A stretch of DNA of 34,083 nucleotides from contig CAYUNL010000008.1 of NCBI GenBank assembly GCA_964446055.1, positions 1 through 34,083 on the forward strand, in the 5' to 3' direction. Each line of letters starts with the position of its first letter. The first letter of the stretch is position 1. Source of the stretch: an uncultured Alphaproteobacteria bacterium. Its GTDB lineage: Bacteria; Pseudomonadota; Alphaproteobacteria; VGEJ01. Positions 1 through 34,083 of this stretch are shown piece by piece. Made by a program: the position numbers and the translations under genes. The notes under the pieces were generated by a model that was not told the DNA's origin, searched no databases, and saw only the letters and a list, made by a program, of their open reading frames with translations.

Positions 1-423
1 CTGCCGGTGCGGACCATCACCGCCACGGTACAGGATGCGGGCGAGGCCCCCTTCGCGGCGCTTCAATCGGGCGATGCGCTGTTCATCGATTCGAGCCACG
101 TGCTGATGCCGGGCTCGGACGTGGATTTCCTGTTGAACCGCGTCCTGCCTACCCTGCCCGCGGGCGCACTGGTCCATTTCCACGACATCTTCCTGCCCGA
201 GGACTACCCCGAGTCGTGGACCTGGCGCGGCTACAACGAACAAGCCGCCGTGGCCGCGCTGGTCGCTGGCAACGAGGCCTACGAGGTCCTGTTCGCGAGC
301 CGCTACGTCGCCACAACGATGGCCGATCGCCTAGCGGGGACAGTCCTCGCCCGCCTGCCGCTGATCGAAGGCGGCTTCGAAAACAGCCTGTGGCTACGGA
401 AGAAGTCCGCCACGCCCCGCTAA
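1..423 (+). CDS. class I SAM-dependent methyltransferase-fold protein, C-terminal fragment (5' end upstream of window)
   Basis: Frame 1 is open from nt 1 (LPVRT...), so the ORF-track Met at 7 is probably internal. Segment ...GDALFIDSSHVLMPGSDVDFLLNRVLPTLPAGALVHFHDIF... resembles the Methyltransf_24-type fold. Stop TAA at 421-423. Confidence 0.5.
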   Translation: MPVRTITATVQDAGEAPFAALQSGDALFIDSSHVLMPGSDVDFLLNRVLPTLPAGALVHFHDIFLPEDYPESWTWRGYNEQAAVAALVAGNEAYEVLFASRYVATTMADRLAGTVLARLPLIEGGFENSLWLRKKSATPR

Positions 424-490
424 GACGTCATCACCGGACATCGTCGCGTCGGGCAGAGCGCCGGAGCGGCCCTTCCAAGAATGGGTACGG

Positions 491-862
491 TCAAACATGC
501 TGGTCGATCAGAATCGGATTGCCGTCGGGATCGGACACCATGCAGCTCGCCGGTCCGGTTGTGGTCTCATCGGCTTCGCGCGCAAACTCGACGCCGTCCG
601 CCCTGAGCGCTCTTTGAATCTCCCTGACATCGGTGAAGGTGTCGAGAGTTTGTCCGGCATCGTCCCAGCCGGGATTGAACGTCAACGTGTTCTTCTCGAA
701 CATGCCCTGAAACAGGCCGATCACGCAGCTAGGGCACTTCATGATCAACCACCCCTGGCTTGAGTCACCGCCGACAACCTCGAATCCGAGTCTTGCGTAA
801 AACGCTCGCGAGATCGAGAGATCCTCGACAGCCAGGCCTAGCGAGAAGTTTCCTAGATCCAT
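491..862 (-). CDS. VOC (glyoxalase/bleomycin-resistance/dioxygenase) family protein
   Basis: 123-aa ORF. Typical VOC beginning (NFSLGLAVEDLSISRAFYARLGFEV) and ending (SDPDGNPILIDQ). ATG at 860-862. Confidence 0.75.
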   Translation of the reverse strand: MDLGNFSLGLAVEDLSISRAFYARLGFEVVGGDSSQGWLIMKCPSCVIGLFQGMFEKNTLTFNPGWDDAGQTLDTFTDVREIQRALRADGVEFAREADETTTGPASCMVSDPDGNPILIDQHV

Positions 863-971
863 TCTCTAGCTCCATCTTGTTCTGCAAGCCGATGCTGTCG
901 ATCGAAGGCGAACCGCAATCCAATCGGCCGTTTGGGTGGATGCGCGAGTCTCGCCCGCGCGGCGTAGCCGG

Positions 972-2150
972 TTACTTGTAGGGATCGGCGGCGTCGCGGA
1001 GGCCGTCGCCGAAGAAGTTTAGGGCCAGCACGATGATGATGACCGGGACCACCGGCAGTATGAGCCAGGGGTAGAGCGCGACGACGTTGATGTTCTGCGC
1101 CTCATTCAACAAGACGCCCCAGCTGGTGATCGGCGGGCGCAATCCCAGGCCCAGGAACGACAACGCGGTCTCGCCGAGGATCATCGAGGGGATCGAGAGC
1201 GTCGCCGAGGCGATCAGGTGGCTCATGAAGTTCGGCAACAGGTGGCGGCCGATGACCCGGCGGGGGCGCGCGCCCAACAAGACGGCGGCGGTGGCGAAGT
1301 CTTCCTCGCGGAGCGCCAGCAGCTTCGAGCGCACCGCGCGGGCGAGCCCGGTCCAATCCAGGAGCCCGAGGATCACGGTGATCCCGAGGTAGACCAGGAT
1401 CGGGCTCCAGGTAACCGGGAGCGCCGCCGAGAGCGCCATCCACAGCGGCAGCTCGGGGAAGGAGCGGATGATCTCGATCGAGCGCTGAACGACGTTGTCG
1501 ACCCAGCCGCCGTAGTAGCCGGCGAGCCCACCCAGCGTGATGCCCAAGAGAAAGCTGATGGTGATGCCGATCAGGCCAACGGTGAGCGAGATGCGGGTGC
1601 CGTAGATGATGCGCGAGAACATGTCGCGCCCCAGGCGGTCGGTGCCTAGCAGGAAGAAGGTCCCGCCCTCGGCCGGGCAGACGAGGTGGAAGTTGCCCTC
1701 GATGGCGCCCCAGAACGAAAACGTATCGCCGCTGCAGAAGTAGCGTAGCGGCTCGACCTTGGTGAGATCGGGCGTGTACTCGCGCTGCAGGTTCTCCATG
1801 TTGAGCTTGAAGGAGAATCCGTAGACGAACGGCCCGACGAACTCGCCCTCGTGGAACAGGTGGAGCGCTTGCGGCGGGGCGTAGATGAAGCCGGTGTGCC
1901 GGGTGTGCAGGTCGTAGGGCGCCACGAATTCGCTGATCAGGATCGAGGCGTACATGACGAGGATGATCACGCCCGAGATCACGGCAATGCGGTGGCGGCG
2001 CAGCTTCCACCACATCATCCGCCACTGCGAGGCCATGTAGAAGCGCTCCTGCTCGGGCGACATGGCCTCGATGGAGTGGGGATCGAAAGGCGCGGTGGAG
2101 ACGAAGTGTTCGAGCCGGTCCTCGCCGCCGGCGGCGGTGCGCTCGGTCAT
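972..2150 (-). CDS. ABC peptide/opine-type importer permease (OppC/DppC/YejE-like)
   Basis: C-terminal 392 aa of the 660-aa ORF. Start MTERT at ATG 2148-2150 forms an ATGA overlap with the upstream permease stop (2147-2149). Multi-TM protein with a BPD-transporter signature region (EDFATAAVLLGARPRRVIGRHLLPN). The upstream 268 aa of the track ORF is Arg/Pro-rich off-gene read-through. Confidence 0.85.
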   Translation of the reverse strand: MTERTAAGGEDRLEHFVSTAPFDPHSIEAMSPEQERFYMASQWRMMWWKLRRHRIAVISGVIILVMYASILISEFVAPYDLHTRHTGFIYAPPQALHLFHEGEFVGPFVYGFSFKLNMENLQREYTPDLTKVEPLRYFCSGDTFSFWGAIEGNFHLVCPAEGGTFFLLGTDRLGRDMFSRIIYGTRISLTVGLIGITISFLLGITLGGLAGYYGGWVDNVVQRSIEIIRSFPELPLWMALSAALPVTWSPILVYLGITVILGLLDWTGLARAVRSKLLALREEDFATAAVLLGARPRRVIGRHLLPNFMSHLIASATLSIPSMILGETALSFLGLGLRPPITSWGVLLNEAQNINVVALYPWLILPVVPVIIIVLALNFFGDGLRDAADPYK

Positions 2151-3172
2151 CGGAGTTCCCTGCCGCCGAGGCGAATCCGCGGATCGAGCGCGGCCAGCGC
2201 GACATCGGAGAGGAACATGCCGATGACCGTGAGGAAGGCGAGAAAGGCGAGGAACGAGCCTGCCAAGTACTGGTCTTGGGAACGCAGCGCCTGCAACAAC
2301 ATCGGCCCCGTGGTCGGCAGCGAGAGCACCACCGAGACGATGGCCGCGCCCGAAATCACCTGCGGCAACAGGTTTCCGATGTCGGCGATGAACGGGTTGA
2401 GCGCCATGCGCAAGGGGTACTTCACCAGCGCCCGGAACGGCGGCAACCCCTTGGCCCGGGCGGTGATGACGTATTGCTTCTGCAATTCGTCGAGGAGGTT
2501 CGCCCGCAGGCGCCGGATCATCCCCGCGGTGCCCGAAGTACCGATGACGATAACCGGAATCCACAAATGCTCGAGGACGGAGACGAACTTTCCCCAGGTC
2601 CACGAGGCATCGATGTAATCGGGGTCCATGAGCCCGCCGATCGAGGTTCCGAAGGTAACGTTGGCGAAGTACAAGAGCACCAACGCCAGCAGGAAATTCG
2701 GTGTCGCCAGGCCGAGAAAGCCGATGAAGGTCAGCGAGTGATCGCCCAGACTGTATTGGTGGGTGGCCGAATAGACGCCGATGGGAAAGGACACGAGCCA
2801 GGTAAAGATGATGGTGGTGAACGAGACCAGAAACGACAGAAACAGCCGGTCGCCCACGATATCGGCGACCGGCAGGCCGAATTCGAAGGAGTAGCCCATG
2901 TCGCCCTGCAGCAAGCCGGCGAAGCCGTTCCGTCCCGGCCACACCCCGAGCCACACCGCGTACTGCTCGATCATCGGCTTGTCGAAGCCGAACTGAGCGC
3001 GCAGAAACTCGATCTCGTCGAGTGCGGCGCTCTCGCCCTGGGACTGCAACTCGGCGACCTGGTTGGAGAGATAATCGCCCGGCGGCAGTTGAATGATGAC
3101 GAACGTGATCAGGCTGATCGCCAACAGCGTCGGGATCATGATGAGGACGCGACGGATCAGGTAGGCGAACAT
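2147..3172 (-). CDS. ABC peptide/opine-type importer permease (OppB/DppB/YejB-like)
   Basis: 341 aa. N-terminus MFAYLIRRVLIMIPTLLAISLITFVIIQLPPGDY is canonical for OppB/DppB-type permeases. Contains the motif QYVITARAKGLPP. ATG at 3170-3172. Confidence 0.9.
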   Translation of the reverse strand: MFAYLIRRVLIMIPTLLAISLITFVIIQLPPGDYLSNQVAELQSQGESAALDEIEFLRAQFGFDKPMIEQYAVWLGVWPGRNGFAGLLQGDMGYSFEFGLPVADIVGDRLFLSFLVSFTTIIFTWLVSFPIGVYSATHQYSLGDHSLTFIGFLGLATPNFLLALVLLYFANVTFGTSIGGLMDPDYIDASWTWGKFVSVLEHLWIPVIVIGTSGTAGMIRRLRANLLDELQKQYVITARAKGLPPFRALVKYPLRMALNPFIADIGNLLPQVISGAAIVSVVLSLPTTGPMLLQALRSQDQYLAGSFLAFLAFLTVIGMFLSDVALAALDPRIRLGGRELR

Positions 3173-3197
3173 TACCGCCGTCTCCGCCGGCCGCGGA

Positions 3198-5099
3198 CTA
3201 TTGGGGCTCGCCGAACCAGAAGGTGTCGGGCCGGTAAATCCCGAACTGGGCCCCGGGATCCCAGTTGTAGACCCCTTCGCGCGGCACGTTGCGAAGACGA
3301 TTGGCGACGACGATGGGCTGCATCACCCCGGCGACGATGCCGATCGTGAACATCTCGTCGGCGTGAATTTTCAGCATTCTCTGCCACACCGCCTCGTGCT
3401 CCGCCCGGGTGGCCGCGGCCAGCCAGTCCTCGTTCAACTCAGCAAGCTTGAGCGCCGCGGGCAGGTCCGGCGCCTCGCCCGCGGCGCCACTGGTCTCGAA
3501 GTACTGGCCCCACTTGGGCCATTGCAACGAGTGCTGCATGGTCGGCGCCAGCTCGGCCGGGCTCATGTCGGGCGTCGGCACTCCGTTTTCGAAGCCGCCC
3601 CAGATCGAAACTTGCGTCTCGCCGGAGAAGATTCGGTTGCGAAAGACCTCGCGCTGGGAGGGCTTGGAGAAGAGACGAACGCCAACCTCGGCCCAGCCGT
3701 CACGCACCAGCTCGAGGACGTCGGTTTGCTCGGTATCCTCGCCCGCAGTCTCGACGATGATGTCCATGGCCCGCCCGTCAGGCAACAGCCGCGTGCCGGC
3801 GCCGTCGCGTTCGGTCAGACCCATCTCGTCGAGGAGCCGGTTGGCGGCCTCAATGTCGTATTCAGTCCATGCCGTCTGATACTCATCCCGGAACAGCGGG
3901 CTTGCCGGCAGGACCGTGTTGTTCCCCTCGATGGCGAGCCCGTAGTAGAGCGTCTGGTTGATGAGACTGCGGTCGATGGCCAGCGACAAGGCGCGGCGGA
4001 AGCGAATGTCGCGGAAAACCTCGCGCCAAACCGGGTCGTTGATGTTGAGATTAGGGTAAAGGGCGAGATGGGCGCCCTTGGCCGTCCGCCACAGGTAGGT
4101 CGAGTATTCGTTCCGCTCTTCGTTCGCTTTGAGGAAGGTGAAGTTGTTGAAGAAGATGGCTCGCGACTGAAGGTCGGATTCGCCGGCGCCGGCCTTGGCC
4201 GGAATCAGCTTGCCATCGGCCACCGTCAGAACCACGCGGTCGATGTAGGGAAGCTGGCGACCGGTCTCGTCGACCCGGTGGTAGTAGGGGTTGCGCTCGG
4301 CGATGAAGCGGGTGGAGGGCAGAAACGTGGTGTTCCGCCATGGCTGTAAGGTCGGCAGGTCAGGATTGTCGAAGCGGTACATGTTGTCCACGCGATTGTG
4401 CATCGCCGCCCAGTTGCGCTCGCCGCCCTGGTCGGCCATCGCCGCAAGGTCCTCGGCCGCGGCGTACTCGAGGTGGAAGCGCTTCATGTAGTGGGCCGGG
4501 CGGTAGATGAAGAGCGGCGCGGCGCGCGCGAGCGCCGGCAGGAAGAACGGGTTCGGCCGCGGCCAGGTATAACGGACCGTGGTCTCGTCGATGACCTCGA
4601 AGGTCGGGGCCAGGCCGTCGATGAGCATGTCTTTGGGCGGGCCCGAGGGGGCGAGCTCGGGATTGTTGGCGACGTCCTCCCACCAGTAGCGGAAGTCCTC
4701 GGCGGTGAACGGCGCGCCGTCGGACCAGCGGTGGCCCTTGCGCAGCTTGAGGGTGAAGGCGCGCCGATCCTCGACCTCGACGGCGGCCAGGATGTCGGGC
4801 CGAATCTCGAAACTGCTGTCGTAACCGACGAGCCGTGCGTAGCCGTAGACGACCAAGAGCCGGACATCCTTGGCGCGGCCGACAAGCATTCGAAGATCGC
4901 CACCGTGGCGGCCCGGGGTCGCGACCCCGTCGTCGAAGGTGACGATGCGCGGCTCTTGCGGGACGCGTTCGCTCACCGGCGGGACCTCGCCCGCCGCGAC
5001 GGCCGCTTCGAACGTCGGCGTCTCGATGAGCTCCAGCGCCGCAGCGGGTCCCGCACCCAGCCCAAACGCCGTGACGGCGGCGGCGGCCCATCGCACCAT
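3198..5099 (-). CDS. ABC transporter substrate-binding protein, family 5 (peptide/nickel/opine type), secreted
   Basis: Start chosen at ATG 5097-5099 (MVRWAAAAVTAFGLGAGPAAALE..., a Sec-type signal peptide), 5 nt after the ATPase stop and preceded by GAGGG. 633 aa with typical family-5 SBP sequence (HRWSDGAPFTAEDFRYWWEDV...). Stop TAG at 3198-3200. Confidence 0.85.
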   Translation of the reverse strand: MVRWAAAAVTAFGLGAGPAAALELIETPTFEAAVAAGEVPPVSERVPQEPRIVTFDDGVATPGRHGGDLRMLVGRAKDVRLLVVYGYARLVGYDSSFEIRPDILAAVEVEDRRAFTLKLRKGHRWSDGAPFTAEDFRYWWEDVANNPELAPSGPPKDMLIDGLAPTFEVIDETTVRYTWPRPNPFFLPALARAAPLFIYRPAHYMKRFHLEYAAAEDLAAMADQGGERNWAAMHNRVDNMYRFDNPDLPTLQPWRNTTFLPSTRFIAERNPYYHRVDETGRQLPYIDRVVLTVADGKLIPAKAGAGESDLQSRAIFFNNFTFLKANEERNEYSTYLWRTAKGAHLALYPNLNINDPVWREVFRDIRFRRALSLAIDRSLINQTLYYGLAIEGNNTVLPASPLFRDEYQTAWTEYDIEAANRLLDEMGLTERDGAGTRLLPDGRAMDIIVETAGEDTEQTDVLELVRDGWAEVGVRLFSKPSQREVFRNRIFSGETQVSIWGGFENGVPTPDMSPAELAPTMQHSLQWPKWGQYFETSGAAGEAPDLPAALKLAELNEDWLAAATRAEHEAVWQRMLKIHADEMFTIGIVAGVMQPIVVANRLRNVPREGVYNWDPGAQFGIYRPDTFWFGEPQ

Positions 5100-5104
5100 C
5101 GCCC

Positions 5105-7000
5105 TCACGAGGCTCGAAGCTCTGCCGAGGCCGCGTTCCCCGCGGCGCGCACGAAATGCCCGCCGCCAAGGTCGAGCATGCTGAGCGTCGAGGTGCCGTT
5201 GACGGTGTAGGGGGCCGGCCACGCTGCGGGATCCGAGTGCCGCTCCAGCATCAGCGCGCTAAGGTCGAGACGGTCGTTGGGATCGGGCTTGGGAACCGCG
5301 GCCAGAAGCGCCTTGGTGTAGGGATGCGTCGGGTTGCGGAACAGGAGCTCGCGCGGCGCGTGCTCGACCAGGCGCCCGGCACACATGACGGCGATCGAAT
5401 CGGCGATGTAGTCGACCACCGCCAGGTTGTGCGAAATAAAGAGGTAGGTGAGCTCGAGCTGGTCTTGGAGGTCCTTGAGGAGGTTGAGGACCTGGGCCTG
5501 GATCGAAACGTCGAGCGCCGAGACCGGCTCATCGCAGATCAGGAGGTCCGGCTGCAGGGCGAGCGCGCGGGCGATGCCGATGCGCTGGCGCTGTCCACCA
5601 GAAAAGCTGTGCGGGTAGCGGCGTAGGTAACGGACATCCAGGCCGACAAGGTTCATGAGCTCCTTCACGCGCTCGGAACGCTCGCGCTCGGTGCCGACCC
5701 GGTGAATGACCAGCGGCTCGGAGATGATGTCGAAGACGGTCATACGCGGGTTCAGCGAACTGAAGGGATCCTGAAAAATATACTGGACCTTGTGACGGAA
5801 CGCGGTCAGCGCCTTGCCACGCAGGTTGAGGACATCGACGATGGTGCCGCGGTCGTTGAACTCCACCTCGCCCGAATCGGCGGCCACGGCGCGCATCACG
5901 ATCTTACTGGTGGTGGTCTTGCCACAGCCCGATTCGCCGACCAGCCCGAGGCATTCGCCGCGCCACACCTCGAAGCTCACGTCTTCGACCGCGGTCACCT
6001 CGCCACCGGGTCGACCGCCGAGCACCGAGCGCTTGCGGGTAGTGAAGCGCCTGGTCAGGCTGCGCACCGCCAGCAGTGGGGCGCGGCGGTCGGCGCCGGG
6101 CGGCCACGGCTGCTTGGCCTGCATCAACGGACCGCCCTCGGACTTGATCTCGCGAATCGGCACCAGCCGCTCGCCGGGCGCCATGTCGAACCGCGGCACC
6201 GCGTGCAGGAGCGCGCTGAGGTAGGGATGCTCGGCGTGGCGAAAGATGTCTTCGACCGTGCCGCGCTCCATGACGTTACCCTGATACATGACGACGACGT
6301 CGTCGGCCATGTTGGCGACCACCCCGAGATCGTGGGTGATCATCAGGATCGCCATCTTCAGCTCGGCCTGGAGCTCGTTCATGAGCTTCAGAAGCTGCGC
6401 CTGGATCGTGACGTCGAGGGCGGTGGTCGGCTCGTCGGCGATCAAAATCGCGGGGTGGCAAATCAGCGCCATCGCGATCATCGCCCGCTGGCGAAGCCCG
6501 CCCGAAAGCTCAAAGGGGTAGGTGTTCACGGCCTGTGTAGGGTCGGGGAATCCGACCATCCGCAGCATCTCGCACATCACCTCGAGCCCCTCGGCGCGGG
6601 GCGCGTCGTGGTGCAGGTAAAAGGCCTCGGAGATCTGGTTGCCGACCGTGTGCAACGGCGAGAGCGAGGTCATCGGCTCCTGGAAGATGATCGAGATACG
6701 GCGCCCCCTGATCCCGCGCATGGCGCGGCCGTCGACCGCAAGCGTGGCGATATCGACGACCGGTCCGGGATTCTTGGGGTCGCAGAAGTGGATCGACCCG
6801 CCGGCGATTCGCGCGACCTTCGGTAAGATCCCCATGATCGCCTGGCTGACCACCGACTTGCCCGAGCCCGACTCGCCCACCAAGGCCAGGGTCTTGCCCT
6901 CGGGGATGCGGAAGGAAACCCCGTCCACCGCCTTGATGAGCCCTTCGGGCAAGTCGAAGTGGACCTTGAGGTCCTTCACCTCCAAGACGTTGGCCATCAC
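5105..7000 (-). CDS. ABC transporter ATP-binding protein, fused duplicated ATPase (DppD/DppF-fusion, YejF-like)
   Basis: 631 aa with two complete NBDs. NBD1: [31 protein letters not shown]2: [28 protein letters not shown]. The start is GTG 6998-7000 (4-nt overlap with the upstream stop) or ATG 6995-6997 (1-nt overlap). Confidence 0.92.
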
Positions 7001-7500
7001 GCGGCCTCGGAAGCGTGCCGCTGGCCCGACCGCGACCCGATCGCGGCCAGATTGGCACGGGTGCTCTCGTCGAGGCCGACGCCGCGCGCCCCTGCCTCAG
7101 CGATGACGCGCCCGGCGATCGATTCGAAGGCGTCCAGGTTCGATTCGAGCCGCAGCCCTACCCGGCCGCCACGCAGGCGTAGCTGCATCCAGCCTTTTGT
7201 GCGGTCGCGACGGGTCGAGAAATACCGGAGCTCCACCTTGGACAGCTCGGCCCACTCGATCGCGGCAGCGAACGGGCCCAGTGCCCGGATGCCGGTGCTG
7301 GTGAGCCGTATCGTGGTCAGATGACGGATCGCGGTGCGCGCCGCGAACAGCGCGAACAGCAGCGCCAGCGCGCCCATCACGTAGACCAGAACGGGAGCGG
7401 GATTGATCAAAGCCAGCGGGCCCGCGGTAATAAGGATGCCGGCACCGGCGCGAACGTAGTCGGGGGTGAGCGCGGCGGCGGTGTAGCGGTGCTCGCTCAT
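6997..7500 (-). CDS. small membrane protein of unknown function (two predicted N-terminal TM helices plus a soluble C-terminal domain)
   Basis: Start MSEHRYTAA at ATG 7498-7500, 5 nt after the deacetylase stop. Hydrophobic stretches GAGILITAGPLALI and VLVYVMGALALLFALFAA, followed by a charged soluble domain. The stop overlaps the ATPase start. Confidence 0.55.
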   Translation of the reverse strand: MSEHRYTAAALTPDYVRAGAGILITAGPLALINPAPVLVYVMGALALLFALFAARTAIRHLTTIRLTSTGIRALGPFAAAIEWAELSKVELRYFSTRRDRTKGWMQLRLRGGRVGLRLESNLDAFESIAGRVIAEAGARGVGLDESTRANLAAIGSRSGQRHASEAA

Positions 7501-7505
7501 AAGCC

Positions 7506-8285
7506 TTAGAGGGTAAAGATTTTCGCCAGCGATGGCCAGCGTACCGAGCCATGTCCGCGGGTGCGGGCGGCGAACTTGGCAAGGAACGCCCACGCCGCCT
7601 CGTCGTGCACGAGGTGATGGGTGAGGATACCGAGGGGGCGCGCCTCGGCAGCGCCGCGAAGCATCACCAGGCGCGCGACGATGGCCTCGAGCGCCGCCGC
7701 CTCGCCGACGAACGCCCTGCTCCCGCGCCAGTCGACAATGTCGACGTCGGCATCGCGGCGTTGCAGGCCGGCAACCGACAATGGCGCCACCGCCGATGCG
7801 GTGATGGTGCTAAGGCCGCGATAGCCGGCCCCGGGAAGCCGCGGGATCAGAGCGTCGGCGATGCGGTTCCACGGAGGCACCAGCACCGGCATCGCCCGCG
7901 CCCCGAAAAGCTCCACGGTCACCGACCAGGCGCGACCCAGCTCCTCGATCACGGCATCGGGGTCGCGGCCAGGCGGGAACTCGGCCTTCTTCTCGCCGGG
8001 CGGCGCGTGATTGTGGTGCGCATAGCCGTGCGGCACCGCGACCAGGCCCTCGGACGCCGCGGCGATTCGCGCGGCCAGCGCCGGTCCCGCGGCCGCGGGA
8101 ATGACTGCCAGGCAGAGCGGCAGCTCGGCCTCGCCCGTAAGATCGATCAAGCGCGCGAGCGCCGTCGTCGGCTCGGCGGCGTCGTCATCGCGCAACCAGA
8201 GATCGAGCGCGCGGCCCGCGCCGGCCCATGCATCGAGCTCTTCGGCGAGCGCTCGCCAACCTACCACGGCACCGCCTCGGCCCAC
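7506..8285 (-). CDS. polysaccharide deacetylase-like (NodB-homology/CE4-like) protein
   Basis: 259 aa. Motifs reminiscent of NodB motifs: LRDDD (cf. TFDDG), HGYAHHNH (His pair), LVPPWN (cf. RPP.G) and ILTHH. GTG start at 8283-8285 (alternative GTG at 8265-8267). Either start overlaps the 3' end of the upstream GT gene. Confidence 0.6.
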   Translation of the reverse strand: MGRGGAVVGWRALAEELDAWAGAGRALDLWLRDDDAAEPTTALARLIDLTGEAELPLCLAVIPAAAGPALAARIAAASEGLVAVPHGYAHHNHAPPGEKKAEFPPGRDPDAVIEELGRAWSVTVELFGARAMPVLVPPWNRIADALIPRLPGAGYRGLSTITASAVAPLSVAGLQRRDADVDIVDWRGSRAFVGEAAALEAIVARLVMLRGAAEARPLGILTHHLVHDEAAWAFLAKFAARTRGHGSVRWPSLAKIFTL

Positions 8286-9421
8286 TCCTCGACCAGCGCC
8301 GCGCTACGCTCGGCGCCGCCGGTATCCAGCTCGCCCGAGTGCCCAGGCGGGGCATCGATCGCCGTCTCGACGGCGGCGGCGAGCCTTGCGGGGGTCAGTG
8401 CGGCCTCGTCCAAGACGTGGATCGCGCCGCGCGCTTCGAGCGCCCTGGCGCGCAGCGTTTGCTCGGTCTCGATGCCGCCGGCGTAGGGAACGACGATGGC
8501 GCGCGCCCCGGCGTCGAGCAGCTCCATCACCGTGTTGTAGCCGCCTTGGCTGATCGACAGCGCGCAGTTCATGAGCAGGCTGGTAAAGTCGGCGCGGGCG
8601 CGCTCGACGACGACGCCATCGGGTGCCACGGCGCGCAGCGATTCGAAATCCGCCGCGCTGACCGAGACGCCGACGAGCACCCGCCACCGGCTCGATTTCA
8701 GCCGGGTCTTGGCGCGAGCGGCGATCGCGGTTTGCAAAAGCGCGAGCCCGACCGCGCCGCCGCCCGCCGAGACCACGACTTCGCCGTCGCCCGGGCTGCC
8801 GGGGCCGCCGCGCTTGCCGGTGCGGTCCACCACGTAGCCGGTGTAGGCGATCTTGCCGGCGATTCGGGCGGCGTGCGGAAACGTGCGCTCGAAGGGCACC
8901 AAGCTCGGATCGCCGTGGACCAGGACGCGGTCGAAGTAACCTTCGATGAGGCCGAGCATCTCGTCGTTGCGCCCGGGTTTGTGCTGGGCAACCAGGATAT
9001 CGCGGACCGACGAGGCGATGCATGGCCGGTGAGGGCCGGCGACCGCGGCATCGAGCAGGGGCACGATTTCGAAGCGTAATTGGCGGCGACCAAAGGGGAA
9101 GAGCTCGAACAGAAGTACATGAGGCCGATACTCGAGCCACGCCTTGTGCAGCGCCTCGCGGCGGCGCGCCCGCCACGAATCGTCGATGGCGGCATCGTTG
9201 TCATCGACCAGCACCTTGAAATAGAGATCGGTCGCGCGGGTCGGCGGCAGCTGAATGAACCGCGCCGAGGCAACGTCGAGGCCCGGGACATCGTGGCCGC
9301 CCGAGACCAGGGCGACGTCGAGCCCCGCCGCGGTAAAGGCGCGGGCAAGTGTGGCGGCGCGCCTGAGATGGCCGATCCCCAGCAGGTGCTGAACGTAGAA
9401 GAAGACCCGGCGGCGGCTCAT
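8261..9421 (-). CDS. glycosyltransferase, GT-B fold (GT28 C-terminal-domain/MurG-like; N-terminal GIGHLRR motif)
   Basis: 386 aa. N-terminus RRVFFYVQHLLGIGHLRR. C-terminal half has VVSAGGG...SISQGGYNTVMELL, typical of the MurG/UDP-glycosyltransferase C-domain. Paralog of 12456..13703. The ATG forms an ATGA overlap with the phosphatase stop. Confidence 0.75.
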   Translation of the reverse strand: MSRRRVFFYVQHLLGIGHLRRAATLARAFTAAGLDVALVSGGHDVPGLDVASARFIQLPPTRATDLYFKVLVDDNDAAIDDSWRARRREALHKAWLEYRPHVLLFELFPFGRRQLRFEIVPLLDAAVAGPHRPCIASSVRDILVAQHKPGRNDEMLGLIEGYFDRVLVHGDPSLVPFERTFPHAARIAGKIAYTGYVVDRTGKRGGPGSPGDGEVVVSAGGGAVGLALLQTAIAARAKTRLKSSRWRVLVGVSVSAADFESLRAVAPDGVVVERARADFTSLLMNCALSISQGGYNTVMELLDAGARAIVVPYAGGIETEQTLRARALEARGAIHVLDEAALTPARLAAAVETAIDAPPGHSGELDTGGAERSAALVEEWAEAVPW

Positions 9422-10020
9422 CGCGGCTCTCCGCGGCGAACCAATGGCTCGTTGAACCGCTCGGCTCGCACCTCACCCCCGCCATCGAGCACGAAGAGGT
9501 GGGCACACACCCACTCGAGCCGGACGGGTGGCCTTCCGATCATGTCCCAGCCCAGGGCAAGCGCGAAAACCGCACGGATCACCCCTTTGTGGGTGACCGC
9601 TACGGTTGGCGTTTTCGCCCGCCCGACTTCGCGTAGCCAGGGCGCCAGACGGGTTTGTACATCGCGTGGGCTTTCGCCGCGCGGCGGCGTGAAGTCGAGG
9701 CCACGGTCCTCGTTTTCGCGCATGGCAGGGCCCAACTCGTCGCGGAGCTCCGCCAGCGTCCGGCCCTCCCACGCCCCCCAGTCCATTTCGATCAGCCGCG
9801 GCTCGGTTCGCAGCTCATCGGCCCCAAGCAGCTGCGCGGTCTCGGTGGCGCGCCGGAGCGGGCTCGAAACCCACGCCGCGCCGTCCAGCCCAGGCGGCGG
9901 TCCGAGCCCTTCGAAGTCGCCTCGGCCGCGCCCGGAAAGCGGGATGTCGGCGCGGCCCTGAATACGTCCGGCCTGGTTCCACGCCGTGGCGCCGTGGCGG
10001 ATCAACCCCAGCAAGGTCAT
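9418..10020 (-). CDS. histidine phosphatase (phosphoglycerate-mutase-like) family protein
   Basis: Start MTLLGLIRHGAT at ATG 10018-10020 (ATGA overlap with the GT4 stop). Has the RHG catalytic motif and a second His in VTHKGVIRA. 200 aa. Confidence 0.8.
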   Translation of the reverse strand: MTLLGLIRHGATAWNQAGRIQGRADIPLSGRGRGDFEGLGPPPGLDGAAWVSSPLRRATETAQLLGADELRTEPRLIEMDWGAWEGRTLAELRDELGPAMRENEDRGLDFTPPRGESPRDVQTRLAPWLREVGRAKTPTVAVTHKGVIRAVFALALGWDMIGRPPVRLEWVCAHLFVLDGGGEVRAERFNEPLVRRGEPR

Positions 10021-11162
10021 CGCGCGCAGGCCCGCCGGAGGGCACCATCGAGCCGTTCGCCGGCGCGAGCCAGGGTCCGGTCGGCGCCGATCCACGCCCG
10101 AGCCGTTTGGCCCATGCGGCGGCGCAGGCCGGCATCCTCGATCAGCGCCTGGAGGCGCTCGGCGAAAGCATCCGGCGCCGCGCCGGCAACCAGGAAGCCG
10201 GTCTTGCCATCGCAGACGACGTCGCGGACGCCGCCGTCATCGCCAGCGACCACGGGCAGTCCGGCCGCCTGGGCCTCGAGCATGGCCATCCCATAGGCCT
10301 CGTTGACGGCAGGCCATGCGTAGATGTCGGCAGCCGCGAAGACCGCCGGCATCTCCGCCGCGGCCAGCGCCCCGGCGAACACCACCCGGCGCGAGCCAAA
10401 CCCGGCGAACGCCGCTTCGACTTCGGCGCGGGCTTCGCCCTCACCGACCACGATGAGTCGCCAGTCGTCGCGGCTGAGCCGCACCAGCGCCTCGGCAAGT
10501 CGACGGTAGGAATGGAGCTTGTCGCCCGCCCGCATCATGCCGACCGCCAGCAGCCACACCGCGTCTTCGTCCAGCGCCCATTTTCGCGCGAACGACGCGC
10601 GTGCGGCCTCGCGGCCGGAAGCGGCGGCGGCGAAGGGATCGTGGTCGAGGAATGGCGGTAGATGAACAAGCCGGTCGGGCGCGGCGACGATGGCGCGCAC
10701 GCAGTTCATGTCGAGCGCGGTCATGCACAAGACCGCGTCGGCCCGGGCGATCGCCGCCGCCGCCGCCTCGTGCCCGCGCCGCCAGATTCCTTGGGCGCGC
10801 TTTGGCGCATGGGAGGCCTCGGCCACGACATACGCGATCCCAAGGCCACGCGACACCGCCGGGCCGATCCAGTCGGGCGCCCGATAGTAGAGGTGGTAAG
10901 TGAACCAAAGCTCGGGGCGTGCCTCGGGCGCGACCAGGCGGTAGCCTGTCAGCAGAGCGGCGGCCTCGATTTCGCCGACCGCCTGCAGCGCCTGTTGGCC
11001 GGCGCCGTCGGGTGAGCGGTCGTAGCTGCGAAAGCTCGAGGCGAGCGTAACCGTGTGTCCGGCCGCGCGAAGCGCCTCCATGATCAGGCTCGCCATCGCC
11101 CGGTCGCCCGAGGCCACCGGGTGCGTCGGGGCCTTCAGCGGCGCGTAGAACGCGATGCGCAC
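10017..11162 (-). CDS. glycosyltransferase family 4 (GT-B, group 1)
   Basis: GTG start at 11160-11162 (VRIAFYAPLKAPTHPVASGDR...), 1 nt after the upstream TGA (11164-11166). C-terminal motif NEAYGMAMLEAQAAGLPVVAGDDGGVRDVV is a typical EX7E-type GT4 region. 381 aa. Confidence 0.8.
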   Translation of the reverse strand: MRIAFYAPLKAPTHPVASGDRAMASLIMEALRAAGHTVTLASSFRSYDRSPDGAGQQALQAVGEIEAAALLTGYRLVAPEARPELWFTYHLYYRAPDWIGPAVSRGLGIAYVVAEASHAPKRAQGIWRRGHEAAAAAIARADAVLCMTALDMNCVRAIVAAPDRLVHLPPFLDHDPFAAAASGREAARASFARKWALDEDAVWLLAVGMMRAGDKLHSYRRLAEALVRLSRDDWRLIVVGEGEARAEVEAAFAGFGSRRVVFAGALAAAEMPAVFAAADIYAWPAVNEAYGMAMLEAQAAGLPVVAGDDGGVRDVVCDGKTGFLVAGAAPDAFAERLQALIEDAGLRRRMGQTARAWIGADRTLARAGERLDGALRRACAR

Positions 11163-11163
11163 G

Positions 11164-12447
11164 TCAAGCGCCGCCGGCCCCGGAAACCGCCGCCCTGCCG
11201 AGGGGTGCCGCATCCGCGCCACCGGTATCGGGCGCGAACAACCGGGCCAGCCGGTCGATGCCGTCGGCGACATCGAAGTGGGTGCGGACGCGTATCTCGC
11301 CGGCCCGGCCCAGCGCACGACGGCGCTGAGGATCGGCGATGAGCTCGCCGAGCGCCGCCGCCATTGCTCCCACGTCGCCGGCCGCGACGAGCCGGCCGGT
11401 CACGCCATCCTCGATGAGTTCGGGGATTGCCGCGCTTGCGGTCGAGACGCAGGCCAGTGCTTGGCTCTGGGCCTCGACCAGCACGTTGGGCAGGCCGTCG
11501 CGGTCACCGTCGCGGGCGGTTCGGCTCGCCAGCACGAAGAGGTCGGATTGGCGGTAGCTTTCGAGCACCGCGTCATGGGGTTGCGCACCGTGCCACTCAA
11601 TGCGCGAGGCGAGACCGAGGCGCCGCGCCCGGCGCTTGAGACGGTCGAGTAGCGGTCCGCCCCCGACATGATCGAGACGCCAGTGGAGGGCCGGCGGCAA
11701 TCGGGAGAGCGAAGTCAGAAGATCGTCGTAGCCCTTCTTGGGCACGGCGCGGCCGATCGAGACCAGGCGCACGGGGTCGGCTGCGTCGGTCCCGTCGCGG
11801 TTGTACGCGGGTGCGGGATTCGGGGGAAAACGGTCGGGGTCGAGCCCGTGATAGACGAGGTGCACGCGGCCCGGCGGGGCGAGGGTCGCCAGTTGATCGG
11901 CGTTGAGCGCGCTACACGCGGCGCACCAGGCGCAATCGTCGAGTTTTTCGGCCTTCTCCCACTGTGGAATCGTCCATACGTCTTTGGCGTGGGCCGAGAC
12001 GCTCCACGGCAGACCGGTCAGGAGACTGGTATAGCGGGCGACGGAACCGGGCGTGTGCAAGAAATGAGCGTGGAGATGGGTCACCGTCGGCTCGATCTCA
12101 TGCGCAAGCACCAGCGCCTGGCCGAATCGGCGCACCCGGTTGGGACTCGGATCGCGTGCGAGATCGCGAAGCCAAAGCGTGCGCGCCGCCGTATAGGCGG
12201 GCCGACGACGCAGCGCGCGCCACGCCCCGAGGACGCGCATCGGCTCGCGGAACAGATACTCCGGGAGGTAGCGGACCGGGGCCACGATTGTCTCGTGAAT
12301 CGGGTGGGTATGGGCGTCGCCGGGCTGGCGCAGCGAGACGATGACGATCCTTAGGCCGCGCTGCTCGAGCGCGTGAATCTCTTGGGAGATGAAGGTCTCG
12401 GACAGCCGGGGATAGCCCTTGACGATAAAGGCGTAGGTTCCCGGCAT
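11164..12447 (-). CDS. glycosyltransferase family 4 (WcaL/AmsK-like)
   Basis: Start MPGTYAFIVKGYPRLSETFISQEI at ATG 12445-12447, 8 nt after the upstream stop (spacer contains AAGG). C-terminal DGLPNVLVEAQSQALACVSTASAAIPELIEDGVTG is a GT4 signature. Confidence 0.8.
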   Translation of the reverse strand: MPGTYAFIVKGYPRLSETFISQEIHALEQRGLRIVIVSLRQPGDAHTHPIHETIVAPVRYLPEYLFREPMRVLGAWRALRRRPAYTAARTLWLRDLARDPSPNRVRRFGQALVLAHEIEPTVTHLHAHFLHTPGSVARYTSLLTGLPWSVSAHAKDVWTIPQWEKAEKLDDCAWCAACSALNADQLATLAPPGRVHLVYHGLDPDRFPPNPAPAYNRDGTDAADPVRLVSIGRAVPKKGYDDLLTSLSRLPPALHWRLDHVGGGPLLDRLKRRARRLGLASRIEWHGAQPHDAVLESYRQSDLFVLASRTARDGDRDGLPNVLVEAQSQALACVSTASAAIPELIEDGVTGRLVAAGDVGAMAAALGELIADPQRRRALGRAGEIRVRTHFDVADGIDRLARLFAPDTGGADAAPLGRAAVSGAGGA

Positions 12448-12455
12448 CGGGACCT

Positions 12456-13703
12456 TCAGGCGGGGCGGCGAATGCGCTCGGGCGCGGACCCGGTCCTGCC
12501 GAGCCACGGCGCGGCGAGACGATTGACGTTGTCGAGGCCCTCGAGGAGGCCGGGAACCACGACCTTGGACGGCCGGCGCTGACCGGGAAGGGCGCGCAAC
12601 GCCCGCGCCATGATCTCGGGATCATACTCGCCGTCGTCGTTCAGCATGCGGACCAGACCCAGTTCCTGGGCGCGTGAGGCGCGGATGAACTGCTCGCGCC
12701 GAGGCACCGTCCGCGGCACGATGAGCGCACGTTTGTCGAGCGAGAGTATCTCGCAGAAGGTGTTGTAGCCGCCCATCGCCACGATCGCGGCGGCGCGCGC
12801 CTCGAGCTCCTCCATGTGGGGGCTGAAGGTGATGGCGTCGAGGCGCGCCAGCGACGCGGCGCGGCGCTTGAACTCCGCCTGCTGCTCGGGCGCCATGAAC
12901 GGGCCCAGCACCATCAGCGCTGGATAGGGCAGCATGGGCTCGCTTTCGTAGGCGCGCAGAACCCACTCGATGAGGCCGACGCCATCACCGCCGCCACCGG
13001 TGGTGACCAAAAGGTAGGGCTTGCGGGCGATCTCGGGGAGCGGCGCCGCGGTGGCCGAGCGCGCCACCGCGCGCGGCAGATAGCCGGTGTAGACGATCCG
13101 TCGGCGGATCGAGGCGGGCATGCCGATCTCGGCCAAGGGTTCGCAAATCTGCGGCAGCCCGTAGATCCAGATTTCGTCGTACAAATCCTCCAGCGCGGGC
13201 AGGACCTTCTTGCGCTCCCATTCCGGCCCCAGCAGCGCCGGCTCGTCCAAGACGTCGCGGAGGCCGAGAACCAACCGCGTGCCGCGCGTCTTGAGCAGTT
13301 TGAGCGTGTCGTGGACCTCGCCGCGAAGGCCCAGCGGCTCTTTGTCGACGATGAAGATGTCGGGATCGAAGATCTCGGCGGTGTGCTGGATGATCGAGGC
13401 CCGCATCGATAGGGTCTGTTCGACGTCGATGTGGAGGTTGAGCGCCGTGTATTCGCCGTTGCGCAGCTTGATCACGCCGGGAACGCGCACGAAATCGACC
13501 CGCGCGCGGAAGTCGAATCGTCCGATGATCGGGGAGCCCGACAGAATCAGCGCCGACAGCTGCTTGTGGTTCTCGACGAGCGAGTTGGCGATGGTCAGGC
13601 AGCGCCGCAGATGCCCGAGCCCGAAGGTGTCATGGCTATAGATAAGGACGCGCGCCACACCATCGGCGCCGGGGCGGCTGCCCGCGGTGACCTCCTTTAG
13701 CAT
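12456..13703 (-). CDS. glycosyltransferase, GT-B fold (GT28 C-terminal-domain/MurG-like; N-terminal GLGHLRR motif)
   Basis: ATG at 13701-13703 (MLKEV...). The track ORF starts at an upstream TTG (13725-13727); the true start is uncertain. Contains RVLIYSHDTFGLGHLRR and ...LLVTTGGGGDG...VAMGGYNTFCEILS. First gene of the minus-strand operon. Confidence 0.75.
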   Translation of the reverse strand: MLKEVTAGSRPGADGVARVLIYSHDTFGLGHLRRCLTIANSLVENHKQLSALILSGSPIIGRFDFRARVDFVRVPGVIKLRNGEYTALNLHIDVEQTLSMRASIIQHTAEIFDPDIFIVDKEPLGLRGEVHDTLKLLKTRGTRLVLGLRDVLDEPALLGPEWERKKVLPALEDLYDEIWIYGLPQICEPLAEIGMPASIRRRIVYTGYLPRAVARSATAAPLPEIARKPYLLVTTGGGGDGVGLIEWVLRAYESEPMLPYPALMVLGPFMAPEQQAEFKRRAASLARLDAITFSPHMEELEARAAAIVAMGGYNTFCEILSLDKRALIVPRTVPRREQFIRASRAQELGLVRMLNDDGEYDPEIMARALRALPGQRRPSKVVVPGLLEGLDNVNRLAAPWLGRTGSAPERIRRPA

Positions 13704-13817
13704 GGGCGCACTATGGCATACCCCCAAGCGCGGCCAAAAGCCAATTGTTGGGGCAAATGCCGACGTTTACCGCGCTGCCCGCCTACGATAAGCTCTCGCC
13801 CGCGCCGCACCGGGTAG
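13704..13817. promoter_or_regulatory. divergent intergenic region that must carry promoters for the GT operon (leftward) and the ABC-exporter unit (rightward)
   Basis: It is the only non-coding gap between the two divergent units. Only weak short inverted repeats (CCAATTGTTGG, GGCAAATGCC) are visible. I could not call a convincing -35/-10 or Crp-type site. Confidence 0.4.
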
Positions 13818-16526
13818 ATGATCGTGCGTCGGGGAAACCGACCGAGCCACCCCATGGAACCATCGATCTTCAAGTTCGTCATTCGATATAGTCTGCGCCA
13901 GCAGGTGTTCCTTACGGTGATGGCGGCGCTTTCGTTTCCCTTCCTGTACGCCTTCTATGAGCTGCCCAAACAGATCGTAAACGGCGCGATCCAAGCCGAC
14001 GGGGCCGACTTTCCGAAGTCTCTGATCCCCGATTTCATCGCCCCGGACGCGCTGCCGCTCGACCACCTGCCCTTCCTCTTCGTGCTGTGCGCGCTGTTCC
14101 TGGTCCTGGTGGTCGTGAATCAGGGCTTCAAGTACTACGTTAACGTCTACCGCGGGCTCACCGGCGAGCGCATGCTGCGACGGCTTCGCTATGAGCTCTA
14201 TAGCCGGGTTTTGCGCTTCCCCCTTCCCACCTTCCGCAAGGTCAGCCAGGGCGAGATCATTCCGATGATCACCGCCGAGGTCGAACCACTGGGCGGGTTC
14301 ATTGGCGAGGCCTTCTCGCTGCCCGCCTTTCAGGGCGGAACGCTGCTGGTGATCGTGACCTTCCTGTTCATCCAGAGCCCGCTGATGGCAGCCGCGGCGA
14401 TCGCACTCTACCCGCTTCAGATGTACCTGATTCCCAAGCTTCAGCGCCGCGTAAACATGCTGGGAAAGGAGCGCGTTCGCCTGGTCCGCCGGCTGTCGGA
14501 CCGGATCGGCGAAACCGTCCAGGGCGTGCAAGAGGTGCATACCCACGACACCTCGAACCTCGAACTCGCGAACTTCACCGACCGGCTGGGCTCGATCTTG
14601 GACGTTCGCTACAAGATTTACCGATTGAAGTTCGTCATCAAGTTCCTGAACAACTTCATTCAGCAGCTTGGACCCTTCTTCTTCTATTCGATCGGTGGCT
14701 ATCTGGTGATCACTGGGGGCCTCGATATCGGCACGCTGATCGCCGCAATCGCCGCCCAGAAGGATCTCGCCTCGCCGTGGAAGGAGCTGTTGAACTACTA
14801 CCAGCGAATGGAGGATTCGCGGATCAAGTACGAACAGGTCGTGACTCAGTTCGCGCCCAGCGGAATTCTCGACGCGAGCCATCAGCTCGACACCCCCGAG
14901 AAAGTCGAGCCCCTGTCGGGCGACGTCGCCGCGGCCAACGTGACGCTGACCGACGATCAAGACAACGCGGTCATCGACGGAGTCTCGTTTAAGATCGACG
15001 TCGATCGCCACGTCGCCATCGTCGGCACGGGCGCCAGCGGCAAGGAGGATTTGGCGCTTCTGATGGCGCGGCTCATCGCGCCCAGCAAGGGTACGTTTTC
15101 GGTCAACGGCCAAGGCATGGAGGGAATGCCCGAGGCAATCACCGGGCGGCGCATCTCGTACGTTGGCCCCTCGGGCTTCATCTTTGCGGCGAGCTTCGGC
15201 GAGAACCTGTTCTACGGGCTCAAGCACCGGCCCATGGTCGAGCCCACCTACGAGGGTGAGGCGGCCGCGAAATGGGCGAATCATCTCACGGAAGCCAAGG
15301 CGGCGGGCAACATCACCCATAACCTTGGCGCCGACTGGATCGACTACGCCGCGGCAGGGGTCGACGGGATGGAGGCACTGCGGGTGGAGGCCCTGCGCAT
15401 CTTGAGGCTGGTCGACCTCGGCCCCGACATCTATCAGCTTGGCTTGCGCGGCACCATCGACCCCGCCGCACATTCCGATCTTGCGGAGACCTTCTTGCGC
15501 GCCCGCGCCGCGCTGCGCGAGCGCAGCGCGGATTCGGAGATCGCCTCGCTGGTCGAGTTGTTCGATCGCAGTCTCTACAACACCAACGCGACGGTCGGAG
15601 AGAACGTGCTGTTTGGCAGCCCCAAGGGCGATGCCTTCGACATGGACAGCCTGGCCGAGAACGATTACGTGCTCTTGGTGCTGGAGAAGGTCGGCTTGAC
15701 CGAGATCATGGTCTCGATCGGCTACCAGGTCGCCGCAACGATGGTCGAGCTGTTCGCCGACCTACCGTCGGATCACGAGTTCTTCCAGAAGTTCAGCTTC
15801 ATCAGCGCCGAGGACCTGCCTGAATTCCAGGCCCTGTTGACGCGGGCCGACAAGGACAATCTCGATCAGCTGTCGGCCGAGGATCGAACCCGTCTCTTGT
15901 CGCAGCCCTTCAAGCTGGTTCCGGTGCGTCACCGCCTCGGCCTCATCGACGAGGAGATGCAGGGGCGGCTGTTGGAGGCACGCGCCGCCTTCGCCGAGGG
16001 ATTGCCCGAAGAGCTTACGGATTCGATCGAGTTCTACGACGCCGAGCGATACAACGCCTCGGCCAACCTGCAGGACAATATCCTGTTCGGCAAGATTGCC
16101 TACGGCGAGGCGAAGTCGGCGGAACGCGTCGGCACGCTGATCTCGGAGGTCATCAATGAGTTGGGGCTCGAGGACACGGTCGGACTCGTGGCCTTCGACT
16201 TCGAGGTCGGAATCGCGGGATCGCGCCTGTCCGCGGCGCAGCGCCAGAAGCTGGCCTTGGCCCGCGGCATCCTAAAGCGGCCCGATGTCTTGATCTTGTC
16301 CGAAGCCACCCAGACCCTCGATTCGGCCGCCCAGGCCAGGATCATGCGCAACATCTTGCAGGAGTTCAAAGGCCGCGGCGTGATCTGGGCGCTGCACGAT
16401 CCCGACGTGGCCAAGGAGTTCGATCACATCTTGGTAATGAAAAGCGGCAAGATTGCGGAGCAGGGAAGCCACACCGACCTCGACAAGGACGGCACGGTGT
16501 ATAATGGCTTGATGGCGGCGGAATGA
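13818..16526 (+). CDS. ABC exporter, fused TMD-NBD half-transporter with expanded, motif-degenerate NBD
   Basis: 902 aa (alternative ATG at 13854). The N-terminal ~330 aa has about 6 hydrophobic helices of ABC_membrane type. Walker A GTGASGKE at 15024-15047, signature LSAAQ at 16227-16241, Walker B VLILSE at 16287-16304, H-loop His at 16395-16397. Confidence 0.85.
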   Translation: MIVRRGNRPSHPMEPSIFKFVIRYSLRQQVFLTVMAALSFPFLYAFYELPKQIVNGAIQADGADFPKSLIPDFIAPDALPLDHLPFLFVLCALFLVLVVVNQGFKYYVNVYRGLTGERMLRRLRYELYSRVLRFPLPTFRKVSQGEIIPMITAEVEPLGGFIGEAFSLPAFQGGTLLVIVTFLFIQSPLMAAAAIALYPLQMYLIPKLQRRVNMLGKERVRLVRRLSDRIGETVQGVQEVHTHDTSNLELANFTDRLGSILDVRYKIYRLKFVIKFLNNFIQQLGPFFFYSIGGYLVITGGLDIGTLIAAIAAQKDLASPWKELLNYYQRMEDSRIKYEQVVTQFAPSGILDASHQLDTPEKVEPLSGDVAAANVTLTDDQDNAVIDGVSFKIDVDRHVAIVGTGASGKEDLALLMARLIAPSKGTFSVNGQGMEGMPEAITGRRISYVGPSGFIFAASFGENLFYGLKHRPMVEPTYEGEAAAKWANHLTEAKAAGNITHNLGADWIDYAAAGVDGMEALRVEALRILRLVDLGPDIYQLGLRGTIDPAAHSDLAETFLRARAALRERSADSEIASLVELFDRSLYNTNATVGENVLFGSPKGDAFDMDSLAENDYVLLVLEKVGLTEIMVSIGYQVAATMVELFADLPSDHEFFQKFSFISAEDLPEFQALLTRADKDNLDQLSAEDRTRLLSQPFKLVPVRHRLGLIDEEMQGRLLEARAAFAEGLPEELTDSIEFYDAERYNASANLQDNILFGKIAYGEAKSAERVGTLISEVINELGLEDTVGLVAFDFEVGIAGSRLSAAQRQKLALARGILKRPDVLILSEATQTLDSAAQARIMRNILQEFKGRGVIWALHDPDVAKEFDHILVMKSGKIAEQGSHTDLDKDGTVYNGLMAAE

Positions 16527-16547
16527 GCCCGCCCGAGGAGAGTTACG

Positions 16548-17003
16548 GTGAGCCTTAACGAAGAGGTCGAGCTGCTGCGCAATATTCCGCTGTTTAGCAA
16601 GATCGAGCCCTCGAAGCTGAAGCTCTTGGCATTCACGAGCGAGAGGCTGACCTTTCACAAGGACCAGGACTTGTGCGTCGAGGGCGAAATGGGCGACGCG
16701 GCATTCATCATTATCGACGGCGGCGCCGACGTCATCGTTTCGACACCCAGCGGGCCGCTCAAGGTCACCGAGGTGGCCAAGAACGACTTCGTCGGCGAGA
16801 TCTCGATCCTTCGTGATGTGCCGCGAACGGCGACCGTGACGGCGTCCTCGGACTGCACCGTCTTGCGCATCTCGAAGGACTTGTTCTTCCGGCTCGTGAG
16901 CGAGTTTCCCGAGATGGCGGTTGAGATCATGCGTGAGCTGGCCCGGCGATTGGAGAACACGACGATCCAGCTACGGGAGGCGACGACCGCCGCTTCCCAT
17001 TAG
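16548..17003 (+). CDS. stand-alone cyclic nucleotide-binding (cNMP/CAP-effector) domain protein
   Basis: 151 aa. GTG start preceded by GAGGAG (16535-16540). Contains LLRNIPLFSKIEPSKLKLLA, and a phosphate-binding cassette FVGEISIL...RTATVTA (16788-16838) with the conserved Arg-Thr-Ala. No HTH or other output domain. Confidence 0.85.
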   Translation: MSLNEEVELLRNIPLFSKIEPSKLKLLAFTSERLTFHKDQDLCVEGEMGDAAFIIIDGGADVIVSTPSGPLKVTEVAKNDFVGEISILRDVPRTATVTASSDCTVLRISKDLFFRLVSEFPEMAVEIMRELARRLENTTIQLREATTAASH

Positions 17004-17016
17004 ATCGGCCGACCCG

Positions 17017-17535
17017 ATGAGCCGGCTCGACAGCTTCATCCGGCGGACCATGGCGCAACGCGATTGCCTTGGCGAGGCGGCCCGATTGATCGCCGCGATA
17101 CCCGGGCCGGTGCTGGAATTCGGTCTCGGCAACGGCCGCACCTACGATCACCTTCGGACGCTGCTGCCGGAGCGGGAGATTTTCGTATTCGACCGCCAGA
17201 TCGCCGCTCACCCCGAGTGCATCCCCGATCCCGAGCACATGGTGCTGGGCGATATCCACGACACCGTGCCCGCCGCGCGAGCCCGCATTCCCGAGCCCGC
17301 GGCGCTGGCCCATTGCGATGTCGGCACCGGGGACAAAGAGGCCTCGGCGGCGCTTGCGGCGTGGCTGGCACCGCTGCTCAAGCCGCTATTGGCCCCTGGC
17401 GCGGTCGTCGTTTGCGATCAGGAGGCACTTTGGTGCGAAGGCTTCTCGCGGCTTCCGCCGCCGGAGGGCGTCCCCGAGGGGCGCTATTTCATGCTGCGGT
17501 TGGGGCCCGCATCGGCGGGCCGGGATTCGCCCTAG
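17017..17535 (+). CDS. small class I methyltransferase-fold protein (putative)
   Basis: Start MSRLDSFIRR at ATG 17017, 13 nt after the cNMP gene stop. Gly-rich motif-I-like VLEFGLGNGRTYDHL. 172 aa. Functional assignment is weak. Confidence 0.45.
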   Translation: MSRLDSFIRRTMAQRDCLGEAARLIAAIPGPVLEFGLGNGRTYDHLRTLLPEREIFVFDRQIAAHPECIPDPEHMVLGDIHDTVPAARARIPEPAALAHCDVGTGDKEASAALAAWLAPLLKPLLAPGAVVVCDQEALWCEGFSRLPPPEGVPEGRYFMLRLGPASAGRDSP

Positions 17536-17906
17536 GCGGCGGCCTGGAGCGCGGCTTCGAGGCGGGGTAACTGGATCGGTTTGTGCAAGCTACCGGCGAG
17601 GTTCAGGCCGAGGCCTTTGGCCAGCTTGAGCGCCTGGGCAAGAATCTCGTCCTCGTAGTTGCTGACCATGAGGATCGACGCTGCGCAGCGGTGTTTCGCA
17701 AGGAGGCGCAAGACCTCGATGCCGTCCATGTCGGGCATGAAGAGGTCGAGGACAATGAAATCGGGCCGGAAGCTTTCGACCTCCTGTTCCGCTGCCCGGC
17801 CCCGCGTCGCGGAGTGAACCTCGAACCCAAGACTGTCGCCGACCGCGCCGATGTAGTCGCACATCGAGGGATCGTCGTCGATCACCAAGAGCCGCTTTTT
17901 GTCCAT
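17532..17906 (-). CDS. single-domain response regulator (CheY-like receiver)
   Basis: Start MDKKRLLVIDDD at ATG 17904-17906 with GAGGAAAGA upstream. Has the acidic pocket DDD, phospho-acceptor Asp in FIVLDLFMPDMDG, and conserved Ser (MVSNY) and Lys (HKP). 124 aa. No kinase gene in the window. Confidence 0.85.
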   Translation of the reverse strand: MDKKRLLVIDDDPSMCDYIGAVGDSLGFEVHSATRGRAAEQEVESFRPDFIVLDLFMPDMDGIEVLRLLAKHRCAASILMVSNYEDEILAQALKLAKGLGLNLAGSLHKPIQLPRLEAALQAAA

Positions 17907-18069
17907 TCTTTCCTCGCCGCGGCGAACGTTCTTTGTCGCCCGTGGGCGCACTACCCAAGTGCCCTTTGTTGGGAGGCATACTACAGGGTGAATGCTTAAC
18001 GGGTCACTACCGCATCGCCCGTTTTCGCCGACCGCAGTAACATGTTTGCGATCACTCCGTGGCCGCGGC

Positions 18070-18711
18070 TTAGGGCCGTGAGGCGCCTCCCCCGGGCGCC
18101 GGATCGTCGAAGACGAATAGCGTCGGCTCGAGCGGCACGTTGACCTCGACGTCGCTGAGCGTGATCCGCGTGGTCAGTCCTTGGGCGTCGGTGACGCGCC
18201 ATTGCCACAGGCGGAGCGGCGCCTCGGTGAACACCAGCGTCAATGTACCTTCGCCCGCATTCTCATCGTCGCGCAGCCTGAGCCGCAACTCGCCAGGCAG
18301 GCGCTCGAGGGCCTCGACCACGATCTGCCCCGCGAACTCGATCTCGTCTTTGACCAGGAAGCCAAGCGGCGTCGAGTAGAGCGGCAGGCGATCGACCTGG
18401 CCGAGCTCGGTGTCGTGGAAAATCAGCCACACCCGGTCGGCGACCACCAGGATCGGGGTCGGGGGCGCATACTCGAAGCGCAGTCGCCCCGGCCGTCTGA
18501 GGTAAAAGCGGCCCTCGGCGAGCGCGCCATCCGGCGCCACCTGGTCGAATCGCGCCCGAAGCGTGGCGATCGAGTTTAGATAGGCCTCGATGCGGCCGAG
18601 TTCCGCCTCGTCATCGGGGGCCAACTCGGCAGCCGGCGCGGCGCCCGCGAGGCCCGCGAGGCCCGCGACGAGCGCGACCAGGACCAACCACCTGCGCTCA
18701 GCCCAGCGCAT
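18070..18711 (-). CDS. lolA: outer-membrane lipoprotein carrier protein LolA
   Basis: 213 aa with a signal peptide ([20 protein letters not shown]). Contains LRARFDQ...[15 protein letters not shown], typical of LolA. Conserved position immediately downstream of ftsK (14-nt overlap). Confidence 0.85.
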
Positions 18712-21061
18712 CGGTGTCGCGCGCCAGTACCTCGCGTTTGCCGACGTGGTCGGCGGGGCTGATCACGCCCTCGGCCTCCATGCTCTCGATGATCCGTGCG
18801 GCTCGGTTGTAGCCGATCTGCAGGTGACGCTGGAGGAAGCTCGTCGAGGCCTTGCGCTTGCGGCACACCACCTCCACCGCCTGATCGTAGAGCTCGTCGG
18901 TGGGCGCGGCGAGAACGTGAGGGTCGACGGCCGCCTCCTCGGTAACCTCGTCGAGGTAGTCCGGGCTTCCCTCCTGTTTGAGGAATGCGACGACCTGCTC
19001 GACCTCATCCTCGACCACATAGGGTCCGTGAACCCGCGTGAGGCGTCCGCCCGAGGCCATGTACAGCATGTCGCCCGAGCCCAGCAGCTGCTCGGCGCCT
19101 TGCTCCCCGAGGATCGTCCGGCTATCGATCTTGGAGGTCACCTGGAAGCTGATACGGGTCGGGAAATTGGCTTTGATGGTGCCGGTGATCACGTCCACGG
19201 AAGGCCGCTGGGTGGCCATGATGAGGTGAATGCCGGCGGCGCGCGCCATCTGGGACAGGCGCTGAACCGCGCCTTCGATCTCTTTGCCAGCCAGCAACAT
19301 GAGATCGGCCATCTCGTCGACCACCACGACGATGTGGGGCAGCGGCTCGACCTCGAGCGGCTGGTCCTCGAAGATCGGCTCCCCGGTCTCGGAATCGAAG
19401 CCGGTTTGGACCGTGCGCTTGAGTTCCTCGCCCCTGGCCGCGGCCTCGGCCAGCCGCTGGTTGTAGCTGGTGATGTTGCGGACCCCGAGCTTCGAGAGTT
19501 CGCGGTAGCGGGTCTCCATCTCGCGGACCGTCCACTTCAGCGCCACCACCGCCTTGCCGGGATCGGTCACCACCGGCGTCAGGAGGTGGGGAATGCCGTC
19601 GTAGGCGCTGAGCTCGAGCATTTTGGGATCGATCAGGATGAATTTGCACTGGTCGGGACGCAGACGGTATAGGAGCGAGAGGATCATCGTGTTGACGGCG
19701 ACCGACTTGCCCGATCCCGTCGTGCCGGCGATCAGGAGATGGGGCATCCGCGAAAGATCGGCGATGACGGGAGCACCGGCGATGTCCTTGCCGAGCGCCA
19801 GCGGGAGCCGGCCCGTGGCGTTCTCGTACTCGGCGGCGGACAGGAGCTCACGCAGGTGGACCGACTCGCGCCCGGCGTTGGGAAGCTCGATGCCGATGGC
19901 GTTGCGGCCCGGTACCACCGCGGCGCGCACCGAGACCGCGCTCATCGACCGCGCGATGTCGTCCGATAGCCCGATCACGCGCGAGGTCTTGGTGCCCGGC
20001 GCCGGCTCGAGCTCGTAAAGCGTGATCACCGGCCCCGGCCGCACCTTCGTCACCGCGCCGCTAACGCCGAAGTCGTCGAGCACGGCCTCCAGAAGCCGGG
20101 CGTTCTGCTCGAGCGCGTCCTCGCTTACCGTCGCGCCGGAATCGATCTCGGGTGCAGTGTGAAGGAGCGCCAGAGGCGGCAGCCGAAACTCGCCCGGCGG
20201 ACCCAGGTCGAGGGCCGCCTGCCGCTCGGCGGCGTCGCGCTTGCCCGCACGCAGCCGCGGCCGCGAGCGGCTGACGCGATGGCTCGGCTCGATCCTTGGC
20301 GAAGCCTCAGGCGGGCCCACTTCGGCGAACAGTCGGGGTTCGCGCCGGACCGCGGGCGGGGCCGCGGGGCTGGCGCCGGAGTCGCCGCCGGTCTCAGCGG
20401 GCGCGGCTCGTGCGAGACCGGCAAGTGGGCGCGCCAGGGCGATCGGTGCGGCCACGATCGCGCGCGCCACGCGGCCGAGCGTACGCCACTCGCGCCACTC
20501 CAGCCCCAAGGCGAAGGCAAAGGAAAGCGCCGTCATCGCCGCCGCCACGGCGGCGTAGGCGTAGAGCCAGAGCGGCGTCGCGGCAAGACCGAGCCCCGCC
20601 GCACGCAGCCGCAGCGACTCGCCGACCCAGCCGCCGAGCCCGGCCGCGAGCGGCCAACCGTGGGGGGCGGGCAGCCCGGCGGCCAAGGCGGCGGCGCTGA
20701 TGAGCGCCACCGGGACAAGCGCGAGCGAGAGCCAAATCCGGACGACGCCGCGGTGAGAGAAAACGCGCCACGCCCACGCCGTCAGGCAGAGAACCAGGAC
20801 CCAGCCGCCGACCCCGAAGGTCTGGAGGATAGCGTCTGCGGCGTGGGCACCGACCAAGCCAAGCAAGTTCTCCGGCGATTCCCCGGTGGCCACGTTCCAG
20901 GCCGGATCGGCCGCCGAGTAAGTTGCCAGGGTAAGCGCCAAAACCAGCGCCAGCGCGAAACCGGCGATGCCCGCCAACTCAACCAACCGTCGCCGCAAGA
21001 AACCGGTGAGCACCGCCGGCAACACGGCGAACTTCTTGGATTCGATCGAAGGGTGCGCCAT
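18698..21061 (-). CDS. ftsK: DNA translocase FtsK
   Basis: Start [10 protein letters not shown] at ATG 21059-21061 with GGGAGAG upstream. Has N-terminal TM helices, a Pro/Ala-rich linker, a motor domain with Walker A ([10 protein letters not shown]) and a C-terminal gamma winged-helix ([24 protein letters not shown]). Confidence 0.95.
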
Positions 21062-21190
21062 CTCTCCCGCCGCAACGCCAACTCCGACCCTGAATTTACC
21101 CGAAGAAGCGTTTCGATACAACCACTTGCAGGGAGATATGCGACCTATACTTTATCTACGCCAGTGATCCCCTTGAATGCGCGCGCGCCG

Positions 21191-22513
21191 TCAGGCGATG
21201 CTTTCGCCATGCTGGCGGATATCCATGCCCTCACGCTCTTCGTCTTCACTGACGCGCAGGCCCATCACCGCCTTGACCAGCATCAGGATGATGAAGGTCG
21301 CGACCGCGCTGTAGGCGATGGTGACCGCGACCCCGTAGAGCTGGGTCAGGATCTGGGCGCCGTTGCCCTCGATCAGGCCCGAGGTACCGCCCACCGCCGA
21401 GACCGCAAACACGCCGGTTAGGATCGCGCCGACGATGCCGCCGAGACCGTGGATGGCAAAGACGTCGAGCGAATCGTCATATCCGAAGGCGTTCTTGAGG
21501 CTGGTCGCGCCCCAGTAGCAGACGGCTCCGGCGACCAAGCCGATGATCAGGGCGCCGATGGGATCGACATAGCCGGAGGCCGGGGTAATAGCCACCAGCC
21601 CCGCGATCGCCCCGGAGATGATGCCGAGGACGCTTGGCTTGCGGTGGCCGATCCACTCGGCGAACATCCACGACAGGGCGGCGGCGGCGGTGGCGATCTG
21701 CGTCACCGCGATGGCCATGCCGGCCGCGCCGTCGGCGGCCAGGGCCGAGCCGGCGTTAAAGCCGAACCAGCCGACCCACAGGAGCGAAGCGCCAAGGACG
21801 CTGTAATGAATGTTGTGGGGCGCCAGGCTTTCGACCCGGAAGCCGATGCGCTTGCCGAGCACGAACGCCGCGACCAACCCGGCGACGCCGGAGTTGATGT
21901 GCACCACCGTGCCACCGGCGAAGTCGAGGACGCCGGCCTCGCCGAGGAAGCCGCCGCCCCACACCCAGTGCGCGATCGGGGCATAGACGACGACGACCCA
22001 GATGCCGATGAACGCCAACAACGCCGAGAACTTGAAGCGATCGACGATGGCGCCGGTTATCAGCGCCGGCGTAATGATGGCGAAGGTCATCTGGAACGTC
22101 ATGAAGACCGATTCGGGAATGCTGCCGCTGAGCGAATCCGTGCTCATGCCGATCAGTAGCGCACGGTCGAAGCCGCCGATGAAGGCGTTGCCTTCGGAGA
22201 AGGCGAAGCTGTAAGCGACGATCATCCACAGCAGCGTCACCACACAGGTGGTCGCGAAACACTGCATGACCGTGTTCAGCACATTCTTCTTGCGCACCAT
22301 GCCGCCATAGAACAGCGCCAGGCCGGGGATGGTCATCAACAGCACCAGCGCGGTGGAGGTCAGCATCCACGCGGTATCGCCACTGTCGAGCGCCGGCGCC
22401 GCGTCCTGAGCCCAAGCCGGTCCGGCGGCGAGCCCGCCGCACGCGAGCGCGATTCCCCCGACGCCCAGGCGCCGCATCAGCCTGTCAAACCCTGGCCCGA
22501 AAAATGCCGTCAT
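21191..22513 (-). CDS. amtB: ammonium transporter (Amt family)
   Basis: Start MTAFFGPG at ATG 22511-22513 with GAGGAAGGA upstream. 440 aa with a signal peptide and Amt signatures (DFAGGTVVHINSGVAGLVAA, WFGFNAGSA). The upstream 305 aa of the 745-aa track ORF is antisense to the UbiH-family gene and is discarded. Confidence 0.92.
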   Translation of the reverse strand: MTAFFGPGFDRLMRRLGVGGIALACGGLAAGPAWAQDAAPALDSGDTAWMLTSTALVLLMTIPGLALFYGGMVRKKNVLNTVMQCFATTCVVTLLWMIVAYSFAFSEGNAFIGGFDRALLIGMSTDSLSGSIPESVFMTFQMTFAIITPALITGAIVDRFKFSALLAFIGIWVVVVYAPIAHWVWGGGFLGEAGVLDFAGGTVVHINSGVAGLVAAFVLGKRIGFRVESLAPHNIHYSVLGASLLWVGWFGFNAGSALAADGAAGMAIAVTQIATAAAALSWMFAEWIGHRKPSVLGIISGAIAGLVAITPASGYVDPIGALIIGLVAGAVCYWGATSLKNAFGYDDSLDVFAIHGLGGIVGAILTGVFAVSAVGGTSGLIEGNGAQILTQLYGVAVTIAYSAVATFIILMLVKAVMGLRVSEDEEREGMDIRQHGESIA

Positions 22514-22592
22514 GGCTCGATCCTTCCTCTGCGGACCCGCCCACGCCGCTCCCTGACCGCGGCGCGCCGGTCGCTCCCCCTCCTGCCCTTTC

Positions 22593-22608
22593 ATCAAGAA
22601 GCGTGCCA
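22593..22608 (-). promoter_or_regulatory. sigma-54 (-24/-12)-like promoter element upstream of amtB
   Basis: The minus strand reads TGGCACGCTTCTTGAT, against the consensus TGGCACG-N4-TTGCW. There is one mismatch, at the conserved C of the -12 GC. It lies about 80 nt upstream of the amtB ATG. Confidence 0.4.
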
Positions 22609-22700
22609 CCGCCCGGCGCTGACCGGAGACGCCGAATCCGGCGCAACCGCTAGCCCTCGGCCGCCGCCGCGACGGCGGGTTTCCACCGCGATGCCTATAG

Positions 22701-22719
22701 TTTGGGCGATTGGCCCAAA
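22701..22719. promoter_or_regulatory. perfect 7-5-7 inverted repeat TTTGGGC-GATTG-GCCCAAA in the amtB/ubiH-family divergent region
   Basis: Read directly from the sequence. It lies about 95-110 nt upstream of the sigma-54-like element and about 70-85 nt upstream of the hydroxylase ATG. It does not match the classical NtrC TGCACC-N5-GGTGCA site. Confidence 0.3.
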
Positions 22720-22786
22720 TGCGCCCGCATCGTGGGCAGGCCCGGTGCCCCTGGACAACGGCGAGCGCTGCGCCGAAGCTAGCGCC

Positions 22787-24049
22787 ATGGCAGGCCAGCG
22801 CAGCGCAGCTCAATCGCGACGCCGTCGCAAGTCCCCGCCGCGCGAGCGGGCCGACGTGCTTGTGGTCGGCGGCGGGATGGTCGGGCTTACGCTGGCCAAC
22901 GCCCTGGCCGGGGGCGGCCTGGACGTGGTGGTGGTCGACCAAGCCGATCCCACGGCCTTGGCCGCGGCCTCGTTCGACGGCCGCGCCTCGGCCATTGCCC
23001 ACGCCTCGCAGCGGCTGTTGGCGGCGCTCGGCGTGTGGTCGGCGCTTGGCGATGCGCCGCAACCGATCCTCGACATCCGCGTGTGCGAGGGCGATTCGCC
23101 TTTCTTCCTCCACTTCGATCACAGCGAGCTGGGCAGCTCGCCTTTCGGCTACATGGTCGAGAACTACCGTCTGCGCGCAGTCCTTGCCGAGGCCGCGCAG
23201 AAGGCGCCGCGAATCGCTATGTGGGCGCCGGTGACGCTCACCGGCGTCGAGCGCGGCCCGCACGGCATCGAGGCCCGTTTCAGCGACGGGCGAACGGTGC
23301 GTGCCGCAGCGGTGGCGGCCTGCGACGGACGCGCCTCGCGGCTGCGCCGGGAGGCCGGCATCCGCACCCTCGGCTGGACCTATGCGCAGTCCGGGATCGT
23401 CTGCACGGTCGCACACGCGCGTTCGCACGGCGGCGTCGCGATCGAGCGATTCCTTCCCGCCGGACCCTTCGCCATGCTGCCGCTGACCGGGCGCCGCTGC
23501 TCATTGGTATGGACCGAGCGCACAAACCTGGCGAAAGCGATCATGGAGCTGGATGCGGACGACTTCGAAGACGAGATGCGACGCCGGTTCGGCGATTTTC
23601 TCGGGGCCGCCCGGGTCACCGGCCCGCGCTGGAGCTATCCGCTCTCGCTGCATCTTGCCGAGCGCTACGTCGACCACCGCATGGCCCTAGTCGGCGACGC
23701 CGCGCACGGGGTTCACCCGATCGCCGGCCAGGGCTTGAACATGGGCATGCGTGACGCCGCGGCGGTAGCCGAGGCACTGGTGGATTCGCGCCGCCTGGGT
23801 CTCGATATCGGCGATTCGTGGACCTTGCAGCGCTATCAGCGATGGCGGCGCCTGGACAACCTGTCCCTGCTGGCGGTCACCGATGCGCTGACCCGGTTGT
23901 TCTCCAACAACAATCCCGGCCTGCGGCTCGCGCGCAACCTGGGCCTGGCCGCGGTCAACCGCCTGCCGCCATTGAAACGGATGTTCATGCGACACGCCCG
24001 CGGGACGATGGGCGAGTTGCCGCGGCTGCTCCAGGGTGCGCCGCTTTGA
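22787..24049 (+). CDS. UbiH/UbiF/VisC/COQ6-family FAD-dependent ubiquinone-biosynthesis hydroxylase
   Basis: ATG 22787 chosen (MAGQRS...). FAD-binding motif VLVVGGGMVGLTLANAL, plus GDAAHGVHPIAGQGLNMGMRDA. 420 aa. The track ORF starts earlier, at 22691. Confidence 0.85.
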   Translation: MAGQRSAAQSRRRRKSPPRERADVLVVGGGMVGLTLANALAGGGLDVVVVDQADPTALAAASFDGRASAIAHASQRLLAALGVWSALGDAPQPILDIRVCEGDSPFFLHFDHSELGSSPFGYMVENYRLRAVLAEAAQKAPRIAMWAPVTLTGVERGPHGIEARFSDGRTVRAAAVAACDGRASRLRREAGIRTLGWTYAQSGIVCTVAHARSHGGVAIERFLPAGPFAMLPLTGRRCSLVWTERTNLAKAIMELDADDFEDEMRRRFGDFLGAARVTGPRWSYPLSLHLAERYVDHRMALVGDAAHGVHPIAGQGLNMGMRDAAAVAEALVDSRRLGLDIGDSWTLQRYQRWRRLDNLSLLAVTDALTRLFSNNNPGLRLARNLGLAAVNRLPPLKRMFMRHARGTMGELPRLLQGAPL

Positions 24050-24064
24050 GCGAGAGAAGTAGCC

Positions 24065-24436
24065 TCAAGGATCGCGGCTGAGGTCGCGTTCCTCGAGGGC
24101 AGCGAGGTAGTCGCGCCAACGCTGCTCCTGGTTGAGACCGAGCTCGTACAGGTAGTCCCACGAATAAAGCCCGGTGTCGTGTAGATCGTCGAAGTGGAGG
24201 CGGACCGCATAGTTGCCCACGGGCTCTACCTTCATGATGCCGACGTGGCGGCGCCCGGCGACGATCGTGCGTTGCCCGGGGCCGTGGCCCTGGACCTCGG
24301 CCGAGGGGCTTTCCACGCGCAGTAGCTCGGCCGGAAAACGAAAGCTGCGGCCGTCGTCGAAATCCACCTCGATCACCCGGTCTTCAGTCTTGAGCCGAAT
24401 CTCGGTCGGTCGCGCCGCGCCTGCGCCGGTTGCCAC
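24065..24436 (-). CDS. DUF971 (gamma-butyrobetaine hydroxylase-like N-terminal domain) family protein
   Basis: 123 aa with a GTG start. Contains ...VDFDDGRSFRFPAELLRVESPSAEVQGH...YAVRLHFDDLHDTGLYSWDYLYELG, characteristic of DUF971. Confidence 0.7.
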   Translation of the reverse strand: MATGAGAARPTEIRLKTEDRVIEVDFDDGRSFRFPAELLRVESPSAEVQGHGPGQRTIVAGRRHVGIMKVEPVGNYAVRLHFDDLHDTGLYSWDYLYELGLNQEQRWRDYLAALEERDLSRDP

Positions 24437-24442
24437 CGCGGC

Positions 24443-24658
24443 CTATGCCCCGGGGTCGGCGCCGCCGCCGCTGGTATCGTCGAGCCGGCGCGCCTCATCG
24501 ACCAGCATGATCGGGATTCCGTCCCGGATCGGGTAGGCAAGCCGGGCGCGCTCGCTGATCAGCTCCTGCGCATCGGCGTCGTATCGCAGCGGACCCTTGG
24601 TCAGCGGGCAGACCAGGATCTCGAGGAGCTTGGGATCGACGGTCGAGGGTTCCGCCAT
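24443..24658 (-). CDS. Trm112/UPF0434 family protein
   Basis: 71 aa. [17 protein letters not shown]....[17 protein letters not shown] is the canonical Trm112/YcaR pattern. Confidence 0.85.
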
Positions 24659-24698
24659 TTGTCGCCTCCGTTCTAGGTCGGGTGTTTCGTGGCAAGGA

Positions 24699-25364
24699 TC
24701 ATTGGAGCTGGGCCTCGGGCCCGGCGACGTGTTGCAGCGCCGCCATCTCCAGGAGCGCGGTCACGATGCGGCCACGTTCGGACTGCGAGCTCGCTTCGAG
24801 GAGCGCCTGCTTCTCATTGGGCTCGAACGGGCAGAGCATCGAGAGCGCGGTGATCAAAGGCCCGCCGGGCAATTCCTCCAGCGCCTGAAATGCCGCGCTC
24901 ATGTCGTGAATCTCGAGGTAGGCGCGCAGCGCCGGCAGGATGCGCTCGCGGTCAAGCGTCGGGTGCCCGTCGGTATCGAGATCGTGCGCGAAATCGTCAT
25001 ACGACACCGTTACCACCCGATAGGCGGCGCGCGAGTCGAACTCCTCGACGATCGCGAAACGGCAGATACCGTTCAGGGTGATCAAATAGCGGCCGTCGTC
25101 GGTCTCCTTGAAGGCCGCGACGGTGCCGGCGCACCCGGTCTCGTACACATCGGGCTCGTAGACACTGGTGTCGGGGTCGGTGGGTTGGACCATGCCGATA
25201 ACCCGCGCTTGGGCCATGGCATCGCGGACCATATCCAGATAACGCGGTTCGAATATGTTGAGCGGCAACTGTCCGCGCGGCAGCAAGAGCGCGCCGGCCA
25301 AGGGAAAGATGGGGATCGTACGCGGCAGTGAGGCGAGATCGGGAGGCGCGTCGTCCTGGTTCAT
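24699..25364 (-). CDS. LON peptidase substrate-binding (Lon N-terminal) domain protein
   Basis: Start MNQDD at ATG 25362-25364 (ATGA overlap with the thioredoxin gene stop). Contains [30 protein letters not shown], the hallmark of stand-alone LON domains. 221 aa. Confidence 0.8.
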
Positions 25365-26263
25365 GAGAACAAGATCGCCGAGAGCTGCCGTCGTCCCGAG
25401 ATCGTGACCTCGTCGTTGGCGCCGTAGGCGTCGAACAGTTTCAGCAATTGCTTGCGCGCGGACTGCTCGTTCCACTCGCGATCGCGGCGCACGATCTCGA
25501 TCAGCTCGGCAACCCCGGCATCCCGTTCGCCCGTCGAAACCAGGGCAAGCGCCAGATCGTAGCGCGCCTGATGGTCGTTCGGCGCCTGCGCGACCGCGGC
25601 ACGGAGGCTCCCGACATCGCCCGCCTCACCGACCTGCGTCGCGAGATCCAACGACGCCCGGGCGCTCACCACGTCGGCATGGCTGTCGTGCTCGGGCGGT
25701 ACCATAGCCAGGGTCTGCCCGGCGCGCTCGAGGTCGCCGTTCTCCAGGTAGCATCGGGCGAGGCCGGCCAGGGCCGAGGGCTCGCCCGACGACTGTTTCA
25801 GGATCTCGCCGTAAAGCGCGGCGGCGCCACCAAGGTCGCCGCTCTTCATCATCTGCGCGGCCTGGGCGAGCGCCTCTTCGACAGCGGAAGGGCCAGCCGC
25901 GCCGCCAAGTTTCTTGACGAACGCGGCGACCTGGCTGTCGGGAAGCGCGCCAACGAAGCCGTCGACGGGCTGACCTTGATCGAAGGCGAACACCGCGGGG
26001 ATCGACTGGATGCGCATCTGTTGCGCGATTTCCGGGTTCTCGTCGATGTTGATCTTGACCAGCCGCACCCGGCCGGCCGCCTCGGTGACGGCCTTCTCGA
26101 GCGCCGGCCCGAGCTGCTTGCAGGGGCCGCACCAAGGCGCCCAGAAGTCGACGATGACCGGCGCCTCTTTCGAGGCATCGATCACGTCGACCATGAAGTT
26201 CTGGGTATCGCTGTCTTTGATCAGGCCCTCTAGGGCCGGCCCCGGGCCGATGATCGGTTCCAT
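25361..26263 (-). CDS. thioredoxin-domain plus TPR-like co-chaperone (YbbN/CnoX-like)
   Basis: Start MEPIIGPG at ATG 26261-26263 with GAGG upstream. Thioredoxin motif VDFWAPWCGPCK, followed by a helical TPR-like C-terminal half. 300 aa. Confidence 0.85.
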   Translation of the reverse strand: MEPIIGPGPALEGLIKDSDTQNFMVDVIDASKEAPVIVDFWAPWCGPCKQLGPALEKAVTEAAGRVRLVKINIDENPEIAQQMRIQSIPAVFAFDQGQPVDGFVGALPDSQVAAFVKKLGGAAGPSAVEEALAQAAQMMKSGDLGGAAALYGEILKQSSGEPSALAGLARCYLENGDLERAGQTLAMVPPEHDSHADVVSARASLDLATQVGEAGDVGSLRAAVAQAPNDHQARYDLALALVSTGERDAGVAELIEIVRRDREWNEQSARKQLLKLFDAYGANDEVTISGRRQLSAILFS

Positions 26264-26359
26264 GACGCCTCGCGTTTCAACGCACTCCACGACAGATCGT
26301 GCCGAAGTGTAACCGCAAAGGGCGGCGGTTCTGTAGGGGGATTCGAGCGCCCCAAGCGG

Positions 26360-26387
26360 TTGCAAATCGTCCCGCTTATTCTATCAT
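26360..26387 (+). promoter_or_regulatory. sigma-70-like promoter for tRNA-Gly
   Basis: TTGCAA (26360-26365), a 16-nt spacer, then TATCAT (26382-26387). The -10 element ends 11 nt before the first tRNA nucleotide. Confidence 0.5.
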
Positions 26388-26398
26388 CGCCGGGCCGC

Positions 26399-26473
26399 GC
26401 GGGCGTAGCTCAGGGGTAGAGCACAACCTTGCCAAGGTTGGGGTCGTGGGTTCGAATCCCATCGCCCGCTCCA
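26399..26473 (+). tRNA. tRNA-Gly (anticodon GCC), CCA encoded
   Basis: Manual cloverleaf: acceptor GCGGGCG/CGCCCGC, D-arm GCTC-AGGGGTA-GAGC, anticodon arm CAACC-TTGCCAA-GGTTG, variable loop GGGTC, T-arm GTGGG-TTCGAAT-CCCAT, discriminator T, then CCA. 75 nt. Confidence 0.95.
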
Positions 26474-28812
26474 TATCCGCGCTTGGCCGCCTGCATCGCC
26501 TGCCAGACCCGCTCTGGCGTGAGCGGCATGTCGATGTCGGTTACGCCAACCGCGGCCAGCGCATCGAGCGCCGCGTTCATTACCGCCGCCGGGCCGACGA
26601 TGGCACCGGATTCGCCACAGCCCCTGATGCCCAGCGGATGGGCCGGCGAGGGCACTTCGTTGAGAACCAGCGAGAACGGCGGGAGATCGTCGGCACGCGG
26701 CAGGCAGTAGTCCAGGAATGAGCCCGTGAGCAGCTGGCCGTCGCTGCCGTAGATCGTGTCCTCGCACAACGCCTGGCCGATCCCCTGCGCGGTTCCGCCA
26801 TGCACCTGGCCGGCCACCAACATCGGATTGACGACGGTGCCGAAGTCGTTGACCGCGACGTAGCGGCGAATCTCGACCCGGCCGGTCTCGGCGTCGACCG
26901 CGAGCTCGCAGGCATGGCAGCCATTGGGGAACGAGGACGCGGCGTTCGGATACGCTCCGGTTTGGTCGGGAACGTATGCGCCCGACGCCCCGAGCCCACC
27001 GCCGCCGCGACGCTCGGCCTCGGCCGCAACCTCGAACAGTCCGACCCGACGATCGGTGCCGACCACGCGAAACTCACCCTCGTCAAAATCGACGTCGACC
27101 GCGGCCACCTCGAGCAGGTCCGCCGCGATTGTCTTGCCCAGCTCAACGAGCTTGGCCGAGGCGTCCTGGAGCACGGCGGCCGCGAAGACCAGCGAGCGCG
27201 AGCCGCCGGTGCCGCGGCCGCTCGCAATGCGATCGGAATCACCCTGGATTACCGCGACCGCCTCGAACGGCACCCCAAGGCGTGCCGCCACGACCTGCGC
27301 GAACGCGGTCTCGTGTCCCTGTCCGGTCGATTGCCAACCGCTGAGGATCGTCACCTGGCCGGCGCCCGAGACCTCGAGCGTCGCGTCGCCATCGGCCGCC
27401 CCCTCGGTGGCCTCGATGTAGGGCGCGATGCCGAAGCCAAGCAGCCATCCCTTGGCGCGCGCCGCCTCGCGCCGCTCGGCGAAGCCGGCGAACTCGGCGG
27501 TTCGCAACGCAGTCTCCATGTTCTCGGCGAATTTGCCCGAATCGTAGGTCAGGCCCAGCGCCGTGCGATAGGGCATCGCCTCGGGGGCGATGAAGTTGCG
27601 GCGGCGAATCTCGGCCGCGGGCAGGTCAAGCTCGCGGGCCGCCGCCTCGATCAACCGTTCGACGGCGTAAATCGCTTCGGGCTGGCCGGCGCCGCGATAG
27701 GCGTCGACCGGCACGGTGTTGGTGAAGACCCCCCGGACCTCGACGTGAATCGCCGGAATCGCGTAGACGCTGGAGAGGATCGCGCTACCCCCCTCGGTCG
27801 GGATGAACGGAGCGTAGTTCGAAAGGTAGGCGCCCATGTTGGCGATCTTGCGCACGCGCAGGCCAACGATGCGCGCATCGTCATCGAGCGCGATCTCGCC
27901 GTGAGTGGCGTGGTCGCGGGCCTGGGCGTCGCTCAGGAATCCCTCGCCGCGTTCGGCGATCCACTTGACCGGCCGGCCGAGGATGCGCGCCGCCCACAGC
28001 AACAAAGGGTATTCCGGGTAGACGAAGAACTTCATGCCGAAGCCGCCGCCGACATCGGGAGTGACGACGCGCAAGCCATCGCTCGGCAGGCCGAGAATGT
28101 CCTCGCATAGCATGTCGCGAATCCCGTGGACGCCCTGGCCGGCGACATGAAGCGTGTGCCGGCCATCGGCGAAACTGGCCACCGCACCGCGCGTCTCCAA
28201 TGGGTTGGCGACGAGGCGGTTGTTGACGAGGTCGAGGCCGACGGTGTGGGCGGCGCCGGCGAAGGCGCGATTCGTCGCCGCGCCATCGCCCGCTGCCCAG
28301 CGGAAGGCGAGGTTGGCGGGAACCTCGTCCCAGACCAACGGCGCCCCCGGCTCGAGCGCCGCCGCGGTCGCCGCCACCGCCGGCCGGGGCGCGTAGCCGA
28401 CCTCGATGCGCTCGGCGCCGTCGCGAGCGAGCTCGGCGGTCTCCGCCACGATCATCGCCACCCCGTCGCCGACGTGGCGGACCCGGTCGATCGCGAGCGG
28501 CCAACGCGGTGGATCGGCGCACGGCGTGCCATCGGCGTTCTCGACCCTCGCCACGCAAGGCACCGGCCGATACCCGGCGGTGCGGTACTCGGCCCCGGTC
28601 AGCACCGCCAGCACGCCCGGGAGCGCCGCCGCTTCGTCCGTCGCCAGGCGCTCGATGCCGGCGTGGGCGTGGGGCGAGCGCACGATGTGGGCATGCGCCT
28701 GACGCGGTAGCCTGAGGTCGTCGATGTAACGTCCCCGACCGCTGAGAAAGCGCTCGTCCTCGCTACGCGCGGCCGACTGGCCGATGCCGAAATTCACCAC
28801 CCGTCCCACCAC
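26410..28812 (-). CDS. xanthine dehydrogenase/CO dehydrogenase-family molybdopterin-binding large subunit (form-II CoxL-like)
   Basis: This is the C-terminal ~800 aa of the 1218-aa track ORF. It begins near ...VVNFGIGQSAARSEDERFLSGRGRYIDD. In-frame GTG candidates are at 28797, 28800, 28809 and 28812, and the start is uncertain. AYRGAG loop at 27685-27702. The last ~20 codons are antisense to tRNA-Gly. Confidence 0.8.
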   Translation of the reverse strand: MVGRVVNFGIGQSAARSEDERFLSGRGRYIDDLRLPRQAHAHIVRSPHAHAGIERLATDEAAALPGVLAVLTGAEYRTAGYRPVPCVARVENADGTPCADPPRWPLAIDRVRHVGDGVAMIVAETAELARDGAERIEVGYAPRPAVAATAAALEPGAPLVWDEVPANLAFRWAAGDGAATNRAFAGAAHTVGLDLVNNRLVANPLETRGAVASFADGRHTLHVAGQGVHGIRDMLCEDILGLPSDGLRVVTPDVGGGFGMKFFVYPEYPLLLWAARILGRPVKWIAERGEGFLSDAQARDHATHGEIALDDDARIVGLRVRKIANMGAYLSNYAPFIPTEGGSAILSSVYAIPAIHVEVRGVFTNTVPVDAYRGAGQPEAIYAVERLIEAAARELDLPAAEIRRRNFIAPEAMPYRTALGLTYDSGKFAENMETALRTAEFAGFAERREAARAKGWLLGFGIAPYIEATEGAADGDATLEVSGAGQVTILSGWQSTGQGHETAFAQVVAARLGVPFEAVAVIQGDSDRIASGRGTGGSRSLVFAAAVLQDASAKLVELGKTIAADLLEVAAVDVDFDEGEFRVVGTDRRVGLFEVAAEAERRGGGGLGASGAYVPDQTGAYPNAASSFPNGCHACELAVDAETGRVEIRRYVAVNDFGTVVNPMLVAGQVHGGTAQGIGQALCEDTIYGSDGQLLTGSFLDYCLPRADDLPPFSLVLNEVPSPAHPLGIRGCGESGAIVGPAAVMNAALDALAAVGVTDIDMPLTPERVWQAMQAAKRGYGAGDGIRTHDPNLGKVVLYP

Positions 28813-28931
28813 TCGGACTTCGCCGTCCGGATTGCCCGCCTCATCCGCTCCGAAGATGCCGGCGGATGGATGTTGGAATTGTACTCGGCGCAACAGGGAT
28901 TCAGCAGAGAAAACCTCGCCTGCGCCGGCGA

Positions 28932-29330
28932 TCAGGGGCGAGGTGAGGTGTGTGGCGTTGGCTGTGCTGGTCGCCACACACACGGCGGTGGGAGCTCGAT
29001 GCCGCGCTCGATCGCCTCGACCGCCTGATCGGTCTTGCCGCTTTGAAGGTAAACCATGCCGAGCGTCAGATGGTTCGAGTGCGAGGCCGGATTGATCTGC
29101 ACGCCCTTGCGCGCGTGCGCCAGGGCAAGCGCGTACGCCTCCTCCGATCCACTGGTCTGGGCCTCCTCCAGATGGGTCCAGGCCAGTCCCGCGTAGGCGC
29201 GGGCGTAGTCGGGATCGAGCGCCACCGCCTGTTCGTAGAGGCCGCGTGCGGCGAGGAAGTCCTCGGGCGTGAACCGGAGAAAGTGCTCGCGGCCGCGCAG
29301 CACGAAATCGTATACGAGGCTCCGGCCGGG
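28932..29330 (-). pseudogene. TPR-repeat gene remnant (internal fragment; both ends missing)
   Basis: SLVYDFVLRGREHFLRFTPEDFLAARGLYEQAVALDPDYARAYAGLAWTHL... is typical of the TPR region of larger regulator or cyclase proteins. The frame is open right up to the TGA of the upstream gene (29331-29333). The C-terminus decays into PPPCVWRPAQPTPHTSPRP. Confidence 0.45.
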
Positions 29331-29963
29331 TCAGCCGCGCGCGCGCAGGAGGTCGCGCCGCTCGGTGCTCGCGAGCCGCCGCTCGAGCTCGCGGACGCGG
29401 GCGCGGAGCTGCGCGAGCTGCCGCTCGCCCTCGGCCTCGGTGTAGCGGGGCGTGATGTGCTGGGGACAGTTCACGTCCCATGCCTCGAGCGTGAACACGA
29501 TCGCCTGCTCGGGCCGCGCCGCATAGCCGGGCTCGGCCAGCCGCTCCAGTAGCGCGGGATCGTCCTCGACCACCGTGGCCCGGCCCCAGACCTTGATGCG
29601 GCGACGGTTGGGGTAGTCCATGAGGAAGAGGAAGGCGCGCGGGTTCTCGGCCAGATTGCCGGCGCTGATGTATTGCCGGTTGCCGCGGAAATCGGCGAAG
29701 GCCAGCGTGCGTTCGTCGAGCACCTTGAGGAAGCCAGGCGGTCCGCCGCGATGCTGGACGTAGGGCTGGCCTTCGGCGCTTGCGGTGGAGAGATAGAACG
29801 AATCCCGGGCGGCGATGAATTCGGCGAGCTCGGGCGTGATCGTCGACGACCAACCGCCCTTTTCCTCCATTCGCTGGTAGCCGGCGCGCGATCCGCGCCG
29901 TGTCTGTTCGGCCTTGACCGCGGCGCTGAAGGCGACGTCGCTGAGCGGAGTTGTCATGTCCAT
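29331..29963 (-). CDS. pyridoxamine 5'-phosphate oxidase-family FMN-binding protein
   Basis: Start MDMTTPLSD at ATG 29961-29963 (alternative ATG at 29955-29957, which is better spaced from GGGGGAG). Contains FYLSTASAEGQPYVQHRGGPPGFLKVLD...FADFRGNRQYIS, plus a coiled C-terminal tail. 210 aa. Confidence 0.7.
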   Translation of the reverse strand: MDMTTPLSDVAFSAAVKAEQTRRGSRAGYQRMEEKGGWSSTITPELAEFIAARDSFYLSTASAEGQPYVQHRGGPPGFLKVLDERTLAFADFRGNRQYISAGNLAENPRAFLFLMDYPNRRRIKVWGRATVVEDDPALLERLAEPGYAARPEQAIVFTLEAWDVNCPQHITPRYTEAEGERQLAQLRARVRELERRLASTERRDLLRARG

Positions 29964-29977
29964 GCTCCCCCGCTGGG

Positions 29978-30277
29978 CTAGGCGGGCTCGCCCGAGACCG
30001 GCACGATCGAGAACCAGTCCTTGCCCGAGGCGACGACGCAGGCCCGACCCTCGGGGTCGGTGACAATCACGGTCCAGCCGCCAGCCTCGGCCACGAACAG
30101 CTCGACCATGGCGGCGCCGCGGGTGGCCAGGCCGCGGCCCGCGGCGCGCTCGGCGAACTGCGTCTCGAGCTTGGCGACCGCGGCGTCGCGCGGCAGACAG
30201 GCCTGTTGAGCCGCGGCGAGCGGCGCGAAACTCAGCAGTGTTGCGGCGACTACGAGACTTCGAATCAGTGCATTCAT
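29978..30277 (-). CDS. small secreted protein of unknown function
   Basis: 99 aa. Strong SD GGAGGA 7 nt upstream of the ATG. Sec signal peptide MNALIRSLVVAATLLSFAPLAAAQQ. Two Cys in the mature part. Confidence 0.6.
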   Translation of the reverse strand: MNALIRSLVVAATLLSFAPLAAAQQACLPRDAAVAKLETQFAERAAGRGLATRGAAMVELFVAEAGGWTVIVTDPEGRACVVASGKDWFSIVPVSGEPA

Positions 30278-30405
30278 CGGTCGGTCCTCCGTTGGCAGTC
30301 ACTCGCATATAGACCGACCGGTCCGTTTTTCAAGACTAGGCATTACACAAAACGTTCATTAGCTCTTCCCTATCGGATTGCGGGCACTATGTTAGACAAA
30401 ACGGT

Positions 30406-31005
30406 ATGTCCAGTTTGGACCGCGAAAGGACAGCAGCGATGGCCTCGGCCAAACGCGAGCAACTCGTCGATACGGCGCTGGAACTGTTCTATCAGCGCGG
30501 CTTCAACGCCACCGGCATCGACAAGGTCCTGGCCGAAGCCGGGGTCGCCAAGATGACGCTCTACAACCACTTCACGTCCAAAGACGAGCTGATCCTGGCG
30601 GCGCTGCGCCGGCGCGACGAACGCTTTCGCAATTGGCTCATGCGTTCCGTCGAGGAGCGCGCAGACACGCCACGGGCGCGCCTGCTCGCGGTGTTTGCCG
30701 CCCTCGATGCGTGGTTCAAGCAAGACGACTTCCGCGGCTGCATGTTCATCAACGCGGCGGCCGAGTTCTCGGGTATCGCCGATCCCATTCAGGGGGCCGC
30801 CGCCGAGCACAAGAGGCTGGTCGCGGGCTACCTTGCCGGCCTTGCCGAGGAGGCCGGCGCCAAAGATCCCGAGCGGCTTGCCTTCGAGCTCTCGCTGCTG
30901 CTCGACGGCGCCATCGTCTGCGCCCACGTCTGCGGCGTCTCCGATGCCGCCGCCCGCGCCCAGGCGGCGGCCGAGGTGCTGATCGACACCGCGCTCTCCG
31001 GCTAG
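30406..31005 (+). CDS. TetR/AcrR family transcriptional regulator
   Basis: 199 aa. N-terminal HTH region LELFYQRGFNATGIDKVLAEAGVAKMTLYNHFTSKDEL is canonical TetR_N. Confidence 0.9.
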   Translation: MSSLDRERTAAMASAKREQLVDTALELFYQRGFNATGIDKVLAEAGVAKMTLYNHFTSKDELILAALRRRDERFRNWLMRSVEERADTPRARLLAVFAALDAWFKQDDFRGCMFINAAAEFSGIADPIQGAAAEHKRLVAGYLAGLAEEAGAKDPERLAFELSLLLDGAIVCAHVCGVSDAAARAQAAAEVLIDTALSG

Positions 31006-31099
31006 AACGCTCGCCGACACGCCGCACAAACGGGTGCCCCACCTATGCTAACCTCCCAGCCGAGGGCGGTCGGCGAAAAGCTTCGGAGGGGGATGAATC

Positions 31100-32233
31100 G
31101 TGGCCGAGCTGCGGATAGGTCTGATCGGGTCGGGATATATGGGCAAGGCCCACGCGCTCGCCTACCGTGCCGTGCCCGGCGTGTTCGCATTGCCCGCGGT
31201 GCCCATCCTGGAGGTGCTGGCCGACGTCGACGCCGCGACCGCCAAGGGCGCCGGTGAGGCCTTCGGTTTCGCGCGCTCGACCGGGGATTGGCGCGAGCTG
31301 GTGGGCGATCCGCGGGTCGACGTGGTCGACATCACCACCCCCAACGTGCTGCACAAAGAGATGGCGTTCGCCACCATCGATGCCGGCAAGCCGGTCTATT
31401 GCGAAAAGCCGCTCGCACCCACCGCGGCCGATGCCAAGGCCATGGTCGAGCGCGCCGAGGCCGCCGGGGTCAAGACCATGGTCGGGTTCAACTACCTCAA
31501 GAACCCGATAACGGTACTAGCCAAAGAGATCGTCGAATCGGGCGAGTTGGGGGAGGTTCACGCCTTCCGCGGCACCCATCTCGAGGACTACATGCTCGAC
31601 CCCGATTCGCTGGTCAGCGCCTGGCGGCTCGATCCGCGCTCGGGAGACGGCGTCATCGTCGACCTCGCGAGCCACGTCGTCTCGCTCGCCCGCCACCTGA
31701 TCGGCGATATCGAGGCGGTGTGCGCCGACCGCGACACCGTAGTCACCGAGCGTCGAGCCGCCGCCGGCGAGGAGACCACCCAGACCGTGGAGGTCGCCGA
31801 CCAGATGCGGACGCTGGTCCGCTTCGCCGGCGGGGCCAAGGGCACCATCGAGGCGAGCTGGATCGCCACCGGCCGCAAGATGGGTATCGTCTGCGAGATC
31901 ACCGGGGCCAAGGGGGCGCTGCGCTTCGATTTCGAGCGGCTCAACGAGCTCTACCTTTACACCACCGGTCAAGCCAAGGGCCGCGAGGGCTTCAAGACCA
32001 TCCTCACCGGCCCCGATCATAAGGACTACGCGAACTTCTGCTTGGCGCCGGGCCACCAGCTCGGCTTCAACGACATCAAGGTGATCGAGGTGCGCGACTT
32101 GATCGAGGGCCTGGTCGCCAGCGATGCCAAGCCGTGGCCCGATTTCCGCGAAGCCTGGCAGGTCCAGCGCGTGATCGACGCCATCAGCGCCTCTGGCCGC
32201 GAGGACCGCTGGGTACGGACCGCCGAGTTTTAG
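31100..32233 (+). CDS. Gfo/Idh/MocA family NAD(P)-dependent oxidoreductase
   Basis: 377 aa. GTG start with GGAGGGGGA upstream. Rossmann motif IGLIGSGYMGKAHALAY, and the EKP motif (VYCEKPLA). Confidence 0.88.
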   Translation: MAELRIGLIGSGYMGKAHALAYRAVPGVFALPAVPILEVLADVDAATAKGAGEAFGFARSTGDWRELVGDPRVDVVDITTPNVLHKEMAFATIDAGKPVYCEKPLAPTAADAKAMVERAEAAGVKTMVGFNYLKNPITVLAKEIVESGELGEVHAFRGTHLEDYMLDPDSLVSAWRLDPRSGDGVIVDLASHVVSLARHLIGDIEAVCADRDTVVTERRAAAGEETTQTVEVADQMRTLVRFAGGAKGTIEASWIATGRKMGIVCEITGAKGALRFDFERLNELYLYTTGQAKGREGFKTILTGPDHKDYANFCLAPGHQLGFNDIKVIEVRDLIEGLVASDAKPWPDFREAWQVQRVIDAISASGREDRWVRTAEF

Positions 32234-32243
32234 AGTCCGGCGA

Positions 32244-32948
32244 TTAGCTTTTGCCGTAGACCGGCACCACGGCGCCCCGGGCCGCTAGGTTCTGCGGCGA
32301 GGCGAGGAAGGCGATAACCGCCGCCACCTCCGCGACCTTGGGCCACGCCGCGAAGTCCGCGCTCGGCATGGCGGCGCGGTTGGCCGGGGTATCCAAGATC
32401 GACGGCGCCACCGCGTTGACCCAGATCGCTTCGTCCTTGAGCTCTTCTGCGAGCGCCTGGGTCAGCGCCGCCACCGCCGCCTTCGAGGCCGTGTAGGCCA
32501 CCATTCCGGCGCCCTGGCGCGGCTCCAGCGCCGGCCGCGCCGCGACGTTGACGATACGCCCACCCTCGCTGGGCCCGCCCCGCATGTTGGCGATCGCGGC
32601 GCGGCAGCAGAGGTGACAGCTGAGGGCATTGAGGTCCATCTGAGCGCGGAACGCGGCGGCGTCGATTTCGGCGAGTGGCGCCATGGCGAAACCCCCGGCG
32701 ACGTGAACCGAGGCCCAAAGATCGGGCAGCGCCGCATAGAATGACTCGACCGCGCCCTCCTCGGCGAGATCCACCTCGAGAGCCACACCTACCCGCTCGT
32801 CCGCGGCGTAGGCGAATCCGTCAAGCTCGGCCGCGACCAGGTTGGGCACATGACACAGCGCGCCGGCGGCCAACAGCTCGCCGACGACGGCGGCCCCCAA
32901 GACCCCGGTCCCCCCGGTTACGACGACGTGCCGACCGTTGAAATCCAT
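32244..32948 (-). CDS. SDR family oxidoreductase
   Basis: ATG at 32946-32948 (MDFNGRHVVVTGGTGVLG); the track start is an upstream TTG. TGxxxG cofactor motif and catalytic YTASK (YxxxK). 234 aa. Confidence 0.85.
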   Translation of the reverse strand: MDFNGRHVVVTGGTGVLGAAVVGELLAAGALCHVPNLVAAELDGFAYAADERVGVALEVDLAEEGAVESFYAALPDLWASVHVAGGFAMAPLAEIDAAAFRAQMDLNALSCHLCCRAAIANMRGGPSEGGRIVNVAARPALEPRQGAGMVAYTASKAAVAALTQALAEELKDEAIWVNAVAPSILDTPANRAAMPSADFAAWPKVAEVAAVIAFLASPQNLAARGAVVPVYGKS

Positions 32949-32983
32949 GCCCAACTATACCAGGGCGGGCGCCGCTCGGCCGT

Positions 32984-33844
32984 CTACTCGACGCCGCGGC
33001 GTTCGGAGTGGAAGAACGACCAGATCAGACCGCCGCCCGCCGCCCAGGTCAGGCGTTCGATAAAGAGCGGGCTCCGCTCGTTGGCGGCGCCGTGATGAGA
33101 ATCGCCGCGCAGGGCCACGAACAACCGCCACCGAGGCCCAAGGGGCTGGATCCCACTGAGCTGCAGCCGGGTGCCGACATAGCCCGCGCGCGCGTCGAAC
33201 GCGGGCCGGCTCGCGGTCGCGAAACGTGGCTCCACCTGGTAGAAGTAGTCCATGAACTCGGTCGTCGCGAAGCTGGCGGTGAGCCCCAGCTTCACTTCCA
33301 GGCCGCGGCCGCCGAGATCATCGTGTTGGTAGGCGATCTGGGGTGCGGCGAGCAAACCTCGGTAGTCGAGGTCCGAGAAATCGGTCGACAGGACGGCACG
33401 GACCGGCAGTTCGAAATCGATCTTGGCGTCGCGTGCCGCCCGCGCGAGCGTGATCTGCAATCGCGGCCCGATCTCGCCCAGGTAGTCGAGGTCGGGGAGA
33501 CCGGTACGGGCGTCGTTGTCGTCGGAATCGGCAGCGAAAGAGCCCGACAGGCTAAGGTCGAGCTCGATCCGCTCGGTGCGCACGACGCGCCCGCGCAAGA
33601 GTCCCTTTTCGTCGGAACGGAAGAACCTGCCGCGATAGGCGAGATAGGGAAGGGCGATGCCCTGGAAGTGGGATTGTCCGGCGGCCGGGTAGTCGGGAAG
33701 ATAGCCGCCCCCGCCCGCGACGCCCAATTCGAACAGCGGCTTGGCCTCGGGCTCGGCCGCCACAACCTTGGGGGCCACGGCGAACGCCAAGACCGCGGCG
33801 CCCAAGCAGCCAAGGATCGCGCGCCGCCGCTCAGCCCTTCCCAT
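32984..33844 (-). CDS. MipA/OmpV family outer-membrane protein
   Basis: Start MGRAERRRAILG at ATG 33842-33844, with a signal peptide. Contains LFELGVAGGGGYLPDYPAAGQS and alternating beta-strand pattern, and ends in an aromatic-rich beta-barrel terminus. 286 aa. Confidence 0.7.
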   Translation of the reverse strand: MGRAERRRAILGCLGAAVLAFAVAPKVVAAEPEAKPLFELGVAGGGGYLPDYPAAGQSHFQGIALPYLAYRGRFFRSDEKGLLRGRVVRTERIELDLSLSGSFAADSDDNDARTGLPDLDYLGEIGPRLQITLARAARDAKIDFELPVRAVLSTDFSDLDYRGLLAAPQIAYQHDDLGGRGLEVKLGLTASFATTEFMDYFYQVEPRFATASRPAFDARAGYVGTRLQLSGIQPLGPRWRLFVALRGDSHHGAANERSPLFIERLTWAAGGGLIWSFFHSERRGVE

Positions 33845-33855
33845 CGGTCCGCCCC

Positions 33856-34083
33856 TCAGCCGGCGAAGTAGGCCTTGGTGCCGTGGGCTTCGACCGCCGC
33901 GGCGATACGCTCGAGGGCGTGGACGTACGCGGCGGTCCGCAGATCGAGCCCGCGAGTTCCGGCGACGTCCCAGACCAAGCGCGACTCGCGCTCCATGATC
34001 GCTCGGAGCCGGCCCGTCACCTCCTCGGCATCCCAATAGAATCCGGCCTTGTTCTGCACCCACTCGAAGTAGCTGACGGTGAC
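33856..34083 (-). CDS. Glu/Leu/Phe/Val dehydrogenase (glutamate dehydrogenase-like), C-terminal fragment; 5' part beyond window end
   Basis: The frame is open to the window edge. It reads VTVSYFEWVQNKAGFYWDAEEVTGRL...LRTAAYVHALERIA. SYFEWVQN is a conserved motif of this family. Confidence 0.8.
   Translation of the reverse strand, partial: VTVSYFEWVQNKAGFYWDAEEVTGRLRAIMERESRLVWDVAGTRGLDLRTAAYVHALERIAAAVEAHGTKAYFAG

What the first reader, a model, noticed from the sequence alone, without database searches (positions are those of the whole stretch)
7506..17535. Divergent glycosyltransferase/phosphatase/deacetylase operon and cNMP-associated atypical ABC exporter: candidate undescribed glycoconjugate synthesis/export system
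A 114-nt divergent gap (13704..13817) separates two units. Leftward are six translationally coupled genes: a GLGHLRR-type GT, two GT4s, a histidine phosphatase, a second GIGHLRR-type GT and a NodB-like deacetylase, with junctions of +8, +1, -4, -4 and -25 nt. Rightward are a 902-aa ABC exporter with an expanded, degenerate NBD, a stand-alone cNMP-binding protein (21-nt gap, GAGGAG SD) and a small methyltransferase-fold protein (13-nt gap), ending tail-to-tail with an orphan CheY-like receiver. The window has no Wzx/Wzy/Wza/Wzc genes, no polyprenyl-phosphate priming transferase and no nucleotide-sugar synthesis genes. It therefore does not look like a standard EPS, capsule or O-antigen locus. 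Four GTs plus a phosphatase and a deacetylase fit better with a short, defined oligosaccharide or glycoside built on a phosphorylated acceptor. The divergent ABC exporter would be its only visible export route, and a cyclic nucleotide a possible control input. The functional link is inference; the gene content and coupling are read from the sequence.
Basis: partly seen in the sequence, partly recalled or inferred. Interest (0 to 1): 0.8.

Follow-up and report, generated by a model that had tools for sequence, protein, structure and literature searches.

The report
Sugar-building operon with cNMP-linked pseudo-ABC protein
This is an uncharacterised gene module, widespread in Alphaproteobacteria including model rhizobia, that joins sugar-building enzymes, a sugar-type uptake system and an ABC-transporter look-alike that has lost its ATP motor and is instead paired with a cyclic-nucleotide sensor.

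Summary
The unit is larger than stated, and the "exporter" is not what it seemed.

- **Operon size.** The six enzyme genes (GT28a, GT4a, GT4b, histidine phosphatase, GT28b, CE4-fold deacetylase) head an 11-gene minus-strand array (13703 to 972). It continues through a small membrane protein (TM167) and a complete Opp-family ABC importer.
- **Importer.** Its binding protein is closest to sugar binders such as the pectin-oligosaccharide binder SPH1118, not to peptide binders.
- **ABC protein.** The divergent 902-aa protein has a type IV exporter fold. Its nucleotide-binding domain is degenerate in all 77 close relatives aligned, and the motifs are absent in five distant ones. It carries a ~315-aa insertion containing repeated Q-loop-like segments (the repeat is firmly supported for two of three).
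- **cNMP partner.** The cNMP-binding protein has a fully conserved binding motif. It is fused to the ABC C-terminus in all nine long family members tested. Class III cyclases sit beside the pair in five lineages.
- **Conservation.** The gene set is kept in at least six gene orders, in Sneathiella, Ferrovibrio, Azospirillum, Sulfitobacter, Rhizobium leguminosarum and Sinorhizobium meliloti pSymB.
- **Linkage strength.** The enzymes are tied to the importer most tightly (24/24 loci). The ABC–cNMP pair adjoins in about 60%.

No paper describing the module was found. The product and the direction of transport remain inferred.

The parts
972..2150 (-). PermC: OppC-type permease of the importer (392 aa). 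Its ATG at 2150 overlaps the PermB stop by 4 nt.
   Evidence: PF00528 and OppC_N; NCBIfam Opp4C-like, below cut-off; start mapped; conserved next to the enzymes.
2147..3172 (-). PermB: OppB-type permease of the importer (341 aa).
   Evidence: NCBIfam Opp4B-like, 217 bits, below cut-off; 55-76% identical in related loci.
3198..5099 (-). Large family-5 substrate-binding protein (633 aa from Met42) of the sugar-binding branch.
   Evidence: PF00496. Best PDB matches: 5IPW (8e-82), SPH1118 pectin-oligosaccharide binder (6e-71, full length), MelB alpha-galactoside binder and chitin-oligosaccharide binder. SPH1118 binds pectin, not peptides (PMC9314435).
5105..7000 (-). Fused double ABC ATPase of the importer (631 aa; GsiA/YejF-like architecture).
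   Evidence: NCBIfam GsiA 605 bits and YejF 561 bits, both below cut-off. Adjacent to the enzyme genes in 24/24 loci with enough flank and in 65/80 ABC-seeded loci.
6997..7500 (-). TM167: small protein with a hydrophobic N-terminal stretch (read by eye as two membrane helices) and a soluble C-terminal domain. No family match.
   Evidence: No Pfam or NCBIfam hit. Present in 64/80 loci. Co-varies with the ABC protein: 15 both, 8 neither, 2 TM167 only, 0 ABC only.
7506..8285 (-). Cytoplasmic CE4/NodB-fold deacetylase (DUF2334-like), 253-259 aa, with no N-terminal signal-like stretch seen by eye.
   Evidence: AF2 pLDDT 95. Foldseek matches CE4 acetylxylan esterases, peptidoglycan and chito-oligosaccharide deacetylases, E 1e-8 to 1e-5. 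Invariant DDD, HGxxH, PPWNR and HH motifs. Weak DUF2334 or PF01522 hits in 15 and 4 of 24 homologues.
8261..9421 (-). GT28b: GT-B glycosyltransferase of the MurG/GT1 type (GIGHLRR motif), 386 aa.
   Evidence: PF04101, 45.6 bits. Profile matches YjiC (5e-10) and MurG (5e-9). Paralogue of GT28a, hhalign 99.9%.
9418..10020 (-). Histidine phosphatase, branch 1, 200 aa; RHG motif present.
   Evidence: PF00300, 1.4e-40. PDB: alpha-ribazole-5'-phosphate phosphatase, PhoE, glucosyl-3-phosphoglycerate phosphatase.
10017..11162 (-). GT4b: retaining GT4 glycosyltransferase, 381 aa.
   Evidence: PF00534, 2e-30. Best PDB matches are 3c4q/3c48 (1.6e-17; deposited as 'predicted glycosyltransferases', which I take from memory to be C. 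glutamicum MshA), then PimB' and WaaG. Gained and lost together with HisP and Deac.
11164..12447 (-). GT4a: GT4 glycosyltransferase, 427 aa (WcaL/EpsE-like N-terminus).
   Evidence: PF00534 and PF13439. NCBIfam EpsE 138 bits, below cut-off. PDB: PimB', BshA. Present in 75/80 and 55/58 loci.
12456..13703 (-). GT28a: first gene of the array; GT-B glycosyltransferase (GLGHLRR motif), 415 aa. The most conserved enzyme of the set.
   Evidence: PF04101, 24.7 bits. 64-91% identical in related loci, absent in Sneathiella. No PDB relative by sequence.
13704..13853 (.). Divergent control region. It holds a conserved palindrome CTATGGCATA(g) at 13711-13720 and a conserved TTTACC-N17-TAAGCT motif at about 13766-13794.
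   Evidence: Alignment of the intergenic region from 8 genomes; positions. No Rfam family and no sigma-70 consensus match.
13818..16526 (+). ABC*: type IV ABC-exporter-fold membrane protein with a degenerate nucleotide-binding domain and a ~315-aa insertion (about aa 475-790). Likely true start 13854.
   Evidence: PF00664 plus split PF00005. AF2 pLDDT 77; Foldseek top hits P-gp, TmrAB, PCAT1, MsbA. Motif degeneracy. Internal repeat, hhalign 96%, E 1.6e-9. The insertion alone finds 1008 representative proteins.
16548..17003 (+). Stand-alone cNMP-binding protein (151 aa, too short for a DNA-binding domain). Partner of ABC*.
   Evidence: PF00027, 9.5e-17. The GE...PR[TS]A cassette is kept in the sequence variants listed from 76 homologues. 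Adjacent in 75/80 loci. Fused to the ABC* C-terminus in Azospirillum, Sulfitobacter, Ruegeria, L065 and 9/9 long family members.
17017..17535 (+). MT17: small SAM-methyltransferase-fold protein (PF12692). An accessory part.
   Evidence: PF12692, 9.8e-55. Present in 37/80 loci. The same family lies directly upstream of ABC* in Azospirillum.

Best explanation
Window 972-17535 is one conserved functional module, not two neighbouring units.

**Shown here:**
- An 11-gene, tightly packed minus-strand array encodes four cytoplasmic GT-B glycosyltransferases, a histidine phosphatase, a CE4-fold deacetylase, a small membrane protein and a complete binding-protein-dependent importer. The importer's binding protein belongs to the sugar-binding branch of family 5.
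- It is read divergently from a gene pair that encodes an ABC-exporter-fold protein with a degenerate ATPase domain and a cyclic-nucleotide receptor.

**Inferred:**
- The enzymes assemble a short soluble oligosaccharide or glycoside in the cytoplasm.
- GT28a, GT4a and GT28b form the invariant core.
- GT4b, HisP and Deac form an optional sub-path that adds an amino sugar through a phosphorylated, N-acetylated intermediate, in the logic of MshA, its phosphatase and MshB.
- Methyltransferases decorate the product in some lineages. UDP-sugar dehydrogenases in others suggest an acidic product.
- The product crosses the inner membrane through the ABC-fold protein. Opening of that protein would be controlled by cNMP binding to its partner or fused domain, together with TM167, rather than by ATP hydrolysis.
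- The importer then recaptures the product or a processed form of it.
For: **One module.**
- The same genes stay together in at least six gene orders across Sneathiellales, Ferrovibrio, Azospirillum, Roseobacteraceae and Rhizobiaceae.
- Array junctions run from -25 to +25 nt.

**Biosynthetic rather than degradative.**
- The conserved set holds four nucleotide-sugar-type GT-B enzymes and no glycoside hydrolase, kinase or isomerase.
- A UDP-glucose/GDP-mannose-type dehydrogenase lies beside or inside the module in Rhizobium, Sinorhizobium and Sulfitobacter.
- Methyltransferases recur.

**Sub-path.**
- GT4b, HisP and Deac are present or absent together.
- GT4b's best PDB match is 3c4q/3c48, which I take to be MshA.
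- The deacetylase has a CE4 fold with conserved Asp and His motifs.

**Pseudo-ATPase and cNMP control.**
- The ATPase motifs are degenerate or lost, while the membrane domain is the best conserved part of the protein.
- A homologue consisting of the membrane domain alone exists.
- cNMP domain fusions were found in 9/9 long members tested.
- The cNMP-binding cassette is conserved.
- Class III cyclases lie next to the pair in L053, L065, L074, Rhizobium and Sinorhizobium.
- TM167 co-varies with the ABC protein.

**Sugar importer.** The SBP's closest characterised relatives bind oligogalacturonate, alpha-galactosides and chitin oligosaccharides.
Against: - No product, substrate or transport direction has been observed. 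Proteins of the type IV ABC fold also include importers (from my own knowledge).
- From the enzyme side, the ABC–cNMP pair is adjacent in only 26 of 46 loci. One lineage has the enzymes plus importer with unrelated genes upstream. A MAG labelled Thiotrichales has the six enzyme genes alone.
- The ABC–cNMP pair also occurs without the enzymes: L053 and Ruegeria.
- One family member carries a GGDEF output domain. That would suit a sensor better than a conduit.
- The tightest partner of the enzymes is an importer, which fits uptake-driven chemistry at least as well as export.
- The window's own copy keeps the Walker A lysine, the Walker B glutamate and the H-loop histidine. Residual nucleotide binding cannot be excluded.
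Confidence: 0.45

Rival explanations
1. Uptake-driven remodelling or salvage. The importer brings in an external acidic or N-acetylated oligosaccharide, or the cell's own shed glycan. The cytoplasmic deacetylase, phosphatase and glycosyltransferases then process or re-elaborate it. The ABC*–cNMP–TM167 set is a membrane sensor or regulator of this traffic, not a conduit.
For: - Enzyme–importer linkage is 24/24, tighter than enzyme–ABC* linkage at 26/46.
- The SBP's characterised relatives serve assimilation: SPH1118 for pectin, MelB, and the chitin-oligosaccharide binder.
- Chito-oligosaccharide deacetylases are among the structural matches of the deacetylase model.
- ABC* lacks a working ATPase.
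- One relative ends in a GGDEF domain.
- The ABC*–cNMP–cyclase trio exists without the enzymes in L053.
- S. meliloti adds a PF14099 polysaccharide lyase.
Against: - The conserved set contains no glycoside hydrolase, phosphorylase, sugar kinase or isomerase.
- Four nucleotide-sugar-type glycosyltransferases are unusual for a degradative route.
- UDP-sugar dehydrogenases and methyltransferases point to synthesis.
- The membrane domain of ABC* is its most conserved part. That suggests it handles a ligand or substrate in the membrane.
Confidence: 0.25
2. Membrane-anchored glycoconjugate. The GT28- and GT4-type enzymes build a glycolipid or a lipid-linked core-type glycan at the inner leaflet. The MsbA-fold protein moves it to the outer leaflet.
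For: - ABC* matches MsbA, PglK-like and ABCB4-type lipid transporters by sequence and fold.
- GT28b's profile matches MurG.
- PimB' and WaaG, which act on lipid-anchored acceptors, are among the best PDB matches of the GT4s.
- From my own knowledge, GT28 and GT4 include MurG and glycosyl-diacylglycerol synthases.
Against: - The module contains no acyltransferase, no lipid-carrier priming enzyme and no ligase.
- A soluble-ligand importer is the enzymes' most constant partner.
- The flippase candidate has lost its ATPase motifs.
- The phosphatase and deacetylase show no predicted membrane segments on reading their sequences.
Confidence: 0.12
3. A self-contained synthesis operon (7506-13703) has its product pumped out by an ATP-driven, cNMP-modulated ABC exporter. 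The neighbouring importer is unrelated.
For: - The window's copy of ABC* keeps the Walker A Gly-Lys, the Walker B Glu and the H-loop His.
- The gene content is confirmed.
- The link between the two divergent units is supported.
Against: - The Walker A Ser/Thr, the Walker B Asp and the Q-loop Gln are missing even in the window's copy. In relatives that keep the same gene neighbourhood, the motifs are absent altogether.
- The importer is co-linear with overlapping stop and start codons. It is conserved with the enzymes in every gene order seen.
Confidence: 0.08
4. Chance neighbours. The enzymes, the importer and the ABC*–cNMP pair are unrelated genes that are merely syntenic within one clade.
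For: - Flanking housekeeping genes (lolA, ftsK) are also syntenic in the closest relatives.
- Each sub-unit can occur alone somewhere.
Against: - lolA and ftsK drop out quickly (18-19 of 80 loci), while the module persists down to 32-40% identity.
- The module persists on plasmids and chromids, and after inversion and reordering onto a single strand.
- Gene fusions join ABC* to the cNMP domain.
Confidence: 0.03

Closest known systems
Type IV (ABCB/MsbA-like) ABC exporters, e.g. MsbA, PCAT1, TmrAB, NdvA/ChvA
   Same: The membrane domain (PF00664) and overall fold match: Foldseek E about 1e-17 to 1e-20 and target-normalised TM about 0.6. The order membrane domain then NBD is the same, and an NBD core is recognisable.
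   Different: Walker A, Q-loop, Walker B and H-loop are degenerate or lost across the relatives examined. A ~315-aa insertion with a repeated Q-loop/'ENxLFG' segment lies between the Q-loop and the signature. A cNMP-binding partner or fusion is present. No NCBIfam model reaches its cut-off; the best is MsbA at 191 bits against 602.
CFTR (ABC-fold channel under cAMP control) – resemblance recalled from memory, used as an analogy only
   Same: An ABC-exporter fold is reused with impaired ATP sites and placed under cyclic-nucleotide signalling.
   Different: CFTR still binds and hydrolyses ATP at one site and is controlled indirectly by a kinase. Here a cNMP-binding domain is attached directly, and both sites of a homodimer would be defective. 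No channel activity has been shown. There is no homology beyond the general ABC fold.
cNMP-domain proteins linked to bacteriocin-type ABC exporters (NCBIfam TIGR03896 / TIGR03797)
   Same: A cNMP-binding domain is associated with a type IV ABC protein. TIGR03896 matches the 151-aa protein weakly (32.6 bits) and TIGR03797 matches ABC* (121.7 bits).
   Different: Both scores lie far below the cut-offs (161 and 709). Those systems are annotated as peptide exporters. Here there is no peptide precursor or protease, and the ATPase is degenerate.
Early mycothiol/bacillithiol pathway (MshA–phosphatase–MshB; BshA–BshB)
   Same: A GT4 enzyme, a phosphatase and a cytoplasmic de-N-acetylase act as a unit. 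GT4b's best solved relative is 3c4q/3c48, which I take to be MshA. BshA is among the matches of both GT4s. The three genes co-vary.
   Different: The MshA and BshA models score far below their cut-offs: 87 against 462, and 64 against 274. The deacetylase has a CE4 fold, whereas MshB and BshB belong to the LmbE family (from my own knowledge). There is no cysteine ligase. The sub-path is optional within a larger glycosyltransferase set.
Opp-family sugar importers: Sphingomonas A1 SPH1114-1118 (pectin), Agrobacterium MelB, Vibrio chitin-oligosaccharide system
   Same: The binding protein is unusually large (about 630 aa). It is homologous over its full length to SPH1118 (6e-71) and weaker to MelB and the chitin-oligosaccharide binder. 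The same Opp-type permeases and ATPases are present. SPH1118 was annotated as a peptide binder but binds acidic oligosaccharide.
   Different: Those systems serve assimilation or chemotaxis. The papers read here list only ABC transporter genes next to sph1118 and mention no glycosyltransferases. The ligand here is unknown. The ATPase here is a fused double NBD.
Wzx/Wzy-, ABC-2 (Wzm/Wzt)- or synthase-dependent polysaccharide loci
   Same: Clustered glycosyltransferases with a deacetylase and, in some lineages, a UDP-sugar dehydrogenase.
   Different: The window has no Wzx, Wzy, Wza, Wzc, Wzm/Wzt, priming transferase or GT2 synthase. The transport-type partners are an importer and a pseudo-ABC protein.

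Membership tests
ABC transporter ATPase (ABCB/MsbA-type half-transporter) | Six-helix type IV exporter membrane domain | tested here: met
   PF00664, 4.8e-21. Foldseek matches to TmrAB, PCAT1, MsbA and P-gp.
ABC transporter ATPase (ABCB/MsbA-type half-transporter) | Walker A GxxGxGK[ST] | tested here: not met
   The window has GTGASGKE. Most relatives have GxxGSGRE or G--DNGRD. Rhizobium, Sinorhizobium, Azospirillum, Ruegeria and Sulfitobacter have no Lys at all.
ABC transporter ATPase (ABCB/MsbA-type half-transporter) | Walker B hhhhDE with catalytic Glu, and H-loop His | tested here: not met
   The window has LILSEA, with no Asp. Relatives have LILNQA, IFNRPL or VIYQAL. The H-loop His is replaced by D, Q, E, S or A in most.
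ABC transporter ATPase (ABCB/MsbA-type half-transporter) | Contiguous NBD with a Q-loop Gln and an LSGGQ signature | tested here: not met
   PF00005 is split by a ~315-aa insertion. The Q-loop Gln is absent in the window. The signature reads LSAAQ or LxxxQ.
CE4 / NodB-homology deacetylases | Distorted (beta/alpha) barrel NodB fold | tested here: met
   AF2 pLDDT 95.1. 64 PDB matches at E<=1e-3; CE4 entries dominate the 50 listed, query-normalised TM about 0.5-0.68.
CE4 / NodB-homology deacetylases | Conserved Asp (catalytic and metal-binding) and a His-His metal site | tested here: inconclusive
   D33-D35, H86, H90 and H223/H224 are invariant in 35 sequences. Their positions in the predicted active site were not inspected. 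The window protein alone gives no Pfam hit, and homologues hit DUF2334 or PF01522 only weakly.
Glycosyltransferase family 4 (GT-B, retaining) | Glycos_transf_1 C-terminal domain above the Pfam cut-off | tested here: met
   GT4b 106 bits and GT4a 101 bits against a cut-off of 26.4.
GT28/GT1 MurG-like GT-B enzymes | Glyco_tran_28_C domain above the cut-off and an N-terminal G-x-G-H motif | tested here: met
   GT28b 45.6 bits and GT28a 24.7 bits against a cut-off of 22. GIGHLRR and GLGHLRR are invariant. MurG equivalog 30 bits against 250, so these are not MurG itself.
Histidine phosphatase superfamily, branch 1 | His_Phos_1 domain with the RHG catalytic motif | tested here: met
   PF00300, 139 bits. 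'LIRHGAT' is read in the sequence. CobC equivalog 108 bits against 163, so the specific function is not assigned.
CRP/FNR transcription factors | cNMP-binding domain followed by a helix-turn-helix DNA-binding domain | tested here: not met
   The protein is 151 aa and only PF00027 is found. CRP model 48.8 bits against 266. It is a stand-alone receptor domain, fused to ABC* in relatives.
YejABEF / Gsi / Opp peptide importers | Equivalog-level match of the subunits | tested here: not met
   YejF 561 bits against 834, GsiA 605 against 1077, and the binding protein's best match is Opp4A at 83.5 against 650. The closest characterised relatives of the binding protein are sugar binders.
Wzx/Wzy or ABC-2 polysaccharide assembly loci | Flippase and polymerase or Wzm/Wzt, a priming transferase, and an outer-membrane export protein | tested here: not met
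   None appears among the Pfam assignments made for the larger ORFs of the window. Two ORFs (24597-25331 and 30370-31029) gave no Pfam hit.

The most novel reading that the evidence does not exclude
The 902-aa protein and its roughly 1000 representative relatives would be a new functional class. It would be an ABC-exporter-fold membrane protein that has given up ATP hydrolysis and is switched by cyclic-nucleotide binding to a partner or fused domain. Its remodelled, repeat-bearing pseudo-NBD and the small TM167 protein would take part in that switch. It would act as a gated conduit, or a transmembrane sensor, for a self-made oligosaccharide that the cell also re-imports. That would amount to a make, release and recapture glycan circuit under cAMP/cGMP control in Alphaproteobacteria, including model rhizobia.
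Probability: 0.3. Interest if true: 0.85.

Novelty: new variant of a known kind. Interest (0 to 1): 0.68.

Why it matters
- **An undescribed use of the ABC fold.** If the reading is right, an exporter scaffold would be controlled by a second messenger instead of ATP.
- **An orphan module in model organisms.** The module sits on S. meliloti pSymB and on R. leguminosarum plasmids. Both are genetically tractable symbionts in which cAMP signalling and surface or secreted glycans decide infection outcomes.
- **A partner for orphan cyclases.** Rhizobia carry many class III cyclases whose targets are unknown (from my own knowledge). This gives a concrete candidate partner for those that sit beside the module.
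- **Annotation.** It suggests that a branch of 'oligopeptide' ABC importers is misannotated and really carries sugars.
- **A lead on glucuronan.** The S. meliloti version lies next to a UDP-sugar dehydrogenase and a PF14099 lyase. That Pfam family, as I recall, includes glucuronan lyases. The genes for glucuronan synthesis in that species are reported as unknown (PMC10180729). This is a lead only.

Tried and rejected
**Known systems considered and set aside.**
- The S. meliloti msbA2/SMb21188-21191 cluster, recalled from memory. The papers found for it concern a different locus.
- The Clr/cAMP-regulated polysaccharide cluster nodP2–smb21248 (PMC5498481). It has Wzx, ExoP-like and sulfotransferase genes and is a different region.
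- YejABEF peptidoglycan or peptide uptake. The NCBIfam cut-offs are not met, and the binding protein groups with sugar binders.

**Searches that found nothing.**
- Riboswitch or other RNA element in the divergent gap: no Rfam hit; the only hit in the window is a tRNA.
- Sigma-70 promoter scan: none found. Terminator-like sites are fewer than expected by chance.
- PDB sequence search for GT28a, alone and as a profile, and for the deacetylase alone.
- Pfam on the insertion alone and on TM167.
- Literature searches for the gene combination.

**Technical dead ends.**
- Locus tags for S. meliloti 1021 and 2011 could not be obtained, because the stored records carry no annotation.
The alignment was rebuilt from protein-search hits.
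- Foldseek on the full ABC* model returned only generic ABC exporters and says nothing about the insertion.

**One correction to my own analysis.** The first tblastn table suggested that PermC homology extends into PermB. This is an alternative-frame artefact of the long high-GC ORF. The real start is the ATG at 2150.

Full report
**1. The observation**

- On the minus strand lie Deac (7506-8285), GT28b (8261-9421), HisP (9418-10020), GT4b (10017-11162), GT4a (11164-12447) and GT28a (12456-13703). The junctions are +8, +1, -4, -4 and -25 nt.
- On the plus strand lie the 902-aa ABC ORF (13818-16526), the cNMP protein (16548-17003) and a small methyltransferase (17017-17535).
- A GAGGAG lies 6 nt ahead of the cNMP protein's GTG start, and the methyltransferase follows after a 13-nt gap.
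- The methyltransferase overlaps the end of a convergent receiver gene (17532-17951) by 4 nt.

Pfam confirms every family except the deacetylase. Two small corrections apply.

- ABC homologues begin at Met13 of the ORF, which is invariant, and relatives are 883-890 aa. The likely start is 13854, and the divergent gap is about 150 nt.
- The deacetylase may start at 8267, because the collection's own gene call is 253 aa.

**2. The unit is larger than reported**

The minus-strand array does not end at 7506.

- Five nucleotides after the deacetylase stop comes a 167-aa protein with a hydrophobic N-terminal stretch that reads as two membrane helices (TM167, 6997-7500). It has no family match.
- Its stop overlaps the start of a 631-aa fused double ABC ATPase (5105-7000).
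- Then come a 633-aa family-5 binding protein (3198-5099, +5 nt), an OppB-type permease (2147-3172, +25 nt) and an OppC-type permease (972-2150, ATGA overlap).

Eleven genes therefore run head to tail over 12.7 kb with junctions between -25 and +25 nt.

**3. Conservation, seeded from the ABC protein**

A scan of one genome per species returned 80 loci, all but a few labelled Alphaproteobacteria. They include Sneathiella, Ferrovibrio, Oceanibacterium, and Rhodospirillaceae and Geminicoccaceae MAGs, at 44-91% identity. A tblastn of the window proteins against these loci gave the following counts:

| Gene | Loci (of 80) |
|---|---|
| cNMP | 75 |
| GT4a | 75 |
| GT28b | 70 |
| HisP | 70 |
| GT4b | 69 |
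| Deac | 66 |
| importer ATPase | 65 |
| TM167 | 64 |
| GT28a | 46 (missing in Sneathiella) |
| MT17 | 37 |
| lolA / ftsK | 19 / 18 |
| receiver | 3 |

The rearranged loci are the most informative.

- In L065 the order is GT4a, GT4b, HisP, ABC fused to cNMP, ATPase, SBP, PermB, PermC on one strand. A cyclase on the opposite strand follows, then GT28a and Deac on the first strand again.
- L052 and L069 have (HisP), GT28b, ABC, cNMP, ATPase, SBP and the permeases on one strand.

**4. Annotated plasmids and chromids**

The ABC protein finds 345 plasmid records at 30-47% identity. These are mainly Rhizobium, Sinorhizobium, Roseobacteraceae and Azospirillum.

- *R. leguminosarum*: cyclase, ATPase, SBP, two permeases, GT28a, GT4a, GT28b, ABC, cNMP, all on one strand. 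A UDP-sugar dehydrogenase lies just upstream.
- *S. meliloti* pSymB (about 831-845 kb in strain 1021): the same, plus a PF14099 polysaccharide lyase.
- *Azospirillum* sp. B510: MT17, ABC fused to cNMP, importer, GT28a, GT4a, GT4b, HisP, GT28b, Deac on one strand.
- *Sulfitobacter indolifex*: importer, then dehydrogenase, GT28a, GT4a, GT4b, HisP, GT28b, Deac, and ABC fused to cNMP.

The core kept in these four annotated records, and in most genome loci, is the importer, GT28a, GT4a, GT28b, ABC and cNMP; Sneathiella lacks GT28a. GT4b, HisP and Deac come and go as a block.

**5. Conservation, seeded from the enzymes**

A metagenome scan with the GT28a profile gave 80 more loci. Counting only loci with enough flanking sequence gave the following:

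| Gene | Present / assessable |
|---|---|
| GT4a | 55/58 |
| GT4b | 27/28 |
| HisP | 26/28 |
| GT28b | 28/28 |
| Deac | 26/28 |
| importer ATPase | 24/24 |
| ABC | 26/46 |
| cNMP | 28/44 |

- One lineage (L104, L109, L113, L123, L124, L147) has the enzymes and importer but unrelated metabolic genes upstream.
- TM167 tracks the ABC protein: 15 loci have both, 8 have neither, 2 have TM167 only and none has ABC only.
- A MAG labelled Thiotrichales carries the six enzyme genes in the same order, without the specific importer or the ABC protein within 10 kb.
- Conversely, L053 has ABC, cNMP and a cyclase without the enzymes. Ruegeria sp. B32 has a fused ABC–cNMP gene in an unrelated setting.

The module is thus built from separable sub-units. 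Enzymes plus importer form the tighter pair, and ABC, cNMP and TM167 form a second set.

**6. The ABC protein**

Sequence and fold place it among type IV exporters.

- The best NCBIfam match is MsbA at 191 bits against a cut-off of 602.
- PDB matches include ABCB1, ABCB4, PCAT1, TM287/288 and MsbA.
- The AF2 model has pLDDT 77. Foldseek top hits are P-gp, TmrAB, PCAT1 and MsbA.

The NBD alignment is split. Residues about 384-473 carry the Walker A and Q-loop region, and residues 792-897 carry the signature, Walker B and H-loop. The motifs in 77 aligned relatives are as follows:

| Motif | Window | Relatives |
|---|---|---|
| Walker A | GTGASGKE | mostly GxxGSGRE or G--DNGRD |
| Q-loop | Gln missing | Gln present in some, missing in others |
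| Signature | LSAAQ | LSxxQ, LNxxQ or LTxxQ |
| Walker B | LILSEA | LILNQA or similar |
| H-loop | His kept | D, Q or E in most |

In Rhizobium, Sinorhizobium, Azospirillum, Ruegeria and Sulfitobacter the Walker A lysine and the catalytic glutamate are gone altogether. The membrane domain is the best conserved part, with about 0.8 identity to the window residue over aa 100-175 and 276-300.

The insertion (about aa 475-790) has these properties.

- It has no Pfam match, yet it holds many invariant residues.
- It contains repeats of the segment that follows the Q-loop. Three copies of a '[ST]xxxNxLFG' motif occur, at 459-467, 592-600 and 750-758.
- Copies two and three align with 96% probability, E 1.6e-9, over 57 columns. 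Copy one matches only around the motif itself, with probability 70% and 45%.
- A search with the insertion alone against 1.84 billion representatives found 1008 proteins at E<=1e-3, and 296 at E<=1e-30. Lengths cluster near 840-930 aa and 1010-1085 aa.
- All nine long members tested carry a C-terminal cNMP-binding domain. One carries a further GGDEF domain.

A 434-aa homologue consisting of the membrane domain alone (40% identity) sits in a copper-resistance cluster on a Phaeobacter plasmid.

These facts argue that the family does not work as an ATP-driven pump. They also argue that the cNMP receptor acts on it directly.

**7. The cNMP input**

- The 151-aa protein contains only PF00027 and is too short for a DNA-binding domain.
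- Its phosphate-binding cassette (GEI[AS]IL...PRTA[TS]V) is kept in every sequence variant listed from the 76 homologues.
- Class III cyclase genes lie beside the pair in five lineages:
  - L053, directly downstream;
  - L074, divergent;
  - L065, inside the module;
  - Rhizobium;
  - Sinorhizobium.
- No cyclase lies next to the module in this window.

**8. The enzymes**

- GT28a and GT28b are paralogues (hhalign 99.9%, 21% identity). They are GT-B enzymes of the MurG/GT1 type. The GT28b profile matches YjiC at 5e-10 and MurG at 5e-9.
- GT4b is closest to 3c4q/3c48 (1.6e-17), then PimB' and WaaG. The PDB table names 3c4q/3c48 only as 'predicted glycosyltransferases'; I take them from memory to be C. 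glutamicum MshA. GT4a is closest to PimB' and BshA.
- HisP is closest to alpha-ribazole-phosphate phosphatase and PhoE. Glucosyl-3-phosphoglycerate phosphatase is among its matches.
- The deacetylase model (pLDDT 95) matches CE4 acetylxylan esterases and peptidoglycan, chitin and chito-oligosaccharide deacetylases.
- D33-35, H86, H90, the PPWNR motif and H223/224 are invariant in the deacetylase.
- Its N-terminus shows no signal-like stretch on reading, so it is probably cytoplasmic.
- Sources name its homologues 'polysaccharide deacetylase family protein'.

None of the enzymes reaches an equivalog cut-off in NCBIfam, so their specific activities are unassigned.

**9. The importer**

NCBIfam places the subunits in the Opp/Dpp/Gsi/Yej group, but below every cut-off. 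The binding protein's solved relatives are:

- 5IPW (8e-82);
- SPH1118 of Sphingomonas sp. A1 (6e-71 over the full length);
- the Agrobacterium alpha-galactoside binder MelB (1e-30);
- the Vibrio chitin-oligosaccharide binder (2.5e-16).

SPH1118 is a 69-kDa protein annotated as an oligopeptide binder. It binds pectin and unsaturated trigalacturonate and hardly binds peptide mixtures. It sits beside Opp-type permease and ATPase genes (PMC9314435 and PMC7055323). A sugar ligand, possibly acidic, is therefore more likely here than a peptide. This is an inference from homology.

**10. How it most likely works**

*Shown:* the gene set, its packing, its conservation through rearrangement, the fusions, the degenerate ATPase, the CE4 fold and the sugar-type binding protein.

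*Inferred:*
- Cytoplasmic assembly of a short oligosaccharide or glycoside by the three core transferases.
- An optional amino-sugar branch made by GT4b, HisP and Deac.
- Decoration by methyltransferases.
- Passage across the inner membrane through the ABC-fold protein, under control of the cNMP receptor and TM167.
- Recapture by the importer.

The main rival is uptake-driven remodelling, with the ABC–cNMP–TM167 set acting as a sensor. That rival is favoured by the 24/24 enzyme–importer linkage, by the assimilatory roles of the binding protein's relatives and by the GGDEF-bearing relative. It is disfavoured by the absence of any hydrolase, kinase or isomerase in the conserved set, and by the recurrent UDP-sugar dehydrogenases and methyltransferases. 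A lipid-anchored product is less likely, and pure coincidence is least likely.

**11. Comparison with what is known, and novelty**

The parts all belong to known superfamilies.

- The ABC protein fails four defining features of an ABC ATPase that were tested here, so I do not file it as a working ABC exporter.
- The cNMP protein is not a CRP/FNR regulator.
- The importer is not YejABEF, Gsi or Opp at equivalog level.
- The locus is not a Wzx/Wzy or ABC-2 polysaccharide locus.

Literature searches for the gene combination, for msbA2, for the Clr regulon and for glucuronan found no description of this module. PGAP labels the ABC protein only 'ABC transporter transmembrane domain-containing protein'.

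I rate it a new variant of a known kind: a glycan-building cluster with transport partners. It carries a real chance that the pseudo-ABC/cNMP device is something categorically new.

**12. Verdict**

- The finding is worth following up, and homologous modules lie in genetically tractable rhizobia.
- Interest: 0.68.

Noticed in passing
window 13711-13720 and about 13766-13794: A conserved palindrome, CTATGGCATAG (imperfect in the window), lies 8-18 nt upstream of the GT28a start. A conserved TTTACC-N17-TAAGCT block lies in the divergent gap. They may be an operator and the promoter of the ABC gene. Both are kept in several genomes at 62-91% protein identity.
   Followed up: partly
L084 (S. meliloti 1021 pSymB 841723-844435) versus L085 (strain 2011): The ABC* gene match is 1 nt longer in strain 1021 than the 2712-nt gene of strain ml46 used as query (2713 against 2712 nt). 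Protein-level coverage falls from 96% to 83%. The common laboratory strain probably carries a frameshift in this gene.
   Followed up: partly
L082 742-3068 and L081 1766-4989: In S. meliloti and R. leguminosarum the module is flanked by a UDP-sugar dehydrogenase and a class III cyclase. In S. meliloti there is also a PF14099 polysaccharide lyase. That Pfam family, as I recall, includes glucuronan lyases. A 2023 paper states that the glucuronan biosynthesis genes of S. meliloti are unknown (PMC10180729), so this locus is a candidate.
   Followed up: partly
L088 13785-15089 (Phaeobacter inhibens plasmid pP80_b): A 434-aa protein made of the membrane domain alone, about 40% identical to aa 9-364 of ABC*. 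It lies between copper oxidase, copper-binding, azurin-like and cytochrome c genes.
   Followed up: no
protein P0324 (1206 aa): A family member with the architecture ABC membrane domain, pseudo-NBD with the insertion, cNMP-binding domain and GGDEF domain. This hints at a signalling output for at least some members.
   Followed up: no
L053 10001-14443; L074 8406-12628: ABC*, the cNMP protein and a class III cyclase form a compact trio. In L053 there are no glycosyltransferases or specific importer within 10 kb.
   Followed up: partly
window 1-423 (+) and 491-862 (-): A Methyltransf_24-like ORF, cut by the window edge, and a glyoxalase-fold gene lie just beyond PermC. The methyltransferase homologue (65% identity) also adjoins PermC in L052. 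It may be a further accessory gene of the module.
   Followed up: partly
window 7000-13000 versus 13000-17000: The enzyme genes are 69-72% G+C. The ABC/cNMP region is 60-65%, below the window mean of about 67%.
   Followed up: no
window 17532-17951 (-): The orphan CheY-like receiver that abuts the methyltransferase is conserved in only 3 of 80 related loci. It is not part of the module.
   Followed up: yes
window 18070-34063: The right-hand flank holds ordinary genes unrelated to the module:
- lolA, ftsK and an ammonium transporter;
- a UbiH-like flavoprotein and a thioredoxin-TPR protein;
- a tRNA (26399-26470) and a molybdopterin oxidoreductase;
- a GFO/IDH/MocA oxidoreductase, an SDR and MipA.
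   Followed up: yes

What the first reader, a model, noticed from the sequence alone, without database searches (positions are those of the whole stretch)
15150..16241. ABC exporter NBD expanded by about 300 residues through reiteration of a helical-subdomain-like segment
Walker A (GTGASGKE, nt 15024-15047) and the signature motif (LSAAQ, nt 16227-16241) are about 395 residues apart. In canonical ABC exporters the spacing is roughly 100 residues. Within the intervening stretch, the short motif that normally follows the Q-loop ([GQ][ED]N[LVI][LF][FY]G) occurs three times. The copies are FGENLFYG (15195-15218), VGENVLFG (15594-15617) and LQDNILFG (16068-16091). Copies 2 and 3 also share the upstream context (LFDRSLYNTNATVGENVLFG vs FYDAERYNASANLQDNILFG). 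They share a downstream V/L-x-x-VGL-type helix as well (VLEKVGLTEI vs INELGLEDTV). Only copy 3 runs into a signature motif. This looks like an internal triplication of the alpha-helical subdomain, which I do not recognise from characterised ABC transporters.
Basis: seen in the sequence. Interest (0 to 1): 0.75.

Follow-up and report, generated by a model that had tools for sequence, protein, structure and literature searches.

The report
ABC exporter with triplicated helical-subdomain segment
This is a real, widely conserved alphaproteobacterial ABC-exporter-like protein whose ATP-binding domain carries three copies of the segment that normally links it to the membrane domain; its classical ATP-hydrolysis residues have decayed across the family, and it is always paired with a cyclic-nucleotide sensor, so it may be controlled in an unusual way.

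Summary
ORF 13818-16526 (+) encodes 902 aa, with the probable start at M13. It is an ABCB-like half-transporter. Walker A (aa 403-410) and the signature LSAAQ (aa 804-808) lie about 395 residues apart, roughly 297 more than in ABCB4.

The extra sequence is not an artefact, not disordered and not a known domain. Family profile-profile alignments show three homologous units, each made of a strand, the Q-loop position, ENxxFG, two helices and an X-loop-like turn. The E-values are 7.6e-15, 2e-7 and 2e-6; controls give 0.01 or worse. Unit 1 carries a 50-aa insertion and unit 2 a 79-aa extension, both without detectable relatives.

The architecture recurs in hundreds of alphaproteobacterial genomes and in 258 rhizobial plasmid records. 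The insert alone finds 886 protein clusters. Neither Pfam nor solved structures match the insert, no NCBIfam model reaches its cut-off on the whole protein, and four literature searches found no description.

Two further findings:
- The ATP-site residues are non-canonical here (GKE, LILSEAT) and largely lost across the family.
- A stand-alone cyclic-nucleotide-binding protein follows the gene in 77/80 loci and is fused to it in longer homologues, within a conserved glycosyltransferase and Opp-like importer neighbourhood.

The most likely reading is a cyclic-nucleotide-regulated glycoconjugate exporter with a remodelled NBD. It is a new variant of a known kind.

The parts
13818..16526 (+). ORF of 902 aa: an ABCB-like half-transporter with an expanded NBD. 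The probable true start is M13 (nt 13854).
   Evidence: ORF; PF00664 aa 85-311, split PF00005; M13 invariant, homologues 883-890 aa; Foldseek of the full model hits type IV ABC exporters, E 1e-17 to 1e-19.
13854..14852 (+). Transmembrane domain (aa 13-345), the most conserved part of the protein.
   Evidence: (44 of 333 positions >= 90% conserved across members of 27-100% identity).
14913..15152 (+). N-terminal part of the NBD core (aa 366-445). Walker A is GTGASGKE (nt 15024-15047), with Glu where Ser/Thr is canonical. The A-loop position is Asp379.
15123..15473 (+). Unit 1 (aa 436-552): LPE-like lead-in, strand ISYV at canonical distance from Walker A, a Q-loop position without Gln (VGPSG), FGENLFYG, a unit-specific 50-aa insertion (aa 468-517, nt 15219-15368), two helices and a GLRG turn.
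15474..15497 (+). Start of the helix that leads into unit 2 (AlphaFold2 helix aa 553-570, running on into the unit 2 part, sequence ...RARAALRE...). An equivalent helix (aa 712-727, LEARAAF) precedes unit 3.
   Evidence: blastp 38% identity over 39 aa between the contexts of copies 2 and 3.
15498..15755 (+). Unit 2 core (aa 561-646): strand VEL, VGENVLFG, helices including VLEKVGLTEI, and an IGYQ turn.
   Evidence: against unit 3: E 7.6e-15, probability 98.4%; [VLI][AG]ENLLFG is close to invariant across the family.
15756..15992 (+). Helical extension specific to unit 2 (aa 647-725). It is conserved (F646, R706 and R722 >= 95%) and has no detectable relatives.
15993..16217 (+). Unit 3 (aa 726-800): strand IEF, LQDNILFG, two helices and the X-loop. 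It runs at canonical spacing into the signature motif.
16227..16397 (+). C-terminal catalytic motifs: signature LSAAQ (16227-16241), Walker B VLILSE (16287-16304; Ser replaces the canonical Asp, the catalytic Glu is kept) and H-loop His860 (16395-16397).
16548..17003 (+). Stand-alone cyclic-nucleotide-binding protein (151 aa). Its phosphate-binding cassette FVGEISILRDVPRTATV is intact and it has no DNA-binding domain. It is the inferred regulatory partner.
   Evidence: PF00027, 9.5e-17; directly downstream in 77/80 loci; fused to the C-terminus in all 16 tested homologues >= 1010 aa; sequence.
7506..13727 (-). Divergently transcribed conserved gene set: GT28-like, GT4, GT4, histidine phosphatase, GT28-like and an unknown 259-aa ORF. 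These are the inferred makers of the transported glycoconjugate.
   Evidence: domains; synteny 73, 70, 64, 58, 69 and 53 of 80 loci; the same set in S. medicae pSMED01.

Best explanation
ORF 13818-16526 encodes a member of a large, undescribed alphaproteobacterial family of type IV (ABCB-like) ABC half-transporters. An ancient internal triplication has expanded the NBD. The repeated piece runs from the Q-loop strand, through the ENxxFG element, to the X-loop. ENxxFG is the counterpart of CFTR E504-G509, which contains F508. Unit 1 stays attached to the Walker A half of the core and unit 3 to the signature/Walker B half. Unit 1's tail, unit 2 and two unit-specific helical additions make up the ~297-residue insert (shown). 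The family has relaxed or lost the classical ATP-hydrolysis residues, while the membrane domain and the three units stay conserved (shown). I infer three steps. First, the protein moves a glycoconjugate made by the adjacent glycosyltransferases across the inner membrane. Second, the extra helical units form a docking surface for the co-encoded cyclic-nucleotide-binding protein, which gates NBD closure and transport. Third, in the window protein a modified site (GK-E, LILS-E, His present) may still bind or slowly hydrolyse ATP. My confidence is about 0.85 for the architecture and its origin, and about 0.4 for regulated export.
For: Repeat homology: hhalign E 7.6e-15, 2.1e-7 and 1.8e-6 against controls >= 0.01; blastp 38% identity over 39 aa between the contexts of copies 2 and 3; the same secondary-structure order three times, with pLDDT 73-94 (mostly above 80) across the insert. 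Canonical halves: ABCB4 and Pfam alignments split at aa 473/792, and both halves match profile positions 62-80. Conservation: the 120 best homologues are 874-941 aa and 59-91% identical. Invariant residues run throughout the insert. The insert alone finds 886 clusters at 50% identity. At least 592 species-level genome hits were found, with nearly all of the 80 retrieved loci labelled Alphaproteobacteria, plus 258 rhizobial plasmid records. Exporter fold: Foldseek E ~1e-18 to P-gp, HlyB, TmrAB and PCAT1. Partner: the CNB ORF lies downstream in 77/80 loci and is fused in 16/16 long homologues. There is precedent for a cNMP domain required for ABC exporter function in HetC (PMC10986499). Cargo: the GT28-like/GT4/GT4/phosphatase/GT28-like set is syntenic in 58-73 of 80 loci and in Sinorhizobium. 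Motif decay.
Against: No experiment bears on this, and no substrate is known. The insert modelled alone is only moderately confident (pTM 0.55) and matches nothing in the PDB. So the claim that the extra units are helical-subdomain-like modules rests on sequence profiles and secondary structure alone. Contact between the CNB protein and the insert is inferred only from co-occurrence and from a fusion at the C-terminus, not from a fusion at the insert. Loss of Walker A Lys, Walker B Asp/Glu and H-loop His in many members, for example S. medicae, argues against ATP-driven export as the family's shared mechanism. The glycosyltransferases are divergently transcribed, so co-regulation is not shown.
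Confidence: 0.6

Rival explanations
1. The protein is no longer a transporter. It is a pseudo-ABC signalling or scaffold protein. The membrane domain and remodelled NBD would sense or transmit cyclic-nucleotide status to the glycosyltransferases or to the neighbouring Opp-like importer, with no ATP-driven export.
For: Only 3 of 76 diverse members keep GK[ST] plus DE, and 27 of 76 lack both the Walker A Lys and the catalytic Glu. The S. medicae orthologue has GGTSGGGE, FYIFNQ and Ala at the H-loop. None of the NBD positions >= 95% conserved is a catalytic residue. Some members carry CNB and GGDEF-like fusions. An Opp-like importer is syntenic.
Against: The membrane domain is the most conserved region (44 of 333 positions >= 90%) and the type IV exporter fold is retained, which suits a translocation pathway. 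The window protein and its close clade keep Lys409, Glu829 and His860. Placement beside glycosyltransferases is typical of exporters.
Confidence: 0.25
2. The insert is an unrelated acquired domain. The three ENxxFG motifs are convergent or coincidental short matches rather than the trace of a duplication.
For: HMMER does not match unit 2 or the whole insert to Pfam ABC_tran. The insert profile finds no ABC protein among PDB sequences. Foldseek of the insert-only model finds no NBD. Residues 468-517 and 647-725 resemble nothing.
Against: Profile-profile alignments extend over 66-82 columns, including the flanking strand and two helices, far beyond the 8-residue motif. Their E-values are five to thirteen orders of magnitude better than the reversed or unrelated controls. 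The order of secondary-structure elements is the same in each unit. A chance motif match occurs in 18 of 200,000 shuffles.
Confidence: 0.07
3. The long ORF is an assembly or frameshift chimera of two ABC genes.
For: None beyond the unusual length and the split Pfam match.
Against: A single uninterrupted ORF. It is 91% identical over 99% of its length to a protein on a 3.76-Mb contig with the same neighbours. The same ~880-900-aa architecture is present in all 80 retrieved genome loci, which include isolate genomes of Azospirillum, Sneathiella, Nisaea and Zavarzinia, out of at least 592 hits. It is also present on Sinorhizobium plasmids. There is only one Walker A, one signature and one Walker B.
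Confidence: 0.01

Closest known systems
Type IV (ABCB-like) homodimeric half-transporters such as MsbA, Sav1866 and HlyB
   Same: One ABC_membrane domain followed by one NBD. The predicted fold matches these exporters. The best NCBIfam partial hits are MsbA, TAP2 and HepA. Like many polysaccharide or lipid exporters, it is encoded beside glycosyltransferases.
   Different: The NBD is about 297 residues longer, with a triplicated Q-loop/helical-subdomain segment. Walker A reads GK-E, Walker B reads S-E, the Q-loop Gln is absent and the signature is LSAAQ. It scores far below every curated family cut-off (MsbA 191.5 against 602 bits).
ABC exporters with a degenerate nucleotide-binding site (TM287/288, TmrAB, TAP1/2, CFTR)
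   Same: Non-consensus residues in Walker B, the H-loop and the signature. The ENxxFG element corresponds to CFTR ENIIFG, which contains F508 at the NBD-coupling-helix interface (own knowledge of the CFTR sequence).
   Different: Those are heterodimers or single chains that keep one consensus site. Here a single gene encodes the only NBD in the conserved neighbourhood. If the protein acts as a homodimer, both sites would be non-canonical, and in many family members clearly dead.
ABC ATPases with large insertions between Walker A and the signature (UvrA, Rad50/SMC, ABCF 'arm', eEF3 chromodomain)
   Same: A large insertion sits in the same topological position of the ABC fold, between the Q-loop region and the signature motif (own knowledge).
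   Different: Those are soluble proteins, and their inserts are unrelated modules such as coiled coils, zinc modules, an arm or a chromodomain. They are not reiterations of the NBD's own helical-subdomain segment. None matched the insert by sequence or fold.
ABC exporters associated with cNMP-binding domains (HetC; NHLM/bacteriocin-type transporters, TIGR03896/TIGR03797)
   Same: A cyclic-nucleotide-binding-fold module is coupled to an ABC exporter. In HetC the domain is required for function (PMC10986499). The window's CNB protein weakly matches TIGR03896.
   Different: In those systems the domain is N-terminal on peptidase-containing peptide exporters with canonical NBDs. Here it is a separate downstream protein or a C-terminal fusion, and the NBD is expanded and degenerate.

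Membership tests
ABC exporter, type IV fold (Pfam ABC_membrane + ABC_tran) | Six-helix ABC_membrane transmembrane domain N-terminal to the NBD | tested here: met
   PF00664, E 4.8e-21, aa 85-311; Foldseek E ~1e-18 to P-gp, HlyB, TmrAB and PCAT1.
ABC exporter, type IV fold (Pfam ABC_membrane + ABC_tran) | Walker A GxxGxGK[ST] | tested here: not met
   GTGASGKE: the glycines and Lys are present but Glu replaces Ser/Thr. The close clade has GK[E/D/N]. Lys is present in only 41/78 diverse members.
ABC exporter, type IV fold (Pfam ABC_membrane + ABC_tran) | Q-loop glutamine after the core strand | tested here: not met
   ISYVGPSG: Pro/Ser at the aligned position. Gln is at that position in 17/78 members.
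ABC exporter, type IV fold (Pfam ABC_membrane + ABC_tran) | Signature LSGGQ about 100 residues after Walker A | tested here: not met
   The variant LSAAQ is present, but it starts 401 residues after the start of Walker A, with 393 residues between the two motifs. ABCB4 has 21 residues where this protein has 318.
ABC exporter, type IV fold (Pfam ABC_membrane + ABC_tran) | Walker B hhhhDE and H-loop His | tested here: inconclusive
   VLILSE: Asp is replaced by Ser and the catalytic Glu is kept; His860 is present. Family-wide, Asp occurs in 16/78, Glu in 42/78 and His in 20/78.
MsbA (TIGR02203) and other curated exporter equivalogs (HepA, CydDC, NdvA/ChvA, HlyB) | Whole-protein score above the curated NCBIfam cut-off | tested here: not met
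   The best hit, MsbA, scores 191.5 bits against a cut-off of 602. All 25 listed families fall below their cut-offs and match in two separated stretches.
S. meliloti MsbA2 polysaccharide-export operon (SMb21188-21191) | Orthology to msbA2 and its operon | tested here: not met
   The pSymB region 930-955 kb gives only short generic NBD matches of 82-144 aa. The operon composition also differs (PMC3687685).
Heterodimeric ABC exporters with one degenerate site | A second, consensus NBD supplied by a partner gene or second half | tested here: not met
   No second exporter-type ABC gene lies in the window neighbourhood or in the called genes of the closest relative's locus. Partners encoded elsewhere were not excluded.
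cNMP-regulated proteins (CNB domain partner) | CNB fold with an intact phosphate-binding cassette (G-E ... R-[ST]-A) | tested here: met
   PF00027, 9.5e-17. The sequence FVGEISILRDVPRTATV is present here and in S. medicae. Ligand binding itself was not testable.

The most novel reading that the evidence does not exclude
This is a family of ABC-exporter-fold membrane proteins that has given up ATP hydrolysis at both sites of a presumed homodimer. Cyclic-nucleotide control has replaced it, exerted through a CNB partner that docks on a triplicated helical subdomain. That would amount to a ligand-gated facilitator or flippase for a glycoconjugate, a bacterial parallel to the evolution of CFTR from pump to gated channel.
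Probability: 0.2. Interest if true: 0.85.

Novelty: new variant of a known kind. Interest (0 to 1): 0.62.

Why it matters
The NBD is the most stereotyped module of ABC transporters. An exporter in which its TMD-coupling segment, the part that contains the CFTR-F508 equivalent, is present three times is outside the described repertoire. So is one in which the catalytic residues are dispensable across hundreds of species. The family occurs in well-studied plant-associated bacteria (Azospirillum, Sinorhizobium, Rhizobium), so it is genetically tractable. It could show how ABC folds are repurposed for regulation, how cyclic nucleotides control envelope glycoconjugate export, and what the helical subdomain contributes apart from ATP-site formation. 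It also marks about 280 conserved residues that neither Pfam nor solved structures match and that no NCBIfam model covers.

Tried and rejected
- Known domain in the insert: no hit in Pfam at E <= 10 on three insert pieces, with the insert profile against PDB sequences, or with Foldseek of an insert-only AlphaFold2 model (best E 1.3).
- Disorder or low complexity: rejected, because pLDDT is 73-94 (mostly above 80) across the insert and many residues are invariant.
- Chimera or frameshift: rejected by conservation.
- Identity with S. meliloti MsbA2: rejected.
- Annotation of the Sinorhizobium plasmid loci: the PLSDB tables were empty there, so I called ORFs and domains myself.
- Literature: four full-text searches on NBD insertions, cNMP-linked ABC exporters and the pSymB cluster found no description of this family. 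Database names are generic, for example 'ABC transporter ATP-binding protein/permease'.
- Homology of the unit-specific pieces (aa 468-517 and 647-725) to each other or to other parts of the protein: none.
- 3D packing of the three units: not possible, because the tools return no coordinates. I judged a covariation analysis unreliable with about 250 sequences and did not run it.
- Two-unit evolutionary intermediates: none among the best 150 representative hits, where every full-length protein is >= 850 aa. Weaker hits were not listed.
Full report
**1. Observation**

The window holds one uninterrupted ORF at 13818-16526 (+), 902 aa. Walker A GTGASGKE is at aa 403-410 and the signature LSAAQ at aa 804-808. 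The motif copies are FGENLFYG (aa 460-467), VGENVLFG (aa 593-600) and LQDNILFG (aa 751-758).

Pfam finds ABC_membrane (aa 85-311) and a split ABC_tran. NCBIfam models of MsbA, TAP, HepA, CydDC, HlyB and others all match in two separated stretches and far below their cut-offs.

Against solved structures, query 384-473 aligns with ABCB4 410-499 and query 792-897 with ABCB4 521-626. The query therefore has 318 residues where ABCB4 has 21. The C-terminal Pfam stretch starts at profile position 62. In relatives the N-terminal stretch ends at position 80. So the post-Q-loop region of the profile is matched twice.

**2. Real and conserved**

- The 120 best database relatives are 874-941 aa long and 59-91% identical over 97-100% of the query, apart from one 915-aa entry that covers 72%.
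- A 51-sequence alignment has invariant residues throughout aa 470-745, including E492, N498, W507, G542-L543-R544, R563, E595-N596, F599-G600, H653, R704-H705 and Y745.
- The insert alone (aa 470-745) finds 886 clusters at 50% identity with E <= 1e-3. The full-length proteins among the best 150 hits are mostly 850-1206 aa, with the insert mostly at about residues 450-725.
- A genome scan found at least 592 species-level hits. Nearly all of the 80 retrieved loci are labelled Alphaproteobacteria, including Azospirillum, Sneathiella, Nisaea, Zavarzinia, Thalassobaculum, Stellaceae and Geminicoccaceae.
- The insert also occurs in 258 plasmid or chromid records of Rhizobium, Sinorhizobium, Ensifer, Ruegeria and others.
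- The closest relative (91% identity) lies on a 3.76-Mb contig with the same neighbours.

An assembly or frameshift chimera is excluded.

**3. What the insert is**

I cut family sub-alignments (78 members, 27-100% identical to the window protein) into three segments and compared them with hhalign.

| Comparison | Probability | E-value | Aligned columns |
|---|---|---|---|
| aa 561-725 vs aa 726-800 | 98.4% | 7.6e-15 | 66 |
| aa 436-560 vs aa 726-800 | 93.6% | 2.1e-7 | 73 |
| aa 436-560 vs aa 561-725 | 89.8% | 1.8e-6 | 82 |

Eighteen control comparisons used reversed segments, TMD pieces, the Walker A region and the C-terminal NBD. All gave E >= 0.01 and probability <= 4%.

The aligned unit has these parts:
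- a lead-in (LPE...);
- a short strand (ISYV / VELF / IEFY);
- the Q-loop position;
- the ENxxFG element;
- two helices (the second pair being ...VLEKVGL... / ...VINELGL...);
- a Gly-containing turn (GLRG / IGYQ / FDFEVG), which in unit 3 is the X-loop preceding LSAAQ.

Plain blastp already gives 38% identity over 39 residues between the contexts of copies 2 and 3.

The AlphaFold2 model built from the 51-sequence alignment has mean pLDDT 79, with 73-94 (mostly above 80) across the insert. It shows the same strand, short helix, strand, helix, helix order three times. The whole model matches type IV ABC exporters.

Two pieces are unit-specific. They are aa 468-517 inside unit 1 and aa 647-725 after unit 2. 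They match nothing in the protein, in Pfam or in PDB sequences. An insert-only model (pLDDT 77, pTM 0.55) has no Foldseek match better than E 1.3.

- the signature helix is not part of the repeat;
- about 130 of the ~297 extra residues are novel additions;
- I could not verify the 3D packing of the units, because coordinates are not returned.

ENxxFG corresponds to CFTR E504-N-I-I-F508-G (my own knowledge of that sequence). This is the NBD element that contacts the domain-swapped coupling helix. The aromatic residue is kept in all three units (Y466, F599, F757).

**4. Decay of the ATP site**

The window protein has GK-E in Walker A instead of GK-S/T. It has LILS-E in Walker B instead of hhhhD-E. 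It has no Q-loop Gln, Asp at the A-loop position, and LSAAQ as signature, but it keeps His860.

Its close clade shares GK[E/D/N] together with S-E. This could be a compensating exchange of the two Mg-site residues, but the pattern follows the clade, so I cannot separate it from shared ancestry.

Across 76-78 diverse members:
- the Walker A Lys is present in 41;
- the Walker B Asp is present in 16 (Asn 34, Ser 18);
- the catalytic Glu is present in 42;
- the H-loop His is present in 20.

Only 3 members keep GK[ST] plus DE. Twenty-seven lack both the Lys and the Glu.

The S. medicae orthologue (39% identity over 891 aa) reads GGTSGGGE, FYIFNQ and Ala at the H-loop, yet it keeps all three ENxxFG/DNxLFG units.

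The NBD positions that are >= 95% conserved are G425, R563, N596, G600, G635, F646, R706, R722, N754, G758, G798, G801 and R816. None is catalytic. The TMD is the most conserved region. Selection in this family therefore acts on the membrane domain and the repeated units, not on canonical catalysis.

**5. Genomic context**

The next ORF (16548-17003) is a 151-aa stand-alone cyclic-nucleotide-binding protein. Its phosphate-binding cassette is intact and it has no DNA-binding domain. It lies directly downstream in 77 of 80 loci.

All 16 tested homologues of 1010 aa or more carry this domain fused to their C-terminus. Two of them add a GGDEF-like domain. This gene-fusion pattern is strong evidence for a physical or functional partnership.

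The divergent genes are GT28-like, GT4, GT4, histidine phosphatase, GT28-like and an unknown 259-aa ORF. They are syntenic in 53-73 of 80 loci. S. medicae pSMED01 has GT28-like, GT4 and GT28-like genes, then the ABC gene and the CNB gene, all on one strand. An intervening 224-aa ORF there is unrelated to the window's 259-aa ORF.

An Opp/Dpp-like importer (window 972-7000) is also syntenic. None of these genes reaches a curated functional family cut-off. The cluster is not the S. meliloti msbA2 operon.

**6. Mechanism**

Shown:
- an exporter fold;
- a triplicated Q-loop/helical-subdomain unit;
- decayed catalytic motifs;
- an obligate CNB partner;
- a glycosyltransferase neighbourhood.

Inferred:
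- the protein translocates a glycoconjugate made by the neighbouring enzymes;
- the CNB protein controls NBD closure in response to a cyclic nucleotide, probably by docking on the extra units, which present additional F508-like grooves;
- ATP plays at most a modified role in the window's clade and probably none in clades such as Sinorhizobium.

HetC is a precedent for a cNMP-fold domain required for ABC exporter function (PMC10986499). The main rival is that the family no longer transports and serves instead as a signalling scaffold. The data here cannot decide between these.

**7. Novelty**

Databases label these proteins generically. No Pfam model or solved structure matches the insert, and no NCBIfam model reaches its cut-off on the whole protein. 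Four full-text searches found no description.

Large insertions at this topological position are known in soluble ABC ATPases such as UvrA, Rad50/SMC, ABCF and eEF3 (own knowledge). Those inserts are foreign modules, not reiterations of the NBD's own segment. I rate this a new variant of a known kind, with interest 0.62.

Noticed in passing
window 15024-15047, 16287-16304; L081:7525-10302: The classical ATP-site residues are non-canonical here (GK-E, LILS-E, no Q-loop Gln, Asp at the A-loop). Across the family they are largely lost. Only 3 of 76 diverse members keep GK[ST] plus DE. The S. medicae orthologue lacks the Walker A Lys, the Walker B Asp/Glu and the H-loop His.
   Followed up: yes
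window 16548-17003 (+): A stand-alone 151-aa cyclic-nucleotide-binding protein with an intact phosphate-binding cassette and no HTH. It lies directly downstream in 77/80 loci and is fused to the ABC protein's C-terminus in all 16 tested long homologues, two of which add a GGDEF-like domain.
   Followed up: yes
window 972-7000 (-): An Opp/Dpp-like ABC importer (OppC-like permease, SBP_bac_5, fused double ATPase) lies next to the glycosyltransferase genes. Its ATPase gene appears at the edge of about 49 of 80 related loci, and the OppB/OppC genes abut the GT genes in S. medicae. The importer may belong to the same functional unit.
   Followed up: partly
window 7506-8285 (-): A 259-aa ORF with no Pfam or NCBIfam match, conserved in 53 of 80 related loci at the far end of the glycosyltransferase set. 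The 224-aa ORF at the equivalent place in S. medicae is not detectably related to it.
   Followed up: partly
window 13818-13853: The listed ATG start is probably 12 codons too early. M13 (nt 13854) is invariant and homologues are 883-890 aa.
   Followed up: partly
window 16921-17535 (+): The Methyltransf_17 (SAM methyltransferase) ORF overlaps the end of the CNB gene as listed. The relative's gene is 168 aa and starts after the CNB stop, so the real start is probably further downstream. It is syntenic in 49 of 80 loci.
   Followed up: no
window 14001-17000: The ABC/CNB genes have lower G+C (0.605-0.645) than the adjacent glycosyltransferase genes (0.69-0.72).
   Followed up: no
window 13767-15473 (-): A 568-aa antisense ORF overlaps the ABC gene. 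It is most likely a high-G+C artefact, because the conserved protein is on the + strand.
   Followed up: no
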